Assembly (NCBI GenBank): GCA_965140585.1
Contig: OZ223267.1
Location: 352,001 to 416,000, forward strand
Reading direction: 5' to 3'
Length of the DNA stretch: 64,000 nt
Origin: Spirochaetia bacterium
GTDB lineage: Bacteria > Spirochaetota > Spirochaetia > UBA9216
The position numbers were made by a program, and so were the translations under genes. The notes under the pieces are model-generated. The model searched no databases and was not told the DNA's origin. It saw nothing but the letters and a program-made list of their open reading frames with translations. Shown piece after piece: positions 1-64,000 of this stretch (the stretch's first letter is position 1; the number at the start of each line of letters is the position of its first letter).

Positions 1-767
1 ACTTTGTACTCTATAGGTATAAGTTTTTCTTCAAACTGAATTGCAATGGATGCAATGTCCTTCCTGTCCGCTATCGGTTCGAATCGAACTACTTTACCAG
101 GTATCTTCAGAATAAGATCATTCTCTTCAATATCAAGACGGATCAACGCAACCTTATTAACAAGGAATTTTGCGATACCTGCTATTATAAGCTTAGTGCC
201 TGAAAAGGATATGTCTCTAATAATGGCTTTTCTGGGAATATTGTCTATTAGAACTATAACGCTTTTAGACTTTAATCCAATTTTGCGGATAATATTATCG
301 TTTATCTGAATTCTTTCTTCTTTTCTTTTCTGAGAATTAAGGTTTGTTTCAAGTAGTCTGCCCAGCTTTGCTATAAGATCATCAGGCGGCTGCTGAGTGT
401 AGCTGAGGTTGATTAGTGACAGATCACTGTTTTCATCGCCATATTTACTGAATCCTGCAACTCTTGCTGATACATAAAAGACCAGGGGCGCAGCTTTATC
501 AGGAATCTTAAAACTGAATTGAAGAGATGCAAAGTTATTTGCAGCTTTAATTTTTGTGTGAAAATCTTCTTTTATACTGGCAACGACTTTGGCTCCCCTC
601 ATGGAGCTTGAATAGACAAAGCAAGGCCAGTATTCGCCTTTGCATTTCAGAAGATTGTTACGCGGCATAAGGCCTGTTGCTCTTATGACGTCTTTATTGA
701 ATGCAACTTCAACATCACCAAACTGTTTAAAATAATTGGTAATCTGCTGTCCTGTAATTAGTGCCAT
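1..767 (-). CDS. plzA: PilZ-domain c-di-GMP effector, PlzA-like (runs off window edge; missing from ORF track)
   Basis: Manual translation from ATG at 767 (MALITGQQITNYFKQFG...) stays open to position 1. Contains RKEER (RxxxR) and DISFSG (DxSxxG) PilZ motifs. Confidence 0.85.
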   Translation of the reverse strand, partial: MALITGQQITNYFKQFGDVEVAFNKDVIRATGLMPRNNLLKCKGEYWPCFVYSSSMRGAKVVASIKEDFHTKIKAANNFASLQFSFKIPDKAAPLVFYVSARVAGFSKYGDENSDLSLINLSYTQQPPDDLIAKLGRLLETNLNSQKRKEERIQINDNIIRKIGLKSKSVIVLIDNIPRKAIIRDISFSGTKLIIAGIAKFLVNKVALIRLDIEENDLILKIPGKVVRFEPIADRKDIASIAIQFEEKLIPIEYK

Positions 768-773
768 AAAAAA

Positions 774-944
774 CCCCGCGATGCCGCTTGAGGAAAAATC
801 TCTTGAACTCCAGGGTTCAAGTGGGTTTCCTTTTCGATGCATCCTGTTCGCCAATTGGAAAACAATTCAACACAGAAATATGGAATCCCGTTTCTGAGGT
901 TTGTCCCAAGAGATTTACGCCCCGCCCGAACATCGCAGGGTAAA
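774..944 (-). ncRNA. ssrS: 6S RNA
   Basis: Directly downstream of zapA (classic synteny). 5' CCCTGCGATGTTC pairs with 3' GCGGCATCGCGGGG; internal CTTGAAC...GTTCAAG as in known 6S RNAs; ~170 nt. Confidence 0.9.
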
Positions 945-946
945 TC

Positions 947-1243
947 TTAATTTAGACTTTTGTCGATCCTCTCCATTATCTGAAGCGTCAATCTCTCAAC
1001 TTCGTCAAATTCCTTATTCCGGTCACCCCTGGACTTTTGTTTTTCTTTCAAAAGTTCATCAATTATAATGATACTAGAAATAATTGAATTTTTCAAAGGG
1101 TCTTTTATCCCCATTTCAGATTCAACTGTTTCAGTTTTTTTTCTGAGGTAATCCAGAATCTCTTCCATTTTACTGTTGTCTTCATCAGTCTGAATGGCAA
1201 ATGAAGTTCCCAGCAAGTTAACCCGGAAGAGACTCTTATCCAT
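947..1243 (-). CDS. zapA: Cell division protein ZapA
   Basis: 98 aa, N-terminal VNLLGTSFAI strand plus coiled coil; precedes 6S RNA. Confidence 0.85.
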   Translation of the reverse strand: MDKSLFRVNLLGTSFAIQTDEDNSKMEEILDYLRKKTETVESEMGIKDPLKNSIISSIIIIDELLKEKQKSRGDRNKEFDEVERLTLQIMERIDKSLN

Positions 1244-1248
1244 AAGTT

Positions 1249-1689
1249 TTAGAAAATCTCCAGTTCAGGTGCCTTAACATCTTCAGATGATGAGCCTCCC
1301 GAGTTGTCGGGAACTTGAGGTTCGGTTTCAGGAACCACGGCAGGAACAGCCTGTGCTTCGGAATCAGTTTCCGCGCTCTCTGTCTTTATTTCATCTGAAC
1401 TGTCCAAGCCATCAGAAGACACCGGGGAAGGGGACTGGGCGTTCTGTTCCGGTGATGTTAATCTATCTTCAAGAACGTCAAGTTGAGAAAGTACATCTTT
1501 AATGCCTTCTTCTATTTCCCTCTGGTCATTTTTAAACGATGAGATCATCGATTCAAGTTTCTGTATATGTGCCTGATTTTCCTTGAGTCTGGTCCGCAAC
1601 AAGCCGTTCTCTTTTTTAAGAGATTCTATAACTTCGAGAGCCTTACGAACTTTTCCGTCAAGGCTCCGAACCTGCTCAATTGTCAGCAT
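1249..1689 (-). CDS. zapB: ZapB-like coiled-coil cell division protein with acidic tail
   Basis: Long heptad coiled coil, located upstream of zapA. Confidence 0.7.
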   Translation of the reverse strand: MLTIEQVRSLDGKVRKALEVIESLKKENGLLRTRLKENQAHIQKLESMISSFKNDQREIEEGIKDVLSQLDVLEDRLTSPEQNAQSPSPVSSDGLDSSDEIKTESAETDSEAQAVPAVVPETEPQVPDNSGGSSSEDVKAPELEIF

Positions 1690-1693
1690 TTAC

Positions 1694-2053
1694 TTATACT
1701 CCGGCAGCTTCTTTTGATTTTGAAACAAGAGCTGTGAATGCTGCGGGATCTTCAATTGCCATATTGGAAAGAGCTTTTCTATTAAGTTCAATCCCGGCTT
1801 TTGAAAGGCCGTGCATGAAAGTTGAGTAGTTAATATCATTAGATTTACATGCGGCTGAGATTCTGGTAATCCACAGTCTTCTGAAATCTCTCTTTTTCTT
1901 TTTTCTGTCTCTGTATGAGTAAAGCCCGGCTTTTGCTACTGCGTCTTTTGCGGCTCTGAAGTTTGTACTTCTTCGTCCCCAGTAACCTTTAGCCTGCTTA
2001 AGTATTTTTTTTCTTCGTTCGCTTCGTCTTGTACCGTCGACTGCTCTAGGCAT
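1694..2053 (-). CDS. rplT: 50S ribosomal protein L20
   Basis: AKGYWGRR, YRDRKKKKRDFRRLWITRISAA; infC-rpmI-rplT order. Confidence 0.98.
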   Translation of the reverse strand: MPRAVDGTRRSERRKKILKQAKGYWGRRSTNFRAAKDAVAKAGLYSYRDRKKKKRDFRRLWITRISAACKSNDINYSTFMHGLSKAGIELNRKALSNMAIEDPAAFTALVSKSKEAAGV

Positions 2054-2076
2054 ATCTGTCTAACTCCTTTGATATC

Positions 2077-2274
2077 TTATCCGTAAGGTAATAGCTTTTT
2101 AGCTACAGCTGTCTCCGCGGGACTCAATATACCGTTTTTGCGGAGTTTCCTTTTTCTTTTTGTACTTTTCTTTGTAAGAATGTGCCTCAAGCCCTGTTTC
2201 TTGTATTTCACCTTACCGGAAGCGGTAAGAGAATATCTCTTTGCGGCAGATTTTCTTGTCTTCATCTTAGGCAT
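2077..2274 (-). CDS. rpmI: 50S ribosomal protein L35
   Basis: [14 protein letters not shown]...[10 protein letters not shown]. Confidence 0.98.
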
Positions 2275-2291
2275 AGTAACCCTCTTTAAAA

Positions 2292-2813
2292 TTAATTCTT
2301 AGAATTTTTTGGACTTAGTATCATAGACATAAACCTGCCTTCCATCTGAGGGGGTCTGTCAAGATTAAAGGAACCTTCAATAGCTGCCATTACTTTTTCA
2401 AGAACAACTTTACCCAGCTCCGTATGCGCCAGCTCCCGTCCACGGAACCGCACAGTGACCTTTACTTTATTGCCTTCTTCAAGGAATTCCTTAACATGCT
2501 TGGCTTTGAACTCAAGATCATGCTTTTCAATTTTAGGCTGCATCCGAATTTCTTTCATTTTGACAAGTTTCTGTTTTTTCTTGGATTCTCTGAGCTTTTT
2601 TTCCTGCTCGAATCTGTACTTGCCGTAATCGAGAATCTTACAAACTGGAGGATTAGCCTGTGGAGCTACCTCCACAAGGTCGAGACCTGCCTCTTTTGCC
2701 ATATTAAGTGCATCAGCGACAGCGATAACTCCATGCTGTTCACCGCCGTCATCGATAAGACGTACTTCTTTGACGCGGATTTTTTCGTTTATTCTAAGTT
2801 CTTTTGCAGCCAA
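2292..2813 (-). CDS. infC: Translation initiation factor IF-3 (probable TTG start)
   Basis: [46 protein letters not shown] spacing fits TTG at 2813 better than ATG at 2816. Confidence 0.97.
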
Positions 2814-3029
2814 CATTACTCCTTATTCTAAAAGGGCTAAAAAGATTTATGTAATATATCATCACATAAAAAAAGAGTCAAATGGGTGTAACGTACTATA
2901 ATTAAATAAATTATTTGAATCAATCCCTAAAATTTTTGACATTGAAAATTCTATTCACTAATATTGAATTTAGGAGAGAAAAGCTGGAAGCTAAACTGAT
3001 ATTCAGACAATTACTAAGTGTAAACAGCA

Positions 3030-3418
3030 TGATGAGAAGCAGATTGATGGGCTACATAATGAAGACAAACCTCTATAGCCTGAAAAATCTCATGTCTTAC
3101 TGTATCGAAGTTAAATCCAAACAGGCAGATGAACTGAAAGAAATTTACGATAAGATACCTGAAAACAGTGTTTACAGCAATTCTACATCAATGCTGATTG
3201 AAAAACTTAAATCAATGGGATTTCCTGATAATATCACAGATGAAAAATCTCTTAATAAATTTACGGATATAATAGAATTTGAAGTGATTGTATTCAGCCA
3301 GTTAAGTGAACAGACTGAGGATCCGGAGGTAAGTCATCAGTTAAACAGTTTCTCAAACTCGGCATTAAAATTAAAAAAATGGCTTCTAACACAGTATGAA
3401 TTAATGCAGCTTGTCTGA
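3030..3418 (+). CDS. Hypothetical helical protein (possibly ferritin-like fold); start uncertain
   Basis: Open frame 2915-3418 with amphipathic helices and no clear motif. Confidence 0.5.
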
Positions 3419-3464
3419 GAGTTTGCTTGATGTAATTCAAAGCCTGTGCTAATCTCAAATTGAT

Positions 3465-4112
3465 ATGACACTATTTCTGTTAACAGCCGTTCCGGTCTAT
3501 TTTATTATCATCGACAGCATGTCTCTTACAACGCAAATTCCAATTGCGGCAAAAATGCGGGATATTCTATATGGTGTATTTGTTTTTGCTGGTTCCGCGG
3601 TAATCTACAATATTATTCGAATGAGTTTTATTTCTCAAAGCTTCAGTTACAGCGGAATATTTAATTATTTTCTTATGCACGACCATCTGCTTCAGTTTGC
3701 TCTCGGGTTGGCTGGTTACCTTCTTGTTTATGGTACTTCAGTGACAGATTCAGAATCAGAACTTTTAAGCAGAAACCTGACCTTTTTTGCAGGATTCTAT
3801 CTGCTTTGGCCTGTAAATGATGTCATAATCAGCTACGGATGGTATAACACATACCTGCTACTCCTGCTTCCTTTTCAGCGGTTAATTGTTATTTCCACAG
3901 CTGCCTTTCTGATGACGGTCTCTCGAAACTTTGAAAGCTGGAAAAAAGGATTAGTAATTGCTTCCACTGTACTTGTCCCGGTATTAAACACATGTGTGGC
4001 TATGTTGTGGAGACTCTCTCTTGATATCTTTTCAATAATTCTTACCATTGTAATTTTTCTCAGCTCAACAGCTCTGTTTGTAATGAAATATAAAAAAAGG
4101 ATTACTGCATAA
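3465..4112 (+). CDS. Hypothetical polytopic membrane protein
   Basis: About 6-7 hydrophobic segments. Confidence 0.7.
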   Translation: MTLFLLTAVPVYFIIIDSMSLTTQIPIAAKMRDILYGVFVFAGSAVIYNIIRMSFISQSFSYSGIFNYFLMHDHLLQFALGLAGYLLVYGTSVTDSESELLSRNLTFFAGFYLLWPVNDVIISYGWYNTYLLLLLPFQRLIVISTAAFLMTVSRNFESWKKGLVIASTVLVPVLNTCVAMLWRLSLDIFSIILTIVIFLSSTALFVMKYKKRITA

Positions 4113-4148
4113 AAGCAGTAATCCCTGTAATTCACTGTCAGCTGTATT

Positions 4149-5486
4149 TTATCCGAAAAAACCTGCATGAAGTTTACTTATGGCATCATCTGTATGCTTT
4201 TCCGGAACAACCAGTGTCAGATTGATTCTTGATGCACCGAGAGAAATCATTCTGATGGGAATACCCTCAAGTGTTTGAAAAATTCTGGCGACAACGGCGG
4301 AATCCTTCCATAAATCTTCCCCGACAAGACAAACAATACTCTTGTCAGTCTCAACATTGACCCTCCCGAAAAGGTTCAGTTCAGCGGTGATTGCTTCCAG
4401 TTTGCTCTGGTTCTCAATAGTCATTGAAACAGATACTTCTGATGTTGTGACTATATCGACTGAAGTCTTGTATTTTTCAAAAACTGTGAATATTTTTGCA
4501 AGAAATCCATAGGCATTTACCATTCGGCCTGTTTTAATTTCGATAAGGGTTATATTTTTTTTTCCGGATATGGCCTTAAGCCCTGTTTTGCCTGATGAGG
4601 GGGCGATGGTTGTGTAGATTCCGTCCGGATCATTAGTACTTTTTACAAGAACAGGTATTTCACGGTCGACAGCAGGAACGATTGTTGATGGATGCACTAC
4701 CTTTGCCCCGAAGAAAGCCAGTTCGGCAGCTTCATCATAGCTGACCTGCGGAATAGTCTTAGCTTCGGGAACTATACGCGGATCAGTAGTCATTATACCG
4801 TTTACATCAGTCCAGATCTGAACCTCCTCGGCATCAAGTGCCGCACCGTATATAGTAGCCGAATAATCAGAACCACCGCGCCCGAGTGTTGTTGTTGCAC
4901 CATCAAGATTGGTCGCAATGAAACCCTGAGCAACATAAAGCTTTCCTGCCACCGCAGAAACGGCGCCGCGAATCAATTCACCTGTTTTATCCATATAAGG
5001 GAGAGCAGAATTAAAATTATCATCGGTTTTCACAAGCTTTCGTGAATCAAGAAGTATAGCGTCAATACCTCTTTCCCGTGCTCTGGCTGCAATAAGGGTA
5101 GTTGCAAGCAATTCTCCGAAAGAGAGAATTGCATCGGTGCTTCTGGGGCTGCATTCTCTTAAGAGTGCAAGCCCCTTAACAAGAGAAGCAAGCTCAGTAA
5201 AAAGATCTTCAACTCTCTCAGCTGCAAAACGCAGATTATTTCCGCTTAAAAAACTGTTAATTGCGAAGAAGTGACTGTTTTTGATTTCCTCGAGGATTGA
5301 AAATGCCAGTTCCTGATCCCCCGATACCGCAGCCTGTGATATTGCAACTAATTTATCGGTTGTTTTTCCCATTGCGGATGAAATCAGAAGCGGTGCCTTA
5401 TCAAGCTGTTTTTCAGCAATATTAAGGGCCTTGTCGATCATTTCGGTGTTCTGAACAGAAGTTCCCCCGAATTTCATTACGATCAT
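4149..5486 (-). CDS. lysC: Lysine-sensitive aspartokinase
   Basis: MKFGGTSV, TTLGRGGSDYSA, IWTDVNG, two ACT domains; lysine riboswitch upstream. Confidence 0.95.
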   Translation of the reverse strand: MIVMKFGGTSVQNTEMIDKALNIAEKQLDKAPLLISSAMGKTTDKLVAISQAAVSGDQELAFSILEEIKNSHFFAINSFLSGNNLRFAAERVEDLFTELASLVKGLALLRECSPRSTDAILSFGELLATTLIAARARERGIDAILLDSRKLVKTDDNFNSALPYMDKTGELIRGAVSAVAGKLYVAQGFIATNLDGATTTLGRGGSDYSATIYGAALDAEEVQIWTDVNGIMTTDPRIVPEAKTIPQVSYDEAAELAFFGAKVVHPSTIVPAVDREIPVLVKSTNDPDGIYTTIAPSSGKTGLKAISGKKNITLIEIKTGRMVNAYGFLAKIFTVFEKYKTSVDIVTTSEVSVSMTIENQSKLEAITAELNLFGRVNVETDKSIVCLVGEDLWKDSAVVARIFQTLEGIPIRMISLGASRINLTLVVPEKHTDDAISKLHAGFFG

Positions 5487-5556
5487 ATCGTTCTCCTTGT
5501 GTGATGAATATGACCCGAATCATTTAATAAAAGGAAGGTAGACTGGTTGGTCTGTC

Positions 5557-5720
5557 CAATAGCTCTCCACTTTTAAAGTGACAGTTCCCAAGGTGTTAAC
5601 CTCAGACCCCAGGGGTGAACAACAGGATGTCCATTCCCTTCGGCGGCGGCCCCTTTCAAATCTGCAATCTAAAATCCTGTTTTCAATGCAGCTTACTGAT
5701 GACCAACCGCGCCTCTATTG
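5557..5720 (-). promoter_or_regulatory. Lysine riboswitch (L-box)
   Basis: Minus strand AATAGAGGCGC...AAAGGGG...GCCGAA...CTGGG...ACTGTCA...TGGAGAGCTATT; kissing-loop complement ACAGGAT/ATCCTGT; upstream of lysC. Confidence 0.93.
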
Positions 5721-5833
5721 ACCCGGAAAAAATTATAATTCCTTCTATCACATAGCCGAATTTAAGTCAATAATCGGTAATGAAGCACTTTGTTATTTGA
5801 CAACAGCCCTAACAACTGATTAATATGCTGGTA

Positions 5834-8275
5834 ATGAAAGCATCTGAGCGTTTGTCTGAAGAAGTAATTGAAATTTTAAGAGAGGCTGTCTCTGAAGCCG
5901 CAGGAAATGAAGTAATGGCCTGGGGGCGGGTTCTCCATGGAATTATCACTGATGTGACCATCGCTGCAAGAGGTGATGAAGGTTCAGTACCTGCCGTTTT
6001 TGCGCATATGCAGAAAGGTGATGTTGTTATTCATAACCATCCGGGCGGACTCCTAAAACCTTCATCGGCTGATATGCAGGTAGCCGGTCGGCTAGGTGAA
6101 TCAGGAATAGGCTTTTATATAGTAGATAATGAAGTAAACCGTGTATATGCGGTAGTCGAACCTATAGAATCTGCGGAGATCAGTGTAATAAAAACTGATG
6201 AGCTTGCAGCACTGCTGGAGCCTGAGGGGAGAATGTCGCTGGAACTTGATTCAGGCGGATATTATGAATACAGACCTCCCCAGGTTGCAATGCTTAAAAG
6301 GGTAGCTGAAAGTTTTAATGAAAGCAGGGTCTGCATTGCCGAGGCCGGAACGGGTGTCGGTAAATCAATGGCTTATCTTCTGCCTGCAATAAACTGGGCT
6401 GATATGAATAATGAGCGGGTTGTTGTTTCTACAGCAACTATAAATCTTCAGCATCAGCTGCTTGACAAGGACATCCCAATGGCTAAGAAAGTTCTTGGTT
6501 CAAAGTGCCGTGCGGTTCTTGTAAAGGGAAGGGGGAATTACATCTGCCTCAGGAGACTTGCTGCAGCCCTCGATGAACAGACACTGTTTGATGATGGAAA
6601 CGAGGAGCTTCAGTCCATAAAAGACTGGTCTGAGCATACCGCGACCGGAGTGCGTGAAGATATTCCGTTTTATCCGTCAGCCTCTGTCTGGAATAATGTA
6701 AATTCAGAGGGTGATTCCTGTCAGGGAATACGATGCAGGAGCCGTGAGAAATGCTTTGTTCTTAAAATGAAGAAGGAAGCCGCCTCAGCCAAACTTCTGG
6801 TTGTAAACCATCATCTGCTGTTTTCTGATCTCGCAATGCGTGTGGGCGGTGCCGGTTTTGAAAACTCGGTTGTTCTGCCTCCATTTTCCAGAATTGTATT
6901 TGATGAGGCGCATAATATGGAGAGCAGCGCTACAAGCTTCTTTTCATCAGAGCTGAATATATTTTCTATTATGAAACAGACCGGACTGCTCTACAGCAAG
7001 AAGAGGGGGAGAAGCTTCGGAGCTGTCATAAATCTCCAGATAGAGGCCGGAGCAACTGAGGATGACGAGAAAATACCGGGGATGGTTGAAGATGTCCGGG
7101 AAAGCATGCGTAAACTTGATGAAGCGGCGCTTGAAATACTGGGCGGTGAATCTAGTATTCGTCTTCGTCGTGGTGCGGAAGAGCCGTTCACCGGTATTAT
7201 TATTCCGTTAATGACCGAGCTTCAGCAGCGAATCCTCGACTGTGTTCAGGCTGTTGAGGGAATAATAAGGCGAATGGATGAAAAGGATCAGGAGCTTCCT
7301 GTTGTTTTTGATGTCCGGATTCTGCAGCGGCGTCTGGAGTCTCTTGCTTCGGTTTGCCAGTCATTTACCATGTGGGATGAGAAGCCGGGTGATGTATTCT
7401 GGATAGAAAAGAAGAAGGGCAGCAGCGGGGAACCTTTTGTCCGTTTTGTTGTTACTCCTCTGGATATTTCGCATATGATGCGAGAGGCTGTTTTCGGACC
7501 TTATGAAACAGTCGTATGCACATCTGCAACTATATCAGTTAATCGTGATTTCAGATTCTGGGCTTCGAGGGTCGGTCTGAGCGGTTTTGAAGACAGGGAG
7601 GTCTCAGCCTCTGTTTTTAATTCACCATTTCCTTACAGGGAAAATGTCCTGTTATGCCTGCCTCAGGATGCACCGGATCCAGCCGATCCTTCCTACGGAT
7701 TTTTTGTATCGGATTTTATAATTAAGCTGCTTGAAGTTTCCGAGGGCAGGGCTCTTCTGCTTTTTACGTCATACAGGGCATTATCGGATACCTACGAGGC
7801 TGTCAAACCTTCACTCGACCAGCTCGGAATAACATCCTTGAAGCAGGGCGATGATGACAGGAGCCGTTTGCTCGAAAAGTTTAAAACAGATACTGCCAGT
7901 GTCCTTTTTGCAACCAGTTCGTTCTGGGAGGGGATAGATACTCCCGGCGAGTCTTTAAAAGTTGTTGTAATCTGTAAATTACCCTTTATGGTTCCGACTG
8001 ACCCGGTAATTTCCGCCCGTATGGAGGCCATTGAGGCTAGAGGCGGTAATCAGTTTATGGAGTTTATGCTTCCTGAGGCAGTAATTAAATTCAAGCAGGG
8101 GTTCGGCAGGCTGATGAGGCGCTCTACTGATTCAGGAGTCGTAGCTGTTCTTGATTCCCGTCTGCTGACCAAGGCCTACGGCAAAATCTTCATCAACTCT
8201 CTGCCGGAAACAGGAAAATCGGTGAAACAGTCGGAACATATTCTCTCGGATGCCGAGAATTTTCTTTATAAATGA
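5834..8275 (+). CDS. DinG/YoaA-family Fe-S helicase with N-terminal JAB/RadC-like domain
   Basis: HNHPGG..PSSAD JAB-like motif; EAGTGVGKS, Fe-S Cys, DEAH, QGFGRLMR. Confidence 0.88.
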   Translation: MKASERLSEEVIEILREAVSEAAGNEVMAWGRVLHGIITDVTIAARGDEGSVPAVFAHMQKGDVVIHNHPGGLLKPSSADMQVAGRLGESGIGFYIVDNEVNRVYAVVEPIESAEISVIKTDELAALLEPEGRMSLELDSGGYYEYRPPQVAMLKRVAESFNESRVCIAEAGTGVGKSMAYLLPAINWADMNNERVVVSTATINLQHQLLDKDIPMAKKVLGSKCRAVLVKGRGNYICLRRLAAALDEQTLFDDGNEELQSIKDWSEHTATGVREDIPFYPSASVWNNVNSEGDSCQGIRCRSREKCFVLKMKKEAASAKLLVVNHHLLFSDLAMRVGGAGFENSVVLPPFSRIVFDEAHNMESSATSFFSSELNIFSIMKQTGLLYSKKRGRSFGAVINLQIEAGATEDDEKIPGMVEDVRESMRKLDEAALEILGGESSIRLRRGAEEPFTGIIIPLMTELQQRILDCVQAVEGIIRRMDEKDQELPVVFDVRILQRRLESLASVCQSFTMWDEKPGDVFWIEKKKGSSGEPFVRFVVTPLDISHMMREAVFGPYETVVCTSATISVNRDFRFWASRVGLSGFEDREVSASVFNSPFPYRENVLLCLPQDAPDPADPSYGFFVSDFIIKLLEVSEGRALLLFTSYRALSDTYEAVKPSLDQLGITSLKQGDDDRSRLLEKFKTDTASVLFATSSFWEGIDTPGESLKVVVICKLPFMVPTDPVISARMEAIEARGGNQFMEFMLPEAVIKFKQGFGRLMRRSTDSGVVAVLDSRLLTKAYGKIFINSLPETGKSVKQSEHILSDAENFLYK

Positions 8276-8319
8276 TTTTGATTTAGAAAAGTGATGTTAG
8301 CTTTCAGGCAGCAATTGAT

Positions 8320-8348
8320 AAAAAAAAGGATACCGCATCGCGGTATCC
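8320..8348 (-). terminator. Intrinsic terminator of groES
   Basis: GGATACCGC-GAT-GCGGTATCC followed by a T8 run on the minus strand. Confidence 0.85.
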
Positions 8349-8372
8349 CCTGATCTGTATCAGATAAGTAGA

Positions 8373-8639
8373 TTATTCTACTACAGCAAGAACGTCTGAC
8401 ATTCTTACAAGAAGGTACTCAACGCCGTCTGCTTCGAGTTTTGTTCCTGCGTATTTGTCATACATAACCTTATCACCGACTTTTACAGTGATAACATCCT
8501 TATCGTCTCCGATTTCTGCAATTACACCGGTATTGGTTTTTTCCTGTGCAGTCTGAGGAATGTAAAGACTTCCTACTTTCTGAGTATCTTCTGTTTCAAG
8601 TTTTACAAGGACTCTGTCGCCCAGAGGTTTAATTTTCAT
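8373..8639 (-). CDS. groES: Co-chaperonin GroES (monocistronic)
   Basis: MKIKPLGDRVLV, LYIPQTAQEK, KVGDKVMYDKYAGT. Confidence 0.97.
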   Translation of the reverse strand: MKIKPLGDRVLVKLETEDTQKVGSLYIPQTAQEKTNTGVIAEIGDDKDVITVKVGDKVMYDKYAGTKLEADGVEYLLVRMSDVLAVVE

Positions 8640-8825
8640 ATTTTTTTCCTCCTAAAAATGTTCTGAGACTATGATTAAGAAATTCTATTTTTCTGAAAAA
8701 AATATACGAATGAATTTATTAATGGTCAAGATAATTTGGAATATTTAGAAAATATTTTTTATTTGCCATCTCATGTCAAAAATATTATTTTCTATACAGT
8801 AAAGAAGATATGGAAGGGCAAAATC

Positions 8826-9485
8826 ATGAAGCACTGGAAAAAAGAGCTGGAGCATGGGCGACAGCTCAATGAAGATGAAAACTATTCAGAAGCTCAGCAG
8901 GTTCTAGAGTCTGCTCTTCACGGCTGCCCTGATGAAGAGATTAAAGCTTCTGCTGAAATCATCTTTGAGATCGGAAGATCTTTCTTCGGACGCGGAATGC
9001 GCGGTATTGCAATAAAGAATATGCTGGCCGCAGCAAGAATAAGCAGTATAGAATCACACACAGACAACATGATCAAATGTCTTGTTAATGAATATGGAAT
9101 GCCTGCACAGAAATCGAAGGCTGCTGATGATGAGGCTGCTTTTACGGCTGTTCAGCTTTTAAGATATCTTAGTACGAAGAAGTCAGCCAAATTCGGTACT
9201 CTGGCAGAAAAGGACATGGTTCTTGATCTTGTTTCGGAGGCCTGGTCTGATTTTAAAGATAATTATGATTTATCAGGATTATCCGCCAGGGAGAAAGTTC
9301 ACAGTTTCAAATGCTACGTTATCATCTTCCCATCTTTCAATGTTCCCGATTCAGACTTTTATACAGATGACAACATTATTTTTCATGATTTCGGGAATGA
9401 TTTATGCAGCTGCGGAAGCGGATTACCCTATATGTGGTGCTGCGGGCGCATAAAATCGCTCTATGAGATAGAAAACGGGAAATAA
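8826..9485 (+). CDS. TPR-like helical protein with C-terminal SEC-C zinc motif
   Basis: C-terminal CSCGSGLPYMWCCG; ATG 8826 follows GAAGGG. Confidence 0.75.
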   Translation: MKHWKKELEHGRQLNEDENYSEAQQVLESALHGCPDEEIKASAEIIFEIGRSFFGRGMRGIAIKNMLAAARISSIESHTDNMIKCLVNEYGMPAQKSKAADDEAAFTAVQLLRYLSTKKSAKFGTLAEKDMVLDLVSEAWSDFKDNYDLSGLSAREKVHSFKCYVIIFPSFNVPDSDFYTDDNIIFHDFGNDLCSCGSGLPYMWCCGRIKSLYEIENGK

Positions 9486-9626
9486 TGACCCAAAATGAGT
9501 GCCTTTTTCTATCACTGTGTCAAATTGATACAATTGGTATTAAGGCTGTTTAAGACTTATCTTTTTGTTAATTTATAAATGCTTATAATATAAAGAATTA
9601 TTGTGTTTTATCTAATCTTGTTTTTT

Positions 9627-9642
9627 TGGCATGCTACCTGCT
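9627..9642 (+). promoter_or_regulatory. Sigma54 (-24/-12) promoter
   Basis: TGGCATGCTACCTGCT: GG-N10-GC, close to TGGCACG-N4-TTGC. Confidence 0.75.
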
Positions 9643-9664
9643 TTATAGTATACGGAGGAACAGA

Positions 9665-10528
9665 ATGAACAAGATTAAGAGTTACGAAGATGAAAACATA
9701 TTATCGATTTACCTGAAAGAAATAAATAAGATTCCTCTGTTAACCAGAGAAGAAGAAGATGATTATGCAAGAAGAGCTGCCAAAGGTGAGAAAGCAGCAA
9801 TTGATGCCCTTGTCAAAGGAAATTTGCGTTTTGTTGTAAACGTTGCAAAGAAATATCAGAATCAGGGAATGCCTTTATCAGATTTGATTAACGAAGGCAA
9901 TATCGGATTAATGAATGCCATAGAGAGATATGATGTAGATAAGGGATACCACTTTATATCATATGCTGTTTGGTGGATAAGACAGGCTATACTTAAAGCA
10001 ATTTGCGAGAAGTCCAGAATGATAAGACTTCCGCTTAACCGGGCTAATGAACTTGTACAGATCGAAAAAGCAAGAAAGGCCCTTCTCTCAGACAAAGGAG
10101 AAAATCCTGATGTTAATGACATCGCCTGGGCAGTCAATATGGACAGTGAGCATGTTTCAAGTTTAATGAATATTTCACGTGAACATATATCGCTTGAGAC
10201 TCCGGTTTATGAAGAACGTGATTCTTCACAGCTTGGCGATTTTATCGAGGATGAAGATTATACCAGCCCGGAGGAGGCTGCGATATCCAACCAGCTGAGA
10301 GAAGATATAAATACTATACTCAGTACCCTTAGTGATAAGGAAGCTGATATTATTGAACTTCGGTTCGGTCTGAACGGTAAGGCTCCGCTTTCACTTAAGG
10401 AAATAGGTGACAGATATAACCTTACTAAGGAAAGAATACGTCAGATCGAGAAGAAAGCACTGGCAAGAATGAGACATCCGTCCAGAAGCAAGTATCTTGA
10501 AGCTTATGCGGATGTGCAGACGGCTTAA
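9665..10528 (+). CDS. Short sigma70-family factor lacking region 1.1 (RpoS-like)
   Basis: YLKEINKIPLL, NLRFVVNVAKKY, FISYAVWWIRQAI, ERIRQIEKKAL; SD GGAGG before ATG 9665. Confidence 0.9.
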   Translation: MNKIKSYEDENILSIYLKEINKIPLLTREEEDDYARRAAKGEKAAIDALVKGNLRFVVNVAKKYQNQGMPLSDLINEGNIGLMNAIERYDVDKGYHFISYAVWWIRQAILKAICEKSRMIRLPLNRANELVQIEKARKALLSDKGENPDVNDIAWAVNMDSEHVSSLMNISREHISLETPVYEERDSSQLGDFIEDEDYTSPEEAAISNQLREDINTILSTLSDKEADIIELRFGLNGKAPLSLKEIGDRYNLTKERIRQIEKKALARMRHPSRSKYLEAYADVQTA

Positions 10529-10600
10529 TGTTGCTGCAGAATTGTTCAGTAATGCCGGTCATTACGTTAAAAAATGCATACATGTTCTTGTGAGCAGGCA

Positions 10601-10634
10601 AATGCCCTGATGTTATATTGACATTAGGGCATTA
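10601..10634. terminator. Inverted repeat between sigma gene and ppdK
   Basis: AATGCCCTGATGT...ACATTAGGGCATT with a T-rich tail; also overlaps a TTGACA. Confidence 0.5.
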
Positions 10635-10717
10635 TTATTTTACTTTGTTTATTATTTATCTATCCACAATATAATTACATATGCTCTTACTTATAACTTT
10701 GGAGGGTTACAATTTTT

Positions 10718-13384
10718 ATGGCAAAAACAAAATTTATTTATTTTTTCGGAAACGGAAAAGCCGAAGGTGATGCCAGCATGAAAGAACTGCTGGGCGGAAA
10801 GGGTGCAAACCTTGCAGAAATGACCAGTCTTGGTATTCCGGTACCGCCCGGATTCACAATATCTACAGAAGTATGTGATGAGTTCTACAAAAATAACAGA
10901 AAATATCCAGCAGGACTGAATGAGGAACTTGATTCCACACTTGATAAGCTTGAAAAGCTGATGGGTAAAAAACTCGGAGATCCCTCCGATCCTCTTCTCG
11001 TTTCAGTACGTTCAGGTGCAGCAGTTTCAATGCCCGGCATGATGGACACTATTCTTAACCTTGGTATGAACGACCAAGCTGTTGTTGGTCTCTCGGAAAA
11101 AACAGAAAACGAAAGATTTGCATGGGATGCGTACAGAAGATTTATTCAGATGTACAGTAATGTTGCTCTCGGCATGGATATTAACGTTTTTGAAGATATT
11201 CTTGAATCAATGAAGCACAAGAAGGGTGTTGAACAGGATACTGAACTTGATGCTGAAGATCTTAAGAAGCTTGTTTCCCTCTACAAAGATGCTTTTAAAA
11301 AGGTTCAGAAAAAACCCTTCCCGCAGGATCCAATGGTTCAGCTTCAGGGTGCTATTGATGCAGTTTTCGGCTCATGGAATAATCCCAAAGCCATTAAATA
11401 CAGAGATATTAATTCAATTAAAAACCTCAAGGGTACAGCTGTAAACGTACAGTCAATGGTATTCGGTAACTTCGGTGACGATTCAGGTACCGGTGTATGT
11501 TTCTCAAGAGACCCATCAACAGGTCAGAATGTTTTCTACGGCGAATATCTGATGAACGCACAGGGTGAAGACGTTGTAGCAGGAATTAGAACTCCGGAAA
11601 AACTTTCCAAGCTTGCAAAGCAGGATAAGGGGATCTATCAGCAGCTTGTTGATATTAAAGATAAACTTGAAAAACACTACCGTGATATGCAGGACATGGA
11701 ATTCACAATCCAGCAGGGAAAACTTTTCATTCTTCAGACAAGAAACGGAAAGAGAACCGGTGCTTCTGCTGTAAAGGTAGCTGTTGACCTGGTTAATGAA
11801 AAACTTATAAGCAAAGAAGAAGCAATGTTCAGGGTTGATGCAGATCAGCTTGATCAGCTTTTTCACCCGTTGATTGATCCGAAAGTTAAGAAAACTCTTT
11901 CAGCACTTGCAAAGGGTCTTAATGCATCTCCCGGTGCTGCATCAGGAAAGATTGTCTTTTCTGCAGATGAAGCAGAAGCCTGGGTTGCAAAGGGCGAAAG
12001 CAAGGTTCTTCTTGTAAGAAAGGAAACCTCGCCCGATGATATCGGAGGAATGAACGTCGCTCAGGGTATTCTAACCTCTACCGGAGGTATGACCAGCCAT
12101 GCTGCTGTTGTTGCACGAGGAATGGGACGTCCATGTGTTGCGGGCTGTAAAGACGTTGTTATCAGCGGAAAGACTATGAAAGTCGGCGGAAAGACCTTCA
12201 AAGAAGGTGCGTGGATAACAATAGACGGTTCAACCGGTGAGGTTTTTGAAGGCCAGGTAGAAACCATGGCTCCGAAGATGTCAAAAGAACTTAATGATTT
12301 CCTTGGATGGGCAGATACAATCAGACTTAATGCAAAGAGAGAAGGTCTTGCACAGAAGGGCTTCCTTGTCAGAACCAATGCTGATCAGCCTGCTGATGCA
12401 AAGCTTGCAAGAAACTTCGGTGCTGAAGGTATAGGTCTCTGCCGAACCGAGCACATGTTCTTTGACGAAGGCAAGCTTGAATACTTCCAGGAAATGATTG
12501 TTGCAGATACAACAGACGAAAGAAAGAAGGCACTTAAAAAGATCCTTTCTCTTCAGACAAAGGACTTCAAAGGTATTTTCAAGGCTATGGCAGGACTTCC
12601 TGTTACAGTAAGACTTCTTGATCCTCCTCTGCATGAGTTTGTTCCACAGACAAAGGCTGATATTAAGGCCCTTGCAGAACAGATGGGTAAAAGTCCAAAA
12701 GAACTTACCGAGAAGATTGCTTCACTGCATGAATCAAACCCGATGCTCGGACACAGAGGCTGTCGACTTGGTGTTACTTATCCTGAAATCTATGATATGC
12801 AGGTCGAGGCAATCATCACTGCTGCAGTAGATGTAGCTTCAAAGGGTGCAAAGGTTATTCCTGAAATCATGATTCCGCTTGTTGGAACATGGCAGGAGCT
12901 CAGCACTCTCAGGGCTAATGCAGAAGAAGTAATTAAAGCTGTATTTGCAAAGAAGAAAAAGAAAGTTGACTATAAGATTGGTACAATGATTGAGATACCA
13001 AGAGCTGCACTTACAGCTGATGAAGTTGCACAGTATGCAGATTTCTTCTCATTCGGTACAAACGATCTTACTCAGATGACTTTCGGTCTTTCACGAGATG
13101 ATGCAGGTGCATTCCTTCCTTCATATATTCAGCAGAATATTCTTGAAAAAGATCCTACAGCATCTCTTGACCAGAGCGGTGTTGGTAAACTTGTTTCAAT
13201 GGCATCAGAGCTTGGCCGGGGCGTTAAAGCAGATCTCAAACTCGGTATCTGCGGCGAGCACGGCGGTGATCCTGCTTCTATTGATTTCTGTTACAGAACA
13301 AACCTGAACTATGTTTCATGTTCTCCATACAGAGTTCCAATTGCAAGACATGCAGCAGCACAGGCTGTTCTTCGAAACAAATAA
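10718..13384 (+). CDS. ppdK: Pyruvate phosphate dikinase
   Basis: LGGKGANLAEM, GGMTSHAAVVARG, GLCRTEHMF, FSFGTNDLTQ, GICGEHGG. Confidence 0.98.
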   Translation: MAKTKFIYFFGNGKAEGDASMKELLGGKGANLAEMTSLGIPVPPGFTISTEVCDEFYKNNRKYPAGLNEELDSTLDKLEKLMGKKLGDPSDPLLVSVRSGAAVSMPGMMDTILNLGMNDQAVVGLSEKTENERFAWDAYRRFIQMYSNVALGMDINVFEDILESMKHKKGVEQDTELDAEDLKKLVSLYKDAFKKVQKKPFPQDPMVQLQGAIDAVFGSWNNPKAIKYRDINSIKNLKGTAVNVQSMVFGNFGDDSGTGVCFSRDPSTGQNVFYGEYLMNAQGEDVVAGIRTPEKLSKLAKQDKGIYQQLVDIKDKLEKHYRDMQDMEFTIQQGKLFILQTRNGKRTGASAVKVAVDLVNEKLISKEEAMFRVDADQLDQLFHPLIDPKVKKTLSALAKGLNASPGAASGKIVFSADEAEAWVAKGESKVLLVRKETSPDDIGGMNVAQGILTSTGGMTSHAAVVARGMGRPCVAGCKDVVISGKTMKVGGKTFKEGAWITIDGSTGEVFEGQVETMAPKMSKELNDFLGWADTIRLNAKREGLAQKGFLVRTNADQPADAKLARNFGAEGIGLCRTEHMFFDEGKLEYFQEMIVADTTDERKKALKKILSLQTKDFKGIFKAMAGLPVTVRLLDPPLHEFVPQTKADIKALAEQMGKSPKELTEKIASLHESNPMLGHRGCRLGVTYPEIYDMQVEAIITAAVDVASKGAKVIPEIMIPLVGTWQELSTLRANAEEVIKAVFAKKKKKVDYKIGTMIEIPRAALTADEVAQYADFFSFGTNDLTQMTFGLSRDDAGAFLPSYIQQNILEKDPTASLDQSGVGKLVSMASELGRGVKADLKLGICGEHGGDPASIDFCYRTNLNYVSCSPYRVPIARHAAAQAVLRNK

Positions 13385-13403
13385 TCTTAGACAATATAAT
13401 CTG

Positions 13404-13432
13404 GGCTGACCGTCACCGGTCAGCCTTTTTTT
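13404..13432 (+). terminator. Intrinsic terminator of ppdK
   Basis: GGCTGACCG-TCAC-CGGTCAGCC-T7. Confidence 0.92.
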
Positions 13433-13487
13433 ATATACATTCAGCTGAATGGGTTAATCTGTATAGCAAATATGCTATAATCAACAC

Positions 13488-14528
13488 ATGAATGGAACTG
13501 AATTATTTATTAAGAAAATGCCGAAAGTTGAACTGCATGTTCACCTTGAAGGCTCGGTAAAACCGAAAACCCTGCTAGAACTTGCAAAAAAGAATAATGT
13601 AGAACTTCCGTACGATACACTGGAAGGATTAAAAGACTGGTACAAGTTCGAAAACTTCGATCGGTTTATAGAGGTCTACCTTAAAATATGTGAATGTATA
13701 AAAACTGCAGAAGATATTACACTAGTAGCATCTGAATTCCTTAAAGGCCAGGCTGAACAGAATATCATATATTCAGAAATTACATGGACACCTTTTACTC
13801 ATCTTAAACAGCATGGTATTTCCATTGATGAACAGGCTGCAGCCCTTGCTGAGGCCTCTGTAAAGGCCGAGGATGAATACGGTATACACAGCCGTTATAT
13901 ATTTGATATTTCAAGGCAGGAATCACCTGAAGACGGTCTGGTAACTGCAAAATGGCTTGCGGATAATGCTAACAACGGTTTAACAGTTGCACTGGGTCTT
14001 GGAGGGCCGGAAGCGGATTACCCCGCTGAAATCCATTACGAATCATTTAAAACTGTTAAAGATGCAGGTATTTATGCCGTTCCGCATGCAGGTGAGACAG
14101 CCGGGCCTGAAAGTATACGCTCGGCATTTGAGCAGCCTGGAACGGCTCGAATCGGACACGGGGTAAGGCTGGTAGAGGATTTGGAACTGCTTGATGAAGT
14201 AAAACGTAACGGTATTGTTCTTGAAGTCTGTCCGACAAGTAATATCTGTCTTAAAGTTTATTCTGATTACAGTAAACACAGTCTTCCGGAGCTTATAGAC
14301 AAAGGAATAATGGTTACCATCAATTCGGATGACCCTCCAATGTTCAATACGACACTTACAAACGAGTATCAGTTGATTCATGAATACTACGGATACGGAG
14401 TGAAGGATTTTTACCGGTTTAACCGTACAGCTCTTGCTGTAGCCCTCTGTGACAACAGGACAAAGCTGATAATCAGTTCAGACTATGAAAACAAATGGAA
14501 AGAAAGCCTGAAGATACTGGAAGAATAA
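13488..14528 (+). CDS. add: Adenosine/adenine deaminase
   Basis: PKVELHVHLEGS, HAGE, RIGHG, CPTSN, NSDDP. Confidence 0.92.
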   Translation: MNGTELFIKKMPKVELHVHLEGSVKPKTLLELAKKNNVELPYDTLEGLKDWYKFENFDRFIEVYLKICECIKTAEDITLVASEFLKGQAEQNIIYSEITWTPFTHLKQHGISIDEQAAALAEASVKAEDEYGIHSRYIFDISRQESPEDGLVTAKWLADNANNGLTVALGLGGPEADYPAEIHYESFKTVKDAGIYAVPHAGETAGPESIRSAFEQPGTARIGHGVRLVEDLELLDEVKRNGIVLEVCPTSNICLKVYSDYSKHSLPELIDKGIMVTINSDDPPMFNTTLTNEYQLIHEYYGYGVKDFYRFNRTALAVALCDNRTKLIISSDYENKWKESLKILEE

Positions 14529-15217
14529 TTAGAGAACTATACGATGCCCTTCTGTCCGTGTACGGTCCGCAGGGCTGGTGGCCTCTTAGATCTCGCAGGG
14601 ACGGGACGGGATTTACTCCCGGAGGTTATCATCCGGGTATTTCAGCAGAATTATCTTTCGATGAAAAATTCGAGATTTCTGCCGGTGCCGTACTTACACA
14701 GAATACAGCCTGGAACAATGCTGCATCTGCGATAGATTCTATGCTTGACGCAGGGCTTTTAGAAACTGAATCCGTAGCTTCCTGTGAACTTGGAAAATTG
14801 GCCGGCCTTATCAGAAGCAGCGGATATTTTAATCAGAAGGCTGAGCGGCTGAAGGTTCTGGCTGATTTTTATCTCCGTAAGCACGGAGAAATTCCGGAAA
14901 GAACTGAGCTGCTGATGCTGAAAGGCATTGGTCCGGAAACTGCTGATTCTATTCTTCTGTATGCCTGGAATATTCCTTTTTTTGTTATAGATGCCTATAC
15001 AAGGCGTATTCTGTCAAAAATTACTGATGATGACAGTTGGCAGAGAATGCAATATGAAGATGCGAGACATATTTTTGAATTGTCCCTGGATCGTTCAGTA
15101 GGTACCTTTCAGGAATATCATGCCCTTATAGTTATTCATGGTAAGACTTTCTGCAGGAAGTCTCCTGTTTGTGAGGGTTGTCATCTTGTTTCTATGTGTA
15201 AGTATGGGGAAAAATGA
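14495..15217 (+). CDS. Endonuclease III-related HhH-GPD glycosylase
   Basis: GAVLTQNTAW, LKGIGPETADSILLYA, C-terminal 4Fe-4S Cys motif. Confidence 0.88.
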   Translation: MERKPEDTGRIIRELYDALLSVYGPQGWWPLRSRRDGTGFTPGGYHPGISAELSFDEKFEISAGAVLTQNTAWNNAASAIDSMLDAGLLETESVASCELGKLAGLIRSSGYFNQKAERLKVLADFYLRKHGEIPERTELLMLKGIGPETADSILLYAWNIPFFVIDAYTRRILSKITDDDSWQRMQYEDARHIFELSLDRSVGTFQEYHALIVIHGKTFCRKSPVCEGCHLVSMCKYGEK

Positions 15218-15264
15218 TTGAAAAGTATTGAATTCTCGATTAATCTTTATATGGGGAGAAAAGC

Positions 15265-15789
15265 GTGAAAGAGATACAGGAAAAGCGTGCCTATATTGAT
15301 GAATTTCAAAAGCTTAGTATATTTCAGTTTATGTCTGCTGCCGAGATACTCAGCATAATCGAAGGCAGTGAATTAATCCTCTTTAATGACAGTGAAAAAA
15401 TAGTTACACAGGGTGAAATAAACCAGAATATTCTTGCAGTTGTAATGGGTACAGTACAGGTAAGTGTACGTGAAGAAAGCGGTAAGGATGTTTACATCAG
15501 CTCAATTGAGGCCGGAGAGATCTTCGGTGAGGCCGGTATGTTTCTTCGTGTTAAAAGAACCGCTAATATAGTAAGCCTTGATGAGTCTGTTATTCTGCGG
15601 ATACCAAGAAGCATTCTTATGGAGTTTATCAAACATAATTCATCAACCGGAAATAAACTTCTTCTTGTTGTCATTCACAGCCTGCTGAAGAAGCTTAGAA
15701 GTGCAAATCAGGATCTTGCTTTCGAAAAGATGTGTGATGTCCAGTTCAGCGAGGTTGATTCAATTATTGCAGAATTAAGCGATAAATAA
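15265..15789 (+). CDS. Stand-alone cyclic nucleotide-binding domain protein
   Basis: GEIFGEAG...RTANI phosphate-binding cassette; no HTH. Confidence 0.82.
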   Translation: MKEIQEKRAYIDEFQKLSIFQFMSAAEILSIIEGSELILFNDSEKIVTQGEINQNILAVVMGTVQVSVREESGKDVYISSIEAGEIFGEAGMFLRVKRTANIVSLDESVILRIPRSILMEFIKHNSSTGNKLLLVVIHSLLKKLRSANQDLAFEKMCDVQFSEVDSIIAELSDK

Positions 15790-15800
15790 GCGGACCGGCA

Positions 15801-17525
15801 GTGAGGTCATTCAAGTCCCTTATAATTTATATTATATTTTTTCTAATCATTGTATCAATGCCGGTTTTTTCTGGAGATACGGAACTTTCAGAATTATGGA
15901 AGTACTCGGCCGGCGGAAAACTCCTGAGCAGTCCTATCATAACAGAATTTGGAACAGTCTATGTATATGCGGAAGACAGGCATCTGCATGCAATTAATGC
16001 CGCTGGTGAGTTTCTATGGAAGTGCAGGATTACCGGTACTCCGGCCGATTCCCTGGCTGTAGGGCCGGACAATACTATTTACGTCTGCAATAAGGAAGGT
16101 ATTCTGCATGCGGTTAATCCAGGGGGGCAGGTTATCTGGAAGGTCAGGACCGGCGGAGAGCCTGCAGGCGACCCCTCTATTGCCACAGACGGAACAGTCT
16201 GCGTTACTTCCAAAACAGGTACGGTAAGTCTTTTCAGTCATACCGGCCGATTACGATGGCTCTTTGATTCCGGTTCGCTTATTCAAGCTGCAGCAATTAT
16301 TGATACTTATCAGGGTTTATTCATCTCTTCCGATACTGAGGGAATTATTGCCTTAAGTCCTTGGGGCAGGGAGCTTTGGCGATGGAAGCCGGATAATTTT
16401 CAAAGCGGAACAGTGTTTCATCTTGCGGTCCATGATCACAGACTGTATTTTGCATCGACTGCCGGACTGACGGGAGCTTTTGACGGCAGCGGTACACTTT
16501 TATGGAGTACAGAAACAGGTTTTCCGTTTAATTCAATGATTCTCATCGACACCGGTATGCTGTGCAGCGGAAACGGAGGAAGGCTTGTATCAATTGATTA
16601 TTCAGGCTCTGAGCTTTTTAATAGAGTAATTAATGCAGATTTGAAAGCTCACCCTGCTGCCGGTCTCAACGGCATGTATTTTCTCAATGGCGCACATAAA
16701 CTGGTTCTTGTGAGTTATGAAGGCCGGATTATTGCATCTACAGAGGCTGAGGGCGATGTATTAAGTCAGTTCAGTCTGGGCGCAGGTAGAATTGTTACCG
16801 GAACCGACAGATGGATTGTTTACTGCTTCAGGGCTTCAATGCCGTTGAGCGGTTACTGGGCACAGAAGGGAAAGAATTCACTGCATGCCGGCAGTACAGT
16901 AAGTGAAAGTTATACAATTAATGAAAATATGTACCGGACAGTGATAGATTATGTATATCTGAGCAGTCTTCTTGAGTCGGATTCGGTTGATCAAAAAAAG
17001 AAGGCTTTATCTGAGATTTATGAGCGTATTCTTGATGACCGGGAAGATCGCGGAGAAAACTATCTGCTTCCGCTTCTTTACAAGGCAATGACTGAAGGAC
17101 GGACAAGGGTGAATACTGCCGGCGGATATGCATCATCGAACAATTATCCTTCGGTGCGTGCCGAGGCTGCCAGGCTGGCAGGGTATGCCGGAAATCTGGA
17201 AACAATTGAACTTATAGTATCGCTTCTGGATGGTGAAAAAGACGGTGAGGTACGAGTTCAGATGATAAGAGCACTCGGCCGTTTGAATTCGGATTACAAG
17301 GGGCTGGTCCTTCCTGCGCTCTACAGGCAGATACGGGGAGATTTTACCGGCATTCCTGATGAAAAAATTGCAACTACTACCGTTGATGCGGTAATATCGA
17401 TTATAATGTATTCAGGGGTGAAGGCTTCAGGATTTGGCCTGAAGCTTCTGCTTGAAATCAGCCGCGGTCCCTATTCGTCTGGAACCAGGGCCAGGGCTTC
17501 TGATGCTTTAAGGAGGATAATGTGA
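15801..17525 (+). CDS. Secreted PQQ-type beta-propeller protein with C-terminal HEAT repeats
   Basis: Signal peptide; repeated L(H/Y)A(I/V)N..G...W blades; VRAEAARLAG/IRALGRL. Confidence 0.8.
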   Translation: MRSFKSLIIYIIFFLIIVSMPVFSGDTELSELWKYSAGGKLLSSPIITEFGTVYVYAEDRHLHAINAAGEFLWKCRITGTPADSLAVGPDNTIYVCNKEGILHAVNPGGQVIWKVRTGGEPAGDPSIATDGTVCVTSKTGTVSLFSHTGRLRWLFDSGSLIQAAAIIDTYQGLFISSDTEGIIALSPWGRELWRWKPDNFQSGTVFHLAVHDHRLYFASTAGLTGAFDGSGTLLWSTETGFPFNSMILIDTGMLCSGNGGRLVSIDYSGSELFNRVINADLKAHPAAGLNGMYFLNGAHKLVLVSYEGRIIASTEAEGDVLSQFSLGAGRIVTGTDRWIVYCFRASMPLSGYWAQKGKNSLHAGSTVSESYTINENMYRTVIDYVYLSSLLESDSVDQKKKALSEIYERILDDREDRGENYLLPLLYKAMTEGRTRVNTAGGYASSNNYPSVRAEAARLAGYAGNLETIELIVSLLDGEKDGEVRVQMIRALGRLNSDYKGLVLPALYRQIRGDFTGIPDEKIATTTVDAVISIIMYSGVKASGFGLKLLLEISRGPYSSGTRARASDALRRIM

Positions 17526-19096
17526 AAAAAATCAATCTGGTATTTGTGATTACCGCTGTATTTATACTTGCTGCAGTTGTGCAGGTTTCTGCGCAGGACA
17601 ATATTTACCTTGAAGAGCTTCAGAAGGCGGGTGAAGGTGCTGATATTGTTTTTGATAATTATGTTGGGCCGCATAAAATAATTGATTCTATCGCTGAAAT
17701 CAGGGGAATAGGCAGCTATCTTGCTTCCGGCATTAATGAAGGTGAAACAGAGTTCAGCTACCATGGAAAATACCGGATAATACACGCTGTGGATCCTGAC
17801 ACAGCTGAAGGGTTTGATGCGGACATTTTTATAATTGAACCTGAGGCGGCTGTTGATCATATCGATAACCTAAGAAGGATGATATCTGGTTATCTTGAAG
17901 CTTTTTATGGTTATTCAGGTAAAAACGCAGATACTCTTGCCTTTTTTATTACTGTGTATAATGCCGTTCACAGGCAGGATAACGAATATTTTTCTGCAAA
18001 TTACAAATCAGTTGTGACTGATAAACTTTCTGATGATAAAACCGGCTTATCACTGTCTTATCGTGACTGGCCGGGTAAATCAATGCTTGTTATACCGCTT
18101 ACACCGGCTGCAGGCACAGGAGTTCTTGGAGATCTTGCTTCAGATGTTTTGACCGAAGATGCTGTAATAGGTGTCATTAAGTCGGAAGACGGTATGGGGC
18201 TTGAAGAAAGAAAGGATATGGTGGATCTCAAAGAACAGGAGATAGCCGAAGAGAGGGCGAAGATTGAAGAGGAAAAGCAGGCAATTGAAGAGCAGAAACA
18301 GGAAATTGCAGAAAAACAGGCAGAACTGAAGCAGGAAGCTGATGCGCTGAAAGATGACAGCACCGCTGAAGCAGTCGAGCGAAAAGATGAAATAGCCAGG
18401 GAACAGCAGGCTCTTGATGACCAGACTGAAAAGCTTGCCGGGGATGAGGAGGCTGTTCAGGAAAAGGAAGATACAGTAACTGCGCGTGAGGAGACGGTGA
18501 TCGCTGAAAGAGAAGGAATTGCCACTGATCAGAATGAGCAGATAGCTAAAGAGAACGAGGAGAATAAGGCTGAGGCTGCTGCTGCGGAAAAGAAAGAGAG
18601 CGGAGCTGCAGTTGAAAACGGAATTGTATTTCTTAAACTTTCCGGCTCCGGTGCTGATGTTACTGGTCAGCCCGTCAGGATAAGTACGGCAACCGGACTG
18701 ATTCTGAAGGAATCCGAACTTAAAACAATCAGAGGACGGCATATGTTTGCCGAAAAAAATTCTATTTATGCTATAGCGGGCGAAAGCGGAACAAACCGTG
18801 TAGTATCAATTGTCAGGATAGATCCTGAAACACTTGAGCTGCTTGAAAGCGGACAGGCAGAGGTACACCCTGACAGCTATCTGCTAAAATCAACCGACGG
18901 CTTTTATGCTGTAGTGAATTACAACAGCGGATGGCGAATAGGGAAGTTTGACTTCAGTCTTAAGCTCAATTCAGTTTCCGAGGAAACCGTTTTTACTTCA
19001 ACATATATACTCGAGACGGGTGACTCAATACTTGCCCAGGACAACAGGGGCAAGGTTCTTGTTATAGCTAAAAAGGAGCTTTCCGCGGCAGAATAA
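17522..19096 (+). CDS. P83/100 family spirochaete protein
   Basis: FDADIFII, VDHIDNLRRMISGYL, TVYNAVHR, WPGKS; central E/K/Q coiled coil. Confidence 0.85.
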   Translation: MKKINLVFVITAVFILAAVVQVSAQDNIYLEELQKAGEGADIVFDNYVGPHKIIDSIAEIRGIGSYLASGINEGETEFSYHGKYRIIHAVDPDTAEGFDADIFIIEPEAAVDHIDNLRRMISGYLEAFYGYSGKNADTLAFFITVYNAVHRQDNEYFSANYKSVVTDKLSDDKTGLSLSYRDWPGKSMLVIPLTPAAGTGVLGDLASDVLTEDAVIGVIKSEDGMGLEERKDMVDLKEQEIAEERAKIEEEKQAIEEQKQEIAEKQAELKQEADALKDDSTAEAVERKDEIAREQQALDDQTEKLAGDEEAVQEKEDTVTAREETVIAEREGIATDQNEQIAKENEENKAEAAAAEKKESGAAVENGIVFLKLSGSGADVTGQPVRISTATGLILKESELKTIRGRHMFAEKNSIYAIAGESGTNRVVSIVRIDPETLELLESGQAEVHPDSYLLKSTDGFYAVVNYNSGWRIGKFDFSLKLNSVSEETVFTSTYILETGDSILAQDNRGKVLVIAKKELSAAE

Positions 19097-19139
19097 AGTT
19101 ATTGGTAAGCGGTTTTACTAAAGTACTTCGCGGTAAATA

Positions 19140-19544
19140 TTATTTTTTGACTCGTGCGAGGCGCTTTTTGATCTTTTGGATTAAGGCGCCCAGCCAGTTG
19201 ATAAGCTTTCTGAGGAAGCCGGGGTTATTAAGCCTGTCAAGCATCTCAAAGGCATCTCCGGCTTCATCTGTGGTAAAGGGTTTTCGGAAGATATTTTCGT
19301 CTATTTCAAGTTCAAGGCTTTCAATTTTATCAGGCTGTTCAATTATGCGCACCGGAACGGTTTCCCAACCGAGAAATTTAACTGCCTGCAGACGCCTTTC
19401 ACCGGCAATCAAAACTTTCTTGTCTGTAACCAGAATAGGATTCATGAGGCCGTGTTTTTCAATGGATCGGGCCAGTGATTCAATGTCACCGAGATCTTTG
19501 CGTATTCTTTTTTTTACAATAATCTCATCAATCTTCAGCTGCAT
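19140..19544 (-). CDS. ParB N-terminal (ParB/Srx) domain protein, no HTH
   Basis: LARSIEKHGLMNPI, LIAGERRLQA, ENIFRKPF. Confidence 0.85.
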   Translation of the reverse strand: MQLKIDEIIVKKRIRKDLGDIESLARSIEKHGLMNPILVTDKKVLIAGERRLQAVKFLGWETVPVRIIEQPDKIESLELEIDENIFRKPFTTDEAGDAFEMLDRLNNPGFLRKLINWLGALIQKIKKRLARVKK

Positions 19545-19612
19545 ATTAACAGTATATCTACAGCTTTAAAAAAAACAAGTATTTTTTGGAGAGGAAACGT
19601 CCGGCACCGCTT

Positions 19613-22126
19613 CTAATCAAGAAGCGGATTGTAATCCGGATTACTGTCTGTTGTGCCGCCTTCTGTGCCAGTTTCTGAACTAGAGTCCAGTAGAAAATCA
19701 GGTAAATCCAGCTCGATATTGTCGATATTATAAAGCGGTACATCCTCTATAAGCAGGTTGTTCTGAAGCCTCTGAAGCAGTTCTTCATCACGCTGCTTCT
19801 CAAATTTGTGAATGTCACAGGTTTTTTTAGGCTCTGTTCCCACCAGGAAAATCTCATCGATTGTACCGTCATCACAGTCATTTGTAGGGAGCAGTCCTGA
19901 AACACTGCAGACTTTTACACGTATGAGCCCTGATTCCGGTTCAGGAAATTCTTTAATCGGAAGATCTTCATGAATTGATTTCATGTACCGAACCCACCAA
20001 TGGCCGGTCGCAGTTGAACCGGTAAGGTATCGGCCGAGTGAAATTCCCGGGGTATCAAAGCCGAACCACATTGCCGTTGTATAATACGGCGAAAATCCGA
20101 GAGTCCAGGCATCCTGCCAGTTCTGGGTGGTTCCTGTTTTACCTGCCATCGGCATTCCGTCAAAGCCGCCGATTTCCCTGGTTCTGTTATGTAATGTTCC
20201 CCCATACATTTGTACGGTGCTCTGAAGCATATCAGTCATTATATAGGCTTCCTGCGGAGTCATTATCTGATCTTCGCCTTTATTCTTCTGTTTCTCTCTC
20301 AGGCGTTCCTTTTCAGGCTCGAGGATAATATTGCCCTGACGGTCCTCAACGCTAATGATAGCAATGGGAACCACCTCTTTTCCCTGATTTGGAAAGGTTG
20401 CAAAGGCTCTTGCCATGTTAATTGGAGCGAGCGCTGTAACACCCAGACCGAGAGGGAAGCCCCTTGGGAAGAGAGTTTCATCATTACGTTTGTCATAAAG
20501 ACCGGTCATTCTTGATATTCTTTCAATTGCAGCATCGAAGCCTATTTTTTCAAGAACCTGCAGCGACGGTACGTTCATTGAAGTTGCAAGCGCGTATCTG
20601 GCTCTAACTGACCCTTCCCAATCCCCGAGATAGTTCAACGGTTCATAGGGGTTGCCGGCCTCGTCAAAGAATACGATAGGGCCGTCATAGAGCCTGGTTG
20701 CAGGCGTGATTTTCCTTGCTGATATAGCAGCAGAATAATAAAGCGGCTTTATTGATGAGCCGGGACCTACAGTAGCATCAACCGCCCTGTTGTACTGCTT
20801 GGTTTCAAAGTCCGAACCGCCTATCATCGACAGAATTCGGCCTGTGTTGTTTTCAAGCGTTATAAGAGCACCTTCAACTGTTGTTTTCTGGCTTCTCTGT
20901 TTTTCCTTTTTGAATCCTGCCATCGTGGCTTTGTTCAGTCCGCTGAGGCCGAACATCGATGAAATCATGTAAAGTGAAGAGTTCAGGGAGTCGTAGTAAT
21001 AATCGGTAGCAGCCGATTTCTGTTTTGCTCCGGTTACCCTTATATCGTCAATGTTAAAGGTCAGTGAAAGGAGATCGACTATTCCTACAAACTGGTTATT
21101 GACTATGTCGTAGCGCTGATCGGAGTAATAACGGTATCTGTCATTGATATCGATGTAGGCGTCATCCATTATTGACTGAGCCTTCTGCTGGATGCCGAGA
21201 TCAAGGGTTGTATGAACAACATAACCGTCTTTATTTACATCGACTGCCCCGTAAAGCATATCGCTAAGCTGTAGTCTTACATACTCACTGAAGTAGGGCG
21301 CGAGACTGTTATTGTCAAAGTAGGCGCTTGCGATGTTTGATCGGCTGTAGTCAAAATTGTCCCAGTATTCCGCGAATGAATTGTCAGCCTGTTCCCGTGT
21401 ACAGTAGCCGAGTTCCACCATGTGGTTGAGAACATCGATCTGCCGGTCACGTGCTGTATCAGGATGATTGATTGGAGAGTAAAGGGCCGGGCTTGCAAGC
21501 TGTATTACCAGAATTGCGGATTCCGCAAGCGTAATATCACGTGCAGAATGCCCGAAATAGAACTGGGAAGCTGATTCTACCCCATAGGTATTGTGTCCGA
21601 AATATACTTCATTCATGTATATTTCAAGGATTTCATTCTTGGTAAGCGCTTTTTCTATCTGGAATGCATACCAGATATCATTTAATTTTCGTTTGATGGA
21701 TATCACTGATCTGTCTGAATAATGTGCACCGGCAACCTGCATTGTAATGGTACTGAAGCCTGAAAAATAATTACCGGCTACTATATTGTAGACGGCTCTG
21801 AAAAAGTGTTTAAAACTTAATCCGTTGTGCTCATAGAAATTGGCGTCTTCACGGCTTAAAAGGGCATAAATCAGGTGTTTGGGAAGTTCTTCAACCGGTA
21901 CTATTTCACGTTTCTCGTCGGAGAAAAGTTCCGTTATCAGATCACCGTTCCGGTCCAGTATCTGAGTCGGCAGGGCCGGTTCATAGTTCTGAAGATCCGC
22001 CCGGATGTCCGTATTTTTAATTGTGCTGAGGGTTTTCCCGAGTACAACGCCTAACAGGACCGCAAGTATCACACAAACAGCAAGAACTACTTCAATAGTT
22101 CTGCGTTTTTTCTTATTGGAAACCAT
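19613..22126 (-). CDS. Class A penicillin-binding protein 1A
   Basis: EDANFYEHNG and STITMQ (transglycosylase); GSSIKP, SMN, KTGT (transpeptidase). Confidence 0.93.
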   Translation of the reverse strand: MVSNKKKRRTIEVVLAVCVILAVLLGVVLGKTLSTIKNTDIRADLQNYEPALPTQILDRNGDLITELFSDEKREIVPVEELPKHLIYALLSREDANFYEHNGLSFKHFFRAVYNIVAGNYFSGFSTITMQVAGAHYSDRSVISIKRKLNDIWYAFQIEKALTKNEILEIYMNEVYFGHNTYGVESASQFYFGHSARDITLAESAILVIQLASPALYSPINHPDTARDRQIDVLNHMVELGYCTREQADNSFAEYWDNFDYSRSNIASAYFDNNSLAPYFSEYVRLQLSDMLYGAVDVNKDGYVVHTTLDLGIQQKAQSIMDDAYIDINDRYRYYSDQRYDIVNNQFVGIVDLLSLTFNIDDIRVTGAKQKSAATDYYYDSLNSSLYMISSMFGLSGLNKATMAGFKKEKQRSQKTTVEGALITLENNTGRILSMIGGSDFETKQYNRAVDATVGPGSSIKPLYYSAAISARKITPATRLYDGPIVFFDEAGNPYEPLNYLGDWEGSVRARYALATSMNVPSLQVLEKIGFDAAIERISRMTGLYDKRNDETLFPRGFPLGLGVTALAPINMARAFATFPNQGKEVVPIAIISVEDRQGNIILEPEKERLREKQKNKGEDQIMTPQEAYIMTDMLQSTVQMYGGTLHNRTREIGGFDGMPMAGKTGTTQNWQDAWTLGFSPYYTTAMWFGFDTPGISLGRYLTGSTATGHWWVRYMKSIHEDLPIKEFPEPESGLIRVKVCSVSGLLPTNDCDDGTIDEIFLVGTEPKKTCDIHKFEKQRDEELLQRLQNNLLIEDVPLYNIDNIELDLPDFLLDSSSETGTEGGTTDSNPDYNPLLD

Positions 22127-22174
22127 GAGATTACAGTAGGGGCATGGCGGACTTTTGTCAATACTGGATGGTGT

Positions 22175-22208
22175 AAAAAAAGGGGCCGGACTGCTGGGCA
22201 GGCCGGCC
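22175..22208 (-). terminator. Intrinsic terminator
   Basis: GGCCGG-CCTGC-CCA-GCAGT-CCGGCC-CC-T7 on the minus strand. Confidence 0.85.
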
Positions 22209-22266
22209 GAAAATGTGTCGGTAAATATAGTAAACTGGGAGGGGAACTATATTAAGTCCCGACACA
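22175..22266 (-). ncRNA. Candidate small RNA with C-rich (anti-SD) loop and its own terminator
   Basis: Sigma28-like promoter, then hairpin TGTGTCGG/CCGACACA plus AATATAGT/ACTATATT with loop TCCCCTCCCAGTTT, then GC stem and T7. Confidence 0.6.
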
Positions 22267-22270
22267 ATTA

Positions 22271-22297
22271 TTATCGACTTCTGTGTAAAAAGATTTA
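22271..22297 (-). promoter_or_regulatory. Sigma28 (FliA)-type promoter
   Basis: TAAA-N15-GTCGATAA versus consensus TAAA-N15-GCCGATAA. Confidence 0.65.
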
Positions 22298-23281
22298 GTT
22301 CTCTTCTACAAAAATATCAAGAAACAGTGAAATTTTACAGTCTTTTCCTGGTGTTACAGTGATTTTTTTGCTTATTTTATAATCACCATATTTAATGAGC
22401 ACAACATGCTCTCCAGGGAGCAGTTCAAGTGTCTTTCCGGCAGGATATTCAATCTTTTCTCCGTCGATGAAAACATCGGAATTTTCCGGTACATCGAGCA
22501 TTGCCGAGCTTTTCAGAATCTCAGGCTCAAGATTCAGCTGAAGTGTTTCTCCCTTTCGAATTGTAACAGTCTTTCGGAGAGGCGCGGCGCCTTCCATATC
22601 AAGATTGACTGTATGTGTACCGGTTTTCAGGGTAACTGTTTTTTCGGAAGCAGAAAGGCGGCTGTTATCGACCCTTAACGTATATTCAGCATCGGACAGG
22701 CTGTCAGCTGTGTTTATTGAGATATTGAGGACACCTGAATCACTGAGAACCGGGCTTACACTGATTTCAAAACTGCTTGAATACAAGCTTGAAGGAAAAC
22801 CCTTCATCAACGGCAGTATGGTAAACATCACCGGAAGATCAGCCTTGGCCAGAGGGCTGGAAATGACTGTTGTATAGGGAGATGTTTCAGTTTCAAGTTT
22901 TTTAAGGTAGGGTATCTGTATATATATCTTCGCGGCATCTGAAAGAAACAGTGTGTCATACTTGCTTCCGTAGTATGTTCCGATACCGGTACTGATTTCC
23001 GGTGATATACGCTTGTAGATGCTCAGGGCAAAGCTGTTGCTGTATTCCCTGAGATCGGAAGGCAGTTTCAGTTCAATCTCAAAGCCTTCGACAAAGTCTG
23101 AGGCCGGATCTACGGTTACTGCGAACACATCTTCGATATTCATTAAGAAGGAAACAGCATTGCCGGATGAAGAATCAGAAAGGGAAATGCTTTCAACGAC
23201 CTTCCCTCTGATATTTTCGCCGTAGGCCGCCGCAGCTGAGTAGATTATTATCAGAATTAGTGCCGAAAGTTTTCTTTTCAT
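22295..23281 (-). CDS. Secreted protein with C-terminal PEGA-like domains
   Basis: Signal peptide; VPENSDVFIDG...LLPGEHVV. Confidence 0.72.
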   Translation of the reverse strand: MKRKLSALILIIIYSAAAAYGENIRGKVVESISLSDSSSGNAVSFLMNIEDVFAVTVDPASDFVEGFEIELKLPSDLREYSNSFALSIYKRISPEISTGIGTYYGSKYDTLFLSDAAKIYIQIPYLKKLETETSPYTTVISSPLAKADLPVMFTILPLMKGFPSSLYSSSFEISVSPVLSDSGVLNISINTADSLSDAEYTLRVDNSRLSASEKTVTLKTGTHTVNLDMEGAAPLRKTVTIRKGETLQLNLEPEILKSSAMLDVPENSDVFIDGEKIEYPAGKTLELLPGEHVVLIKYGDYKISKKITVTPGKDCKISLFLDIFVEEN

Positions 23282-24225
23282 TACTTCAGACCGGGGGTCA
23301 GAACAGATGGATCCCTTGAAGCTCCGCTCCGTCGAATCTCAAAATGCAGATGAGGTCCTGTAGAACGGCCGGTAGTTCCGACTTCCGCTATCATCATAGT
23401 TGAATTTACTTTATAGTGCAACTCAACAAAAATTTTATTTAGGTGCCCGTAAAAGGTGCTGTATCCGCCGCTGTGCTCTATAAGAATGTAGTTTCCGAAT
23501 GTTTCATTATAGCCTGTGTCCGTAACTTCTCCTTCTCGGGCCGCGTATACGGGAGTCCCCTCGGGGGCTGCGATGTCTATACCGTCATGAAAGGTCGGGT
23601 GCCCTGAGAAGGGGTTCTTTCGCATCCCGTATCCTGAGCTTACAATTCCGTCAGGCAGGGGGTTGGAGAATAGAATCCCGAGAAAATAGGCTCGTTCTAT
23701 GCTGTGAAATGATTCACCGTGTATAAAATAGTAATTTCTCAGTTCAGATTCAGAATCAGATACCGGCATATAAATGCCGATCTCGTTTTCATCAGTAAAT
23801 GAGGCCATTCTCCATGAATGAAAAATAAAATCCAGATCTTTTACGGGTTTTTCCGGGATGAAAAGCCCGGGCTGGCCGGGAATCAGCAGCTTTCTTCCTG
23901 CGAGGTATTCTGTTGAACTGTATATGCCGTTTATAGTTGCAATGCTCTCATAGCTCAGGCCGGCGGCAGCTGCTATTGAAAAGACTGTATCACCGGCTTC
24001 CGCTGTATATTCATAAAGCATTAGCGGAGGCAGGTCTTTTCGGGAGGCGGCCGCACGGTGGTAAAAGGAAATATCCTCCTGCAGCTGTCTGAAGTAGATA
24101 TCATTGAAAACCAGTTTCCGGATAACCGGATAGCGGTCTGCAGCCGCGGAGAGCGGGAGTACTATGGCTGTCAGCAAAAGCATTGAGATTACCATGTGCT
24201 TCGGAAAAATCCGGATGAAAAGCAT
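23281..24225 (-). CDS. LysM + M23 peptidase
   Basis: GDTVFSIA LysM; HDGIDIAAP, STGPHLHFE. Confidence 0.92.
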   Translation of the reverse strand: MLFIRIFPKHMVISMLLLTAIVLPLSAAADRYPVIRKLVFNDIYFRQLQEDISFYHRAAASRKDLPPLMLYEYTAEAGDTVFSIAAAAGLSYESIATINGIYSSTEYLAGRKLLIPGQPGLFIPEKPVKDLDFIFHSWRMASFTDENEIGIYMPVSDSESELRNYYFIHGESFHSIERAYFLGILFSNPLPDGIVSSGYGMRKNPFSGHPTFHDGIDIAAPEGTPVYAAREGEVTDTGYNETFGNYILIEHSGGYSTFYGHLNKIFVELHYKVNSTMMIAEVGTTGRSTGPHLHFEIRRSGASRDPSVLTPGLK

Positions 24226-24395
24226 ATGAAATTATGCAGTAATTATTGCAGATTTACAAGCTTGAGCCATTTTTTAATATTATTTCATTTGCTTGGTGCC
24301 GATATTAGAAAAAGCGGTTATAATAGAAAGGCGATGTCGTTGACAGCATTCGCTCATAGAATTACAATCCGCATAGTAAGAAAGTAACGGGAGAT

Positions 24396-25409
24396 GTGAT
24401 GCCGAAGCCGGTCCGATACAAAGCGAATTCAATTGTATATTTCAAAGGTGACTCAAATGACTCAGTTTATATCCTGAAGTCCGGATCCGTCATCCTTAAG
24501 TATATTGATATTGAAACAGGGCAGGAGCTTCAGGATATCATAAGTACCGGTGAGTTCTTCGGTGTTAAATCGGCTCTTGGAAAGTATCCAAGGGAGGAAA
24601 CCGCATTTGTTGCCCGCGACTCTGAAATGCTTGCTTTCACTGTTCCCGAATTTGAACAGATTGTCATGCAGAATACCAGAATAATCATGAAGATGCTCAA
24701 GGTTTTTTCCAACCAGCTTCGCAGGATTCACAAGCAGCTTAGCAATCTGATTTCTACCGGAGAAGCTGAGGATCCGGAAACGGGCCTTTTCAAGATAGGA
24801 ACATATTACCAGCAGTGCGGAAAGAACGTTCAGGCACTTTATGCATTTCGAAGATACCTCACTTATTATCCCTCCGGTAAATATGCAAATTCTGCAAGTG
24901 AGAACCTTCAGCGGGTGGAAATACTTATTCAGACTGCACCAAAAGCTGGAGTAAGTTCTTCTGCACCGGCAGGTGTTCAGGTTTCACCCGGTACAACTCA
25001 GGAAAAGGGTACTACCGGCGGTACGATGTCCGAAACTGCAAAGGATTATTACCAGGGTGTGAATCTCTTCAGCAGGGAAAAGTACAATGATGCCCTGAAT
25101 ATCTTCAAGAAAGTAATAACTTCCGGTACAGAAAGTGAATATCAGGCAAAATCCCAGTTTGAGGTGGGACGATGTCTTTTTGCGATGAATAATTTTGACA
25201 CCTGTATCAAGCATTTTTCTGCGATGATTCAGAAATATCCGAAACATCCAGATATGCTTGAAGCTCTTTTCTGTGTTGGAAACTGCTATGAGAAAAAAGA
25301 GGATTCAGATAAGGCTGCAGGTTTTTATAAGAAGATTTTAGCAATGGCCACCGACGGTACTCCTATTCACAGGAAGGCTACCAAGGCTCTTAACGGTTTG
25401 GAAGGATAA
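24396..25409 (+). CDS. cNMP-binding domain + TPR protein
   Basis: GEFFGVKS..PREETA; C-terminal TPR/BamD-like repeats. Confidence 0.85.
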   Translation: MMPKPVRYKANSIVYFKGDSNDSVYILKSGSVILKYIDIETGQELQDIISTGEFFGVKSALGKYPREETAFVARDSEMLAFTVPEFEQIVMQNTRIIMKMLKVFSNQLRRIHKQLSNLISTGEAEDPETGLFKIGTYYQQCGKNVQALYAFRRYLTYYPSGKYANSASENLQRVEILIQTAPKAGVSSSAPAGVQVSPGTTQEKGTTGGTMSETAKDYYQGVNLFSREKYNDALNIFKKVITSGTESEYQAKSQFEVGRCLFAMNNFDTCIKHFSAMIQKYPKHPDMLEALFCVGNCYEKKEDSDKAAGFYKKILAMATDGTPIHRKATKALNGLEG

Positions 25410-25414
25410 GTTTA

Positions 25415-26062
25415 ATGGCACTTGATTTATCAGTATTCGAGAGGTTTGCAAAGACATTCCAGAAAAATGATATTATTTTCTGTGAATACGAGCCCGGTGA
25501 CAATTTTTATCTTATCCAGTCCGGCAGGGTCGAGATTACAAAAATTATGGATAACATTGAAAAGACTATCGATATCCTTAACCCGGGTGAGGTTTTCGGT
25601 GAGATGGCTATCCTCGAAGAAGCTCCCCGGTCTGCAACAGCCATTGCCCTTGATCATGTAAAGGTTCTTGAATTCAACCGTGAAAATTTTGAAATACTTA
25701 TGATGGGAAATCCGCAGATTGCCCTGAAACTGTTGAAGCTGTTTACAAAGCGTATATACGACCAGAAGCGCCGGTTCATGATTCTGACTCTTGAAGATGA
25801 GCAGGCCAGGGTTGCTGATGTTTTTCTTATGCTTAATGAGACAGGAACTGTTGAGGCGCCTTCAGAGGAAGAGAGGGTATTTCATACGAGTGTTGATGAC
25901 ATTGCACACTGGGGAGGAATGTCTCCGGAAAAGTGCAGAACCATTCTCAATCATTTTATGGTTCAGCGCCGTGTTGATATCTTTAATGACAGGATAGTGG
26001 TCCGCAATATCAGTGATTTTATCCGCTTTGTTAATTCAAGAAGGCGCAACGCCAAAGCCTGA
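25415..26062 (+). CDS. Crp/Fnr family regulator
   Basis: GEVFGEMA..PRSATA; C-terminal winged HTH-like region. Confidence 0.88.
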   Translation: MALDLSVFERFAKTFQKNDIIFCEYEPGDNFYLIQSGRVEITKIMDNIEKTIDILNPGEVFGEMAILEEAPRSATAIALDHVKVLEFNRENFEILMMGNPQIALKLLKLFTKRIYDQKRRFMILTLEDEQARVADVFLMLNETGTVEAPSEEERVFHTSVDDIAHWGGMSPEKCRTILNHFMVQRRVDIFNDRIVVRNISDFIRFVNSRRRNAKA

Positions 26063-26580
26063 TGAAAAAAATACTGCTTCATACCTGCTGCGGGCCCTGT
26101 GCTACTGCATGTGTTGAGAAGCTGCTTTCCGAAGGATGGGAAACAGATCTCTTTTTCAGTAACTCAAATATATCACCCTATGATGAATACCTCAAAAGAG
26201 CGGAATATGCCCGCAAAACGGCCGAGCACTTTGGTACGGGGTTTATTGAGGATGAGTACAATCATCAGTCCTGGCTGGAGAAGGTTTCAGGCTATGAAGA
26301 TGAACCAGAGAAGGGTTTGAGATGCTCGCTGTGCTTCTCCTACAGTTTTAGCAGAGCTGCTCAGAAGTTCAATGAAGGCGGATATGACGCTTTTACAACA
26401 ACCCTGACGGTGAGTCCGCATAAGATATCAAAAATTATTTTTGAACAGGGTGGAAAATATCCCGGTTTTATCGGGATTGATTTTAAAAAGAAGAACGGAT
26501 TTGCCAGGAGTCTTGAGCTTGCTGATGAGCTTGGACTTTACAGACAGTCGTACTGCGGCTGTGAGTTTTCTATCCGTTAG
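26062..26580 (+). CDS. queH: Epoxyqueuosine reductase QueH
   Basis: LLHTCCGPC, RCSLC, TTLTVSPHK, YRQSYCGCEFS. Confidence 0.92.
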   Translation: MKKILLHTCCGPCATACVEKLLSEGWETDLFFSNSNISPYDEYLKRAEYARKTAEHFGTGFIEDEYNHQSWLEKVSGYEDEPEKGLRCSLCFSYSFSRAAQKFNEGGYDAFTTTLTVSPHKISKIIFEQGGKYPGFIGIDFKKKNGFARSLELADELGLYRQSYCGCEFSIR

Positions 26581-26608
26581 ATTTTCATCCGCTGATAAAG
26601 GTCTGTGT

Positions 26609-27295
26609 TCAGGCTGCGGGCAGCGCAATATAAAACATGAATAGATAATGAACTACAGCTCCGGCAAGTACGAAGATATGCCATATTTCGTGGAAGCCGA
26701 ATTTGCCCGGTATCGGATTCGGTTTTTCGATATAAAAAATTACAGAACCCGCCGAATACAGAATTCCACCCACAAGTATCAGCAGAATACCTCCAACACC
26801 AATCGCAGGCATTATATGAACCACCATGGCAATTCCTACCCATCCCATACAGACATACAGCGTATTAGTAAACCATTTGGGAACGTTGGGAAATGCTGAT
26901 TTTATAGTAATTCCCGCAGCGGCAAGTGCCCAGATTACTCCGAAAGTACTCCATCCCCAGGCGTCACGGCTTAATATAAGGCATAACGGTGTGTATGTAC
27001 CTGCTATCAGCAGAAAGATCGCCAGATAGTCAAAGAGTCTGAAAAAACCGTCGAGTTTTTTGGAATGTGAGATTCCGTGATGAAAACTGCTGGCAAGAAA
27101 CAGCAGTACAAGACTGAAGCCGTAGAGAGAAAAAGCTACAATGTGCCATATCTTACCGGCTGTCGCTGAAAGTGTGATAAGCAGAACCGTTCCGAGTAGT
27201 GAGAAAATTGCTCCGGCCATGTGGGTGACTGTATTAATTACTTCATCAGTTACGTGGCGACTGCCATCTTTACTTAGACTGTTTTCCATATTCAC
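26609..27295 (-). CDS. Hemolysin III / PAQR family membrane protein
   Basis: EVINTVTH, FLLIAGTYTP, HEIWHIFVLAG. Confidence 0.92.
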   Translation of the reverse strand: MNMENSLSKDGSRHVTDEVINTVTHMAGAIFSLLGTVLLITLSATAGKIWHIVAFSLYGFSLVLLFLASSFHHGISHSKKLDGFFRLFDYLAIFLLIAGTYTPLCLILSRDAWGWSTFGVIWALAAAGITIKSAFPNVPKWFTNTLYVCMGWVGIAMVVHIMPAIGVGGILLILVGGILYSAGSVIFYIEKPNPIPGKFGFHEIWHIFVLAGAVVHYLFMFYIALPAA

Positions 27296-27368
27296 ATATT
27301 AAGAAAAAAGCGGACTTTATACAAGAAAGATATAGAGTTAAAATTGTATCGATAAACAGATATCTATA

Positions 27369-27397
27369 TTGACACGATATTTTTAAATCGATAAAAT
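27369..27397 (+). promoter_or_regulatory. Sigma70 promoter of the hydrogenase cluster
   Basis: TTGACA-N17-TAAAAT; palindrome CGAT-N8-ATCG in the spacer. Confidence 0.7.
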
Positions 27398-27406
27398 ATA
27401 GACTAT

Positions 27407-27658
27407 ATGAAGAACAGGATCATTATATGCATGGGAAGCTCGTGTTATGCAAGAGGCAACAGGGATAATGTAAGTCTCATAAGGGAATACCTGGAAGCTA
27501 ATAATATCAGCGGAAGTGTTGAATTCAGCGGCAGCCTATGTGAGAACAACTGCAGCCGCGGTCCTGTAGTTACAATCAACGGAAAAACTTTTTTCGATGT
27601 GGATAGACCCCTTCTTCTTCAGATTCTGGATTCAGAGGTGATGAATGAACAGTCTTAA
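27407..27658 (+). CDS. hfsA: Thioredoxin-like [2Fe-2S] ferredoxin (HfsA-like)
   Basis: ICMGSSC...LCENNCSRGP. Confidence 0.8.
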   Translation: MKNRIIICMGSSCYARGNRDNVSLIREYLEANNISGSVEFSGSLCENNCSRGPVVTINGKTFFDVDRPLLLQILDSEVMNEQS

Positions 27659-29366
27659 AGCGATTTATCCGATTTATACTGAAAAAACCGAATGTCTCGA
27701 CTGCTATAAGTGTGTAAGGGAGTGCCCGGTAAAGGCTATAACTTTTATCAACGGTCATGCATCTGTTGACCAGGAGCTTTGCGTTTTCTGCGGCAGATGT
27801 GTTACCGTATGTCCTGCCGGAGCTAAGCGTGCCAGAAATGATCTGGGCCGGGTTAAAAGCCTGCTTTCTGAAAATCCCAATGTTATTCTGTCTATTGCAC
27901 CCTCATGGCGCGGAGAATTTCCAGGCGTAACAGAAGCTGATTTGATAGCTGCTGCAGAAACTGCAGGCTTTGCAGGAGTTTCTGAAACCGCTATAGGAGC
28001 TGAGGCAGTTTCAAAAACTATCGGTGAGCTGTTCAGCAGCAGCGGTGCAAAGCTTTTAATCTCCTCAGCATGTCCGAGTGTTGTTGAATATATTTGTAAA
28101 TATAAACCCGAGTTCCGGGAAAATATAACTCCGGTATTATCGCCTATGCTTACTCATTGCAGCATTATAAAACAGACCCAGGCCCCTGGTACGGAGATTG
28201 TTTTTGCAGGCCCTTGTCTGTCCAAGAAACGGGAGTCTGACGGACACAGTGAGCTGTGCCGGGCTGCAGTCAGTTTCCTTGATCTGCGTGATCTTCTTGG
28301 CGCTGATCTCCGGGGGGCAGCGGAAGCAGCTGCAGATAAAGATAAAACTCCTGTTCTTGGCAGAAGCGGAAAGGCTGCACTTTATCCGTATGAAGGCGGA
28401 ATGATCGAAAGCATTCAAAGCAGCAATCCTGTAAAAGATGACGAGATCATCTATATGAGTTTTTCCGGGCTTGATGAAATAGCTGAAGCTCTGGAAGGCC
28501 TCAATGAAATTGAAACTGACAGAAAGATTTTTCTGGAACTTCTTTCCTGCCGCGGCGGCTGTATTAATGGCCCCGGCTGCACAAGAAAGGGCTCGGTACT
28601 CAAGAAGCTTCAGGTTATAGAAAACAGCCGCAAGAAGGCCGAGAATGATTTCGTACCGGGAAAAATCGATGAAAGCTGGAGTTTTTCAATTAAGCAGCCG
28701 GAAAACCGGACAGATGAAGAAATAAAAAAAGCTCTTTCACTTGTAGGGAAATACGGGAAAGAAGATGAACTCAACTGCGGAGGCTGCGGTTACAACACCT
28801 GCCGCGAGTTTGCTGTTGCCTGTCTTGACGGGAAAGCCGAAACCGTTATGTGCGTTTCACATATGCGGAGACTTGCACAGAAAAAGGCGAACATCATCAT
28901 CGAAAAGATGCCCTCAGGCGTTGTAATCGTTGATGAGGCTCTTCGGATTCTTGAAAGCAACCGAAGGTTTGCTGAGATGATGGGTAAAGAAACCATGGTG
29001 ATGTGGGAAAGCCGCCCGATGCTTGAAGGTGCGATGGTCGATAGGATACTGCCTTTTTCCGGGCTATTTGAGACAGTTCTGAAACGCGGTGGAGAAATAC
29101 TGGATCGAAACATCCAGTTCAACAGCAAGGTTCTCAGTGTTACAGTATTTCCGATAATTGAGCACCAGACTGCCTGTGCAATAATCCAGGATGTGACGCT
29201 GCCATGGGTCAACCGCGACAGGGTTATCAGAAAGGCTGAGGAAGTAATAAGCCGCAATCTTGAAACAGTACAGCAGATTGCCTATCTCCTTGGGGAGAAC
29301 GCCGCAGAGAATGAAGTAATCATGAATTCCATCATTGAATCGTTCAGCGGGGAGAAAGATGCATAA
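27645..29366 (+). CDS. hydS: Sensory group C [FeFe]-hydrogenase with PAS domain (HfsB/HydS)
   Basis: 2x4Fe-4S N-terminus; SSACP, GPCLSKKRE, ELLSCRGGCING; NCGGCGYNTC; PAS; QQIAYLLGE tail. Confidence 0.9.
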   Translation: MNSLKAIYPIYTEKTECLDCYKCVRECPVKAITFINGHASVDQELCVFCGRCVTVCPAGAKRARNDLGRVKSLLSENPNVILSIAPSWRGEFPGVTEADLIAAAETAGFAGVSETAIGAEAVSKTIGELFSSSGAKLLISSACPSVVEYICKYKPEFRENITPVLSPMLTHCSIIKQTQAPGTEIVFAGPCLSKKRESDGHSELCRAAVSFLDLRDLLGADLRGAAEAAADKDKTPVLGRSGKAALYPYEGGMIESIQSSNPVKDDEIIYMSFSGLDEIAEALEGLNEIETDRKIFLELLSCRGGCINGPGCTRKGSVLKKLQVIENSRKKAENDFVPGKIDESWSFSIKQPENRTDEEIKKALSLVGKYGKEDELNCGGCGYNTCREFAVACLDGKAETVMCVSHMRRLAQKKANIIIEKMPSGVVIVDEALRILESNRRFAEMMGKETMVMWESRPMLEGAMVDRILPFSGLFETVLKRGGEILDRNIQFNSKVLSVTVFPIIEHQTACAIIQDVTLPWVNRDRVIRKAEEVISRNLETVQQIAYLLGENAAENEVIMNSIIESFSGEKDA

Positions 29367-30537
29367 CTGCTTTCTGGATATTGATTATGCACGAATAAAC
29401 AAGAAATCTCAGCGTGCAGGCGGAGATGTCTTTCTTTCAAGAAAGTCGGACACAGACGGAAGAGTCGTTTCAGTGCTTTCAGACGGTCTTGGAAGCGGCA
29501 TAAAGGCGAATGTTCTGGCAACCCTGACTACAACACTTGCTGCAGGATGTATAGCAGGCAGCCTTTCAATAGAGAGGACTGCAGAGGTAATTATGCGGAG
29601 TCTTCCTGAATGCAGCGAAAGAAAGATAAGTTATGCCACCTTCACCATTATTGATATTGAATATGACGGAAGTACAAGGATTATCGAATACGACAATCCG
29701 GGTTATCTGCTTTTACGGGACGGCAGACTTCTATCCCCCGAAAAGAAAACCATAACTGTCAACAGCCCGAACGGCAGAAACAATTTGTATTTTTCATTCA
29801 TAAAACTGCAGAGCGGCGATCGCATTGTTATGTACTCTGACGGAGTACCTCAGTCAGGAATAGGAAACAGGGAACTGCCGCTCGGGTGGGAAACTGAAAG
29901 AGCCAATGACTGGATTGTGAAAAAGATAGCCGACCAGCCTAATATCTCTTCAAGGGAACTGTCAAAGGCTGTTGTAAACAGGGCTGTTAGAAACGATATC
30001 TACATTCCACGTGATGATATTACCTGTGCTGTTATTTATGCCAGACAGCCGCGGAAACTCATGGTTGTCACCGGTCCTCCGCTGGACAGCTCAAGGGATA
30101 CTGAACTTGCCGGAATGGTTAAAAGTTTCCCTGGAAAGATGATTGTAAGCGGAGGAACCACCGCCAATATTATTTCAAGAGAACTCGGCCGCAAGGTTAG
30201 AACTGATCTCAGCAGACTTGATGGAGATCTTCCGCCAACAGCCCAAATGGATGGAATAGATCTTGTAACCGAGGGGATTTTCACTCTTGCGCGTACGGCA
30301 GAACTGCTTGAATCGGGTGAATACCGTTCAATGCGCCGGAAGAACGGCGCATCACAGATTATTGATCTGCTTCTGGACAGTGATGAGATCAACTTCGTTG
30401 TGGGAACACGGATCAATAATGCCCATCAGGATCCGAATGTTCCGGTAGGCCTTGAGATAAGGCGGAATATAGTAAACCGGATAGGAAAATGTCTTTCTGA
30501 CAAGTTACTTAAGGAAGTAAACATCTCTTATATATAG
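29359..30537 (+). CDS. hfsC: SpoIIE/PP2C-type Ser/Thr phosphatase (HfsC-like)
   Basis: VLSDGLGSGIKANVL, SYATFT, YSDGV, DDITC, GGTTANI. Confidence 0.88.
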   Translation: MHNCFLDIDYARINKKSQRAGGDVFLSRKSDTDGRVVSVLSDGLGSGIKANVLATLTTTLAAGCIAGSLSIERTAEVIMRSLPECSERKISYATFTIIDIEYDGSTRIIEYDNPGYLLLRDGRLLSPEKKTITVNSPNGRNNLYFSFIKLQSGDRIVMYSDGVPQSGIGNRELPLGWETERANDWIVKKIADQPNISSRELSKAVVNRAVRNDIYIPRDDITCAVIYARQPRKLMVVTGPPLDSSRDTELAGMVKSFPGKMIVSGGTTANIISRELGRKVRTDLSRLDGDLPPTAQMDGIDLVTEGIFTLARTAELLESGEYRSMRRKNGASQIIDLLLDSDEINFVVGTRINNAHQDPNVPVGLEIRRNIVNRIGKCLSDKLLKEVNISYI

Positions 30538-30560
30538 GAGATGAATAAAAGGGAGTTAAT

Positions 30561-31052
30561 ATGGCTGCAGAAAAAATGAAAAAGGTATGGGAGATCCTTG
30601 AGGCAAACGATTTCAACCAGGCAAGGCTTATACCCATCCTACAGGCTATTCAGGATGAATACCGTTATCTGCCCGAAGAAGTTCTGACATTCACCGCAAC
30701 CGCATTAGGCCTGTCGCCGGCCAAGGTTTTCGGTGTAGTAACTTTTTACAGTCACTTTTCGCTTGAGCCCAAAGGAAAATATGTGATTAAAGTATGTGAC
30801 GGAACAGCCTGCCACGTAAAGGGTTCGGGAAAGCTGATTGAAACCATCCGGAAGCATCTTGAGCTTGGTGAAAAGGATAGAAGCACAAGAGACCTTATGT
30901 TTACTCTTGAGACTGTTTCATGCCTCGGTGCATGCGGACTTGCCCCGGCTGTCGTTGTGAACGATAAGATATTCGGACAGGTTACCGAAGCCGGAGTCAG
31001 GGAAATTATCGATAACATCAAAGCATCGGAGGCTGTTCATGTCTGCAGTTAA
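30561..31052 (+). CDS. hydC: NuoE-like hydrogenase subunit HydC
   Basis: VCDGTACHVKG, CLGACGLAP. Confidence 0.9.
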   Translation: MAAEKMKKVWEILEANDFNQARLIPILQAIQDEYRYLPEEVLTFTATALGLSPAKVFGVVTFYSHFSLEPKGKYVIKVCDGTACHVKGSGKLIETIRKHLELGEKDRSTRDLMFTLETVSCLGACGLAPAVVVNDKIFGQVTEAGVREIIDNIKASEAVHVCS

Positions 31053-32934
31053 TCTTGATACTATTAAAGACCGTTATACACAGATGCGCAGTGAAGTTGA
31101 GCGCAGGATCATTGTCTGTGCCGGAACCGGCTGCCTTGCCAACGGTTCGGCTGATATTTTCAAATCATTTGAACAGAAGCAGCTTGAACGCGGACTGAAA
31201 GTGAGTGTTAAACTCAGGCCTGAAGACGATTCTCCGGATATTCTTGTTTCGGGAAGCGGTTGTCAGGGCTTCTGCCAGGTCGGTCCGCTGGTAACCATTC
31301 AGCCCGACGGTATCCTGTATGCACATGTTAAACCCGAAGATGTGGAAGATATCATTGAAAAAACAATTTTAAATGGTGAGGTAATTGAAAGACTACTGTA
31401 CACCGAACCTGCTTCAGGGAACAGCTGCAGGGGCACTTTAGAAATACCATTCTACGCAAAGCAGAGCAGACAGGTGCTTAAAAACTGCGGAAACTGTGAC
31501 CCTCTCGATCTGAATGAATATATTGCCGGAGACGGTTATGAAGCTGCCAGAAAGGCTTTCACTGCCATGAAGCCTGAAGATATCTGTGCTCTGATAAAAG
31601 AGGCCGGACTTAGAGGCAGGGGCGGCGGAGGTTTTTCTACAGGAAGAAAGTGGGAACTTGGCAACAGACAGCAGTCTGATAAAAAGTACATCATATGCAA
31701 CGGCGATGAGGGAGATCCGGGTGCCTTCATGGACCGGAGTATTCTTGAGGGAAATCCTCACTCTGTAGTCGAAGGTATGATGATAGCTGCTGCAGCCACT
31801 GGTTCGGATGAAGGCTACATCTACGTTAGAACTGAGTATCCCCTTGCTGTTGAACGAATCAGGAAGGCCATTACAGCTGCTGAGGATGCAGGAATTTTAG
31901 GAGATTCTATCTTCGGAACAGGCAGGAGTCTGAAGCTTCATGTAATGGAGGGCGCCGGAGCCTTTGTCTGCGGAGAGGCTAGCGCTATGGTTTCAAGTAT
32001 TATGGGAAATCGCGGCATGCCTAAACCCAAACCGCCCAGGACTGCCGAGAAAGGTCTGTGGGATATGCCTACAGTAGTAAATAATGTTGAAACTCTTGCT
32101 ACAGTGCCAATGATACTCCGTGTGGGTGTTGAAGCTTACAGGTCAAAGGGTACAGAGGGTTCACCGGGTACAAAGACTTTTGCTCTTACGGGGCACGTAG
32201 CAAATACCGGTTTAATTGAAGTTCCCTTCGGAACAACCCTGCGTCAGATCATCTTTGAAATTGGCGGCGGAGTAATCGATGAAAACGGCAAAATAGATAA
32301 CAGCGCTTTTAAGGCCGTTCAGATCGGCGGACCTTCAGGCGGATGCCTTATTGAAGAGCACCTCGATATTCCGCTGGATTTTGATTCGCTTGGAAAAGTA
32401 GGTGCCATGATAGGTTCCGGCGGACTGGTTGTAATGAACAAATCAACCTGTATGGTCCAGATTGCCCGCTTTTTCATGCAGTTCACCCAGCATGAGTCCT
32501 GCGGAAAATGTATTCCCTGCCGTGAAGGAACCAGGCAGATGCTTGAACTGCTTGATTCAATTATGGACGGCAGGGCTGATGAATCCACCCTCGATCTGCT
32601 TGAAGAACTGTGCATGACTGTCTCAAAAGCATCACTCTGCGGACTGGGGAAATCAGCACCTTCACCGGTACTTTCAACATTAAAACAGTTCCGTGAAGAA
32701 TATCTTGCACATGTTGTGGATAAACGGTGCCCGGCTGGACAGTGCAAGGCCTTAACACCGATTAGCATAGATCCAGATCTCTGCAGGGGCTGTACGCTCT
32801 GTGCCAGAAAGTGTCCGGTCGGTGCAATCAAAGGTGATAAGAAGGAAGCACACGTAATTGACGAAGAGCTCTGTATTAAATGCAGAGCCTGTATCGAAGC
32901 CTGTAAATTCAATGCAATAGGAGGTGCGGCATGA
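31039..32934 (+). CDS. hydB: NuoF-like FMN/NAD(P) subunit HydB
   Basis: N-terminal 2Fe-2S; GLRGRGGGGF, NGDEGDPGAFMDR, ESCGKCIPCREG; C-terminal 2x4Fe-4S. Confidence 0.92.
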   Translation: MSAVNLDTIKDRYTQMRSEVERRIIVCAGTGCLANGSADIFKSFEQKQLERGLKVSVKLRPEDDSPDILVSGSGCQGFCQVGPLVTIQPDGILYAHVKPEDVEDIIEKTILNGEVIERLLYTEPASGNSCRGTLEIPFYAKQSRQVLKNCGNCDPLDLNEYIAGDGYEAARKAFTAMKPEDICALIKEAGLRGRGGGGFSTGRKWELGNRQQSDKKYIICNGDEGDPGAFMDRSILEGNPHSVVEGMMIAAAATGSDEGYIYVRTEYPLAVERIRKAITAAEDAGILGDSIFGTGRSLKLHVMEGAGAFVCGEASAMVSSIMGNRGMPKPKPPRTAEKGLWDMPTVVNNVETLATVPMILRVGVEAYRSKGTEGSPGTKTFALTGHVANTGLIEVPFGTTLRQIIFEIGGGVIDENGKIDNSAFKAVQIGGPSGGCLIEEHLDIPLDFDSLGKVGAMIGSGGLVVMNKSTCMVQIARFFMQFTQHESCGKCIPCREGTRQMLELLDSIMDGRADESTLDLLEELCMTVSKASLCGLGKSAPSPVLSTLKQFREEYLAHVVDKRCPAGQCKALTPISIDPDLCRGCTLCARKCPVGAIKGDKKEAHVIDEELCIKCRACIEACKFNAIGGAA

Positions 32935-34868
32935 ATAACACTGAAACATACCTGACACTCAATAATGTGAAAGTTCCGATTGACGGGGAGCGCAATCTGC
33001 TGGAACTCATAAGAAAAGCGGGCATAGATCTTCCCACCTTCTGCTACCATTCAGAACTGAGTGTTTACGGAGCATGCCGGCTCTGTATTGTTGAAATAGA
33101 AGGCAAGGGAATTACCGCATCATGCGCAGAACCGCCCAGACCCGGTATGATTATAAAGACTTCGACCAAAAAACTACGTGATATGCGCAGGATGACGCTT
33201 GAGCTGCTGCTTGCAAACCACAAGTTTGACTGTCCTTCCTGTGAGAAGGCAGGAGACTGCAGACTCCTTGAAATATCAAACAAGCTCGGAGTCCGTAATA
33301 TCCGTTTCGGTAGAACCCGTCCATTTTCAGAGAAGGACTGTATGTCAGACAGCCTTATTCGTGATCCCGATAAGTGTATTCTCTGCGGCGACTGTGTACG
33401 CTACTGTGCCGAGATTCAGGGAATCGGAGCTATTGATTTTGCCTATCGCGGAGAAGAAGTAAAGGTTACACCGGCATTCAATAAAAGTCTTGCAAAGGTT
33501 GACTGTGTAAACTGCGGCGGATGTGCTGCAGTATGTCCCACCGGTGCAATTCTGGCACGCAATGAAATTGATGCAGTGCTTGAGAGTATTGATGATGAAA
33601 ATACTCTTACAGTTGTGCAGATTGCACCTGCTGTTCCTGCAGCTCTCGGAGAGGAGTTCGGACTTCAAGGCGAGGATGTCACCGGAAAAATTATTACAGC
33701 GCTCAGGATGATTGGGTTTGATCGAATTTACAGCACAGCCTTCGGAGCCGATATGACGGTTCTTGAAGAGTCCGCTGAATTCATAAAAAGAAAAGAGGAT
33801 GGAAGGAAGCTTCCGCTGTTTACCTCATGCTGTCCGGCCTGGGTTAAATACGCGGAACAGTTCTATCCGGAAATACTCGAAAATGTTTCAAGCTGCATGT
33901 CGCCTCAGGAGATGGTCGGCAGCCTTGCAGAGCGGATAATGACAGAGGATGGAAGCCTGGGGACTGGTAAAAAGCTTTCTGTAATCTCGGTGATGCCCTG
34001 CACAGCAAAAAAATATGAAAAGAACAGACCCGAGCTCTCAAGAGACGGCAGGCAGCTTGTTAATAATGTTATAACAACCAGGGAGCTTGCTGCTCTGATA
34101 AAGATGCATGGACTGCGTTTTGCCGAACTCAAACCATCCGCAATGGATCTCCCGATGGGATACAGTTCAGGAGCGGGAACAATATTCGGTAATTCCGGAG
34201 GAGTTGCTGAAGCAGTTCTCAGATATACAGGAGATCCTGATATCAAAGTATGTACTGTTCAGGGACTGAAGGCTGCCGGAGATATGGCTGAAAAAGTTAA
34301 AAAAGGTGAATGTGAATATGATCTGATTGAGGTAATGGCATGTCCCGGAGGCTGTATAGGCGGAGCAGGACAGCCGGTAGCTGAGGATCGGTCTGTTCTG
34401 AAAAAGAGAGCAGAGGTTCTAAGGGATACCGACAGAATTCAGCCGGTCCATACTTCCTGTCAGAATCCGTTTATAGATGGAATATATGAAAAGTTTCTCG
34501 GGGGTATGCCCGGATCCGGGGAATCGCATAAGTTTCTGCATACAGGCTACCAGAGCCGCCGCCGGATTGAAGCCTCCGGTTTCGATTTGATTAAGGCTTC
34601 ATCTGACGCTGAAGATACACTAAGTGTGAGTATCTGTGTGGGAACAAGCTGCTTTCTAAAAGGTTCGCAGAAGATCCTAGCTGATGTCCTTGAGGCGGCT
34701 GAAGCACCGGAACTGAAAGGTCGACTGAATGTTCAGGCATCATTTTGCAGTGAACATTGCGAAAAGGGGCCGAATGTACATGTTGGAGATACACTTCTCA
34801 CAGGGACTGATTCTGAAAAGATAATCAGTCTTATAAAAAAAGAATTGGGATTTGCCGCTAAAAACTAG
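32931..34868 (+). CDS. hydA: Group A3 [FeFe]-hydrogenase catalytic subunit HydA with C-terminal 2Fe-2S domain
   Basis: TSCCPAW, MPCTAKKYE, EVMACPGGCIGGAGQP; N-terminal F-clusters; CVGTSC tail. Confidence 0.93.
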   Translation: MNNTETYLTLNNVKVPIDGERNLLELIRKAGIDLPTFCYHSELSVYGACRLCIVEIEGKGITASCAEPPRPGMIIKTSTKKLRDMRRMTLELLLANHKFDCPSCEKAGDCRLLEISNKLGVRNIRFGRTRPFSEKDCMSDSLIRDPDKCILCGDCVRYCAEIQGIGAIDFAYRGEEVKVTPAFNKSLAKVDCVNCGGCAAVCPTGAILARNEIDAVLESIDDENTLTVVQIAPAVPAALGEEFGLQGEDVTGKIITALRMIGFDRIYSTAFGADMTVLEESAEFIKRKEDGRKLPLFTSCCPAWVKYAEQFYPEILENVSSCMSPQEMVGSLAERIMTEDGSLGTGKKLSVISVMPCTAKKYEKNRPELSRDGRQLVNNVITTRELAALIKMHGLRFAELKPSAMDLPMGYSSGAGTIFGNSGGVAEAVLRYTGDPDIKVCTVQGLKAAGDMAEKVKKGECEYDLIEVMACPGGCIGGAGQPVAEDRSVLKKRAEVLRDTDRIQPVHTSCQNPFIDGIYEKFLGGMPGSGESHKFLHTGYQSRRRIEASGFDLIKASSDAEDTLSVSICVGTSCFLKGSQKILADVLEAAEAPELKGRLNVQASFCSEHCEKGPNVHVGDTLLTGTDSEKIISLIKKELGFAAKN

Positions 34869-34903
34869 GAACGCACCAACTTCTGTTTGAACGGCATTAT
34901 ATT

Positions 34904-34934
34904 ACCGGTCCGCGGTTCGCGGCCGGTTTTTTTT
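34904..34934 (+). terminator. Terminator of the hyd cluster
   Basis: ACCGGTCCGCG-GTT-CGCGGCCGG-T8. Confidence 0.85.
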
Positions 34935-35013
34935 CATTTGAAACTTGAAATCCAACAGCTGCTTACATAAACTTTATAGTATTAACAGTAGGGATATGAA
35001 GAAAAGGTAGATA

Positions 35014-35889
35014 ATGAAATTCCAAAAGACTGTTTTAGTATATATATCAGTCGGTTTTGTATTGGGCATGATTTGTCTTGATGCCATGTCTGTTGTTCAG
35101 AAACTTTTAATTTCAGACCCTATGAAACTTCAAGGCTTTCTTATCCCTTCGGTTATGGGGGGAATTGCCGGTACTGTTATAAGTCTGCAGCTGTATCATC
35201 TAAAGGGGAAAAATCTGCAGCTGAACAGATATCTTGAGATCGAAAAAATCCTGCACCATGAACTTGAACACCGGGTGAAAAATAATTTCCAGTATATTAT
35301 TTCTGTTCTTTCCCTTAAGGCCATGAGTAAGCAGGATGACCCTGAAATTCAGAATATGCTATTAAGCTGTAGAAACAGGATTGAAAGTGCAAAGACCATG
35401 CATGATCTTGTATATACCGATATGAATAATCTTTCTACAGAATCAAAAATCAGAGTACTTGTTGAAGAACTGATTGAGAATCTTACCGGTCGAACCGATG
35501 TTCCCAGGCTCAGACTTTTTACGGATCTTCCTGATGAAGGGCTGAACCGTGACGTTGAATACAATATCCTTCAGATAATTGTTGAGGCTGTAATGAATGC
35601 AGTGAGTTTTGCATACATTGATTCGAATTCTCAGCCTGAACTGAGGATTGAGATGTTTACAGTAAAAGATCGTATTTTTCTGCAGATCAGCGACAATGGC
35701 TGTGGAATGGATGCTTTGTCTGAAGACAATGACGGGCTTGGAATAAAAATGATATACGCTATCGCTGCCCAGATGAATGCAGCCGTTGAGTTTATCCCAA
35801 AAAAAGAAAATACCGGTGGTGTTGAGATTATTCTTTCATTTAAAGCTTCCGAGGCAAAGGTGAATCTGGCCAGAAAAACTTATTATTGA
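35014..35889 (+). CDS. Membrane sensor histidine kinase (HisKA_2 type)
   Basis: 2 TM; ELEHRVKNN; DNGCG; GLG. Confidence 0.85.
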   Translation: MKFQKTVLVYISVGFVLGMICLDAMSVVQKLLISDPMKLQGFLIPSVMGGIAGTVISLQLYHLKGKNLQLNRYLEIEKILHHELEHRVKNNFQYIISVLSLKAMSKQDDPEIQNMLLSCRNRIESAKTMHDLVYTDMNNLSTESKIRVLVEELIENLTGRTDVPRLRLFTDLPDEGLNRDVEYNILQIIVEAVMNAVSFAYIDSNSQPELRIEMFTVKDRIFLQISDNGCGMDALSEDNDGLGIKMIYAIAAQMNAAVEFIPKKENTGGVEIILSFKASEAKVNLARKTYY

Positions 35890-35929
35890 TAAAATTTTCA
35901 TGTTACAATAACAGCTCTGGAGGATTGTT

Positions 35930-37087
35930 ATGAGTTTCAATTTTTATATTCCGACAAAAGTACTTTTCGGTCCGGGACGTCTTGAAGAACTTTCCCGTGA
36001 AAAACTGCCGGGTAAAAAAGCTCTGATTGTGATTTCATCAGGAAATTCAATGAAGAAGCTTGGTTATTTGGACAGACTTGTCAAACTGCTTGCAAAGCAG
36101 TCGGTCGAATCTGTTGTATTTGATAAAATTCTTCCAAATCCTGTTCTCCGTCATGTTACTGAAGGTGCCGAGCTTGCAAAAAAGCAAGGCTGTGATTTTG
36201 TTATAGGCCTGGGAGGAGGAAGCAGTATCGATTCTGCCAAGAGTATCGCAGTGATGGCTAAAAATCCTGGTAATTACTGGGATTACATAAACGGCGGCAG
36301 CGGTAAAGGACTCCCTGTTAAAGGCGGTGTGCTCCCGATTGTTGCAGTCACAACTACAGCCGGAACAGGCACGGAAGCAGATCCATGGACAGTAATTACA
36401 AATGAAGAGGGCAATGAAAAAATCGGCTTTGGCACACCTGAAACCTTTCCTGTCCTGTCAATTGTTGATCCGGAACTGATGGCCTCTGTTCCGCCTGCAC
36501 TCACAGCCTACCAGGGGTTTGACGCTCTGTTTCACTCACTTGAGGGTTATATTGCTAATATTGCAACACCGGTGAGCGATGCCTTCGCTCTGAAAGCTAT
36601 AGAACTTATCGCCAAATCACTGCCGGAGGCGGTTAATAACGGCAAAAATCTTTCCGCCCGTATGGATGTTGCCACTGCGAATACATTATCCGGTTTTGTA
36701 GAATCGACATCCTCCTGTACTTCAGAGCATTCGATGGAACATGCCCTGAGTGCGTATTATCCGAAACTTCCTCATGGTGCCGGACTGATAATGCTTTCTG
36801 AATCATATTTCAGTTTCTTTGCCGATAAGGTTCCTGAAAAGTTTGCCGCTATGGCCGGAGCCATGGGAAAGGATAGAAAGCCTGAGAACTTTGTTCCGGC
36901 GCTTCTTGAACTTCAGAAAGCCTGCGGTGTTGATACTCTTAAAATGTCCGATTACGGAATTCAGGTTGATGAAGTGAAAAAGATGGCTGAAAACGCCTGG
37001 TATGCAATGGGCGGACTTTTTGAGTTTGATCCTGTAAAATTATCGCTTGAACAGACTGAATCTATTATTGCCAAGGCTTATAAATAA
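35930..37087 (+). CDS. Iron-containing alcohol dehydrogenase
   Basis: GLGGGSSIDSAK, TTAGTGTE, DALFHSLE, HSMEH, HGAG. Confidence 0.93.
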   Translation: MSFNFYIPTKVLFGPGRLEELSREKLPGKKALIVISSGNSMKKLGYLDRLVKLLAKQSVESVVFDKILPNPVLRHVTEGAELAKKQGCDFVIGLGGGSSIDSAKSIAVMAKNPGNYWDYINGGSGKGLPVKGGVLPIVAVTTTAGTGTEADPWTVITNEEGNEKIGFGTPETFPVLSIVDPELMASVPPALTAYQGFDALFHSLEGYIANIATPVSDAFALKAIELIAKSLPEAVNNGKNLSARMDVATANTLSGFVESTSSCTSEHSMEHALSAYYPKLPHGAGLIMLSESYFSFFADKVPEKFAAMAGAMGKDRKPENFVPALLELQKACGVDTLKMSDYGIQVDEVKKMAENAWYAMGGLFEFDPVKLSLEQTESIIAKAYK

Positions 37088-37102
37088 AACTATTATGCTT
37101 GC

Positions 37103-38968
37103 ATGCATCTGTTGTCAGCCGAAAATTTAAGTATAAACCGGGGTGGCAGACTTCTTCTTGAGTCTGCCGGTTTCGGTATGGAATCAGAGGACAAGATAGG
37201 TTTGATTGCTCCCAACGGAGCCGGAAAAACCAGCCTGCTCAGCTGTCTGTCCGGGAAACTTGTTCCGACCGAAGGAAGTATTCATTACCGGAAAAATTTG
37301 AAAATATCCGTTCTATCTCAGCGTGTTGAGCACAATGAAAACGACACTGTTTTTGATTACATTTATAATACTGATAATCCGCGTATGAATCTGCTTCGCG
37401 CATATGAAAAATCGCTTGATATGAAAGATGAGAACCTCTACCAGGAACTGCTTCACAGGATGGATGAAGAGGAGCTCTGGAGTATAGAAAGCAAAGTCAA
37501 TACGATTCTTAAGATGCTTGGAATAACTGACGGAAATCTACCGCTGAAAAATATGTCCGGAGGTATGAAACGCAGGGCGGCACTCGCGGCGGCTTTAGCC
37601 GCAGAGGCTGATGTTCTTTTTCTCGACGAACCTACCAACCACCTTGACCTTGAAACTGTTGTGTGGCTTCAGGAATATCTTCAGAACCTCGACTCCGCAG
37701 TTTTTTTGATAACCCATGACCGTTACTTTCTTGAAGAAGTATGTTCACAAATCTGGGAAATAGAATCTGCTGAACTGTACCGATATCCGGGAAATTATTC
37801 TTCATATATCAAGGGAAGGATGGAGAGGCTTGCTGCAAGGCAGAGGGAGCAGCAGAGGCTGTCCTCGATTCTGCGGCGTGAGGAGGCCTGGCTGAGGCAG
37901 GGACCCAAGGCCCGCAGCAGCCGGGACAAGAAAAGACTTGAAAAGCTATATGATCTAAGGGAGCGGATTACTGCTGAAGATAACAGGAGTATCGAGTTTG
38001 CCACACAGGATACAAGGCTCGGCAAGAAAATCCTGAAGATGTCCGGTATTTCTAAAAGCTATGGAGACAGACCTATTGTTTCGGATTTTACTTATGAGTT
38101 CAATGCCGGACAGCGAATAGGACTTGTCGGTTCAAACGGCTCGGGAAAAACAACTCTGATGAACCTAATTGCAGGGGTAATCGAACCCGAAAGCGGAGAA
38201 GTTAATCCCGGTATAAACACTGTATTCGGATATTTCAGTCAGACCTTCTCTGCTGAAAAACCGGAAATGACTGTTCTGGCCTTCCTCGAAAAGATAGGGG
38301 ATACTTATAATATGCCGGACGGAAGCACCCTGACTCCTGAAACCCTGCTGGATCGGTTTCTTTTTCCGAGGGAACTTCACCGGGTGCCGCTGGAACAGAT
38401 TTCAGGAGGAGAACTCAGACGCCTGTATTTTGTCAGTATACTTCTTACTTCACCGAATTTTCTGTTACTTGATGAACCCACAAATGATCTTGATATAACA
38501 ACCCTTCAGGTTCTGGAAGATTTTCTTGAATCTTTTAAAGGATGCGTTATCACCGTTTCTCACGACCGGGCTTTTCTTGATCGGGTTTCCAACATTCTCT
38601 TTGTCCTTGACGGCACCGGCCGGGTTCTCTCTTTCGGAGGCAGCTGCAGTGATTATCTGGAGCTGAAGAAAGAACAGGATGCTGCAGCTAAGGAAGAAGC
38701 CAGACAGCAGAAGATTGCATCAGCTGCTGTTCAGACCAGACGCCGTGAAGAGAGACCCAAGCTGACCTTTAATGAAAAACGAAGGCTGGAGTCTCTTGAG
38801 GCTGAGCTTCCACAGCTTGAAAACGAGAAATCTGAGCTTGAAGACTACTTTTCTACCGCATTTGCCGGTTCTGAAGAATACAAGCTGAAACATCAGCGAT
38901 ATGAAAAAATTCTCACAGAAATTGATGAAAAATTTGAACTTTGGGCTGAATTAAGTGAGAAGTTATAA
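37103..38968 (+). CDS. uup: ABC-F ATPase, Uup-like
   Basis: Two ABC domains (LDEPTNHLD, LDEPTNDLD), EEAWLRQGPKAR linker, C-terminal coiled coil. Confidence 0.88.
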   Translation: MHLLSAENLSINRGGRLLLESAGFGMESEDKIGLIAPNGAGKTSLLSCLSGKLVPTEGSIHYRKNLKISVLSQRVEHNENDTVFDYIYNTDNPRMNLLRAYEKSLDMKDENLYQELLHRMDEEELWSIESKVNTILKMLGITDGNLPLKNMSGGMKRRAALAAALAAEADVLFLDEPTNHLDLETVVWLQEYLQNLDSAVFLITHDRYFLEEVCSQIWEIESAELYRYPGNYSSYIKGRMERLAARQREQQRLSSILRREEAWLRQGPKARSSRDKKRLEKLYDLRERITAEDNRSIEFATQDTRLGKKILKMSGISKSYGDRPIVSDFTYEFNAGQRIGLVGSNGSGKTTLMNLIAGVIEPESGEVNPGINTVFGYFSQTFSAEKPEMTVLAFLEKIGDTYNMPDGSTLTPETLLDRFLFPRELHRVPLEQISGGELRRLYFVSILLTSPNFLLLDEPTNDLDITTLQVLEDFLESFKGCVITVSHDRAFLDRVSNILFVLDGTGRVLSFGGSCSDYLELKKEQDAAAKEEARQQKIASAAVQTRRREERPKLTFNEKRRLESLEAELPQLENEKSELEDYFSTAFAGSEEYKLKHQRYEKILTEIDEKFELWAELSEKL

Positions 38969-39193
38969 TATAATGAGAAAATACTATATATAAAAATCGT
39001 TTCATAAAAAATTCTGATTAAAAAGATAAGATAAATAATTATTTACATATTGATCTTTTACCATACAGGTTATATTGTATCAGGTGAAATAATTATATTA
39101 ATAACGATTTAATTTGATTATCTGATTAAATCTATTATAATTTAAACCAACTCAGATTAAATAAAGCTAACATATTCATATACAGGGGAAAAA

Positions 39194-41353
39194 ATGAGTA
39201 CTAAGAAAATTGTAATTCTTGGCGGCGGCTATGCAGGAATTGAAGCTGCAAAGATTTTGTGCAAAAGATACAGAAAGGATGAATCTGTTGATATTACCCT
39301 AATTGACAGGAATACCTACCATACCCTTATGACTGAGCTTCATGAGGTTGCAGGTTCAAGGGTTGAGCCGGATTCAGTACAGGTCAGTTACCAGAGAATC
39401 TTTTCAGGGACATGTCTTAATATTGTAAATGACTTTATAACCGGAATTGATTTCGAGAAAAGGATTATACAGTCGGAGCTTCATGAATATGCTTATGACT
39501 ATCTTGTTCTGGGAACAGGGGGTGCTCCGGAATTTTTTGACACTCCCGGTGTTCAGGAGAATTCATACTCTCTGTGGTCTCTTGAAGACGCAATGAGAAT
39601 CAGGGAACATTTTGAAGAACGCTTCAGACTTGCGGCAAAGGAACCAAATCCGAAGGTAAGAAACAGAATGCTTACCTTTGTAGTTGCAGGAGCCGGTTTT
39701 ACAGGAATTGAGCTGATTGGTGAGTTCCTTGAAAGACGGGATGTTCTGTGTGCTAAATATCATATAGATACTGATGATGTTAATATGATTGTTGTTGAGG
39801 CAATGGATACAGTTCTGCCGATTATAGAAGAAAACCTCAGAAAGAAATCTGTTAAATATCTCAACAAAAAAGGCTGTAAGGTTATACTGGGCGCCAGGAT
39901 TACCGGTGCTGCAGAAGGCAAGGTAATGCTTGCAGACGGTTCTGAAATTGAAACCGACACACTTGTATGGACCTGTGGTATTCACGGTTCAGAGTTCACT
40001 TCAAGGATTAACCTCACCAAGGGACATACTTCACGCGGTCAGTGCAGTTTTGCATCGGCTGACGGTATTCACGGAATGCTCGGATGCCGTTTTGATGAGA
40101 ATGAACGTTATGTTGTAGGTCAGAGAGGAAGAATACTTGTTGATGACTATATGAGGTCTGTAGATCACAACGAAGTTTATGCAGTCGGCGACAATATGTG
40201 GTTTCTTGAAAATGAAAAAGTTCTGCCTCAGATTGTAGAAACTGCTATTCAGACCGGTGAGGTTGCCGCAAAGAATATTATTGCTGATATCGACAGTACT
40301 GAAAAACACAAATTCAAATCAAATTATCATGGTTTTATGGTTTCAATAGGCGGACGTTATGCAGTGTCCAATGCCGGAGGCATGAAAGTTTCCGGTTTCA
40401 TGGCAATGGCAATGAAGCATGTTGTAAACCTCCATTACCTATTCGGCATAGCCGGAATAAATGCTGTATGGGGCTACCTGAAGCACGAGTTCTTCGATAT
40501 GAAAGACAGAAGAACATTCGTCGGCGAACATCTTTCCTGGAAACTTCAGGGTTGGTGGGGTGTACCGCTTAGAATGTGGCTTGGTGTTATGTGGATTGCA
40601 GAAAGCCTTAATAAAATTGGCGAGGGCTGGCTTAATTTTGCTTCAGGCACAAAGTCCGGCTGGATGTTCAGTCCTGGAGTTGTCCAGAAAGGCGTAGAAG
40701 TTGCCAGTGATGCTGTAAGTGCTGCATCAGAGGGCGGAGAGGCCGCTGAGGGCTGGGTTGAAACTGCTGCTCCTGCTGTTGCAGATACAGTGAGCGCCGC
40801 CAGTGATGCTGCAGGTGATGCCGCTCAGACTGTTGTTCAGGCTGCCGCTGATACAATAAGTGCAGCAAGTGATGCAGTAGCAGGTGCTGCCGGTGATGCT
40901 GCAAATGCTGTTGCTGATACCGCAGCTCAGGTTTTTGGAAAGATCTGGGAAACCGGTAATCCGATAATCCCGTACAACTCAGGATTTGTAACCTGGTTCA
41001 GGGAAACCTTCATGGACAGTATTATGGCATATATCAGCTATCCGATATTCCAGACTATGATTGTTCTTGTTGAGCTTTTCATCGGTCTTGCGCTTCTCGG
41101 TGGACTTTTTACCTGGCTTGCTGCCGCTGCATCAATTGTAATGTGTCTTGTTTTCACATTCTCGGGAATGTTCTCATGGGATCAGGCCTGGTTTGTATTT
41201 GCCGGATTCCTTATGCTTGCCGGAGCAGGACGTGCTGTAGGTTTTGACCACTGGGTTATGCCTGCAATCAAGAAATGGTGGAACAGTACAGCTTTTGCAA
41301 GACGTACTCATCTTTTTGTCGGTGAACCTGTTCTTAAGAGAAAAAAGAAATAG
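39194..41353 (+). CDS. Type II NADH dehydrogenase fused to DoxX/DoxD-like membrane domain (Listeria Ndh2-like)
   Basis: ILGGGYAG, VAGAGFTGIELIGE, YAVGD, PQIVE, YHGFMVSIG; C-terminal PLRMWLG..W and ELFIGLALLGGLFT...GAGRAVGFD TM helices. Confidence 0.88.
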   Translation: MSTKKIVILGGGYAGIEAAKILCKRYRKDESVDITLIDRNTYHTLMTELHEVAGSRVEPDSVQVSYQRIFSGTCLNIVNDFITGIDFEKRIIQSELHEYAYDYLVLGTGGAPEFFDTPGVQENSYSLWSLEDAMRIREHFEERFRLAAKEPNPKVRNRMLTFVVAGAGFTGIELIGEFLERRDVLCAKYHIDTDDVNMIVVEAMDTVLPIIEENLRKKSVKYLNKKGCKVILGARITGAAEGKVMLADGSEIETDTLVWTCGIHGSEFTSRINLTKGHTSRGQCSFASADGIHGMLGCRFDENERYVVGQRGRILVDDYMRSVDHNEVYAVGDNMWFLENEKVLPQIVETAIQTGEVAAKNIIADIDSTEKHKFKSNYHGFMVSIGGRYAVSNAGGMKVSGFMAMAMKHVVNLHYLFGIAGINAVWGYLKHEFFDMKDRRTFVGEHLSWKLQGWWGVPLRMWLGVMWIAESLNKIGEGWLNFASGTKSGWMFSPGVVQKGVEVASDAVSAASEGGEAAEGWVETAAPAVADTVSAASDAAGDAAQTVVQAAADTISAASDAVAGAAGDAANAVADTAAQVFGKIWETGNPIIPYNSGFVTWFRETFMDSIMAYISYPIFQTMIVLVELFIGLALLGGLFTWLAAAASIVMCLVFTFSGMFSWDQAWFVFAGFLMLAGAGRAVGFDHWVMPAIKKWWNSTAFARRTHLFVGEPVLKRKKK

Positions 41354-41371
41354 GATACCACAGAGAGATTT

Positions 41372-42346
41372 ATGACTTATATTTCTGACTCCATAGGGGA
41401 CAGTCAGCTTTCAGAAGACCTCCGGTCAGTAAGGGCGGTGATTAATGGTTATATTCAGAATACACCTGAAATGATCCGCTCTGCTGTTGAAAGGCTTCTG
41501 GCAGACGGCGGGAAGATGCTTCGACCCGCCATGGTTGTACTGGCCGGACGGTATGGGGATTTTGACGGAAACAGAATTTATTCACTTGCTGCCGCAGTTG
41601 AGATGCTGCATAATGCAACTCTTGTTCATGACGACATCATAGATGAAGCTGAAACACGACGGGGCAAACCTGCCATGCATACGATTCATGGCAGCAAGCT
41701 GGCCATCCTGCTGGGTGATTACATGTTTTCAGGATGTTTTGTTATGGCATCCAGAAACTCAAGGATCGATCAGTACGATAAACTTGCCAAGGCTGTGGCC
41801 AGAGTCTGTGAGGGAGAAATCCTGCAGGACACTGAAAAATTTATCTTTAATCCCAGTATTAGAAAATATAAAAGGCGGATTGCAAGTAAAACCGCAGTCC
41901 TGTTCTCACTTAGTCTTTATCTGGGAGCAAAGGAAGCCGGATGTCCCGAGGCTGACTGCAATATTTTTGTTCGAATAGGCTACAATATCGGTATGGCTTT
42001 TCAGATTATCGATGATATTCTTGATTTTAACGGAAAGACTGATAAGGTCGGCAAACCTGTGACAGGGCATGATATGCAGGAGGGTATTTTTACTCTTCCG
42101 GCAATTATTGCAATGCAGTCCGATAACGGAGAGCTTGCTCAGCTTTTCAATGAACCGCCTTACAGCCCCGAATCAATAGCTCAGGCTTTAACCCTTATCA
42201 ATAAATCAGGCGCAATTGAAAAAGCCAAGGCTGTTGCAGAACTGTATTCCCAGCGTGCCCGCCGTGAAATTGCTCGATTGGAACCGGGATATACATCTCA
42301 GCAGCTTGAAAAAATTACCGGGCAGCTTCTTTCCCGAAATTTCTAA
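41372..42346 (+). CDS. Long-chain polyprenyl diphosphate synthase (HepT/DmkB-like)
   Basis: GGKMLRP, ATLVHDDIID..RRG, KTA, FQIIDDILD. Confidence 0.92.
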   Translation: MTYISDSIGDSQLSEDLRSVRAVINGYIQNTPEMIRSAVERLLADGGKMLRPAMVVLAGRYGDFDGNRIYSLAAAVEMLHNATLVHDDIIDEAETRRGKPAMHTIHGSKLAILLGDYMFSGCFVMASRNSRIDQYDKLAKAVARVCEGEILQDTEKFIFNPSIRKYKRRIASKTAVLFSLSLYLGAKEAGCPEADCNIFVRIGYNIGMAFQIIDDILDFNGKTDKVGKPVTGHDMQEGIFTLPAIIAMQSDNGELAQLFNEPPYSPESIAQALTLINKSGAIEKAKAVAELYSQRARREIARLEPGYTSQQLEKITGQLLSRNF

Positions 42347-42349
42347 TCT

Positions 42350-43246
42350 TTATAAAAAATCGGGAATACCTTCAAGGTATTCCTTTATTTCATCCTCAAT
42401 AAAATCAGGAGTCGATGCTGAAGATACGATGAGAGCCTTGTTTATGTCTGTAAGGTTAATATTTCTGCTTTTGAGATCTTCAAGATTCTGTATAAAGTAT
42501 GTATGCTTATCAGCCTCGTAAAGCAGGTGGAAAAGCTTGCTTGCATTGGATGAGAGTTTGTCTCCTATAACAAAACTTATATCTGCCTGTTTTTGAAGCT
42601 CCAGGGCTTCCTCTTCCTTTTTTCGTGTTACCGGGCAAATACTGTCAAAGACAGTAACGTTCGTTTCAGGCCAGTGCTCTTTTACTGCGCTGCAGGTGGA
42701 ATCAAACAGAACACGGCTCCCTGTAGTCTGAGAGGTAATAAAAAAACTTTCCGGGTGAATGTCTACACTACGGCTTCTGCTAAACTCCGGATTTTTTATA
42801 AAATCTTCAAGATCCTCTGAAGTTTCGATGACAGTAAAGTTCTCTGCATAACTCTGAAGCCCAAGGACTTCAGGATGGGTTTTCTTGCCTGTTATGATAA
42901 CAGAAGAACCGCCGGCTGATGCTTCGGCTATTTTTTTCTGAACTTTTTTAACATTTACACAGGTCAGATCTATAAGATGGTGAGTCTCTGAAAGTTCCTT
43001 TTCAAGTGTCCTGTCGATCCCGTGTGTTCTAACTGCAATTACAGCCTTATCGGGGATATCTTCAGGTTTATCCATTGTTTTAATTCCTTTTGTATTAAGA
43101 AATTCAACATGGCTTCGATTGTTAATCATCATACCCAGAACGCATAGATCCTGTGATTCAAGTTCATCTTTTGTTTTAAGGATGTTCTTCTCAGCATTTT
43201 TTACACCGGGGCAGAACCCGGACAGCTTCGGTATAAGTACGGTCAT
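42350..43246 (-). CDS. ispH: 4-hydroxy-3-methylbut-2-enyl diphosphate reductase
   Basis: GFCPGV, RTHG, DLTC, HPEV, SQTT, DSIC, SSNA, SASTP; start reset to ATG 43246. Confidence 0.9.
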   Translation of the reverse strand: MTVLIPKLSGFCPGVKNAEKNILKTKDELESQDLCVLGMMINNRSHVEFLNTKGIKTMDKPEDIPDKAVIAVRTHGIDRTLEKELSETHHLIDLTCVNVKKVQKKIAEASAGGSSVIITGKKTHPEVLGLQSYAENFTVIETSEDLEDFIKNPEFSRSRSVDIHPESFFITSQTTGSRVLFDSTCSAVKEHWPETNVTVFDSICPVTRKKEEEALELQKQADISFVIGDKLSSNASKLFHLLYEADKHTYFIQNLEDLKSRNINLTDINKALIVSSASTPDFIEDEIKEYLEGIPDFL

Positions 43247-43321
43247 AACAAAACTATATTTAAAACAGGCACTGGAGTCAATTATGAGAAAAACGCTATA
43301 ATTACTGCGGAGGAACTGCTT

Positions 43322-44032
43322 TTGAAGGGGAACAGGACTATCGCAAAACTTCTTTTTATTCAGCCTCAATCCATAAAGAAGAATCCTGATTTTCAGCTGC
43401 TGGTCAAGATACTCAATGATTCTGCAAAACTTCGAAAAGTTATACTTCCGCCCAAGGCCTGGAAACTGGTGAATGAGCCGCGGCTTGAAATCAAGTACCT
43501 CGATAATTTTATCAGGACGTATTATCTTCCGGAAAAAGGGTTTTTTAAGCTTTTTTTAGAACTAAAATGGAATTATCAATCTCAGCGGAATAAAAAATAC
43601 CTACACAGGCAGCAGAGAATAAGTAAATCCGCAGATGCATGGCCTGAAAGTATAAAAAGACTTGTTTTTAAGCTGCTAAACGCGGAAAGAAAATGTAATG
43701 ATGATATACCTGTGTATAAAAGAGTTCTTTATCCGGCAAGCCTGAAACGTGCAGGAGAACTATCCGGATTCTCAGCCGAAGAGTGGGCTGAAATTATTTT
43801 GAAATATTATGACAGCCTTAAAACTCATTACCGAACCATTAAACTGCCTGATAGAGCAGCCTTAATGACCTTTCTGCAGGACCTCGAGTCAGTTAAACGA
43901 AATGCTGCTCAACAAAATAATGCCGGACATAGAAGAGAATACCGGAAACTTCTTAAAAAATATCATCCTGATCTTGGCGGTGATGCGAATATATTTATAG
44001 CCGTTAAAAGGCGATACGATGAATTAAAATAG
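43322..44032 (+). CDS. Protein with short C-terminal J-domain-like motif
   Basis: YRKLLKKYHPDLGGD; SD GGAGG before the TTG start. Confidence 0.7.
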   Translation: MKGNRTIAKLLFIQPQSIKKNPDFQLLVKILNDSAKLRKVILPPKAWKLVNEPRLEIKYLDNFIRTYYLPEKGFFKLFLELKWNYQSQRNKKYLHRQQRISKSADAWPESIKRLVFKLLNAERKCNDDIPVYKRVLYPASLKRAGELSGFSAEEWAEIILKYYDSLKTHYRTIKLPDRAALMTFLQDLESVKRNAAQQNNAGHRREYRKLLKKYHPDLGGDANIFIAVKRRYDELK

Positions 44033-44081
44033 ATATTCTGATAACACGGATTTTAACTGTGCTATCAGAATGATTTTAAAA

Positions 44082-44377
44082 TTATTCGCCATGATTGAAA
44101 AATCTTGATAGGTTGATCGAGACAAAAATAACACCGAGTATAAAAAGAATAAAATTCAAGTTTATGCCGATTTTAAGATGATCGATGAAATTTATTAGAA
44201 TAAACCTATAAGAAAATTAATTAATCCCCATATTACATTTGAAAGTGGGGATGATTTTCCTTTTCCCGGCGGTTTGGCAAAAGGACTGTGAAATTGTTTT
44301 CCGGAAATACCGTTAACAAAGTGAGGAATACCATTTGTGATAAAAATTCCGGCTAAAATCGAAAATACCTGATTCAT
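44082..44377 (-). pseudogene. Frameshifted small membrane protein
   Basis: NGIPHFVNGISG..F.SPFAKPPG...NVIWG, stop at 44195; hydrophobic C-terminus LINFIDHLKIGINLNFILFILGVIF...NHGE* continues in another frame. Confidence 0.7.
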
Positions 44378-44401
44378 ATTTACTCCTTGGATTTTTGATT
44401 C

Positions 44402-46297
44402 TTATGTTTTAAATAATTCAGCATCTTTATTTATATTTCCAACACGCTCTTCATTGTCTTTTATAAGCATCTCTTCTTCCGAGACCGCCTTATTTATCTC
44501 GTTAACACCCATTGTGATTTCATCAATGGCATGGCTTGTTGTTTTGCTGAAATCCTGGAGGTGAGTAACAGATTCTATGATCTGTTTATTGCCAATCTTC
44601 ATCTCTTGTGACCCTGAGTTGACTTCAGCTGAAATTTCCTCCATGTGGTTGAGGCCTTCAGGAACATGATTACTTCCGATGCTTAATTCCTGCACGGCGT
44701 TCTGAATATTGCTGAATATATTGCTGACCTTAATAACAGCTGTATTCATAGCATCGAAATCTTTTGTATTTTGCGAAGCTGATACGGTAAGTTCATCTAT
44801 TGCCTTTTTGATACTTGTCAAATTTGAACTTACAACCTTGAATTGGCTGTCAGACTGTTCTGCAAGTTTTCTTATCTCCTCTGCTACCACAGAGAATACC
44901 TTTCCTGCATCACCGGCATGAGCAGCTTTAATCACAGCATTCATTGAAAGTAAATTTGTCTGACTGGACAGATTTGATATTAATTCATTTGCCTGCATTA
45001 GTTCATTGGACTCTTCAACAATCTTATGAATTACGTCCTGAACCATTTCCATGGTTTCCTGGCCCTTGGAGGACGCATGTGTCATTTGCTTAACCTTTTC
45101 ATTTCAGGTTTCTATGACCCCGGCAATGGAGTCTATTCCTGCAGTCATTTCTTCAATAGCAGACGAGGACTGGGTAATACTTGAGCTCTGCTCAATAATA
45201 CTGTTGTTAAGATTATTGATATTATCAGTAAGCTGAGCAACAGAGTGAACTGTCTGACTTGTAACTGATGTCTGTTCATGCATCTGTTTATTGATGCTTT
45301 GCAGATTACTGCTGATCTGGTTGATAGATGCTGCAGTTTCGGTAATATTAAGGCTCATTTCTTCACTTGATTTATTGATGTCACTTATCTGGGTTTTGAG
45401 TTTCCCCAGGAAAACTGAAAAGTTTTCAAACATTGTATTCATGCTACGGTAAATGGAATCTAACTCATCTTTTCCCTTGGGCTTCACTCTGAGTCGTATA
45501 TCTCCTGTTGAAGCAGTGAGCAGATGTTTTTCCAGTTCTGATACTCTTTTCGTAATGATATTCCTAATCATAATTAAAAGAAGAATAATCAGGATAACCA
45601 TACTTGATGTACTTATAATTGATATTATCATCTGAAGATACTGTGATGTATCCAGAAGATCGCTCTCGGAAATATTGGCAGCAATAAACCATCCGCTTTC
45701 ACCTGACTGATGAAAAGCCGGATATCGGATAATTCCGTTTATCTGGTATCCGAAAAAACCTCTTTCTTTCTTCTTATTCAGGATTGTTATTATTGGTCCC
45801 GGCTTGCCGGAGTGATCAACTAACAGCTCATTTCTATCACCATAGGCCAGTACAATACCCTTTGATGTAAACATATACGGCTGTCCCATCTTGCCTAAAT
45901 CTCTTTCCCATAAAACATGGGTGAGCAATTTTGTAAAATTCAACCTAATAATATAATATCCCAGCGTTTCCCCATTTTGTATTAAGGGTTTTCCAACTGT
46001 CGAAATAATATTACCTTTTTTAGAAGAAAGTGAGAAGGTTTCATCGAGCTCGGAAGTACCAGAATTGGAAGACAGAGTCTTAAATATTTTTTCTTCACAT
46101 AAATCTTTTCCAATTGCAGCATTTGCAGTACTGGTTACTACGAGACCTTTGGTATCAATCAGAAGCATCTCATTACAAAATTCATGTGTTTTCTTTTCTT
46201 CATCTATATATTTTTTAACAGAGATAAAATCCTGATTAATGGTGTAGCTGTAAAGTATATAACAAGTTATCTGAGAGCTTAAGGATATGAATTCCAT
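44402..46297 (-). pseudogene. Methyl-accepting chemotaxis protein (Cache-HAMP-MA), disrupted
   Basis: The two ORFs are in one frame, separated by TGA 45104-45106; [31 protein letters not shown]; N-terminus eroded. Confidence 0.85.
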
Positions 46298-46455
46298 TCA
46301 GGAAAATAAATAATTTTTAAACTGAATTACTGCTTACAAAAAGATACAAAATGAAACATAAGGAAACATCTGCAGAAACAGGGATGGGTGTTTCTTTTAA
46401 AAGCCTACTGGAAACTTCCCCGAAAATTAATTATTTTTAATCAAAGGTAGGCAGC

Positions 46456-47559
46456 ATGATAGATACAGGCACCAGATTAGGCATACTCATCAGTTTTTTT
46501 ATTGCCTCAGGCGGTATGTATTTTGTTCTTTACTCGATTATACAGCTTATTTCTATCAGAAAAAGAAAGCAGATTCACTATCTACACTTTGGATTTTTCT
46601 TTCTTCTCGGCCTATGTATACTCCTGGATTCTTATTATAGAAAAGGTACCGAGTATTTTGCACCTGGCCTGCTTTTAATAAATTTTCCTTTGGATTTTTT
46701 ATTGGGTCCGATATTGATTTTCTATTTTAACAGCTTTTTTGATACTCATTTCAGGTTGAAAAAACTACATCTGTTAACCGTTCTTCCTGCGTTTATATGT
46801 TTAGCCGCTTTTATTCCTTATTATATTCTTCCCTCTGAACAAAAGCTTGCAATGTTTCCACTGGAAACGCTGTCATCGGGTTGTTTTATGATAATTGGAA
46901 AGGTCTTTAACTATACAATGTTCCCCTGGACAGCTGTATGTTTGATAGTTATATTCAAATCCAATCTGAAATATTTTGAAAAGAGTAAAAAGCATATACG
47001 GCTGACGCTGATATTTTTAATAACAGTAATACTTTTAGCAGCTTTTATGAGTTACAGTGATACTCTGAACGATTTAAAACCATATAAGGTCGGTATGACT
47101 GTTCTTGTTTTCTCTTTAATATGTTTTTCACTTATGACATCAAGGTTCACTGATTTCTTTTTGAGAATCCGAAATGAGGCCAGTGCTGTCCGTTATGCAC
47201 AGTCCAAGGTTTCATCACTTAATGTAGATTTTATAGTTTTCCGGATCGAAGATCTTATGGAATTTGAGCATCTTTACACAGATCCTGAATTGAATCTTAG
47301 AAGCCTGAGTGCCAGGCTGGAGCTGCGGCCTGGACAGCTTTCCGAAATTATCAATTCCAGATATTCAAAGAATTTTAACAGCTATATAAATGATTTAAGA
47401 ATAGAGTCTGCCAAGTCAAAAATCAGGTATGAGAAGGAGCATAGCATCCTTTCTGTCGCAATGTCCTGCGGGTTCAATTCAAAATCTAATTTCAATCGTG
47501 TTTTCAGCGAGAAGGTCGGTATGTCTCCCTCTGAATACCGGAAGACTATTAATAATTGA
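46456..47559 (+). CDS. Membrane-anchored AraC-family regulator
   Basis: Multiple TM helices, then LSEIIN..NFNSYINDLRI..GFNSKSNFNRVF..GMSPSEYR. Confidence 0.9.
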   Translation: MIDTGTRLGILISFFIASGGMYFVLYSIIQLISIRKRKQIHYLHFGFFFLLGLCILLDSYYRKGTEYFAPGLLLINFPLDFLLGPILIFYFNSFFDTHFRLKKLHLLTVLPAFICLAAFIPYYILPSEQKLAMFPLETLSSGCFMIIGKVFNYTMFPWTAVCLIVIFKSNLKYFEKSKKHIRLTLIFLITVILLAAFMSYSDTLNDLKPYKVGMTVLVFSLICFSLMTSRFTDFFLRIRNEASAVRYAQSKVSSLNVDFIVFRIEDLMEFEHLYTDPELNLRSLSARLELRPGQLSEIINSRYSKNFNSYINDLRIESAKSKIRYEKEHSILSVAMSCGFNSKSNFNRVFSEKVGMSPSEYRKTINN

Positions 47560-47686
47560 TGGATTATTAATCAGAAACGGTGTGAGCCTGACACCTGGGA
47601 GCCTTTATGATTACTCTCTAACTGTTTTCTACAGATAGAAAGAAATGTATTATATAGTTTGTATATTTACGCTATAATCTTAGACA

Positions 47687-48817
47687 ATGGACAGTAATTT
47701 ACTTGTAGATACAGGCCTTATTCTTGGTATTTGTCTTTGCCTTATCATAACTGTCAGTCAGCTTCTTTTAAAAAGAAAGGATCAGAAGAATTATCTCATT
47801 GCACTGAATACCTTTCTTATTGCCGTATACCAGTTCTCAAGTGCATTTTACCTGTTTTCAGGTATAGAGAACTGGTATGCTGTTTATCCCTATGTATACA
47901 CTTTAGGGAGGTTTGTTTTATTTACAGCGGCACCTGTATACTACTTTTTTTTCAAATCACTTCCTCAAAAAGAATATATTTTCCACCCATCGCATCTCCT
48001 GCACATGATAATCCCGGTTGCAGTCACTTTAATTCTAATTATATTTGCTGAATATCCTGTTTATCCGGTTGTGAGTTTTCGAGATTATAAGGATTTTCTG
48101 TATGCAAATGTTGGAATCTTCAGGCCTCTCAGTGTATTTTCTTCATTTTACGGAATTGTTTATTTCTTTATAATACTTGTTTATTATATCCACCTTTTTC
48201 GAAGATCAAAGGAGGAGCGGCAGAAAAACCTTTCTACCGTAATAATATTTTCTCTGATTACAATTGCACCGCTTTTCCCTTATATCGTATTCGGGAACAG
48301 GGTGGTATGGTATTACCATCTTTTCCAGCTGCGTTTTACAATACTGTCTGTATATCTTTTGCTGATAAGCCAGCGTTACCCATTTCTTCTCAATATAATA
48401 AAGCTGGAAGCCTACCGTGATTATTATCTTAAATCCAATATTGAAGATGCTGAGGCTGACAGGGTTTATTCAGCTCTTGAGCAGCTGATGAATGAAGAAA
48501 AACTATTTGTTAATAATGACCTGTTTCTCAAAAATGCAGCACAAAAGCTTAAAGTGTCGAACTTACAGTTATCTGAGGTTTTAAATATCCATCAGGGTAA
48601 GACATTTTCCCAGTATATTAAAGAAAAAAGAATAAACTATTCGCTGGAACTTCTAGAGAACAAAACATCAATGACAGTACTTGATATTGCCCTTGAGTGC
48701 GGATTTAACTCCAAATCCAGTTATTATGCAGCTTTTCAAAAGATGATAGGCGAAACTCCTCTTCAGTATCGAAAAAAAAGGTCCAGATATATATCTGGAC
48801 GATCATTGAACAGATAA
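47687..48817 (+). CDS. Membrane-anchored AraC-family regulator (second copy)
   Basis: Multiple TM helices, then LSEVLN..IALECGFNSKSSYYAAF..GETPLQYR. Confidence 0.9.
   Translation: MDSNLLVDTGLILGICLCLIITVSQLLLKRKDQKNYLIALNTFLIAVYQFSSAFYLFSGIENWYAVYPYVYTLGRFVLFTAAPVYYFFFKSLPQKEYIFHPSHLLHMIIPVAVTLILIIFAEYPVYPVVSFRDYKDFLYANVGIFRPLSVFSSFYGIVYFFIILVYYIHLFRRSKEERQKNLSTVIIFSLITIAPLFPYIVFGNRVVWYYHLFQLRFTILSVYLLLISQRYPFLLNIIKLEAYRDYYLKSNIEDAEADRVYSALEQLMNEEKLFVNNDLFLKNAAQKLKVSNLQLSEVLNIHQGKTFSQYIKEKRINYSLELLENKTSMTVLDIALECGFNSKSSYYAAFQKMIGETPLQYRKKRSRYISGRSLNR
48781..48804 (+). promoter_or_regulatory. Palindromic operator, copy 1
   Basis: Perfect 20-bp palindrome GTCCAGATATATATCTGGAC followed by GATC. 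Confidence 0.7.
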
Positions 48818-48861
48818 ACGTTAACCTCCTTCTATTAATACTATCGAAGAAGAACCCGAAT

Positions 48862-50671
48862 ATGAAAAACATCTACTAGTGTCCATTGTATTTTCTTTTT
48901 GTCTGTTGGCAAACGGATATGCAGAATTGGTCGATCTTGGAGAATCGAACCAGAGTAAAGCTTCTGACGGCCTAACTAAAATGCATATGATTATCTTGTG
49001 AATCCAGCAGACTTTAATAAAATGGAATCAAGCACAATATTCTTTTCGCTTGATTCGGACGGAACACAGTTTGGAACAGAAGAAATCGGAACGGGACTGA
49101 GAGGCGGTTATGCATGGGTAACCGATGACCTTTCACTATTTTTTCTGTTGAATTATTTTACCAACCTTTCTTTAACAGATGAAAATGACGAAGATACCCA
49201 GACGATTACTTACACAGATTATTAAAGTGCTGCAGGTATTTATAATGAACTTGTTACTGCAACTGATTTTAATATTTAAAACTTTAACTTCCAGAAACTG
49301 CTTGCCAGTGTGGGTGTTGATTTAGGTATGCCGATTACATTTGATGTAAAAGGACTATGGCTTCTTAACCAATACAGCTACAGTGAAAGCTCAATTTCCA
49401 GTACATACACCAATACAAGTACAGCAGGTGATGACAGCCTTGATGAAGTAGGGGATTATGAGATTACAAGATACAGCATGCCATATTACTACTCATCCGG
49501 AGGACTTGTAGTAAGTGATACCGACAACTTTGAGAGTGTTCTCGCATTCGAACCCGAGATTGGTTTGAATGTCGGTAACCTGAGTTCAAAAATATCGCTT
49601 GGTGCCGCATTCTATAACCTTGGTGCAAATGAAGGAAGCTACTTAAACACAACCTCAAGCTATGCAGACGGCAGCGATGTAAGCCTGCTTGACACTGAAG
49701 AACTGTACAGTTCAACAGGAGCTGTTTATTACGACAGTGATTCAGGAGTTGAAAGCTCAGTAAGTATGGAGGCCTCTATTTCCGATACATATCTTGAACG
49801 CACAGTACTTGGATTTGACAGTGACAGCAATATCAATCGCGGGAACAATATCACCCTGAAGTTTATGCTCGGAGCAGATTACGGTATTTTCCCCACTGCT
49901 ATATATGAATTCAGTACAATAGAGATACAATATGATGACCACACCGGAACTCCGGTAGAGACATCCCGAAACAGCTCCATCACCTGTATCTCACAGTCTA
50001 TTAATGCAGCAATATCAGGACATGCGAAAGCTGCATTTTCAAAATCATTCATACCTGATGAAAGAGCCGCGTTTCATCTGGGTGCCGGTTTTGGTTATGA
50101 CATAGATTACATAACCGCGGTAAAAGAACAGACAAGGACTATCAGAGTTCTGATAGACAATGACGGGGATAATGCCGATACAACAGCAGGTACTGATATA
50201 GACACGTCTACTATATATTCAGGTTATACAATTCAGGTTGATGAAATGATTCATACAATCGAAGTTTCAGTGCCTCTGTCAGTTTCCTATACTCCAATAA
50301 GTGACATGACCTTCTAAACCGGGGCAAAGACAACAATCAGTCTTGCAATAGACAGCATATCAAGCCTTGTAACAGGACAGTCGGGTTATGTTTATACCGA
50401 GTATGTTGATAACCTGGAATCGGATAATTCAACTGATGCTGAGCTGATAGGCGGTACTGAAAACTATTACACCCCTGGAAACAGCATTGAAACAACGCTT
50501 GATGTCGAAGCTGAGGGGAATTTCGGATTCACACTGGCACTTACAGAAAAATTCAAAATAGACGCTTATGCAACTGTGAGTGCCGACAGTGGAATTATGG
50601 GTATGCCGACAAGCACAGATTCGGGTGTAGGTTTTGATTCATTCAGCCTTACAGGAAGCTCTTCTTTCTAG
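48862..50671 (+). pseudogene. Outer-membrane beta-barrel, TDE2508-like, disrupted
   Basis: Reconstructable signal peptide through to C-terminal ...SLTGSSSF*. Frameshifts at ~48867 and ~48980; in-frame TAA at 49223, 49277 and 50315. Confidence 0.75.
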
Positions 50672-50680
50672 GAGGGAAAA

Positions 50681-52486
50681 GTGAAAAAAATAATACTAAA
50701 TATAGCAGTGATATCACTGCTGGCAATTTTGTTGACAGGATGTTCATCGCCTCTGGCTTCTATAGTCGGTTATGATTTAATGGTCAGCCTTGGCCGAAAT
50801 AACTCATCGGAGCAGACGCAGCTCTATGCAGCTGTAGGGGGAAGTTTTGTTGTTCCCGTCACAGTGTCGAATCAAAACGGGGAAACAATTGCATCAGACT
50901 GCACAATAGTCTTTACGCTGTCGGATGATGATTTTTCAACCACAGATGATAATTACCTGCTCTTAACAGAAACAATTATTGCAGGTGAAGATGCTGATTT
51001 TACACTCAGTCTGCCTCCGGGCATAACAACAGCTGCTACCAGATATCTTTTTGCGGAGATTGACTGTGAAGATGACACGATAACTACCAATAATACTTCC
51101 CGTATTGCCCTGGATGTTGGAACAAGCAGTGAGCCCGATTTAGCTCTATCACTCAAATCTCCGTATACAGAGGTTCTTTACGGTCCGGCAGAAGGGAGTG
51201 TAAAAGTATCATACAGTATAAGTAATGAAGGATACAGAACTCTGAGTGCCGGGACAATTATTAAGCTGGACTTAACTGTCAACCTGGACGGAAGCGAAGT
51301 ATCCCTCTATGACGGTTCAGTTACGCTTAGTGAAGAGCTTTATCCTCAGGACTATATAAGCGGAACTTTTACAGCCGACCTGCCTGCCGAGGCCTCCCTC
51401 ATGGCTGATAATGCTGAAACGACCTTCTCGGGATGGATAGGATTCGTTACCGGGACTGTTAACGGCTCAGGAGACATCAGTGAGACCTCAACAGCAAAAA
51501 AATAATACTGACGGTCTCCTATGACTTCTATGATACTAGCAACTACAGATATCTTCTGGTCCCCGCAGATACAAGAGCACAAAACACTCCCACCGCAGGA
51601 AACTATTATCTTGGAGCTGCAATAATTGGAAGTATGGCTGAGGGAGACACTTCGGATAACACATATTCCTATTCAAGCGATGTTACATTTTTTAAAAAAA
51701 ACTATCAATCTTACAGGAACTGTAACCTCGTCAAGCTCCGGTAATGCGGCAGACGGTTCTACAGTTACCTATACTGCAACGATAACAAATGACGGCGATG
51801 GAGATATTGACGATAATTTCACCGTTACTTTGTATAGTTCTGAGGATAATTATAATGCTCGTTCAAGCAATACAATTTATACAACTACCGTTTCAGGTCT
51901 TGGCGTAGGAGAATCAAAGACAATAACCTATGACTTCAGCAACGCTGAGGGAAATAATGTTATGCATTGGGTAAGCTGCAAGATTGATACCGGAAATGCT
52001 ATTCCAGAGATTGATGAAGATGATAATACTCCCACATCTACCGGAATCTATTTCTATGATGATGAGAACAGCAGCAGGACATATACGCTTACATACAGGC
52101 CTTTTAGAACAAGCAGCGCTTTTTATATGTATTTTGTTCTTTATGATGAAAATGGTACTGCGTTGTCAACAGCTTCTTGCTCTACAAGTTCCCGAACTTT
52201 TGTTACTGCATTATCTCCAGGCATTTACTATCTAAAAGTTTATTCATATGTCCGTAACTCTTATGGTATGTTTGTTTCTCCATATTTCAGTTCGTCGATC
52301 GATAGCTATTCCACTCCATTTGAATCTTATTGCGCCGACAATTCCAAAGATGAATATGAGGACAATGATTCCAGTGTGTCCAGCGGAATTCCCGACAAGT
52401 ATACAGATTTAAATTTCGGAAAGGCATATAACCGTTATATCAATGGTAGTTCCGATTATGAATGGTATAAGGTAGTATTACCGTAA
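50681..52486 (+). pseudogene. CARDB/Ig-repeat surface lipoprotein, frameshifted
   Basis: Lipobox LLTGC; CARDB-like motifs (ITNDGDG, IPEIDEDDN). Frame breaks at A7 (51496-51502) and T6A8 (51688-51701). Confidence 0.75.
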
Positions 52487-52500
52487 CAAAGACATTCTAT

Positions 52501-52534
52501 AGGGCATCCGGTTTTCGGATGCCCTGTTTTTTTT
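52501..52534 (+). terminator. Intrinsic terminator
   Basis: AGGGCATCCG-GTTTT-CGGATGCCCT-G-T8. Confidence 0.9.
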
Positions 52535-52542
52535 ACAAAAAA

Positions 52543-52568
52543 GTCCAAATATATATTCTTGGGCGATC
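52543..52568 (+). promoter_or_regulatory. Operator, copy 2
   Basis: GTCCAAATATATATTCTTGGGCGATC, similar to copy 1; both are followed by TTAACCTCC. Confidence 0.6.
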
Positions 52569-52623
52569 TTAACCTCCATTATTGTTACTTTGAATTAAAA
52601 ATATTTTAGATGGAGAAATTTAA

Positions 52624-53064
52624 GTGAAGAATTCAAAACAATTTATAAAAACTGAATGTGCAATTTTAATGGGTCTGCCTGCAGTCTTTATAAGCGACTG
52701 TCAGAACGGGACAACCGATCAGGCAGCTGAAACAGCGGAAGAAACACCGGCTGCAACCTACACGATAACATACAATGCCAACGGTGCGGAAACAGGCACT
52801 GTCCCAACCGACTCCGCAGCCTACGAAGAAGGTAATACGGTAACGGTATTAGGGAACACCGGAGAGTTGACGAAAACTAATTATATTCTTCCGGGGTGGA
52901 ACACCAGGGCGGACGGCAGCGGTACAACATACACAGCCGGCAGCACATTTACTATCGGCGATGCTGATATAACCCTCTATGCACTCTGGTCTTTCGAAAC
53001 AATCATCTACAACGACTGTTATTCGAGAGCTAACTCTATCTGCCTTGATGATTCGGGTACTTAA
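52624..53064 (+). pseudogene. Truncated InlB B-repeat (Flg_new) lipoprotein
   Basis: YTITYNANGA...GWNTRADGSG...ITLYALW; damaged signal/lipobox (ISDC); ends abruptly against the convergent gene. Confidence 0.7.
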
Positions 53065-53066
53065 TC

Positions 53067-53927
53067 TTATTCGTATTTCATAACTGTTGCTATATTATTG
53101 TTTCCTCCATCACAATAAGCAACATATGGGGTGTTATCAGGGCTTAATACCAAAGATATATCGGTGCTCACCCCGGTAGAGATATCGCTGCTTCCTACAG
53201 TTTCCCAGCCATTTGTGCTGTCAAACTTCATGACTGCTACTTTATAGTCGGTAGCTTCATATACATAAGCAACATAGGGAGTCTTGTTTGAATCAAAAGA
53301 AAGTGATGTATACCGGACTGCACCATCACTGAAGCCGGCACTCCCAACAAAGATCCAGCTGCTTCCGTCATACATCATAACTGTTGCTTTGTTGCTATTA
53401 CTGACATCACAATACGCAACATAGGGCTTGTTATCAGAATCAATGGCAAGTGATTCATACATGGCTGTACCAGCGCTGAATCCGGAATTTCCGACTGTTT
53501 TCCATTTCCTGACATGAAATGGAATTGTTATTGTCTTACTTGCTGTATTCCCATCAGAATCTGTAACGGTTGCTGTCAGGGTTATTGTTGTGTCTTCAGA
53601 GGCAGGTGTAACCGTTGCCGTACCATCGGTAATAGAAATAATATCAGTGTTATTTGAGCTCCAGCTGATAGTAGATCCGCTTATTGTTGCAGTGGGCAAG
53701 GTGAAATTGCTTGTTACACATTCTGCTGAATCTCCGTCAGCAAATTGGAAGTCACTTGTACTGATTGTCGCGGCCTCTGTTTCTGCAATCGGTGTTTCAT
53801 CTGCAGTCGATGTTTCGTTTGCAGCTTGTGTTGTTGTCGTGCCGTTGTCACAACCTGTAAGAAAAATGCCCGTAAAAATTATTAGGGCAATTCCTATTCT
53901 TTTTAAATATCTTGATAACTCTTTCAT
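53067..53927 (-). CDS. Surface lipoprotein: Ig-like domain plus partial beta-propeller repeats
   Basis: FLTGC lipobox; ISWSSNN..ITLTATVT; three W..VG..GFS/SL..D....PYVAY repeats. Confidence 0.78.
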   Translation of the reverse strand: MKELSRYLKRIGIALIIFTGIFLTGCDNGTTTTQAANETSTADETPIAETEAATISTSDFQFADGDSAECVTSNFTLPTATISGSTISWSSNNTDIISITDGTATVTPASEDTTITLTATVTDSDGNTASKTITIPFHVRKWKTVGNSGFSAGTAMYESLAIDSDNKPYVAYCDVSNSNKATVMMYDGSSWIFVGSAGFSDGAVRYTSLSFDSNKTPYVAYVYEATDYKVAVMKFDSTNGWETVGSSDISTGVSTDISLVLSPDNTPYVAYCDGGNNNIATVMKYE

Positions 53928-53982
53928 TTATTTCCATCCTTCAGTGGTTTATTGATATAACTCTACTAAAAACGCGAAGACT

Positions 53983-54000
53983 GATCGTCCAGAAATATAT
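53983..54000 (-). promoter_or_regulatory. Operator, copy 3 (half-site facing the 53927 gene)
   Basis: Minus strand ATATATTTCTGGACGATC matches the right half of copy 1. Confidence 0.6.
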
Positions 54001-54036
54001 TCTTCTATATTTTTATATCAAGGAGAGATTTTTGAA

Positions 54037-56055
54037 TTGAAAAAGACTTCACATTTTTTTAAGAGGGCTGTCGTTATCCTTATGATAATTCTTGCAGCCC
54101 TTGTATGCGGATGTCCGAGCGGGACATCCGATATTGCGACCTATACAGTTACCTATGACGGAAACGGTGCGACAAGCGGAACTGTTCCGGCCGACGGCAC
54201 ATCCTATGTTGAAGGACTTTCGGCAACGGTTCTCGGCAACACCGGAACTCTTTCAAAAACAAACTATTCGTTTACCGGCTGGAATACTGCCTCTGACGGC
54301 AGCGGAAGCGCATACACTGCCGGTAGTACTTTCACAATGGGCGCATCCGATATCACCCTCTACGCAATATGGACAAAGGATCTTCTTCTTACAATTACCT
54401 CACCATCAGACAATGGATATACAAACGAGTCATCCTTTACAATGGATTTTACCTTTAATAAAGACGTTACCGGTTTTGATGCAGAAGACATAAGCGTAAC
54501 AAACTGTACATTATCAGATTTTGCCGGAAGCGGAGCATCTTATTCAGCAACAATTGCTCCGTCTGTAGAGGGTGATGTTGTTGTAACGGTAGCAGATGCT
54601 GTAGCAGAAGACGCTTATGGTTATATGAATATAGAAACAAGCTGCAGCCTGATTTATGATGTAACCGTGCCTGAACAAATAGCTGGTACCAATAGCGCAG
54701 CCGGAGCCGGTAAGCTTAAGATTACCTGGATTGAGCCTACAACTGAAGAGGACTCAAGCTTTGACCATGAAGTCCTGAAATGTTATGAGAATGGAACATA
54801 CACAACAATGTCTGAGGTTGAGGTTAATAAGGGGATATGTGAATATACCTTTGAAGGGCTTACTACCGGAAAGTATTATCATGTTTATGTATTTCCTGTA
54901 GACGCCGCGGGTAATAAACAGGGTTCTACAAGTTCCAAAATTATAGAACTTAGAGATGAAACATTCAGAAACGTCTATTACATTACAGACACGGAGGGTT
55001 TTACCGCCTTGTCAGACGATTTGAGTGGATATTATATTTTAATGGCAGATATAAGTCTGTCATCAACATGGACTCCTGTCGGAACCTTAGCAGATCCATT
55101 TACCGGCATACTTGAAAGCTTCTGGTCAGGAACTAAAGTAACAATAAGCGGACTGACCACATCGGCTCAAAAGTATAATTGATTATTGGGTTATGCCAAA
55201 TCTGCCTATGTAAGGGATATAATAATAAGCGATGTTGAAGTTAATGCATCCGGAACCTATGATTACCAGGGAGTTCTTGCCGGATACTGGAACGGCGGAA
55301 CAATTGAAGGAGTAGAGGTTTCCGGTACTGTTGGAAATAACGATCATGGAGATTATCATGGCGGCCTGGCTGGCTATATTAAAGACGCTGATGTTAGATC
55401 ATGTTTATCGACCGCGGTTGTAAGCGGGTGGGAATACGCCGGAAGGCTAATCGGCGCTACTGGCGGAACTACCACAATAAGCATGTGCGCGGTAGAAAAA
55501 AGCAGTACAAGCGGTGCCTCTGATACAGATTTGAGTGGAAACTTAAGAATTGGTGGTCTTGTTGGTATTGTTGAAAGCGGAGCACTTACAATCAGCGAAT
55601 GCTTTACAAATATGGTTATATCAGTTGAAGATTATTGCACAGATAATGCTGCCGCCTTATGCGCCAGAGCAGATGGATCGTGCACTGTAAATAATTGTTA
55701 TACAAGAGGTTCTTTTAACAGTACCTACACAAGCTGTGTTGGAAGCTTTTTGGGATATAGTGCCGCAACTATTAATTGTACCAATTCTTATGGACAGGGA
55801 ACTATTTCCGGCGGATCTTATACCGGAGCCCTTTATGGTCTTCTGAATGGCAGCATAACTACTTCCGGCTGCTACTATTCTGAAAATACCGGATAAAGCT
55901 CTGTTAAAGGCAGCGGCAGCGGTACCGGAACAGAAGTCCCGGATGCCTCAATATCAACGATAATATCTGCCGGTGGATGGGATAGCTCAATATGGGGTGT
56001 GGACAGCAGCCATAATGACGGTTATCCGTATTTATTAAATAATTCGTATAACTAG
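54037..56055 (+). pseudogene. Surface lipoprotein (B-repeat, Ig-like, FN3-like, GLUG-like repeats) with nonsense codons
   Basis: LVCGC lipobox; one frame with TGA 55180 (YN*LLGY) and TAA 55894; natural end GWDSSIW...DGYPYL..TAG 56055. Confidence 0.8.
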
Positions 56056-56141
56056 GTTCTACTTTTGATTTCAGCCCGGGGCTTTCCCGTGCTTTTTTAA
56101 TTTTATTGTTATCTTCTCATTCGTGTGATATTATCTATCGG

Positions 56142-56167
56142 GAAACTAAAAATGAAAAAATAGTTTC
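56142..56167. promoter_or_regulatory. Candidate TetR operator
   Basis: GAAACTA-N12-TAGTTTC upstream of tetR. Confidence 0.55.
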
Positions 56168-56198
56168 TGTAATCATATCAATTAAATTTTAAGGATAA

Positions 56199-56810
56199 GT
56201 GATGCCGGCCGGCGATACAGATAATGAGATAAAAAAAGTTATCCTGGAAGGGGTGATAGATGAATTTAACCAAAACGGTCTGAAATTTACGATGGATGAT
56301 TTAGCTCAAAGATTATCGATGAGTAAAAAGACCTTTTATAAATACTATAAAGACAAGAATGAACTTTTCATGGAAATGGTTGATTACTGTTTTTCTGCAA
56401 TAAAGGAAAGTGAAAAAAGGATTCTTCAGGATGAAGAACTGAGCCTTATTGAAAAAATCAGAAAAATTATTGTCGTTCTGCCGGAACGCTATTCCGGAGT
56501 TGATTTTCGCAAATTGTGGGAACTTAAAAATATATATCCCGAAGTTTTTGAAAGGGTGGCTTTAAGATTGGAAAATGACTGGGAGCCGACAATTAAGCTT
56601 CTGGAAGAGGGTGTCAGGATGGGAAATATAAGATCTGTACAGATACCTGTATTAAAGATGATGGTAGAATCTTCAATAGAACATTTTCTAAGCGGACATA
56701 CGCTCCTTGATGAAAATATTTCATACGAGCAGGCTCTTGAGGGGATGATGGATATTCTTTTACATGGAATTCTTGCTGAAACAGAAGGAGAAATAAAGAG
56801 TGAAACTTGA
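56199..56810 (+). CDS. TetR/AcrR regulator
   Basis: FTMDDLAQRLSMSKKTFYKYYKDKNEL. Confidence 0.9.
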   Translation: MMPAGDTDNEIKKVILEGVIDEFNQNGLKFTMDDLAQRLSMSKKTFYKYYKDKNELFMEMVDYCFSAIKESEKRILQDEELSLIEKIRKIIVVLPERYSGVDFRKLWELKNIYPEVFERVALRLENDWEPTIKLLEEGVRMGNIRSVQIPVLKMMVESSIEHFLSGHTLLDENISYEQALEGMMDILLHGILAETEGEIKSET

Positions 56811-58182
56811 TTTAAAGGCCAAGGCTTCATACGGTCTTGCCGCAGTCGGAAAGGATATGGTGTACGCCCTTTCCTCGGGTTATGTTCTCTATTACTACAA
56901 TGTCGTTATGGGACTCAGCGCTACATTTGTCGGAATTATACTGATGGTGGCACGTGTCTTTGATGCTGTAAACGACCCGGTAATGGGAATCATCGTAGCA
57001 AAAACCAACTCACGCTTCGGCAGGTTCCGTCCCTGGCTTTTCACAGGAACAATACTGAACGCCTTTGTTCTTTTCGCTCTTTTTGCGGTACCCGACGGAC
57101 TTGAAGGCAAACAGCTTATGGTTTATTTTGCTGCTATCTACATACTATGGGGGACTACCTATACAATTATGGATATTCCCTACTGGTCGATGATCCCGGC
57201 GGTAGCGGATACGCATGCTGAACGGGAAAACCTGTCTGTAATAGCAAGAAGCTGTGCCGGCGTCGGTTTTGCGGTAATAACAGTAGCCACAATGATTTCA
57301 GTAGCTAAATTCGGCGGGGGAAGTTCTGCTGCTGATTACCGTATCGGCTTCAGATGGTTCACACTTATCATCAGCTGTTTCTTTATTCTGGTCTCGGTTA
57401 TTGCCTGTATCAATATAAAGGAAAACAGTTCCGTAAATATGAAAACGGCAAGTGTCGGCCAGATGTTTAAATCACTTTTTAAAAATGACCAGGCTATGAT
57501 AATAGTGATTGCAATCATCTGCGTTAATACAGCTCTGTATATAACATCCAATCTGATAATATATTTCTTTCAGTTCGATATCGGTGGAGCCGGCTGGGAA
57601 GGTTCATATGCGCTTTTCAACACCTTCGGAGGCGGACTTCAGATTATTGCAATGATGATAATCTATCCTCTGATTCGAAAAAAGCTTTCAGCTACAACCG
57701 TTTTCAGACTCTGCCTCTTTATGGAAATCTTTGGTTATCTTGTTTTACTGATCATGGCATTTACCGGGGCTACGGCGGTATTTCTCATTTTTATCCCTGC
57801 CTTTTTTATCTTCTCGGGAAACGGAATGCTGACTGTCCTCACAACCATTTTTCTGGCCGATTCGGTAGACTACGGTGAGTTTAAAACAGGACACCGTGAA
57901 GAAAGTGTTATATTTTCAATGCAGACCTTTGTGGTGAAGCTTGCATCGGGCCTCGCAGCGCTGGCCGCCAGTATCGGTCTTGATTTAATCAATCTTGATA
58001 CCGATGCTGCTGTGCAGTCCTCAAAAACCATCTTCGGTCTAAGGACTGTTATGTCGGTTGTTCCTATGATTGGACTTTTTGTAGCGCTTTTTATTTTCAA
58101 AAAATATAAACTTGATGAAAAAGAACTTGCGAAGATTGCATCAAAACTTGAAAGAGAGGATGCATCGGCTGCGGGTATCTGA
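56800..58182 (+). CDS. GPH family sugar:cation symporter (MelB-like)
   Basis: GKDMVY, ARVFDAVNDP, GRFRPW, MDIPYWSM, DYGE..G.REE, FSMQTFVVK. Confidence 0.9.
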   Translation: MKLDLKAKASYGLAAVGKDMVYALSSGYVLYYYNVVMGLSATFVGIILMVARVFDAVNDPVMGIIVAKTNSRFGRFRPWLFTGTILNAFVLFALFAVPDGLEGKQLMVYFAAIYILWGTTYTIMDIPYWSMIPAVADTHAERENLSVIARSCAGVGFAVITVATMISVAKFGGGSSAADYRIGFRWFTLIISCFFILVSVIACINIKENSSVNMKTASVGQMFKSLFKNDQAMIIVIAIICVNTALYITSNLIIYFFQFDIGGAGWEGSYALFNTFGGGLQIIAMMIIYPLIRKKLSATTVFRLCLFMEIFGYLVLLIMAFTGATAVFLIFIPAFFIFSGNGMLTVLTTIFLADSVDYGEFKTGHREESVIFSMQTFVVKLASGLAALAASIGLDLINLDTDAAVQSSKTIFGLRTVMSVVPMIGLFVALFIFKKYKLDEKELAKIASKLEREDASAAGI

Positions 58183-58206
58183 TATACTGTTCATTGAGGA
58201 GACAGT

Positions 58207-59196
58207 ATGAATGATATTACTTTCAAGGCTTTAAATATATTTGAAACTGAGTCCGGCTTCAGCCCGGAAATTATAGACAAAAAGATTTCAGATCTCCCTG
58301 ATGGAGATCTGGTTATAAAAGTCCATTATTCATCGCTTAATTACAAGGATGCGCTTTCTATTTCCGGAAACAGGGGGGTTACCAGAAATTATCCTCATAC
58401 TCCGGGGATTGATGCCTCCGGTGAAGTTGTAGAATCGGGGTCACCGGCATTCACTGAGGGCGACAAGGTAATAATTACCGGCTACGACTTCGGTATGAAT
58501 ACCTCCGGCGGTTATCAGGAATATGCAAGGATACCCTCTACCTGGGCGGTGAAACTGCCCTCTGGGCTTAGCCTTGCAGAGGCAATGGTTTACGGAACGG
58601 CCGGTTTTACTGCTGCCATGTCGGCAGATAAAATATTTAAGACTCTCAGTCCTGAAGACGGTGAAATAATTGTGTCCGGGGCAACAGGCGGTGTAGGTTC
58701 CATAGCCGTAAGACTTCTTGCAGCAGCAGGTTACAGAGTTGCCGCAGTGACAGGAAAACCGGAAAAGGCGGATTACCTTAAATCACTTGGTGCCTCTTCT
58801 ATTGTCGAACGATCCTCTTTGCAGGAGGAAAATTCAAGGCCGATGCTAAAGGCGCAGTATGCCGGTGCAGTTGATACTGTCGGTGGAAATATTCTTGCAA
58901 ACATTATTAAATCGATTGCTCCGCTGGGAACCGTAACCAGCTGCGGGAATGCTGCCTCGGCTGATCTTCCGCTGAGTGTTTATCCCTTCATTCTGCGCGG
59001 TATCAGTCTTATTGGAATAGACTCTCAGAACTGCCCGATGGAATACAGGCAGTACATCTGGAATCATCTGGCAACAGACTGGAAACTTCCGGATTTATTA
59101 AATCTGGCGCATGAGATCAGCCTTTCTGAAGTAGCAGAACAGGCTTCTCTCATGCTGAAAGCCAAGGCTTCCGGAAGAGCTCTGGTTAAATTATAA
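58207..59196 (+). CDS. YhdH/AcuI-family NADPH oxidoreductase
   Basis: YSSLNYKDAL, GTAGFTA, SGATGGVGS, VYPFILRGISLIGIDS. Confidence 0.9.
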   Translation: MNDITFKALNIFETESGFSPEIIDKKISDLPDGDLVIKVHYSSLNYKDALSISGNRGVTRNYPHTPGIDASGEVVESGSPAFTEGDKVIITGYDFGMNTSGGYQEYARIPSTWAVKLPSGLSLAEAMVYGTAGFTAAMSADKIFKTLSPEDGEIIVSGATGGVGSIAVRLLAAAGYRVAAVTGKPEKADYLKSLGASSIVERSSLQEENSRPMLKAQYAGAVDTVGGNILANIIKSIAPLGTVTSCGNAASADLPLSVYPFILRGISLIGIDSQNCPMEYRQYIWNHLATDWKLPDLLNLAHEISLSEVAEQASLMLKAKASGRALVKL

Positions 59197-60219
59197 TCAG
59201 TTCCGGCTGATGGATATGTCGCCTGAGCTAGCCTTAACTCTAACCAGGCGGCCGCCTCCGTTTACTTTTCCGCTTATCCGATCTTCATCTGATTTTGTTA
59301 CATCGCCGAGTATTGTGAAATCAGTTGTAATCTTTCCGGAAGAGGCGCCAAGATCGGCATCAAAAGCTGAACCTGCAGGAAGACTGAGTCTGACTTTTCC
59401 CGATTTACTGTCTATATCAATATCTCCGGATAGGGTGGCCATTTCGATGGTGGTTTTGCCGGATGATATTTCGCATTGAATACCGCCTTCAGCTTTTAAC
59501 AGTTCAAGTGAACCTGAGGACAGTTTTATTCTGGTATTGTCTGCTGATAACCTGTTGATTTTTATATCGCCTGAGGATGCTTTGAGTCCTATTTCCGAAG
59601 AACGTAGTTCATCAATCTTTATATCTCCGGAACTTGCTGTAATATCAATGCTGCGGGCTGCATTTAACAGTCCTGCGTTTATTTTTCCAGAGGATGCTTC
59701 AATAGTAAGCAATTCGGCGGATATCCTATCCAGACTCACATCCCCGGAACTGGATTTTATATTCAGTTTATCAGCAGAGATGTCTGAAACTGTAATATCT
59801 GAACTGGAAAGTTCTATTTCAATGTCGCCGATGAATGATTCGGGTATATTCGCCGAAAAATAGACTCGACCTGTCTGTGCGAGTCCGAAGAATATTTTTT
59901 CATTTTTATAGAGACTGATGTTTAAGACTCTTCCGTTTTCCGAGACATACAAGGCGGGAACGGCACTGCCCTGATTTGAGGTCATAGTTCCCTCAAGAGC
60001 TAGCGTCAGCTTTTCGGATGCAGAGCTTCCATTGATGGTTTTATCAAAATTTACAGTTGAAATGCACAATCCGCATCGTGCTGAATCAAGCCTGAATACC
60101 AGTTTTTCAACTGAACTAAGGTTAACCTCTTTGTAATCATCCAGTTCGTATGACAGGGCAAAGCCATGTAGTACTGTACTCAGTAATATTACCGCTGTAA
60201 TTAAAATTATTTTTTTCAT
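59197..60219 (-). CDS. DUF4097 beta-strand-repeat secreted protein
   Basis: Signal peptide from ATG 60219; many ASSGDI repeats. Confidence 0.85.
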   Translation of the reverse strand: MKKIILITAVILLSTVLHGFALSYELDDYKEVNLSSVEKLVFRLDSARCGLCISTVNFDKTINGSSASEKLTLALEGTMTSNQGSAVPALYVSENGRVLNISLYKNEKIFFGLAQTGRVYFSANIPESFIGDIEIELSSSDITVSDISADKLNIKSSSGDVSLDRISAELLTIEASSGKINAGLLNAARSIDITASSGDIKIDELRSSEIGLKASSGDIKINRLSADNTRIKLSSGSLELLKAEGGIQCEISSGKTTIEMATLSGDIDIDSKSGKVRLSLPAGSAFDADLGASSGKITTDFTILGDVTKSDEDRISGKVNGGGRLVRVKASSGDISISRN

Positions 60220-60278
60220 TTTATCTCCTTGCTGCGATTTCTTACTGAAATATAGACCCGAAACCATTAATGCAGTAG

Positions 60279-60294
60279 TCGTATATTTGTACGA
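60279..60294. promoter_or_regulatory. Candidate LuxR-type box
   Basis: TCGTA-TATTTG-TACGA between the luxR gene and its downstream gene. Confidence 0.55.
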
Positions 60295-60303
60295 TTCGGG
60301 TAT

Positions 60304-61230
60304 TTAAGGCTTTCTCAGCCTGTTTGCAAGCTCAGTTTTATTGCCTACCTGCATTTTAGAGTAAATTCTTCCCACGTGAGTCTGGACGGTGGACATTGAA
60401 ATAAAAAGATCGGAGGATATTTCCTTGTAGGTTCTCCCGTGCATCAGCATGAGGGCTACCTCAGATTCCCGGGCTGACAGTCCGTAATGCCTGCAAAGTT
60501 CCTCAGTTCCTGATGTGGATACGCCGTCAACCTTTTTGCCGGAATAGAGTATTATCGAAGTCAAAAGTGCAATTACTACAATTATCCCGGACGGGATAAT
60601 AAAAACAGCTACTTCTGAATCTGTTATTACATATGCCGTTACAGATATTAGTATAAAGTTTAGTGTTATTCGAAATATTTCAAGGCCGGCTTTATCTGTA
60701 TTCTGATTTAAGGGCAGATAGAGTTTTACTGTACAGATTATCGAAATAAAAAGAAGCAGAAAAAATCCTGCCATTACTGAATACCCATATAGTTCTGCAA
60801 ACAAAGAGTTTACCGCGAAGGAGTTTATTATCAGGAATGAAGATTCAGATATCAAAAATAAACCCAGAGATACAGCACTTATTATAAAAACCATGCGCGA
60901 TCTGGAAAATTTACGGTATTCATTGGTAAGCAGAATGATAAAAAATCCGGCTGACGTCATAGAAAATAGCAGCAGTACATTAAGCACAAGTTCAGGAACA
61001 GCTGGGTTGAAATAGAGCTGCAGATTATCCGGACTGTTGTGAATATACATTTCTGCCGTGAGCAGTATACCGGTAAGAGAAAAACTTAGAAGAAACAAAT
61101 GCAGGGCCGGGCTTTTCTTTGAAGATTTACCGGATTTAACTATGACTATCCCGATGGAAATCAATGAAACAGAATAAACGAGAATATAGAGCAGATTGAT
61201 TAATATATCTTGAACCTGATTGCTGTTCAC
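60304..61230 (-). CDS. Membrane-anchored LuxR-HTH regulator
   Basis: About 7 TM helices; YGLSARESEV..GRTYKEIS..ISMSTVQTHVGRIYSK. Confidence 0.88.
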   Translation of the reverse strand: MNSNQVQDILINLLYILVYSVSLISIGIVIVKSGKSSKKSPALHLFLLSFSLTGILLTAEMYIHNSPDNLQLYFNPAVPELVLNVLLLFSMTSAGFFIILLTNEYRKFSRSRMVFIISAVSLGLFLISESSFLIINSFAVNSLFAELYGYSVMAGFFLLLFISIICTVKLYLPLNQNTDKAGLEIFRITLNFILISVTAYVITDSEVAVFIIPSGIIVVIALLTSIILYSGKKVDGVSTSGTEELCRHYGLSARESEVALMLMHGRTYKEISSDLFISMSTVQTHVGRIYSKMQVGNKTELANRLRKP

Positions 61231-61365
61231 TCAGATGATTTTACAGCCTGTATTTTCAATTATCAATTAATAAACTGATTTTTTGTACGATAATTCTAAA
61301 AATATTAATATTATGATCATTGCAGGATAAAGAAAGAATGAATAGAATTGTAATTGGAGGACTAA

Positions 61366-61764
61366 ATGAAGTCTCTGATAGTTGAAGATGACCTTGCCAG
61401 CAGACTGATTTTACAGGAAATGCTGAGTAACTTCGGGCCGGTTCATACTGCAGTAAACGGCAAAGAGGGGCTGCAGCTTTTTAAACGATCAATAGAAAAA
61501 AATGATAAATACAAACTGATATGTCTAGATATAATGATGCCGGAGATGGACGGGCAGCAGGTTCTTAAGGAAATTCGTGAAATTGAAGCCTCCGAATCCG
61601 CAGAACACTTCAGGCGAACGAAGGTGTTTATGGTTACAGCTTTGGGCGATGTTGAGAGTGTAATGAAATCCTTCTACGAGCTCTGTGACGGTTATCTGCT
61701 AAAACCTGTTACAAAAGAGAAGCTGCTGAAGGAACTGAAAAAAGTAAGACTGATTGCCGGATAA
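61366..61764 (+). CDS. Single-domain response regulator
   Basis: IVEDD, LDIMMPEMDG, VTAL, LLKP. Confidence 0.9.
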   Translation: MKSLIVEDDLASRLILQEMLSNFGPVHTAVNGKEGLQLFKRSIEKNDKYKLICLDIMMPEMDGQQVLKEIREIEASESAEHFRRTKVFMVTALGDVESVMKSFYELCDGYLLKPVTKEKLLKELKKVRLIAG

Positions 61765-61772
61765 TCCAGCAG

Positions 61773-62762
61773 TCAGAGTTTCTTTAATTGATCTCTTCTG
61801 CCGCGATAGGCAAGAATCGGTCCGTCTCCCTGCAGAAGATTTTCTTTCATTTTAAGTTCCGTTTTTTTCGGCAGCTGAGTATGCACAACCCTCCTGTCCT
61901 GGTGGGTAATTATCTTACTGAAAAACATTCCGAATCCGTTTACGACTTCTCTCAATACCGGCACCATCATAAATTTTTGATAGAATCTCAAATAGAGAAG
62001 GGTATGATCTTCATCAACCGGAACAAAGGCAATAAAGATCCTGGCCTTATCAGTCAGCCAGTTCTGCCAGATATGCGGAAAGCGGAAGTGTAGATGCTGC
62101 TGTCCTTCCTGCGGCTCAGGTGCTTCTTCCGGTTTTTCGGGAATCTGTCCCTCATCAACAGCATTATATACCCAGACATTCATTTCATTATCACTGATCT
62201 TTACCCTGGGGCCGTTCACCAGTGTCTTGTTTCCGGCCCCTATCGTGTTGTGATGAACAAAGGGAAGGTGAAGAACATCAAGCTGATTTTCTATGCATCT
62301 GGAGTAGTGGCAGAGCCAGGGATCAATCCAGTTTTTATAGCTGAAGCTGTCGTCGATATCCTCGAAAAACGGCAGGTCCGGAAATGCCGGGTCAACATCA
62401 CCTGCACTCAAGCTGTCACTCCAGAAGAGCCATATCATGCCTGCTTTTTCCCTGGTTTTGTAGGATTTGGTGTGGAAATTTTCAGGAACCGGGTTCTGTT
62501 TTCCGTTGCCCGGAATAAGAATGCATGTTCCCTTACTGTCAAATTCGAGTCCGTGAAAGGGGCACTGCGGATGTCCCTCATGTATCTTCCCGGCCGATAT
62601 TGATGCTCCTCTATGCGGACATTTATCTGCAATACAGGAAACCTTACCAGTGGTACCGTCTCTCCAGAAAGCAAGTTTTTCTCCAAGCCTTACCACTCCG
62701 GTAATACGGCTGGGTTTAACCTCTTTACTGTAAAGAACTGCATACCACTGGTTTTTTATCAT
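61773..62762 (-). CDS. Rieske non-heme iron oxygenase alpha subunit
   Basis: CPHRG...CPFHG Rieske motif; ENQLDVLHLPFVH and QD iron ligands. Confidence 0.9.
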   Translation of the reverse strand: MIKNQWYAVLYSKEVKPSRITGVVRLGEKLAFWRDGTTGKVSCIADKCPHRGASISAGKIHEGHPQCPFHGLEFDSKGTCILIPGNGKQNPVPENFHTKSYKTREKAGMIWLFWSDSLSAGDVDPAFPDLPFFEDIDDSFSYKNWIDPWLCHYSRCIENQLDVLHLPFVHHNTIGAGNKTLVNGPRVKISDNEMNVWVYNAVDEGQIPEKPEEAPEPQEGQQHLHFRFPHIWQNWLTDKARIFIAFVPVDEDHTLLYLRFYQKFMMVPVLREVVNGFGMFFSKIITHQDRRVVHTQLPKKTELKMKENLLQGDGPILAYRGRRDQLKKL

Positions 62763-62768
62763 TTCTTC

Positions 62769-63626
62769 CTACCTCAGAGTTAATCCGAGTGTCAGGGATG
62801 TAGTTGCAAGATAATTGGCTGTGGCATCCTCAACACTGTCTGTCCAGTATAGATCAGGATATTCACTTACGCCATCTGCACTTCCGCCGAGGAACCGAAA
62901 GTTCATGAAAAGATCGATATTATTTTTCAGTGTATAACCTCCCCGAAGCGAGGCATCAAGCAGCGAGCCTGAAAAATCGAAGTTTGCACCGTTAATAAAA
63001 GCTGATGATGCATATATTCCGGTTATATCAGTCAGCGCATAGAACCCATTGTTAAACTGGTAGCGGGCGTACAGATTAAGTGCCGGTACAGGCCCGAGGT
63101 TCTGGCTGACAGTCATCTGCTCGCCATCCTGCTGTTTAAATACTATAGAAGCATCACGAAGCTGAAGTGCAGCTCCGGCAGCAAGATCGATTCGATCGCT
63201 TTTAAAAAAGTCATAGGCATAGGTTATTCTGTAGAATGGAAAACCGTATGACAGCTCCATCGGTGTTCCAGACAGGAAGGTTACATTATCTACGGTTACA
63301 TCATCCTTGAATGTGACTTCTGTCACTACTTCAAGGGGTTGATAGAGAAAACTTATCCTGTGCTGATCAGCTATGACCATACCTGCATTGAATCTCTGAA
63401 TGGGGAAGAGTATTTCCTGCCCTCCCTGTATTACAAAGTCAAAGGTTGTTCCTGTTCCTTCTGTTTCTGAACCTATAAGTATTGTATGATAGTTGACTTT
63501 TACAGTTCCAAGCTCTGATTCGAGAAAGAATTTAAAATTTGAATCGTCCCGGTTTATAAGAGACTGCTGGGCAGATAGTGAAAGCGGTATAAAGATAATT
63601 ACAAATAAAAGTATTAGTTTTTTCAT
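62769..63626 (-). CDS. Putative outer-membrane beta-barrel protein
   Basis: Signal peptide; alternating strands (YRITYAYDF, LNLYARYQF); terminal SLTLGLTLR. Confidence 0.65.
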   Translation of the reverse strand: MKKLILLFVIIFIPLSLSAQQSLINRDDSNFKFFLESELGTVKVNYHTILIGSETEGTGTTFDFVIQGGQEILFPIQRFNAGMVIADQHRISFLYQPLEVVTEVTFKDDVTVDNVTFLSGTPMELSYGFPFYRITYAYDFFKSDRIDLAAGAALQLRDASIVFKQQDGEQMTVSQNLGPVPALNLYARYQFNNGFYALTDITGIYASSAFINGANFDFSGSLLDASLRGGYTLKNNIDLFMNFRFLGGSADGVSEYPDLYWTDSVEDATANYLATTSLTLGLTLR

Positions 63627-63773
63627 ATATATCCTCCAATTATATTAATGATAATAAATATAAAACTATAAGTAAAAAGAAAATAGTTAAAAAATCGGAT
63701 GAATAGTGGGGAAAGCTTGTTTTAATAATTACTTTTCTGCTAATATTTCTCATTATTTTTACGGGAGTGTAAA

Positions 63774-64000
63774 TTGATTATTATTTCCGCTATTGCTTCA
63801 CTGATTACATGGCTTGAAATAGTTATCGGAGCAATATTGTTTATTCCGATTCAGACCGTCTTATTTCTGCTGACCGCCCCATTTGATAAAAAGCGGCGCA
63901 TACTTCATTATAACTCTTCAATTCTGTGCTTAATTCTGCTTGCCGTAATTCCTATCTGGCGTCTGAAGATTAACGGAAAAGAGTACCTGGACAGAAAGAA
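63774..64000 (+). CDS. Lysophospholipid acyltransferase (PlsC-like), N-terminal part
   Basis: Manual translation MIIISAIAS...LTAPFDKKRRILH...PIWRLKINGKEYLDRK, typical PlsC N-terminus; catalytic motif lies outside the window. Confidence 0.6.
   Translation, partial: MIIISAIASLITWLEIVIGAILFIPIQTVLFLLTAPFDKKRRILHYNSSILCLILLAVIPIWRLKINGKEYLDRK

Follow-up and report, generated by a model that had tools for sequence, protein, structure and literature searches.

The window, a stretch of 64,000 nucleotides of a Spirochaetia bacterium, contains a gap between a PEGA gene and a PBP1A gene. The original prediction placed a complete minus-strand unit in this gap, combining TAAA-N15-GTCGATAA with a two-tier hairpin and, after it, a GC terminator with U7. 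Each of these parts was found where it had been placed, with the PEGA and PBP1A genes on either side as described. The features are as follows:

23281-24225: M23/LysM gene
22295-23281: PEGA gene, upstream of the RNA
22297-22294, minus strand: TAAA, -35-like element of a sigma28-type promoter, read from the sequence
22278-22271, minus strand: GTCGATAA, -10-like element of the sigma28-type promoter, read from the sequence
22175..22265, minus strand: predicted small RNA of ~91 nt (covariance model R1, 89.5 bits)
22266-22214, minus strand: two-tier hairpin, from the MFE fold and covariation
22266-22259 and 22221-22214, minus strand: outer stem, TGTGTCGG / CCGACACA
22253-22246 and 22231-22224, minus strand: inner stem, AATATAGT / ACTATATT
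22245-22232, minus strand: 14-nt hairpin loop TCCCCTCCCAGTTT, also written UCCCCUCCCAGUUU
22246-22236, minus strand: seed UUCCCCUCCCA, the last stem base plus loop, from conservation and complementarity to start regions
22208-22184, minus strand: GC-rich stem-loop GGCCGG.CTGC-CCA-GCAG.CCGGCC of the intrinsic terminator (whole terminator 22175..22208)
22181-22175, minus strand: T7 (U7 in the RNA), preceded by CC after the terminator stem-loop
22161-22156 and 22138-22133, minus strand: sigma70-like PBP1A promoter, TTGACA, N17, TACTGT, not part of the RNA
19613-22126, same strand as the RNA: PBP1A gene (Transgly and Transpeptidase), downstream of the RNA

The -35-like TAAA shares bases with the PEGA stop codon TAA (22297-22295), and a spacer of 15 nt separates it from GTCGATAA. 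We infer that the RNA starts 6-8 nt past the -10 element and that its 3' end falls within the U7 run. RNAfold gave an MFE of -36.5 kcal/mol (z = -5.78), with none of 200 shuffles as stable, and its structure is exactly the two-tier hairpin plus terminator that had been read from the sequence. No ATG occurs on the predicted RNA strand. Both BLAST and the covariance model R1 find one copy in the genome (4.85 Mb), and the proposed genome search for paralogues returned none by either method.

A scan of the whole window with Rfam 15 at gathering thresholds, also proposed with the original prediction, returned two matches, 6S RNA and a lysine riboswitch, neither of them in this region. In a permissive scan of 22050-22400, the best overlapping score was 19.1 bits for sRNA71, against a gathering score of 50, and the element reaches the gathering threshold of no Rfam 15 family. 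Literature searching in the main text of available papers returned no description of the RNA; an entry under a numeric label in a transcriptome table is possible. The RNA is absent from Rfam and seems to lack an annotation.

Neighbouring genes

The position of the element next to PBP1A is strongly conserved in related genomes. In 85/99 loci it is followed by PBP1A on the same strand; upstream, PEGA is present in 59/99 and M23 in 40/99, the M23 count being limited by flank length. Because there is no terminator between PEGA and the RNA, the sequence of the RNA is also the 3' UTR of the M23-PEGA mRNA. It has the layout of a 3' UTR-embedded sRNA, in that the terminator is common with the upstream mRNA and the promoter sits at the end of the PEGA coding sequence.

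PBP1A had been predicted to possess a promoter of its own. The end of this promoter lies 7 nt from the ATG (22126). A simple promoter scan did not call it, because its -10 element fits TATAAT at just three of six positions. Among related loci, 57 of 99 have TTGAC[AT] beyond the terminator, 70-190 nt past the core, compared with 1 of 99 control windows. With a conserved TTGACA box belonging to PBP1A itself, the element is not simply the leader of that gene. By eye, no Shine-Dalgarno sequence is visible for PBP1A, and hence its mRNA may be leaderless.

Conservation and covariation of the RNA

We used positions 22100-22420 as a BLAST query against 40 relatives and the genome itself (41 genomes). 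The hairpin core was found in 32 of the 41 genomes, covering 23 family labels. The core-bearing genomes were found via BLAST and not via a pattern, and the 15-mer UAGUUCCCCUCCCAG around the seed is exact in all 32. In a pattern scan with one genome per species, at least 119 genome records carried the core. Among the 80 titles listed, all are spirochaete MAGs except one "uncultured bacterium," and the groups among the matches listed include Spirochaetaceae, Treponemataceae, Treponema sp., Sediminispirochaeta, Salinispira, Alkalispirochaeta, and Rectinemataceae.

Covariation across relatives had been named as a check on the structure. Compensatory change was seen in 20 of 22 pairs among 100 homologues, which were aligned to the model, a procedure that favours the structure. 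The compensatory pairs are distributed over the outer stem (6/6), the inner stem (5/6), and the terminator stem (9/9). In this alignment, 95.3% of the cells were paired vs 84.3% in shuffles (0/500 reached the observed value) and 30-44% when the partners were slid. MAFFT/RNAalifold, run independently, recovered these helices, and 10 of its 20 pairs were compensatory. Because the stem changes are compensatory, a conserved reading frame is incompatible with them. The element has its own conserved promoter, a covarying terminator and no coding potential, which are the marks of an independent unit. It is a conserved gene and not a chance arrangement, and the proposed module of promoter, hairpin, and terminator behaves as gene-like and single-copy.

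For a wider search, the covariance model R1 was built from 142 sequences and run against 151 genomes sampled across the phylum. Matches were obtained in 49 of them, with high coverage under some family labels (f40 13/14, f54 6/7, f49 4/5, f32 8/10) and no match under others (f41 0/16, f46 0/15, f44 0/6, f35 0/5). We inspected 20 R1 matches, mostly the weaker ones. A hairpin presenting CCCCUCCCA was seen in 19, of which 17 have a UU prefix; the match in G143 was false on inspection. The loop core CCCCUCCCA is retained in all 19 true distant homologues, in which the stems and the 3' side of the loop vary freely. The f32 genomes are single-contig genomes of ~2.8 Mb plus one of 1.14 Mb, and their loop is UUCCCCUCCCACC(C/U)A. 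Within the class, the inner stem UAUAG/CUAUA is invariant. This invariance exceeds the needs of pairing and hints at an extra constraint such as a protein partner. The predicted sRNA gene is conserved through much of the phylum Spirochaetota.

The sigma28-type promoter

FliA recognises a TAAA element followed, after N15, by a specific -10 sequence. A sigma28 promoter in this sense has a -35 element TAAA and a -10 element GCCGATAA about 15 nt apart, and TAAA-N15-GTCGATAA at 22297-22271 has this form. To describe the promoter across homologues, 142 of 143 unique sequences were anchored on CGA 20-33 nt before the core. The resulting logo reads (T/C)TAA, 16 mostly A/T positions, and G-N-CGATAAT, and its spacing to the hairpin is constant. 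Each of the two A residues of the -35 element is present in 131 of 142 sequences, the anchoring CGA in 142/142, and the following T and A in 131 and 140, respectively. The string TAA-N17-19-CGAT occurs in 115 of 143 homologues and in 0 of 104 control windows of the same size. The promoter is kept at its fixed distance also at loci where no PEGA gene is detected upstream.

As given in an excerpt of PMC9481697, the RACE-mapped sigma28 promoter of T. denticola flaB2 has a -35 element TTAA and a -10 element CCGATAA. The logo of the RNA promoter agrees with this promoter (PMC9481697, in the same excerpt). The assignment to the sigma28 type made in the original prediction is therefore in keeping with the consensus, with the mapped flaB2 promoter and with the counts against control windows.

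TAAA-N15-NNCGATAA occurs 33 times in the genome. Two of these 33 sites precede genes whose N-termini, read by eye, are FlgM-like and FliS-like. In G045 and G061, which belong to distant lineages, TGGTATACT stands by eye in place of the sigma28-type -10 element and is possibly an extended -10 element for sigma70. A second sigma28-like site, beside flaB just outside the window, was considered and dropped; its fold is not significant (z -1.07), and a full-length counterpart exists only in a genome of the same genus.

Predicted targets

The loop UCCCCUCC differs from the anti-Shine-Dalgarno sequence UCACCUCC by one A-to-C change; the 3' end of the organism's own 16S rRNA is GGAUCACCUCCUUUC. We searched both strands of the genome for exact complementarity of at least 10 nt to the 12-nt loop. 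Only 13 sites were obtained, one of which is the antisense of the RNA gene itself. Four of the 13 are the translation-initiation regions of ftsZ, fliF, fliI, and fliO. Their Pfam identities are Tubulin/FtsZ_C, YscJ_FliF, T3SS ATPase, and FliO, respectively. The four lie on contig C4 of the genome (G000), 54-78 kb before the start of the window, and the fliF and ftsZ start regions are 76-100 kb from the element. Duplex energies predicted with a 17-nt loop are -22.0 to -25.4 kcal/mol at the four targets vs -3.9 to -15.5 kcal/mol at nine other start regions of the same flagellar operon. At the target sites, a G is found at the position where optimal pairing with the 16S 3' end needs U.

For the flagellar genes, conservation of the sites was scored in 22 carriers, namely 18 of the 32 RNA-bearing relatives and four phylum-level carriers, together with three flagellated relatives without the RNA. 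The set omits close kin and fragmented assemblies (G001-G004, G006, G008-G010, G017, G022, G025, G026, G031, G037). A match was an exact complement of at least 7 nt in a window reaching from 45 nt upstream to 21 nt downstream of the predicted start.

fliF: The site at 283952 reads CAAUGGGAGGGGAA-AUG. A match is present in 18 of 22 carriers, mostly of 10-12 nt, and the remaining four sites are G-runs that still pair through G·U. In the flagellated relatives without the RNA, the sites are GUGGGAGGUGAA (G013), UAAGGAGCUAUG (G035), and CAGGAGGUUCGG (G011).

ftsZ: The site at 273751 reads UCUGGGAGGGGGCAGCAA-AUG. The exact complement reaches 7 nt or more in 34 of 36 carriers and 8 nt or more in 31 of 36; the two carriers below 7 nt have G-runs that allow 11-12 nt of pairing when G·U is tolerated. 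In eight related genomes without the RNA, at least 7 nt is reached in one (G013, 7 nt) and at least 8 nt in none, although these genomes may represent two or three evolutionary losses, so that the contrast of 36 vs 8 overstates independence. All eight have plain GGAGG sites.

fliI and fliO: The sites are CCUGGGAGGGGAGAAAGUGAAGAUG at 287766 and UCGGGAGGGGAA-AUG at 298019. Matches are present in 11 of 22 carriers for fliI and in 9 of 14 for fliO. Complementarity is less consistent here than for fliF and ftsZ and is not universal.

Other flagellar genes: Lower scores were obtained for fliE (4/22), fliM (3/18), fliP (3/15), and fliQ (3/16), and for flgB, fliJ, orf209, and motB (two each). No match was found at the start regions of fliG (0/22), fliH (0/21), flgC (0/22), flgE (0/19), motA (0/19), and fliN (0/15).

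The invariant CCCCUCCCA is complementary to conserved sites in the unlinked fliF and ftsZ mRNAs, as expected for a seed. The C-rich loop had been proposed to fit G-rich Shine-Dalgarno regions, and the fliF and ftsZ counts bear this out. The carrier with the reduced genome of 1.14 Mb (G141) has kept the RNA, with matches of 9-11 nt at fliF and ftsZ. Ten non-repeat GGGAGGGGA sites were inspected in this genome, and the clear start regions among them are those of ftsZ and fliF alone.

In two genomes, counts of the 9-mer GGGAGGGGA are near the control (G014, 307 sites vs 274; G019, 28 vs 25), and the frequency of the 9-mer is hence uninformative there. Specificity in G014 comes from position only.

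Link to flagella and co-occurrence outside the class

Among the 41 related genomes, the RNA is found only where FliF is present, and FliF is present in 32 of 32 RNA-bearing genomes. FliA is over the cut-off in 31 of these 32, the exception being G002, which is 81% complete. FliF was not found with the query used in G015, G021, G023, G028, G029, and G034, all of which are without the RNA. Five of these six are also without FliA above the cut-off; G023, 84% complete, has FliA. Three genomes have FliF but no RNA, of which G011 and G013 have FliA and G035 does not.

We also examined five outgroup genomes that are negative by the model (G042, G048, G051, G053, and G056). In G048 and G053, the sites at fliF and ftsZ are plain, which is consistent with the hypothesis of pairing. 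G051 has a G-rich GGGAGGGAAG at fliF only. In G056, fliF has GGGAGGGGAAG, and the 10-mer occurs 20 times genome-wide vs 6 for the control. In G042, fliF and ftsZ each have the motif. Co-occurrence of RNA and motif is imperfect outside the class.

Apart from one candidate in G042, neither sensitive model searches nor inspected seed-pattern sites revealed a homologue in the five outgroups. The exact-seed sites viewed were those with a predicted open loop and a downstream T-run, and for G042 and G051 additionally 7 of 9 sites. They proved to be antisense of target sites or coding sequence, except for one hairpin in G042. This hairpin, GCGGCAGAC / loop CCCCUCCCAAUCCUCAAUUU / GUCUGCCGC, has a 9-bp stem followed by a U-run and is differently built. 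With the seed in the terminator loop, its layout is like that of RepG.

Ordinary terminators account for the weak model matches looked at in G013 and G015, as well as for the top ten in G042, G056, G051, G048, and G053. G021 has one weak model match (E 0.07). A variant RNA was sought in G013, where the fliF and ftsZ sites are GGGAGGUGA and the loop would be CACCUCCCA, but all nine matches were coding or antisense of target sites.

Discussion

We consider it probable that the element is a FliA-driven, trans-acting sRNA of ~90 nt that masks the fliF and ftsZ sites and thereby links flagellar completion to basal-body initiation and division. As the conserved promoter suggests, RNA polymerase with the flagellar sigma factor FliA (sigma28) would transcribe the RNA. 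The first hairpin would then present the invariant loop UUCCCCUCCCA, which is like the 16S anti-Shine-Dalgarno CACCUCC but has C for A. This loop is predicted to pair over ~8-12 nt with the unusually G-rich ribosome-binding sites (C)UGGGAGGGGA(A) just upstream of the fliF and ftsZ starts, and the fliI and fliO sites would also fit the loop in many genomes. Such pairing would cover the Shine-Dalgarno sequence and reach the start codon. A duplex in this place normally blocks binding of the 30S subunit. Since the predicted duplex extends to the start codon, translational repression would be the most probable effect.

In physiological terms, completed hook-basal bodies would lead to release of sigma28, and the RNA would then damp the making of new basal bodies and modulate FtsZ synthesis. 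FliF forms the MS ring, the first building block of the flagellum. The circuit would couple flagellation to cell division. A bolder version is tentative, and we put it at somewhat below an even chance. According to it, a sigma28-gated anti-Shine-Dalgarno mimic would act as a checkpoint throughout the phylum, its loop out-competing the ribosome at the tuned GGGAGGGG sites that fliF and ftsZ have and that fliI and fliO often share. It would determine how many flagella are made and couple septation to their assembly. The sites would have co-evolved by a U-to-G change that weakens 16S pairing and creates pairing with the RNA, and the arrangement would have been kept even in the 1.14-Mb genome.

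An action in cis would give the element a different meaning, either as a structured 3' UTR or terminator of M23-PEGA or as a sigma28 leader or attenuator reading into PBP1A, with no targets in trans. Its conserved position upstream of PBP1A could point that way, as could its place in the 3' end of the PEGA mRNA with no terminator between, the recurrence of both neighbours (PBP1A in 85/99 loci, PEGA in 59/99), and the lack of a visible Shine-Dalgarno sequence at PBP1A. However, the promoter keeps its distance even where PEGA is not detected, the hairpin is followed by a strong covarying terminator, and past this terminator the TTGACA box is present in 57/99 loci vs 1/99 controls. An effect in cis would also leave unexplained why an invariant loop is complementary over 10-12 nt to starts 76-100 kb away, and why the motif is gained and lost along with the RNA. 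We regard this reading as improbable. Equally small is the chance we give to an RNA that binds or titrates a protein, e.g., a KH-domain or S1-like factor with affinity for C-rich RNA, at the UAUAG-loop-CUAUA hairpin, with the G-rich fliF and ftsZ sites conserved separately for strong or specialised initiation. The class-wide invariance of the loop and the adjoining stem, beyond the usual needs of a base-pairing seed, speaks for it, as do the G-rich fliF sites of G056 and G051, where the RNA was undetected. For Borreliae, a survey quoted in an excerpt of PMC11607428 detected no Hfq. In the distant homologues, though, stems and the 3' loop part vary while CCCCUCCCA stays in 19 of 19, as a seed would. 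The target motif leaves the 16S optimum exactly where pairing with the RNA is restored, and RNA-less relatives have plain GGAGG at both genes. CsrA was rejected as a reader of the G-rich sites, as its presence does not follow the motif: G011, G013, and G035 have CsrA but neither RNA nor motif, and G026 (99% complete) lacks CsrA but has the RNA and has kept the ftsZ motif.

The pairing may also occur as proposed but with the opposite result, i.e., activation or protection, by stabilising the flgB-operon and ftsZ transcripts or by a reversible anti-Shine-Dalgarno mimic that times translation. In E. coli, sigma28-dependent sRNAs act both positively and negatively on flagella number (excerpt of PMC10578931), which lends this outcome some credit. 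The predicted duplex, however, lies over the Shine-Dalgarno sequence and extends up to or into the start codon, an arrangement that normally blocks the 30S subunit, and we think activation unlikely, if a little less so than the two preceding readings. Masking of the fliF and ftsZ sites in trans is the reading we prefer.

Control of translation by C- or C/U-rich loops is known from RepG (H. pylori), RsaE/RoxS (Firmicutes), and S. aureus RNAIII, which pair with G-rich Shine-Dalgarno sequences or leaders. We found no homology to these RNAs, and promoter class, targets, and taxon all differ. Rfam holds some staphylococcal sRNA families, and sRNA71 was the sole nearby match. UhpU, MotR, FliX, FlgO, and CJnc170 are possibly outside Rfam 15, so the lack of a match to the element in that release is to be read with this in mind.

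Closer in promoter class are UhpU, MotR, FliX, and FlgO of E. coli, which are likewise sRNAs under the flagellar sigma factor and feed back on flagellar synthesis (PMC10578931, in excerpt). UhpU corresponds to a 3' UTR whose upstream gene is unrelated (same excerpt of PMC10578931), much as the spirochaete RNA sits in the PEGA 3' UTR with its promoter over the stop codon. The E. coli sRNAs differ in phylum and are studied with Hfq, which is among the keywords of that paper; as far as the excerpt goes, their targets are lrhA, fliC, and ribosomal-protein mRNAs (PMC10578931), whereas the predicted targets of the spirochaete RNA are the ribosome-binding sites of fliF, fliI, fliO, and ftsZ. Unlike the E. 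coli set, conservation of the spirochaete RNA spans a phylum. CJnc170 (FlmR) is a FliA-dependent sRNA of C. jejuni, a polar flagellate, and its overexpression shortens flagella and lowers motility (excerpt of PMC11187230). Late-to-early negative tuning is the parallel; the sequence is probably unrelated, and ftsZ and fliF are not named as targets in that excerpt (PMC11187230). CJnc170 is known by experiment, as the excerpt describes (PMC11187230), whereas the spirochaete RNA is predicted by comparison.

With its occurrence in many families, including treponeme lineages, the RNA would be conserved as broadly as few other regulatory sRNAs of the phylum. For a base-pairing sRNA, its broad distribution and predicted target pair are unusual. 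Even if the pairing fails, a new and strongly supported structured RNA family is left. In spirochaetes, the number of periplasmic flagella at each end of the cell has to be set, and new flagella have to be built where the cell will divide. One conserved RNA, with a late flagellar-gene promoter and a loop that fits the fliF and ftsZ sites, offers a genetically testable hypothesis of how the two may be connected.

Spacer and start region beside the RNA

In many homologues of the predicted sRNA, the segment that separates the first hairpin from the terminator carries a short conserved single-stranded motif, CCUAAC; in others this segment has a small additional CCCG-N3-4-GGG hairpin. These variants were seen in related loci L010, L013, L016, L018, L022, L028 and others. 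The window copy has neither element before its terminator.

Window 22124-22161, minus strand: PBP1A promoter and start region, TTGACA-N17-TACTGT, with 7 nt between promoter end and ATG

As the promoter stops 7 nt short of the ATG, the PBP1A mRNA may be leaderless, and a Shine-Dalgarno sequence is apparently absent before the ATG in this region. Of 99 related loci, 57 also have the TTGACA box, which is present in 1 of 99 control windows.

Other structured RNAs and sigma28-like sites

Window 769-944, minus strand: 6S/SsrS RNA match (RF00013, 65.8 bits vs a gathering score of 46.4)
Window 5552-5725, minus strand: full-length lysine riboswitch aptamer (RF00168, 84 bits)
Contig C4 of the window's genome (G000), 350624-350650, plus strand (L179:624-650): second TAAA-N15-CCCGATAA site; the window begins about 1.4 kb further along

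The second sigma28-like site is divergent from a flaB gene and has no ORF downstream. It was rejected as a conserved RNA, which it probably is not, because it lacks a significant fold (z -1.07) and a full-length match is found in the same-genus genome G001 only, G005 giving a 43-nt partial match.

Three flaB 5' UTRs (read by eye), outside the window: G000 C6:~1243990, C4:~350570 and C4:~349500

In each of the three leaders, a short hairpin whose loop reads AAGGA or AGGGA (e.g., GGGCAAGGAUGCCC) is followed on its 3' side by an AGGAGG Shine-Dalgarno sequence. Judged from the sequence, this combination is the classic two-site CsrA layout.

Loop complements and predicted targets

Window 7924 (G000 C4:359924), plus strand: CUGGGAGGGGA, exactly complementary to the RNA loop over 11 nt
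G042:C13, ~36838 (L311): candidate alternative form of the sRNA, consisting of one 9-bp hairpin (loop CCCCUCCCAAUCCUCAAUUU) and then a U-run

The CUGGGAGGGGA site lies within an 820-codon open frame and not at a start codon. The candidate hairpin in G042, an outgroup spirochaete genome, comes from a family which the covariance model of the RNA scored negative, and all GGGAGGGGAA sites in that genome (4 of 4) are directly 5' of start codons.

In G000, ftsZ (C4:273768) is located about 10 kb upstream of fliF (C4:283963) on the same strand, and the same arrangement and distance are found in several relatives (G014, G141 and others). The predicted targets ftsZ and fliF are therefore chromosomal neighbours too.

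Follow-up and report, generated by a model that had tools for sequence, protein, structure and literature searches.

The ndh2-like gene and its neighbors

The window (the whole 64-kb stretch analyzed here, part of a 2,620,487-bp contig from an uncultured Spirochaetia bacterium) carries an ndh2-like gene, a polyprenyl diphosphate synthase gene directly behind it, and a convergent ispH. The features of this region are:

39114..39141, forward strand: promoter-like site TTGATT-16-TATAAT, 53 nt 5' of the ndh2 start (consensus match only, 10/12)
39194..41353, forward: ndh2-like gene, a fusion of type II NADH dehydrogenase (NDH-2) and a four-helix DoxX-like membrane domain (Pfam, Listeria alignment)
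39194..40483, forward: NDH-2 catalytic part, cytoplasmic, residues 1-430, with GGGYAG and GAGFTG dinucleotide-binding motifs and amphipathic C-terminal helices (Pfam, alignment A1, 4NWZ match)
40004..40120, forward: insertion of about 40 residues (271-309) with Cys284 and Cys298 (gaps against solved NDH-2 and Listeria Ndh2)
40550..40621, forward: transmembrane helix 1 (TM1) of the C-terminal domain, residues 453-476 (AF2 helix, pLDDT >90)
40622..41038, forward: predicted extracytoplasmic TM1-TM2 loop, residues 477-615 (positive-inside rule, AF2)
40676..40939, forward: acidic Ala-rich insert, residues 495-582, length variable among relatives (AF2 low confidence, pLDDT 40-60)
40709..40729, forward: motif copy 1, DAVSAAS, residue 506 (gat gct gta agt gct gca tca)
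40784..40804, forward: motif copy 2, DTVSAAS, residue 531 (gat aca gtg agc gcc gcc agt)
40850..40870, forward: motif copy 3, DTISAAS, residue 553 (gat aca ata agt gca gca agt)
40871..40891, forward: degenerate copy, DAVAGAA, residue 560, both Ser lost (motif scan)
41039..41218, forward: transmembrane helices 2-4, residues 616-675, Pfam DoxX region (Pfam, AF2)
41219..41353, forward: basic C-terminal tail, predicted cytoplasmic (positive-inside rule)
41372..42346, forward: polyprenyl diphosphate synthase, DmkB-like, 18 nt after the ndh2 stop (PF00348, E 1.6e-62)
42362..42384, no strand assigned: hairpin with T-runs on both strands between the convergent dmkB-like gene and ispH, a likely bidirectional terminator (sequence)
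42350..43246, reverse: ispH (LytB), final enzyme of the MEP isoprenoid pathway, ATG at 43246 (PF02401, E 3.9e-60)

The 719-residue product of the ndh2-like gene matches Pfam Pyr_redox_2 over residues 5-267 (E 1.3e-33), Pyr_redox over residues 162-240 and DoxX over residues 615-657 (E 4.9e-6; 27.5 bits against a cut-off of 23.6), confirming the NDH-2/DoxX-like fusion proposed in a sequence-only reading of this DNA. No specific NCBIfam model names the protein. In an alignment of 34 sequences (A1), C284 is nearly invariant, and R460, L463, G464 and W467 of the TM1 region are invariant. The promoter-like site carries little weight, since 11 such sites occur in the region against 9.5 expected.

The synthase, of the long-chain type, is 37% identical to the polyprenyl synthetase at the dmkB position of the Listeria FLEET locus. 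Because the gene following ndh2 thus encodes a DmkB-like enzyme, we regard the two as a spirochaete ndh2-dmkB operon. The sequence-only reading had likewise placed a polyprenyl synthase next and ispH convergent, as the PF00348 and PF02401 matches bear out; the ispH product scores 182.6 bits with TIGR00216 (cut-off 187.85). Among 55 ORFs scanned with Pfam (outside the region listed above, those of at least 110 aa), the 64-kb window contained no apbE, UbiA/MenA-type, eetA, eetB or FMN_bind gene, consistent with the earlier caveat that it holds neither apbE nor dmkA.

A predicted outward loop with repeated heptads

Basic residues are distributed unevenly around the C-terminal helices, with five K+R in the 28 residues before TM1, four in the 139-residue loop (which has 17 D+E) and 10 in the 44-residue C-terminal tail. 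By the positive-inside rule, and with transmembrane helices modeled by AF2 at pLDDT >90, the TM1-TM2 loop is predicted to lie outside the cytoplasm, the topology that the sequence-only reading had marked for checking. The insert within it is compositionally extreme: the 85 residues scanned (495-579) include 31 Ala, 8 Asp, 5 Glu and a single Lys.

Scanning located all four heptads where they had been noted (40709, 40784, 40850 and 40871), and the three SAAS copies indeed have Ala in place of the Gly of SGAS. The fourth, DAVAGAA, has no Ser or Thr at the acceptor position and is therefore not a possible flavinylation site. The copies use different codons, also as previously noted, and Tandem Repeats Finder, whose only hit was a 9-nt array at 40728-40753 (score 31), found no repeat in the DNA that extends over them; the copies are conserved at the protein level and not at the DNA level.

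Conservation of the heptad among homologs

We compared 156 unique homolog loops, a spirochaete-dominated set, with 200 composition-preserving shuffles of the same loops, using a relaxed ([DE]xx[STA][AGS]A[ST]) and a strict (Dxx[ST][AG]A[ST]) form of the heptad. The relaxed form was present in 151 of the 156 loops and occurred 401 times, against 15.6 +/- 3.7 in the shuffles (maximum 26); the strict form occurred 204 times, against 2.5 (maximum 8). When these loops were anchored on [AGS]A[ST], Asp stood at position -6 in 49% (background 6%) and Ala at -5 in 73% (background 28%), while position -2 was Ala in 83%, Ser in 11% and Gly in 6%.

Clostridia homologs have short, non-repetitive loops in which the heptad is nearly invariant and the neighboring columns vary. 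In an alignment of 118 such sequences, the heptad positions were occupied by D (115), T or S (112), S (90) or G (24), A (117), and S (114) or T (4); 116 of 120 sequences of this family had one copy. The homologous loop of Listeria Ndh2 reads ...TAATSGASQ..., with a canonical SGAS, and that of Enterococcus gilvus ...QVTTGASA..., with TGAS. When 1.84 billion proteins were searched with a profile, 28 of 37 full-length representatives carried the motif. The homolog alignment proposed in the sequence-only reading thus shows the motif kept across phyla. We infer that the whole EET-Ndh2 family inherited it from its ancestor, with one copy in Clostridia and Bacilli and a multiplication in spirochaetes, where there would be one to six copies with Gly replaced by Ala.

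The insert ranges from 0 to about 170 residues among relatives, and copy number differs freely between close ones. Thirteen of 119 close homologs lack it entirely and keep all four helices, indicating that the loop is dispensable for the core enzyme. In the confident model of a short-loop homolog (pLDDT 88.5), the motif sits at a hairpin's flexible tip (residues 464-467 below 50), which fits an exposed modification site.

Gene context in related loci

The polyprenyl synthase lies directly downstream of ndh2 in 54 of 80 related loci (median gap 46 nt), and EetA (NusG_II), EetB (PF07456) and UbiA genes recur among them; ispH is not a conserved neighbor. ApbE (PF02424, E 5.7e-91) is encoded in 21 of the 80, right beside ndh2 in 13 of them, at a distance of one gene in six and of about 6 kb in two, and is thus a recurrent ndh2 neighbor. 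Most of these 21 ORFs have an N-terminus that, judged by eye, resembles a lipoprotein signal (a hydrophobic stretch, then Cys). Fifteen of the 21 loci contain, within 7 kb, no further ORF that is PplA-like or has D..[ST]GA[ST]; the remaining six also encode a PplA-like protein, which could be the transferase's only substrate, and we counted these against flavinylation of the loop. Within 10 kb of ndh2 in the closest named relatives, apbE was not found, and among the best 120 of 5139 hits in a search with a spirochaete ApbE as query, none came from the source contig.

PplA-like lipoproteins stand beside a motif-bearing ndh2 in nine of the fetched loci. The sequence-only reading had suggested that one polypeptide merges the roles of Ndh2 and PplA; this did not hold. 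Since several relatives combine PplA-like genes with a motif-bearing Ndh2, the loop is not a simple PplA replacement, and its role as a PplA substitute was rejected, the motif being found also in the Ndh2 of Listeria and Enterococcus, whose loci encode PplA.

Possible role of the loop

Taken together, the data support the assignment of the protein, by homology, as an EET-type Ndh2 with a C-terminal membrane domain; that is, this spirochaete gene probably encodes a Listeria-type electron-export NADH dehydrogenase with a flavin-attachment-like motif in an outward loop. Our preferred reading, to which we give a probability of about 0.5, is that the locus is the two-gene ndh2-dmkB operon of a FLEET-like system, one for flavin-based extracellular or extracytosolic electron transfer, and that the loop heptads are targets of ApbE/FmnB. 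The cytoplasmic NDH-2 part would oxidize NADH and reduce (demethyl)menaquinone in a dedicated pool, the quinol would be handled by the DoxX-like domain, and the TM1-TM2 loop would face the periplasm. There, an ApbE/FmnB-type FMN transferase could modify the three D-x-x-S-A-A-S heptads, and the Ser-linked FMNs may pass electrons from the quinol site to periplasmic acceptors, possibly PplA-like flavolipoproteins, free flavins or flavinylated reductases.

Flavinylation of the loop is plausible because the motif is conserved, apbE occurs in related loci and the loop is predicted to lie outside the cytoplasm; it is unproven, and we judge its chances as close to even. In the part of the review PMC12052999 covered here, seven residues suffice for recognition by ApbE, Ser is accepted as the acceptor residue, Asp-to-Ala substitution has minor effects, and Gly-to-Ala substitution in the Klebsiella fumarate reductase cut flavinylation to about 50%. 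Likewise, the portion of PMC11334425 covered describes FMN_red proteins shown to be flavinylated at motifs on an unstructured C-terminal extension. The literature searched, whose scope did not extend to the primary Listeria papers (Light 2018; Light 2019), yielded no experiments on S-A-A-S or S-S-A-S sites and no report of a flavinylated Ndh2.

Alternatively, the protein may be an EET-type Ndh2 whose loop is not flavinylated, the heptad being either (i) a docking element for EetA, PplA, ApbE itself or a periplasmic reductase, or (ii) a site of some other Ser/Thr modification; the acidic Ala-rich stretches between the copies would be flexible spacers. This is rather unlikely in our estimation, although several observations favor it: the insert is of low complexity, variable in length and poorly modeled; most members have another residue in place of the ApbE-defining Gly at -2; Pfam detects no FMN_bind or other flavin-binding fold around the motif, which we counted against flavinylation; loop-less relatives exist; and the PplA-like proteins of some loci, with canonical motifs, would suffice as ApbE substrates. 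On the other hand, conservation falls at exactly the positions that make up the ApbE heptad (D at -6, S/T at -3, A at -1, S/T at 0), Gly stands at -2 in the same loop of Listeria, Enterococcus and the 24 Clostridia sequences, and apbE adjoins ndh2 or is present without another candidate substrate in the loci counted above.

A more conventional possibility, that this is an ordinary respiratory NDH-2 anchored by an extra membrane domain, with no extracytosolic electron transfer and with the synthase and ispH serving general isoprenoid/quinone metabolism, would accommodate the lack of a naming NCBIfam model, the housekeeping nature of ispH, and the failure to find an acceptor module, apbE or pplA in the window. 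We consider it improbable: solved respiratory NDH-2s end without a membrane domain, the full-length architecture and downstream synthase agree with the Listeria EET locus, relatives surround the ndh2-synthase pair with apbE, eetA, eetB, ubiA and pplA-like genes, and ispH is not a constant companion. Finally, the repeats could be functionless by-products of low-complexity expansion in a tolerant periplasmic loop, their likeness to ApbE sites a coincidence of Ala/Ser/Asp richness. The insert's composition, the freely varying copy number and the loss of both Ser from the fourth copy are what such expansion might leave, but the excess of motifs over shuffled loops and the column conservation in Clostridia bring this explanation close to refutation, and the copies are conserved as protein, not as DNA.

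Comparison with known systems

The best solved relative is the NDH-2 of Caldalkalibacillus thermarum (PDB 4NWZ; E 5e-66, residues 1-425), the match taking in the two dinucleotide-binding motifs as well as the amphipathic C-terminal helices; solved respiratory NDH-2s are monotopic proteins of about 400 residues, with neither a transmembrane domain nor an outer loop. Among DoxX/DoxD membrane proteins is a subunit of the thiosulfate:quinone oxidoreductase of archaea. Pfam DoxX covers helices 2-3 of the four-helix domain above the gathering score, and some Clostridia homologs have a precomputed match to PF04173; unlike DoxX/DoxD proteins (PF07681, PF04173), the domain described here, which matches only 43 of 85 profile positions, forms part of an NDH-2 fusion and carries a long insert behind its first helix. 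No solved structure resembling it came up in Foldseek (best E 4.6).

Known ApbE/FmnB substrates comprise the FMN_bind domains of NqrC, RnfG and PplA, DUF2271, DUF3570, and flavinylated proteins of the FMN_red and Flavodoxin_4 types; within the portions of the literature searched, an NDH-2/DoxX fusion is not among the classes named. The loop differs from these substrates in its Ala at -2 and in the lack of a detected FMN-binding fold. It shares with them the remaining heptad positions and an extracytosolic location (here predicted), and it carries several copies per chain, as multi-flavinylated substrates do; its motif, lying in an unstructured stretch, is reminiscent of the FMN_red extensions, as far as the covered part of PMC11334425 describes them.

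The closest parallel is the EET-specific Listeria monocytogenes Ndh2, whose gene is flanked by pplA on one side and by eetA-eetB-polyprenyl synthetase on the other, with fmnA and an FAD:protein FMN transferase in the same locus, and whose Enterococcus counterpart is named Ndh3 in E. faecalis. Unlike in that locus, eetA, eetB, fmnA, fmnB, dmkA and pplA do not adjoin the spirochaete ndh2, and unlike Listeria Ndh2 the protein has a Cys-containing insertion of 40 residues in its catalytic domain. Its host is a diderm, unlike Listeria and Enterococcus, and its loop of about 139 residues has three Ala-for-Gly copies, whereas the loops of those two genera are shorter with one canonical SGAS or TGAS, that of E. 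gilvus having in addition the Ala- and Gly-variant heptads EATTAAT and GAAGGAT. The likeness to Listeria Ndh2 that the sequence-only reading had recognized is nevertheless borne out over the full length and both domains (37% identity, E 4e-142). The two share an NDH-2 with a C-terminal four-helix membrane domain and a DmkB polyprenyl synthase downstream and, together with the Enterococcus protein, a Ser/Thr-x-Ala-Ser motif in the homologous outer loop.

An EET-type Ndh2 and its polyprenyl synthase

The Ndh2-like gene of the window opens a short operon, the features of which are as follows.

39114-39141: promoter-like site
39194-41353 (+): Ndh2-like gene, encoding 719 residues
starting 18 nt past the ndh2 stop: polyprenyl synthetase gene (PF00348, E 1.6e-62)
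42362-42384: hairpin having a T-run on each strand, located between the synthase gene and ispH, which is convergent with it

The ispH gene is genuine, but was rejected as a member of the module because it is not a recurrent neighbor in relatives. Rfam placed no riboswitch or other RNA close to the operon, its sole matches in the window being a lysine riboswitch and 6S RNA.

Assignment of the protein to the type II NADH dehydrogenases (NDH-2) was examined using profiles, conserved residues, and solved structures. Pfam recognized Pyr_redox_2 at residues 5-267 (E 1.3e-33) and Pyr_redox at 162-240, and both GxGxxG dinucleotide-binding motifs of the Rossmann folds are present, as GGGYAG (residues 10-15) and GAGFTG (166-171). 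In an alignment of 34 homologues, G10, G11, Y13, G15, G166, G168, F169, T170, and G171 are invariant, as are Q346 and Q353 of the quinone-site region (Q-x-x-x-x-x-x-Q). The best solved relative, the type II NADH dehydrogenase PDB 4NWZ, was matched over residues 1-270 and 310-425 (E 5.3e-66); because this match stops at 425, the residues after 430 are extra to a normal NDH-2. NCBIfam offered no specific model, every match falling far below its cut-off. Judged from its sequence, the protein is an NDH-2, C-terminal amphipathic helices included, for which NADH:quinone activity with non-covalent FAD is predicted. Compared with both 4NWZ and Listeria Ndh2, the catalytic domain has some 40 inserted residues (window 40004-40120, residues 271-309); they include Cys298 and also Cys284, which hardly varies across the 34-sequence alignment, and may form a redox or metal site specific to the clade.

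The extra C-terminal region matched DoxX (PF07681) at residues 615-657 with 27.5 bits against a gathering cut-off of 23.6, although only profile positions 40-82 of 85 were covered; the same family is precomputed for many homologues. A Foldseek comparison of the C-terminal domain model with the PDB returned no similar structure (best E 4.6). When a profile of this domain was run against 1.84 billion representatives, 593 clusters were recovered at E <= 1e-3 and 174 at E <= 1e-10, indicating a small family, and in the full-length matches the domain is fused to NDH-2. A word-indexed search yielded 4360 proteins at E <= 1e-3 among 7998 scored, and the named entries in the best 120 matches all belong to Spirochaetales, Treponema, Marispirochaeta, or Salinispira. 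The 80 loci obtained by scanning GTDB genomes comprise the window's own contig (a 2.62-Mb MAG), seven from Clostridium or Clostridia, and others mostly titled as spirochaetes.

Kinship with the loci for extracellular electron transfer (EET) emerged from a tblastn search of PLSDB with the C-terminal domain of the window protein, which matched nine records, two of them from Listeria monocytogenes, and included Listeria and Enterococcus genes among its matches. One Listeria record carries, in order, fmnA, an FAD:protein FMN transferase gene, pplA, a gene for a 628-residue FAD-dependent oxidoreductase, eetA, eetB, and a polyprenyl synthetase gene; this row is the published EET locus, and the 628-residue oxidoreductase is Ndh2. 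The Enterococcus gilvus record shows the same gene order as Listeria, with two menA genes. L. monocytogenes Ndh2 is 37% identical to the window protein over residues 1-696 of 719 (BLASTP, E 4e-142), and the synthetase of the Listeria EET locus is 37% identical to the window synthase (E 5e-71). The full-length homology and the synthase match thus mark the window gene, on sequence grounds, as a spirochaete example of an already known type of gene, the EET-type Ndh2 accompanied by its DmkB, and a requirement for it in the reduction of extracellular acceptors is predicted. Within the 64-kb window we found none of fmnB/apbE, dmkA (UbiA), eetA, eetB, fmnA, pplA, or FMN_bind genes.

Three of the PLSDB records (NZ_LR134400.1, NZ_CP030101.1, and NZ_CP154629.1) are filed as plasmids of 0.59 to 2.9 Mb, and the NZ_LR134400.1 stretch carries ribosomal protein genes together with the chromosomal EET locus; these three look like chromosomes, or pieces of them, mislabelled as plasmids.

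A conserved heptad in the loop between the first two membrane helices

The sequence-only reading had reported four flavinylation-like heptads after the first membrane helix of the window protein, at nucleotides 40709 (DAVSAAS), 40784 (DTVSAAS), 40850 (DTISAAS), and 40871 (DAVAGAA), and all were found exactly there. Its observation that the codons differ between copies was likewise borne out, and no DNA tandem repeat covers the heptads. The copies do not match the ApbE heptad D-x-x-[S/T]-G-A-[S/T]: three read D-x-x-S-A-A-S, with Ala for Gly, and the fourth, DAVAGAA, has lost both serines and offers no acceptor.

The loop between helices 1 and 2 was excised from an alignment of the 80 locus proteins with 119 close homologues, which gave 156 unique loops. 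The relaxed heptad [DE]xx[STA][AGS]A[ST] occurred at least once in 151 of these, with 401 occurrences in all, against a mean of 15.6 (sd 3.7, maximum 26) in 200 composition-preserving shuffles; for the strict form, Dxx[ST][AG]A[ST], 204 were observed against 2.5 in shuffles. When the loops were anchored on [AGS]A[ST] alone, counting back from the last Ser/Thr, Asp stood at -6 in 49% (background 6%), Ala at -5 in 73%, Val, Ala, or Thr at -4, and Ser at -3 in 42%, and position -2 was Ala in 83%, Ser in 11%, and Gly in 6%. Copies per loop range from one to six or more, and the spacers between them are unconserved. The heptad also recurred in the full-length representatives from the profile search, of which 28 of 37 carry the relaxed form and nine do not, two of these nine being almost loop-less.

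A second search, seeded with a sequence carrying DATTGAS, led into the Clostridia (Cellulosilyticaceae, Defluviitalea, Epulopiscium, Ruminiclostridium, and Thermotalea metallivorans among them), where 116 of 120 sequences have a single heptad in a short loop. In the 118-sequence alignment of this group the heptad columns read D in 115, T or S in 112, S in 90 or G in 24, A in 117, and S in 114 or T in 4, and the flanking columns vary. The homologous loops of Listeria Ndh2 (...LQTAATSGASQAAG...) and of the E. gilvus protein (...LQEQVTTGASAAG...) contain the canonical [S/T]GA[S/T] without the Asp. Alignment of homologue loops, which the sequence-only reading had proposed as a check, thus showed a conserved heptad with Gly variants in Listeria, Enterococcus, and 24 of 118 Clostridia, and a varying copy number. 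As far as these alignments indicate, the ApbE-like motif of the predicted outer loop is a feature of the EET-Ndh2 family, multiplied and with Ala for Gly in spirochaetes.

The Bacteroidetes-type O-glycosylation motif is D-[ST]-[AILVMT]. It would fit DTV and DTI in two of the window copies, but was rejected as the conserved feature since most homologues read D-A-V.

Predicted structure and topology of the loop

An AlphaFold2 model of residues 438-719, built with 30 aligned sequences, had a mean pLDDT of 76.7 and contained four membrane helices (453-476, 616-636, 640-656, and 662-675), each with a pLDDT above 90; the stretch between helices 1 and 2 was poorly modelled (pLDDT 40-60). The NDH-2 part must be cytoplasmic because NADH is there. 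Lys and Arg account for 5 of the 28 residues before helix 1, 4 of the 139 in the loop (which has 17 Asp and Glu), and 10 of the 44 in the C-terminal tail, so that the loop, which follows helix 1, would be periplasmic under the positive-inside rule. The motif-bearing loop is therefore predicted to lie outside the cytoplasm. Pfam recovered no FMN_bind fold (PF04205) around the motif in the window protein, and the insert is of low confidence in the model. In the confident model of P0170, a short-loop homologue (pLDDT 88.5), the heptad sits at a hairpin's flexible tip, residues 464-467 having a pLDDT below 50, a placement that fits an exposed site. Thirteen of the 119 close homologues (576-591 residues) lack the insert and retain all four helices.

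The tryptic peptide containing the motif would be 60 residues long in Listeria, 63 in E. gilvus, and 84 in the window protein; by our own reasoning, standard trypsin proteomics could therefore have overlooked a modification there.

Gene neighborhoods in relatives

ORFs of at least 80 residues from the 80 loci were clustered and the clusters named by Pfam, shorter ORFs and those overlapped by longer ones being excluded. In these counts, which cover many short contigs and many loci too truncated to judge, a polyprenyl synthase lies directly downstream of ndh2 in 54 of 80 (median gap 46 nt), ApbE (PF02424, E 5.7e-91) occurs in 21, NusG_II (EetA-like) in 11, a cluster of PplA-like lipoproteins with D..[ST]GAT repeats in nine, UbiA in eight as well as in locus L053, and PF07456 (EetB-like) in six, with a fused form in a further three-locus cluster. 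An ndh2-dmkB core is thus widespread in Spirochaetota, often with apbE, eetA/B, ubiA, and pplA-like genes.

Where apbE is present, it is the immediate and mostly divergent neighbor of ndh2 in 13 loci, one gene off in six, and about 6 kb away in two. The N-termini of most of the 21 ApbE ORFs resemble, by eye rather than by predictor, lipoprotein signal peptides. Six of the 21 loci have, within 7 kb, a further ORF of PplA-like sequence or with the canonical motif; the other 15 have none, and Ndh2 is therefore the sole motif-bearing protein near apbE there. The loci of the closest relatives hold no apbE within 10 kb. When the ApbE of L007, a Sediminispirochaeta locus, was used as query, no protein from the source contig was among the best 120 of 5139 matches, and seven ApbE proteins among the same best 120 agree with an Ndh2 homologue in the length of the longest contig, for example in Marispirochaeta aestuarii (4,204,558 bp), and judged by these lengths may share a contig with it.

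The nine-locus cluster consists of PplA-like lipoproteins with two FMN_bind-like repeats, adjoining ndh2 or apbE in spirochaetes and Clostridium; such separate proteins of relatives match PF04205 (E 6.9e-10 for that of L062). A family of about 240 residues with no Pfam match lies directly upstream of ndh2 and carries D-x-x-[ST]-G-A-S near its N-terminus; from this motif, it may be another, unnamed flavinylation substrate. Members of the two groups include the following.

L011:8929-9780, PplA-like lipoprotein
L012:8930-9781, PplA-like lipoprotein
L021:12799-13710, PplA-like lipoprotein
L062:8951-9769, PplA-like lipoprotein (others in the remaining loci of the cluster)
L063:9099-9824, ~240-residue family
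L073:9080-9805, ~240-residue family
L079:9086-9805, ~240-residue family

The repeats of the L011 and L012 lipoproteins read D-[TS]-I-S-G-V-[ST], with Val for Ala at -1. In two Sediminispirochaeta loci (L007:13127-18390 and L009:8414-13477), four genes stand between dmkB and apbE, encoding an amine-oxidase-like flavoprotein, a fumarate-reductase-type flavoprotein (FAD_binding_2 and Succ_DH_flav_C), a 4Fe-4S protein, and a CCG-domain protein; these four may constitute a reductase module linked to the EET system.

Other features of the window

Several further features were recorded elsewhere in the window.

769-944 (-): 6S RNA, overlapping the called 5' end of a PilZN3-PilZ ORF (3-854)
5552-5725 (-): lysine riboswitch, upstream of an aspartokinase-like gene (4149-5486)
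27645-34868 (+): cluster of a sensory-type [FeFe]-hydrogenase-like protein (Fe_hyd_lg_C, Fer4, and PF04060), a SpoIIE-type phosphatase, NuoE-like and NuoF-like subunits, and a HydA-type hydrogenase
43322-44032 (+): 236-residue ORF whose start overlaps the longest ispH ORF
44402-46297 (-): chemoreceptor, apparently split into two ORFs 18 nt apart, sensor/HAMP (45104-46297) and MCP signalling (44402-45085)
46456-47559 and 47687-48817 (+): two neighboring paralogous regulators that combine a multi-helix membrane N-terminus with a C-terminal HTH of the AraC type

Because of the 6S RNA overlap, the start of the PilZN3-PilZ ORF is probably mis-called. The 27645-34868 cluster resembles a hydrogenase coupled to NADH, perhaps a bifurcating one, together with its regulator, and would suit a host that ferments. 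The split in the chemoreceptor may reflect either a sequencing error or an interruption of the gene. The sole family match of the 236-residue ORF is a weak J-domain fragment near KKYHPDLGGD (PF00226, E 0.003, below cut-off).

Flavinylation of the loop: plausibility and proposed mechanism

The minimal ApbE motif is reported to be the seven residues D-x-x-[S/T]-G-A-[S/T], which can be transplanted as a tag; in Klebsiella fumarate reductase, changing Gly to Ala cut flavinylation to about 50%, while Asp-to-Ala changes had minor effects and Thr-to-Ser changes caused a 10-55% loss (PMC12052999). Flavinylation has also been demonstrated for FMN_red proteins whose unstructured C-terminal extension bears one or two motif-like sequences (PMC11334425). 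As described in these two sources, such results make an unstructured, Gly-less site possible. No assay of an S-A-A-S or S-S-A-S site turned up in the literature searched. The comparative evidence favors flavinylation of the loop, and we put the chance that at least one site of the window protein is flavinylated at nearly even. The further suggestion of the sequence-only reading that the loop replaces PplA, merging two roles in one polypeptide, is unsupported.

Spirochaetota are diderm and mostly fermentative. In the mechanism we propose, (i) NADH would be oxidized on the cytoplasmic side, with reduction of a dedicated pool of menaquinone type, (ii) the DoxX-like domain would interact with the resulting quinol, (iii) a periplasmic ApbE would put FMN on the last Ser of every heptad, and (iv) the tethered flavins would pass electrons on to partners in the periplasm. 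For a diderm, a periplasmic acceptor is more likely than an extracellular mineral, the candidates being a PplA-like protein, free flavin, and a flavinylated reductase.

Extended to the whole family, the proposal is that every EET-type Ndh2, Listeria Ndh2 and Enterococcus Ndh3 included, is an ApbE/FmnB substrate whose loop FMN links the dedicated quinol pool to extracytosolic acceptors, and that the spirochaete loop is a flexible poly-FMN tether of three to six flavins, which could relay electrons across the periplasm. We hold this general reading tentatively, with a probability of roughly 0.35. If the sites are modified, the Gly-to-Ala and Gly-to-Ser variants would broaden the recognized ApbE motif.

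Relation to known flavin-based EET systems

Flavin-based EET has been studied in Listeria, Enterococcus, and lactic acid bacteria. We found no paper discussing an ndh2-dmkB EET system in Spirochaetota. One paper takes a membrane-anchored NADH dehydrogenase located within a cluster of flavinylation genes as the defining mark of an EET system, and its main text, in the portions available, does not name that dehydrogenase as a flavinylation substrate (PMC8238504). No Ndh2 flavinylation motif or covalent FMN was found in the literature covered, Light et al. 2018 (Nature) and 2019 (PNAS) lying outside its scope, nor was Ndh2 flavinylation found in the available text of PMC8238504, PMC11334425, PMC9973259, PMC9888254, PMC12051747, PMC8837199, PMC8906456, or bioRxiv 10.1101/2023.01.13.524026. 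A motif on the Ndh2 loop, multiplied with Ala for Gly in spirochaetes, is thus apparently unreported; its novelty is probable rather than certain.

A conserved ApbE-like site on the predicted outer loop of an NADH dehydrogenase is a concrete candidate for the point at which electrons exit the quinone pool. In E. faecalis, the path from reduced demethylmenaquinone (DMK) to ferric ion is described as unknown, EetB is required for iron reduction and PplA is dispensable (PMC9864754). EetB is the FAD exporter supplying the flavin transferase. Riboflavin-dependent iron reduction in L. plantarum is reported to depend on Ndh2 and EetA/B and to proceed without PplA, DmkA, or DmkB (PMC9888254). A flavinylated Ndh2 loop would fit both the E. 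faecalis and the L. plantarum results, a reading that is ours rather than a claim of those papers.
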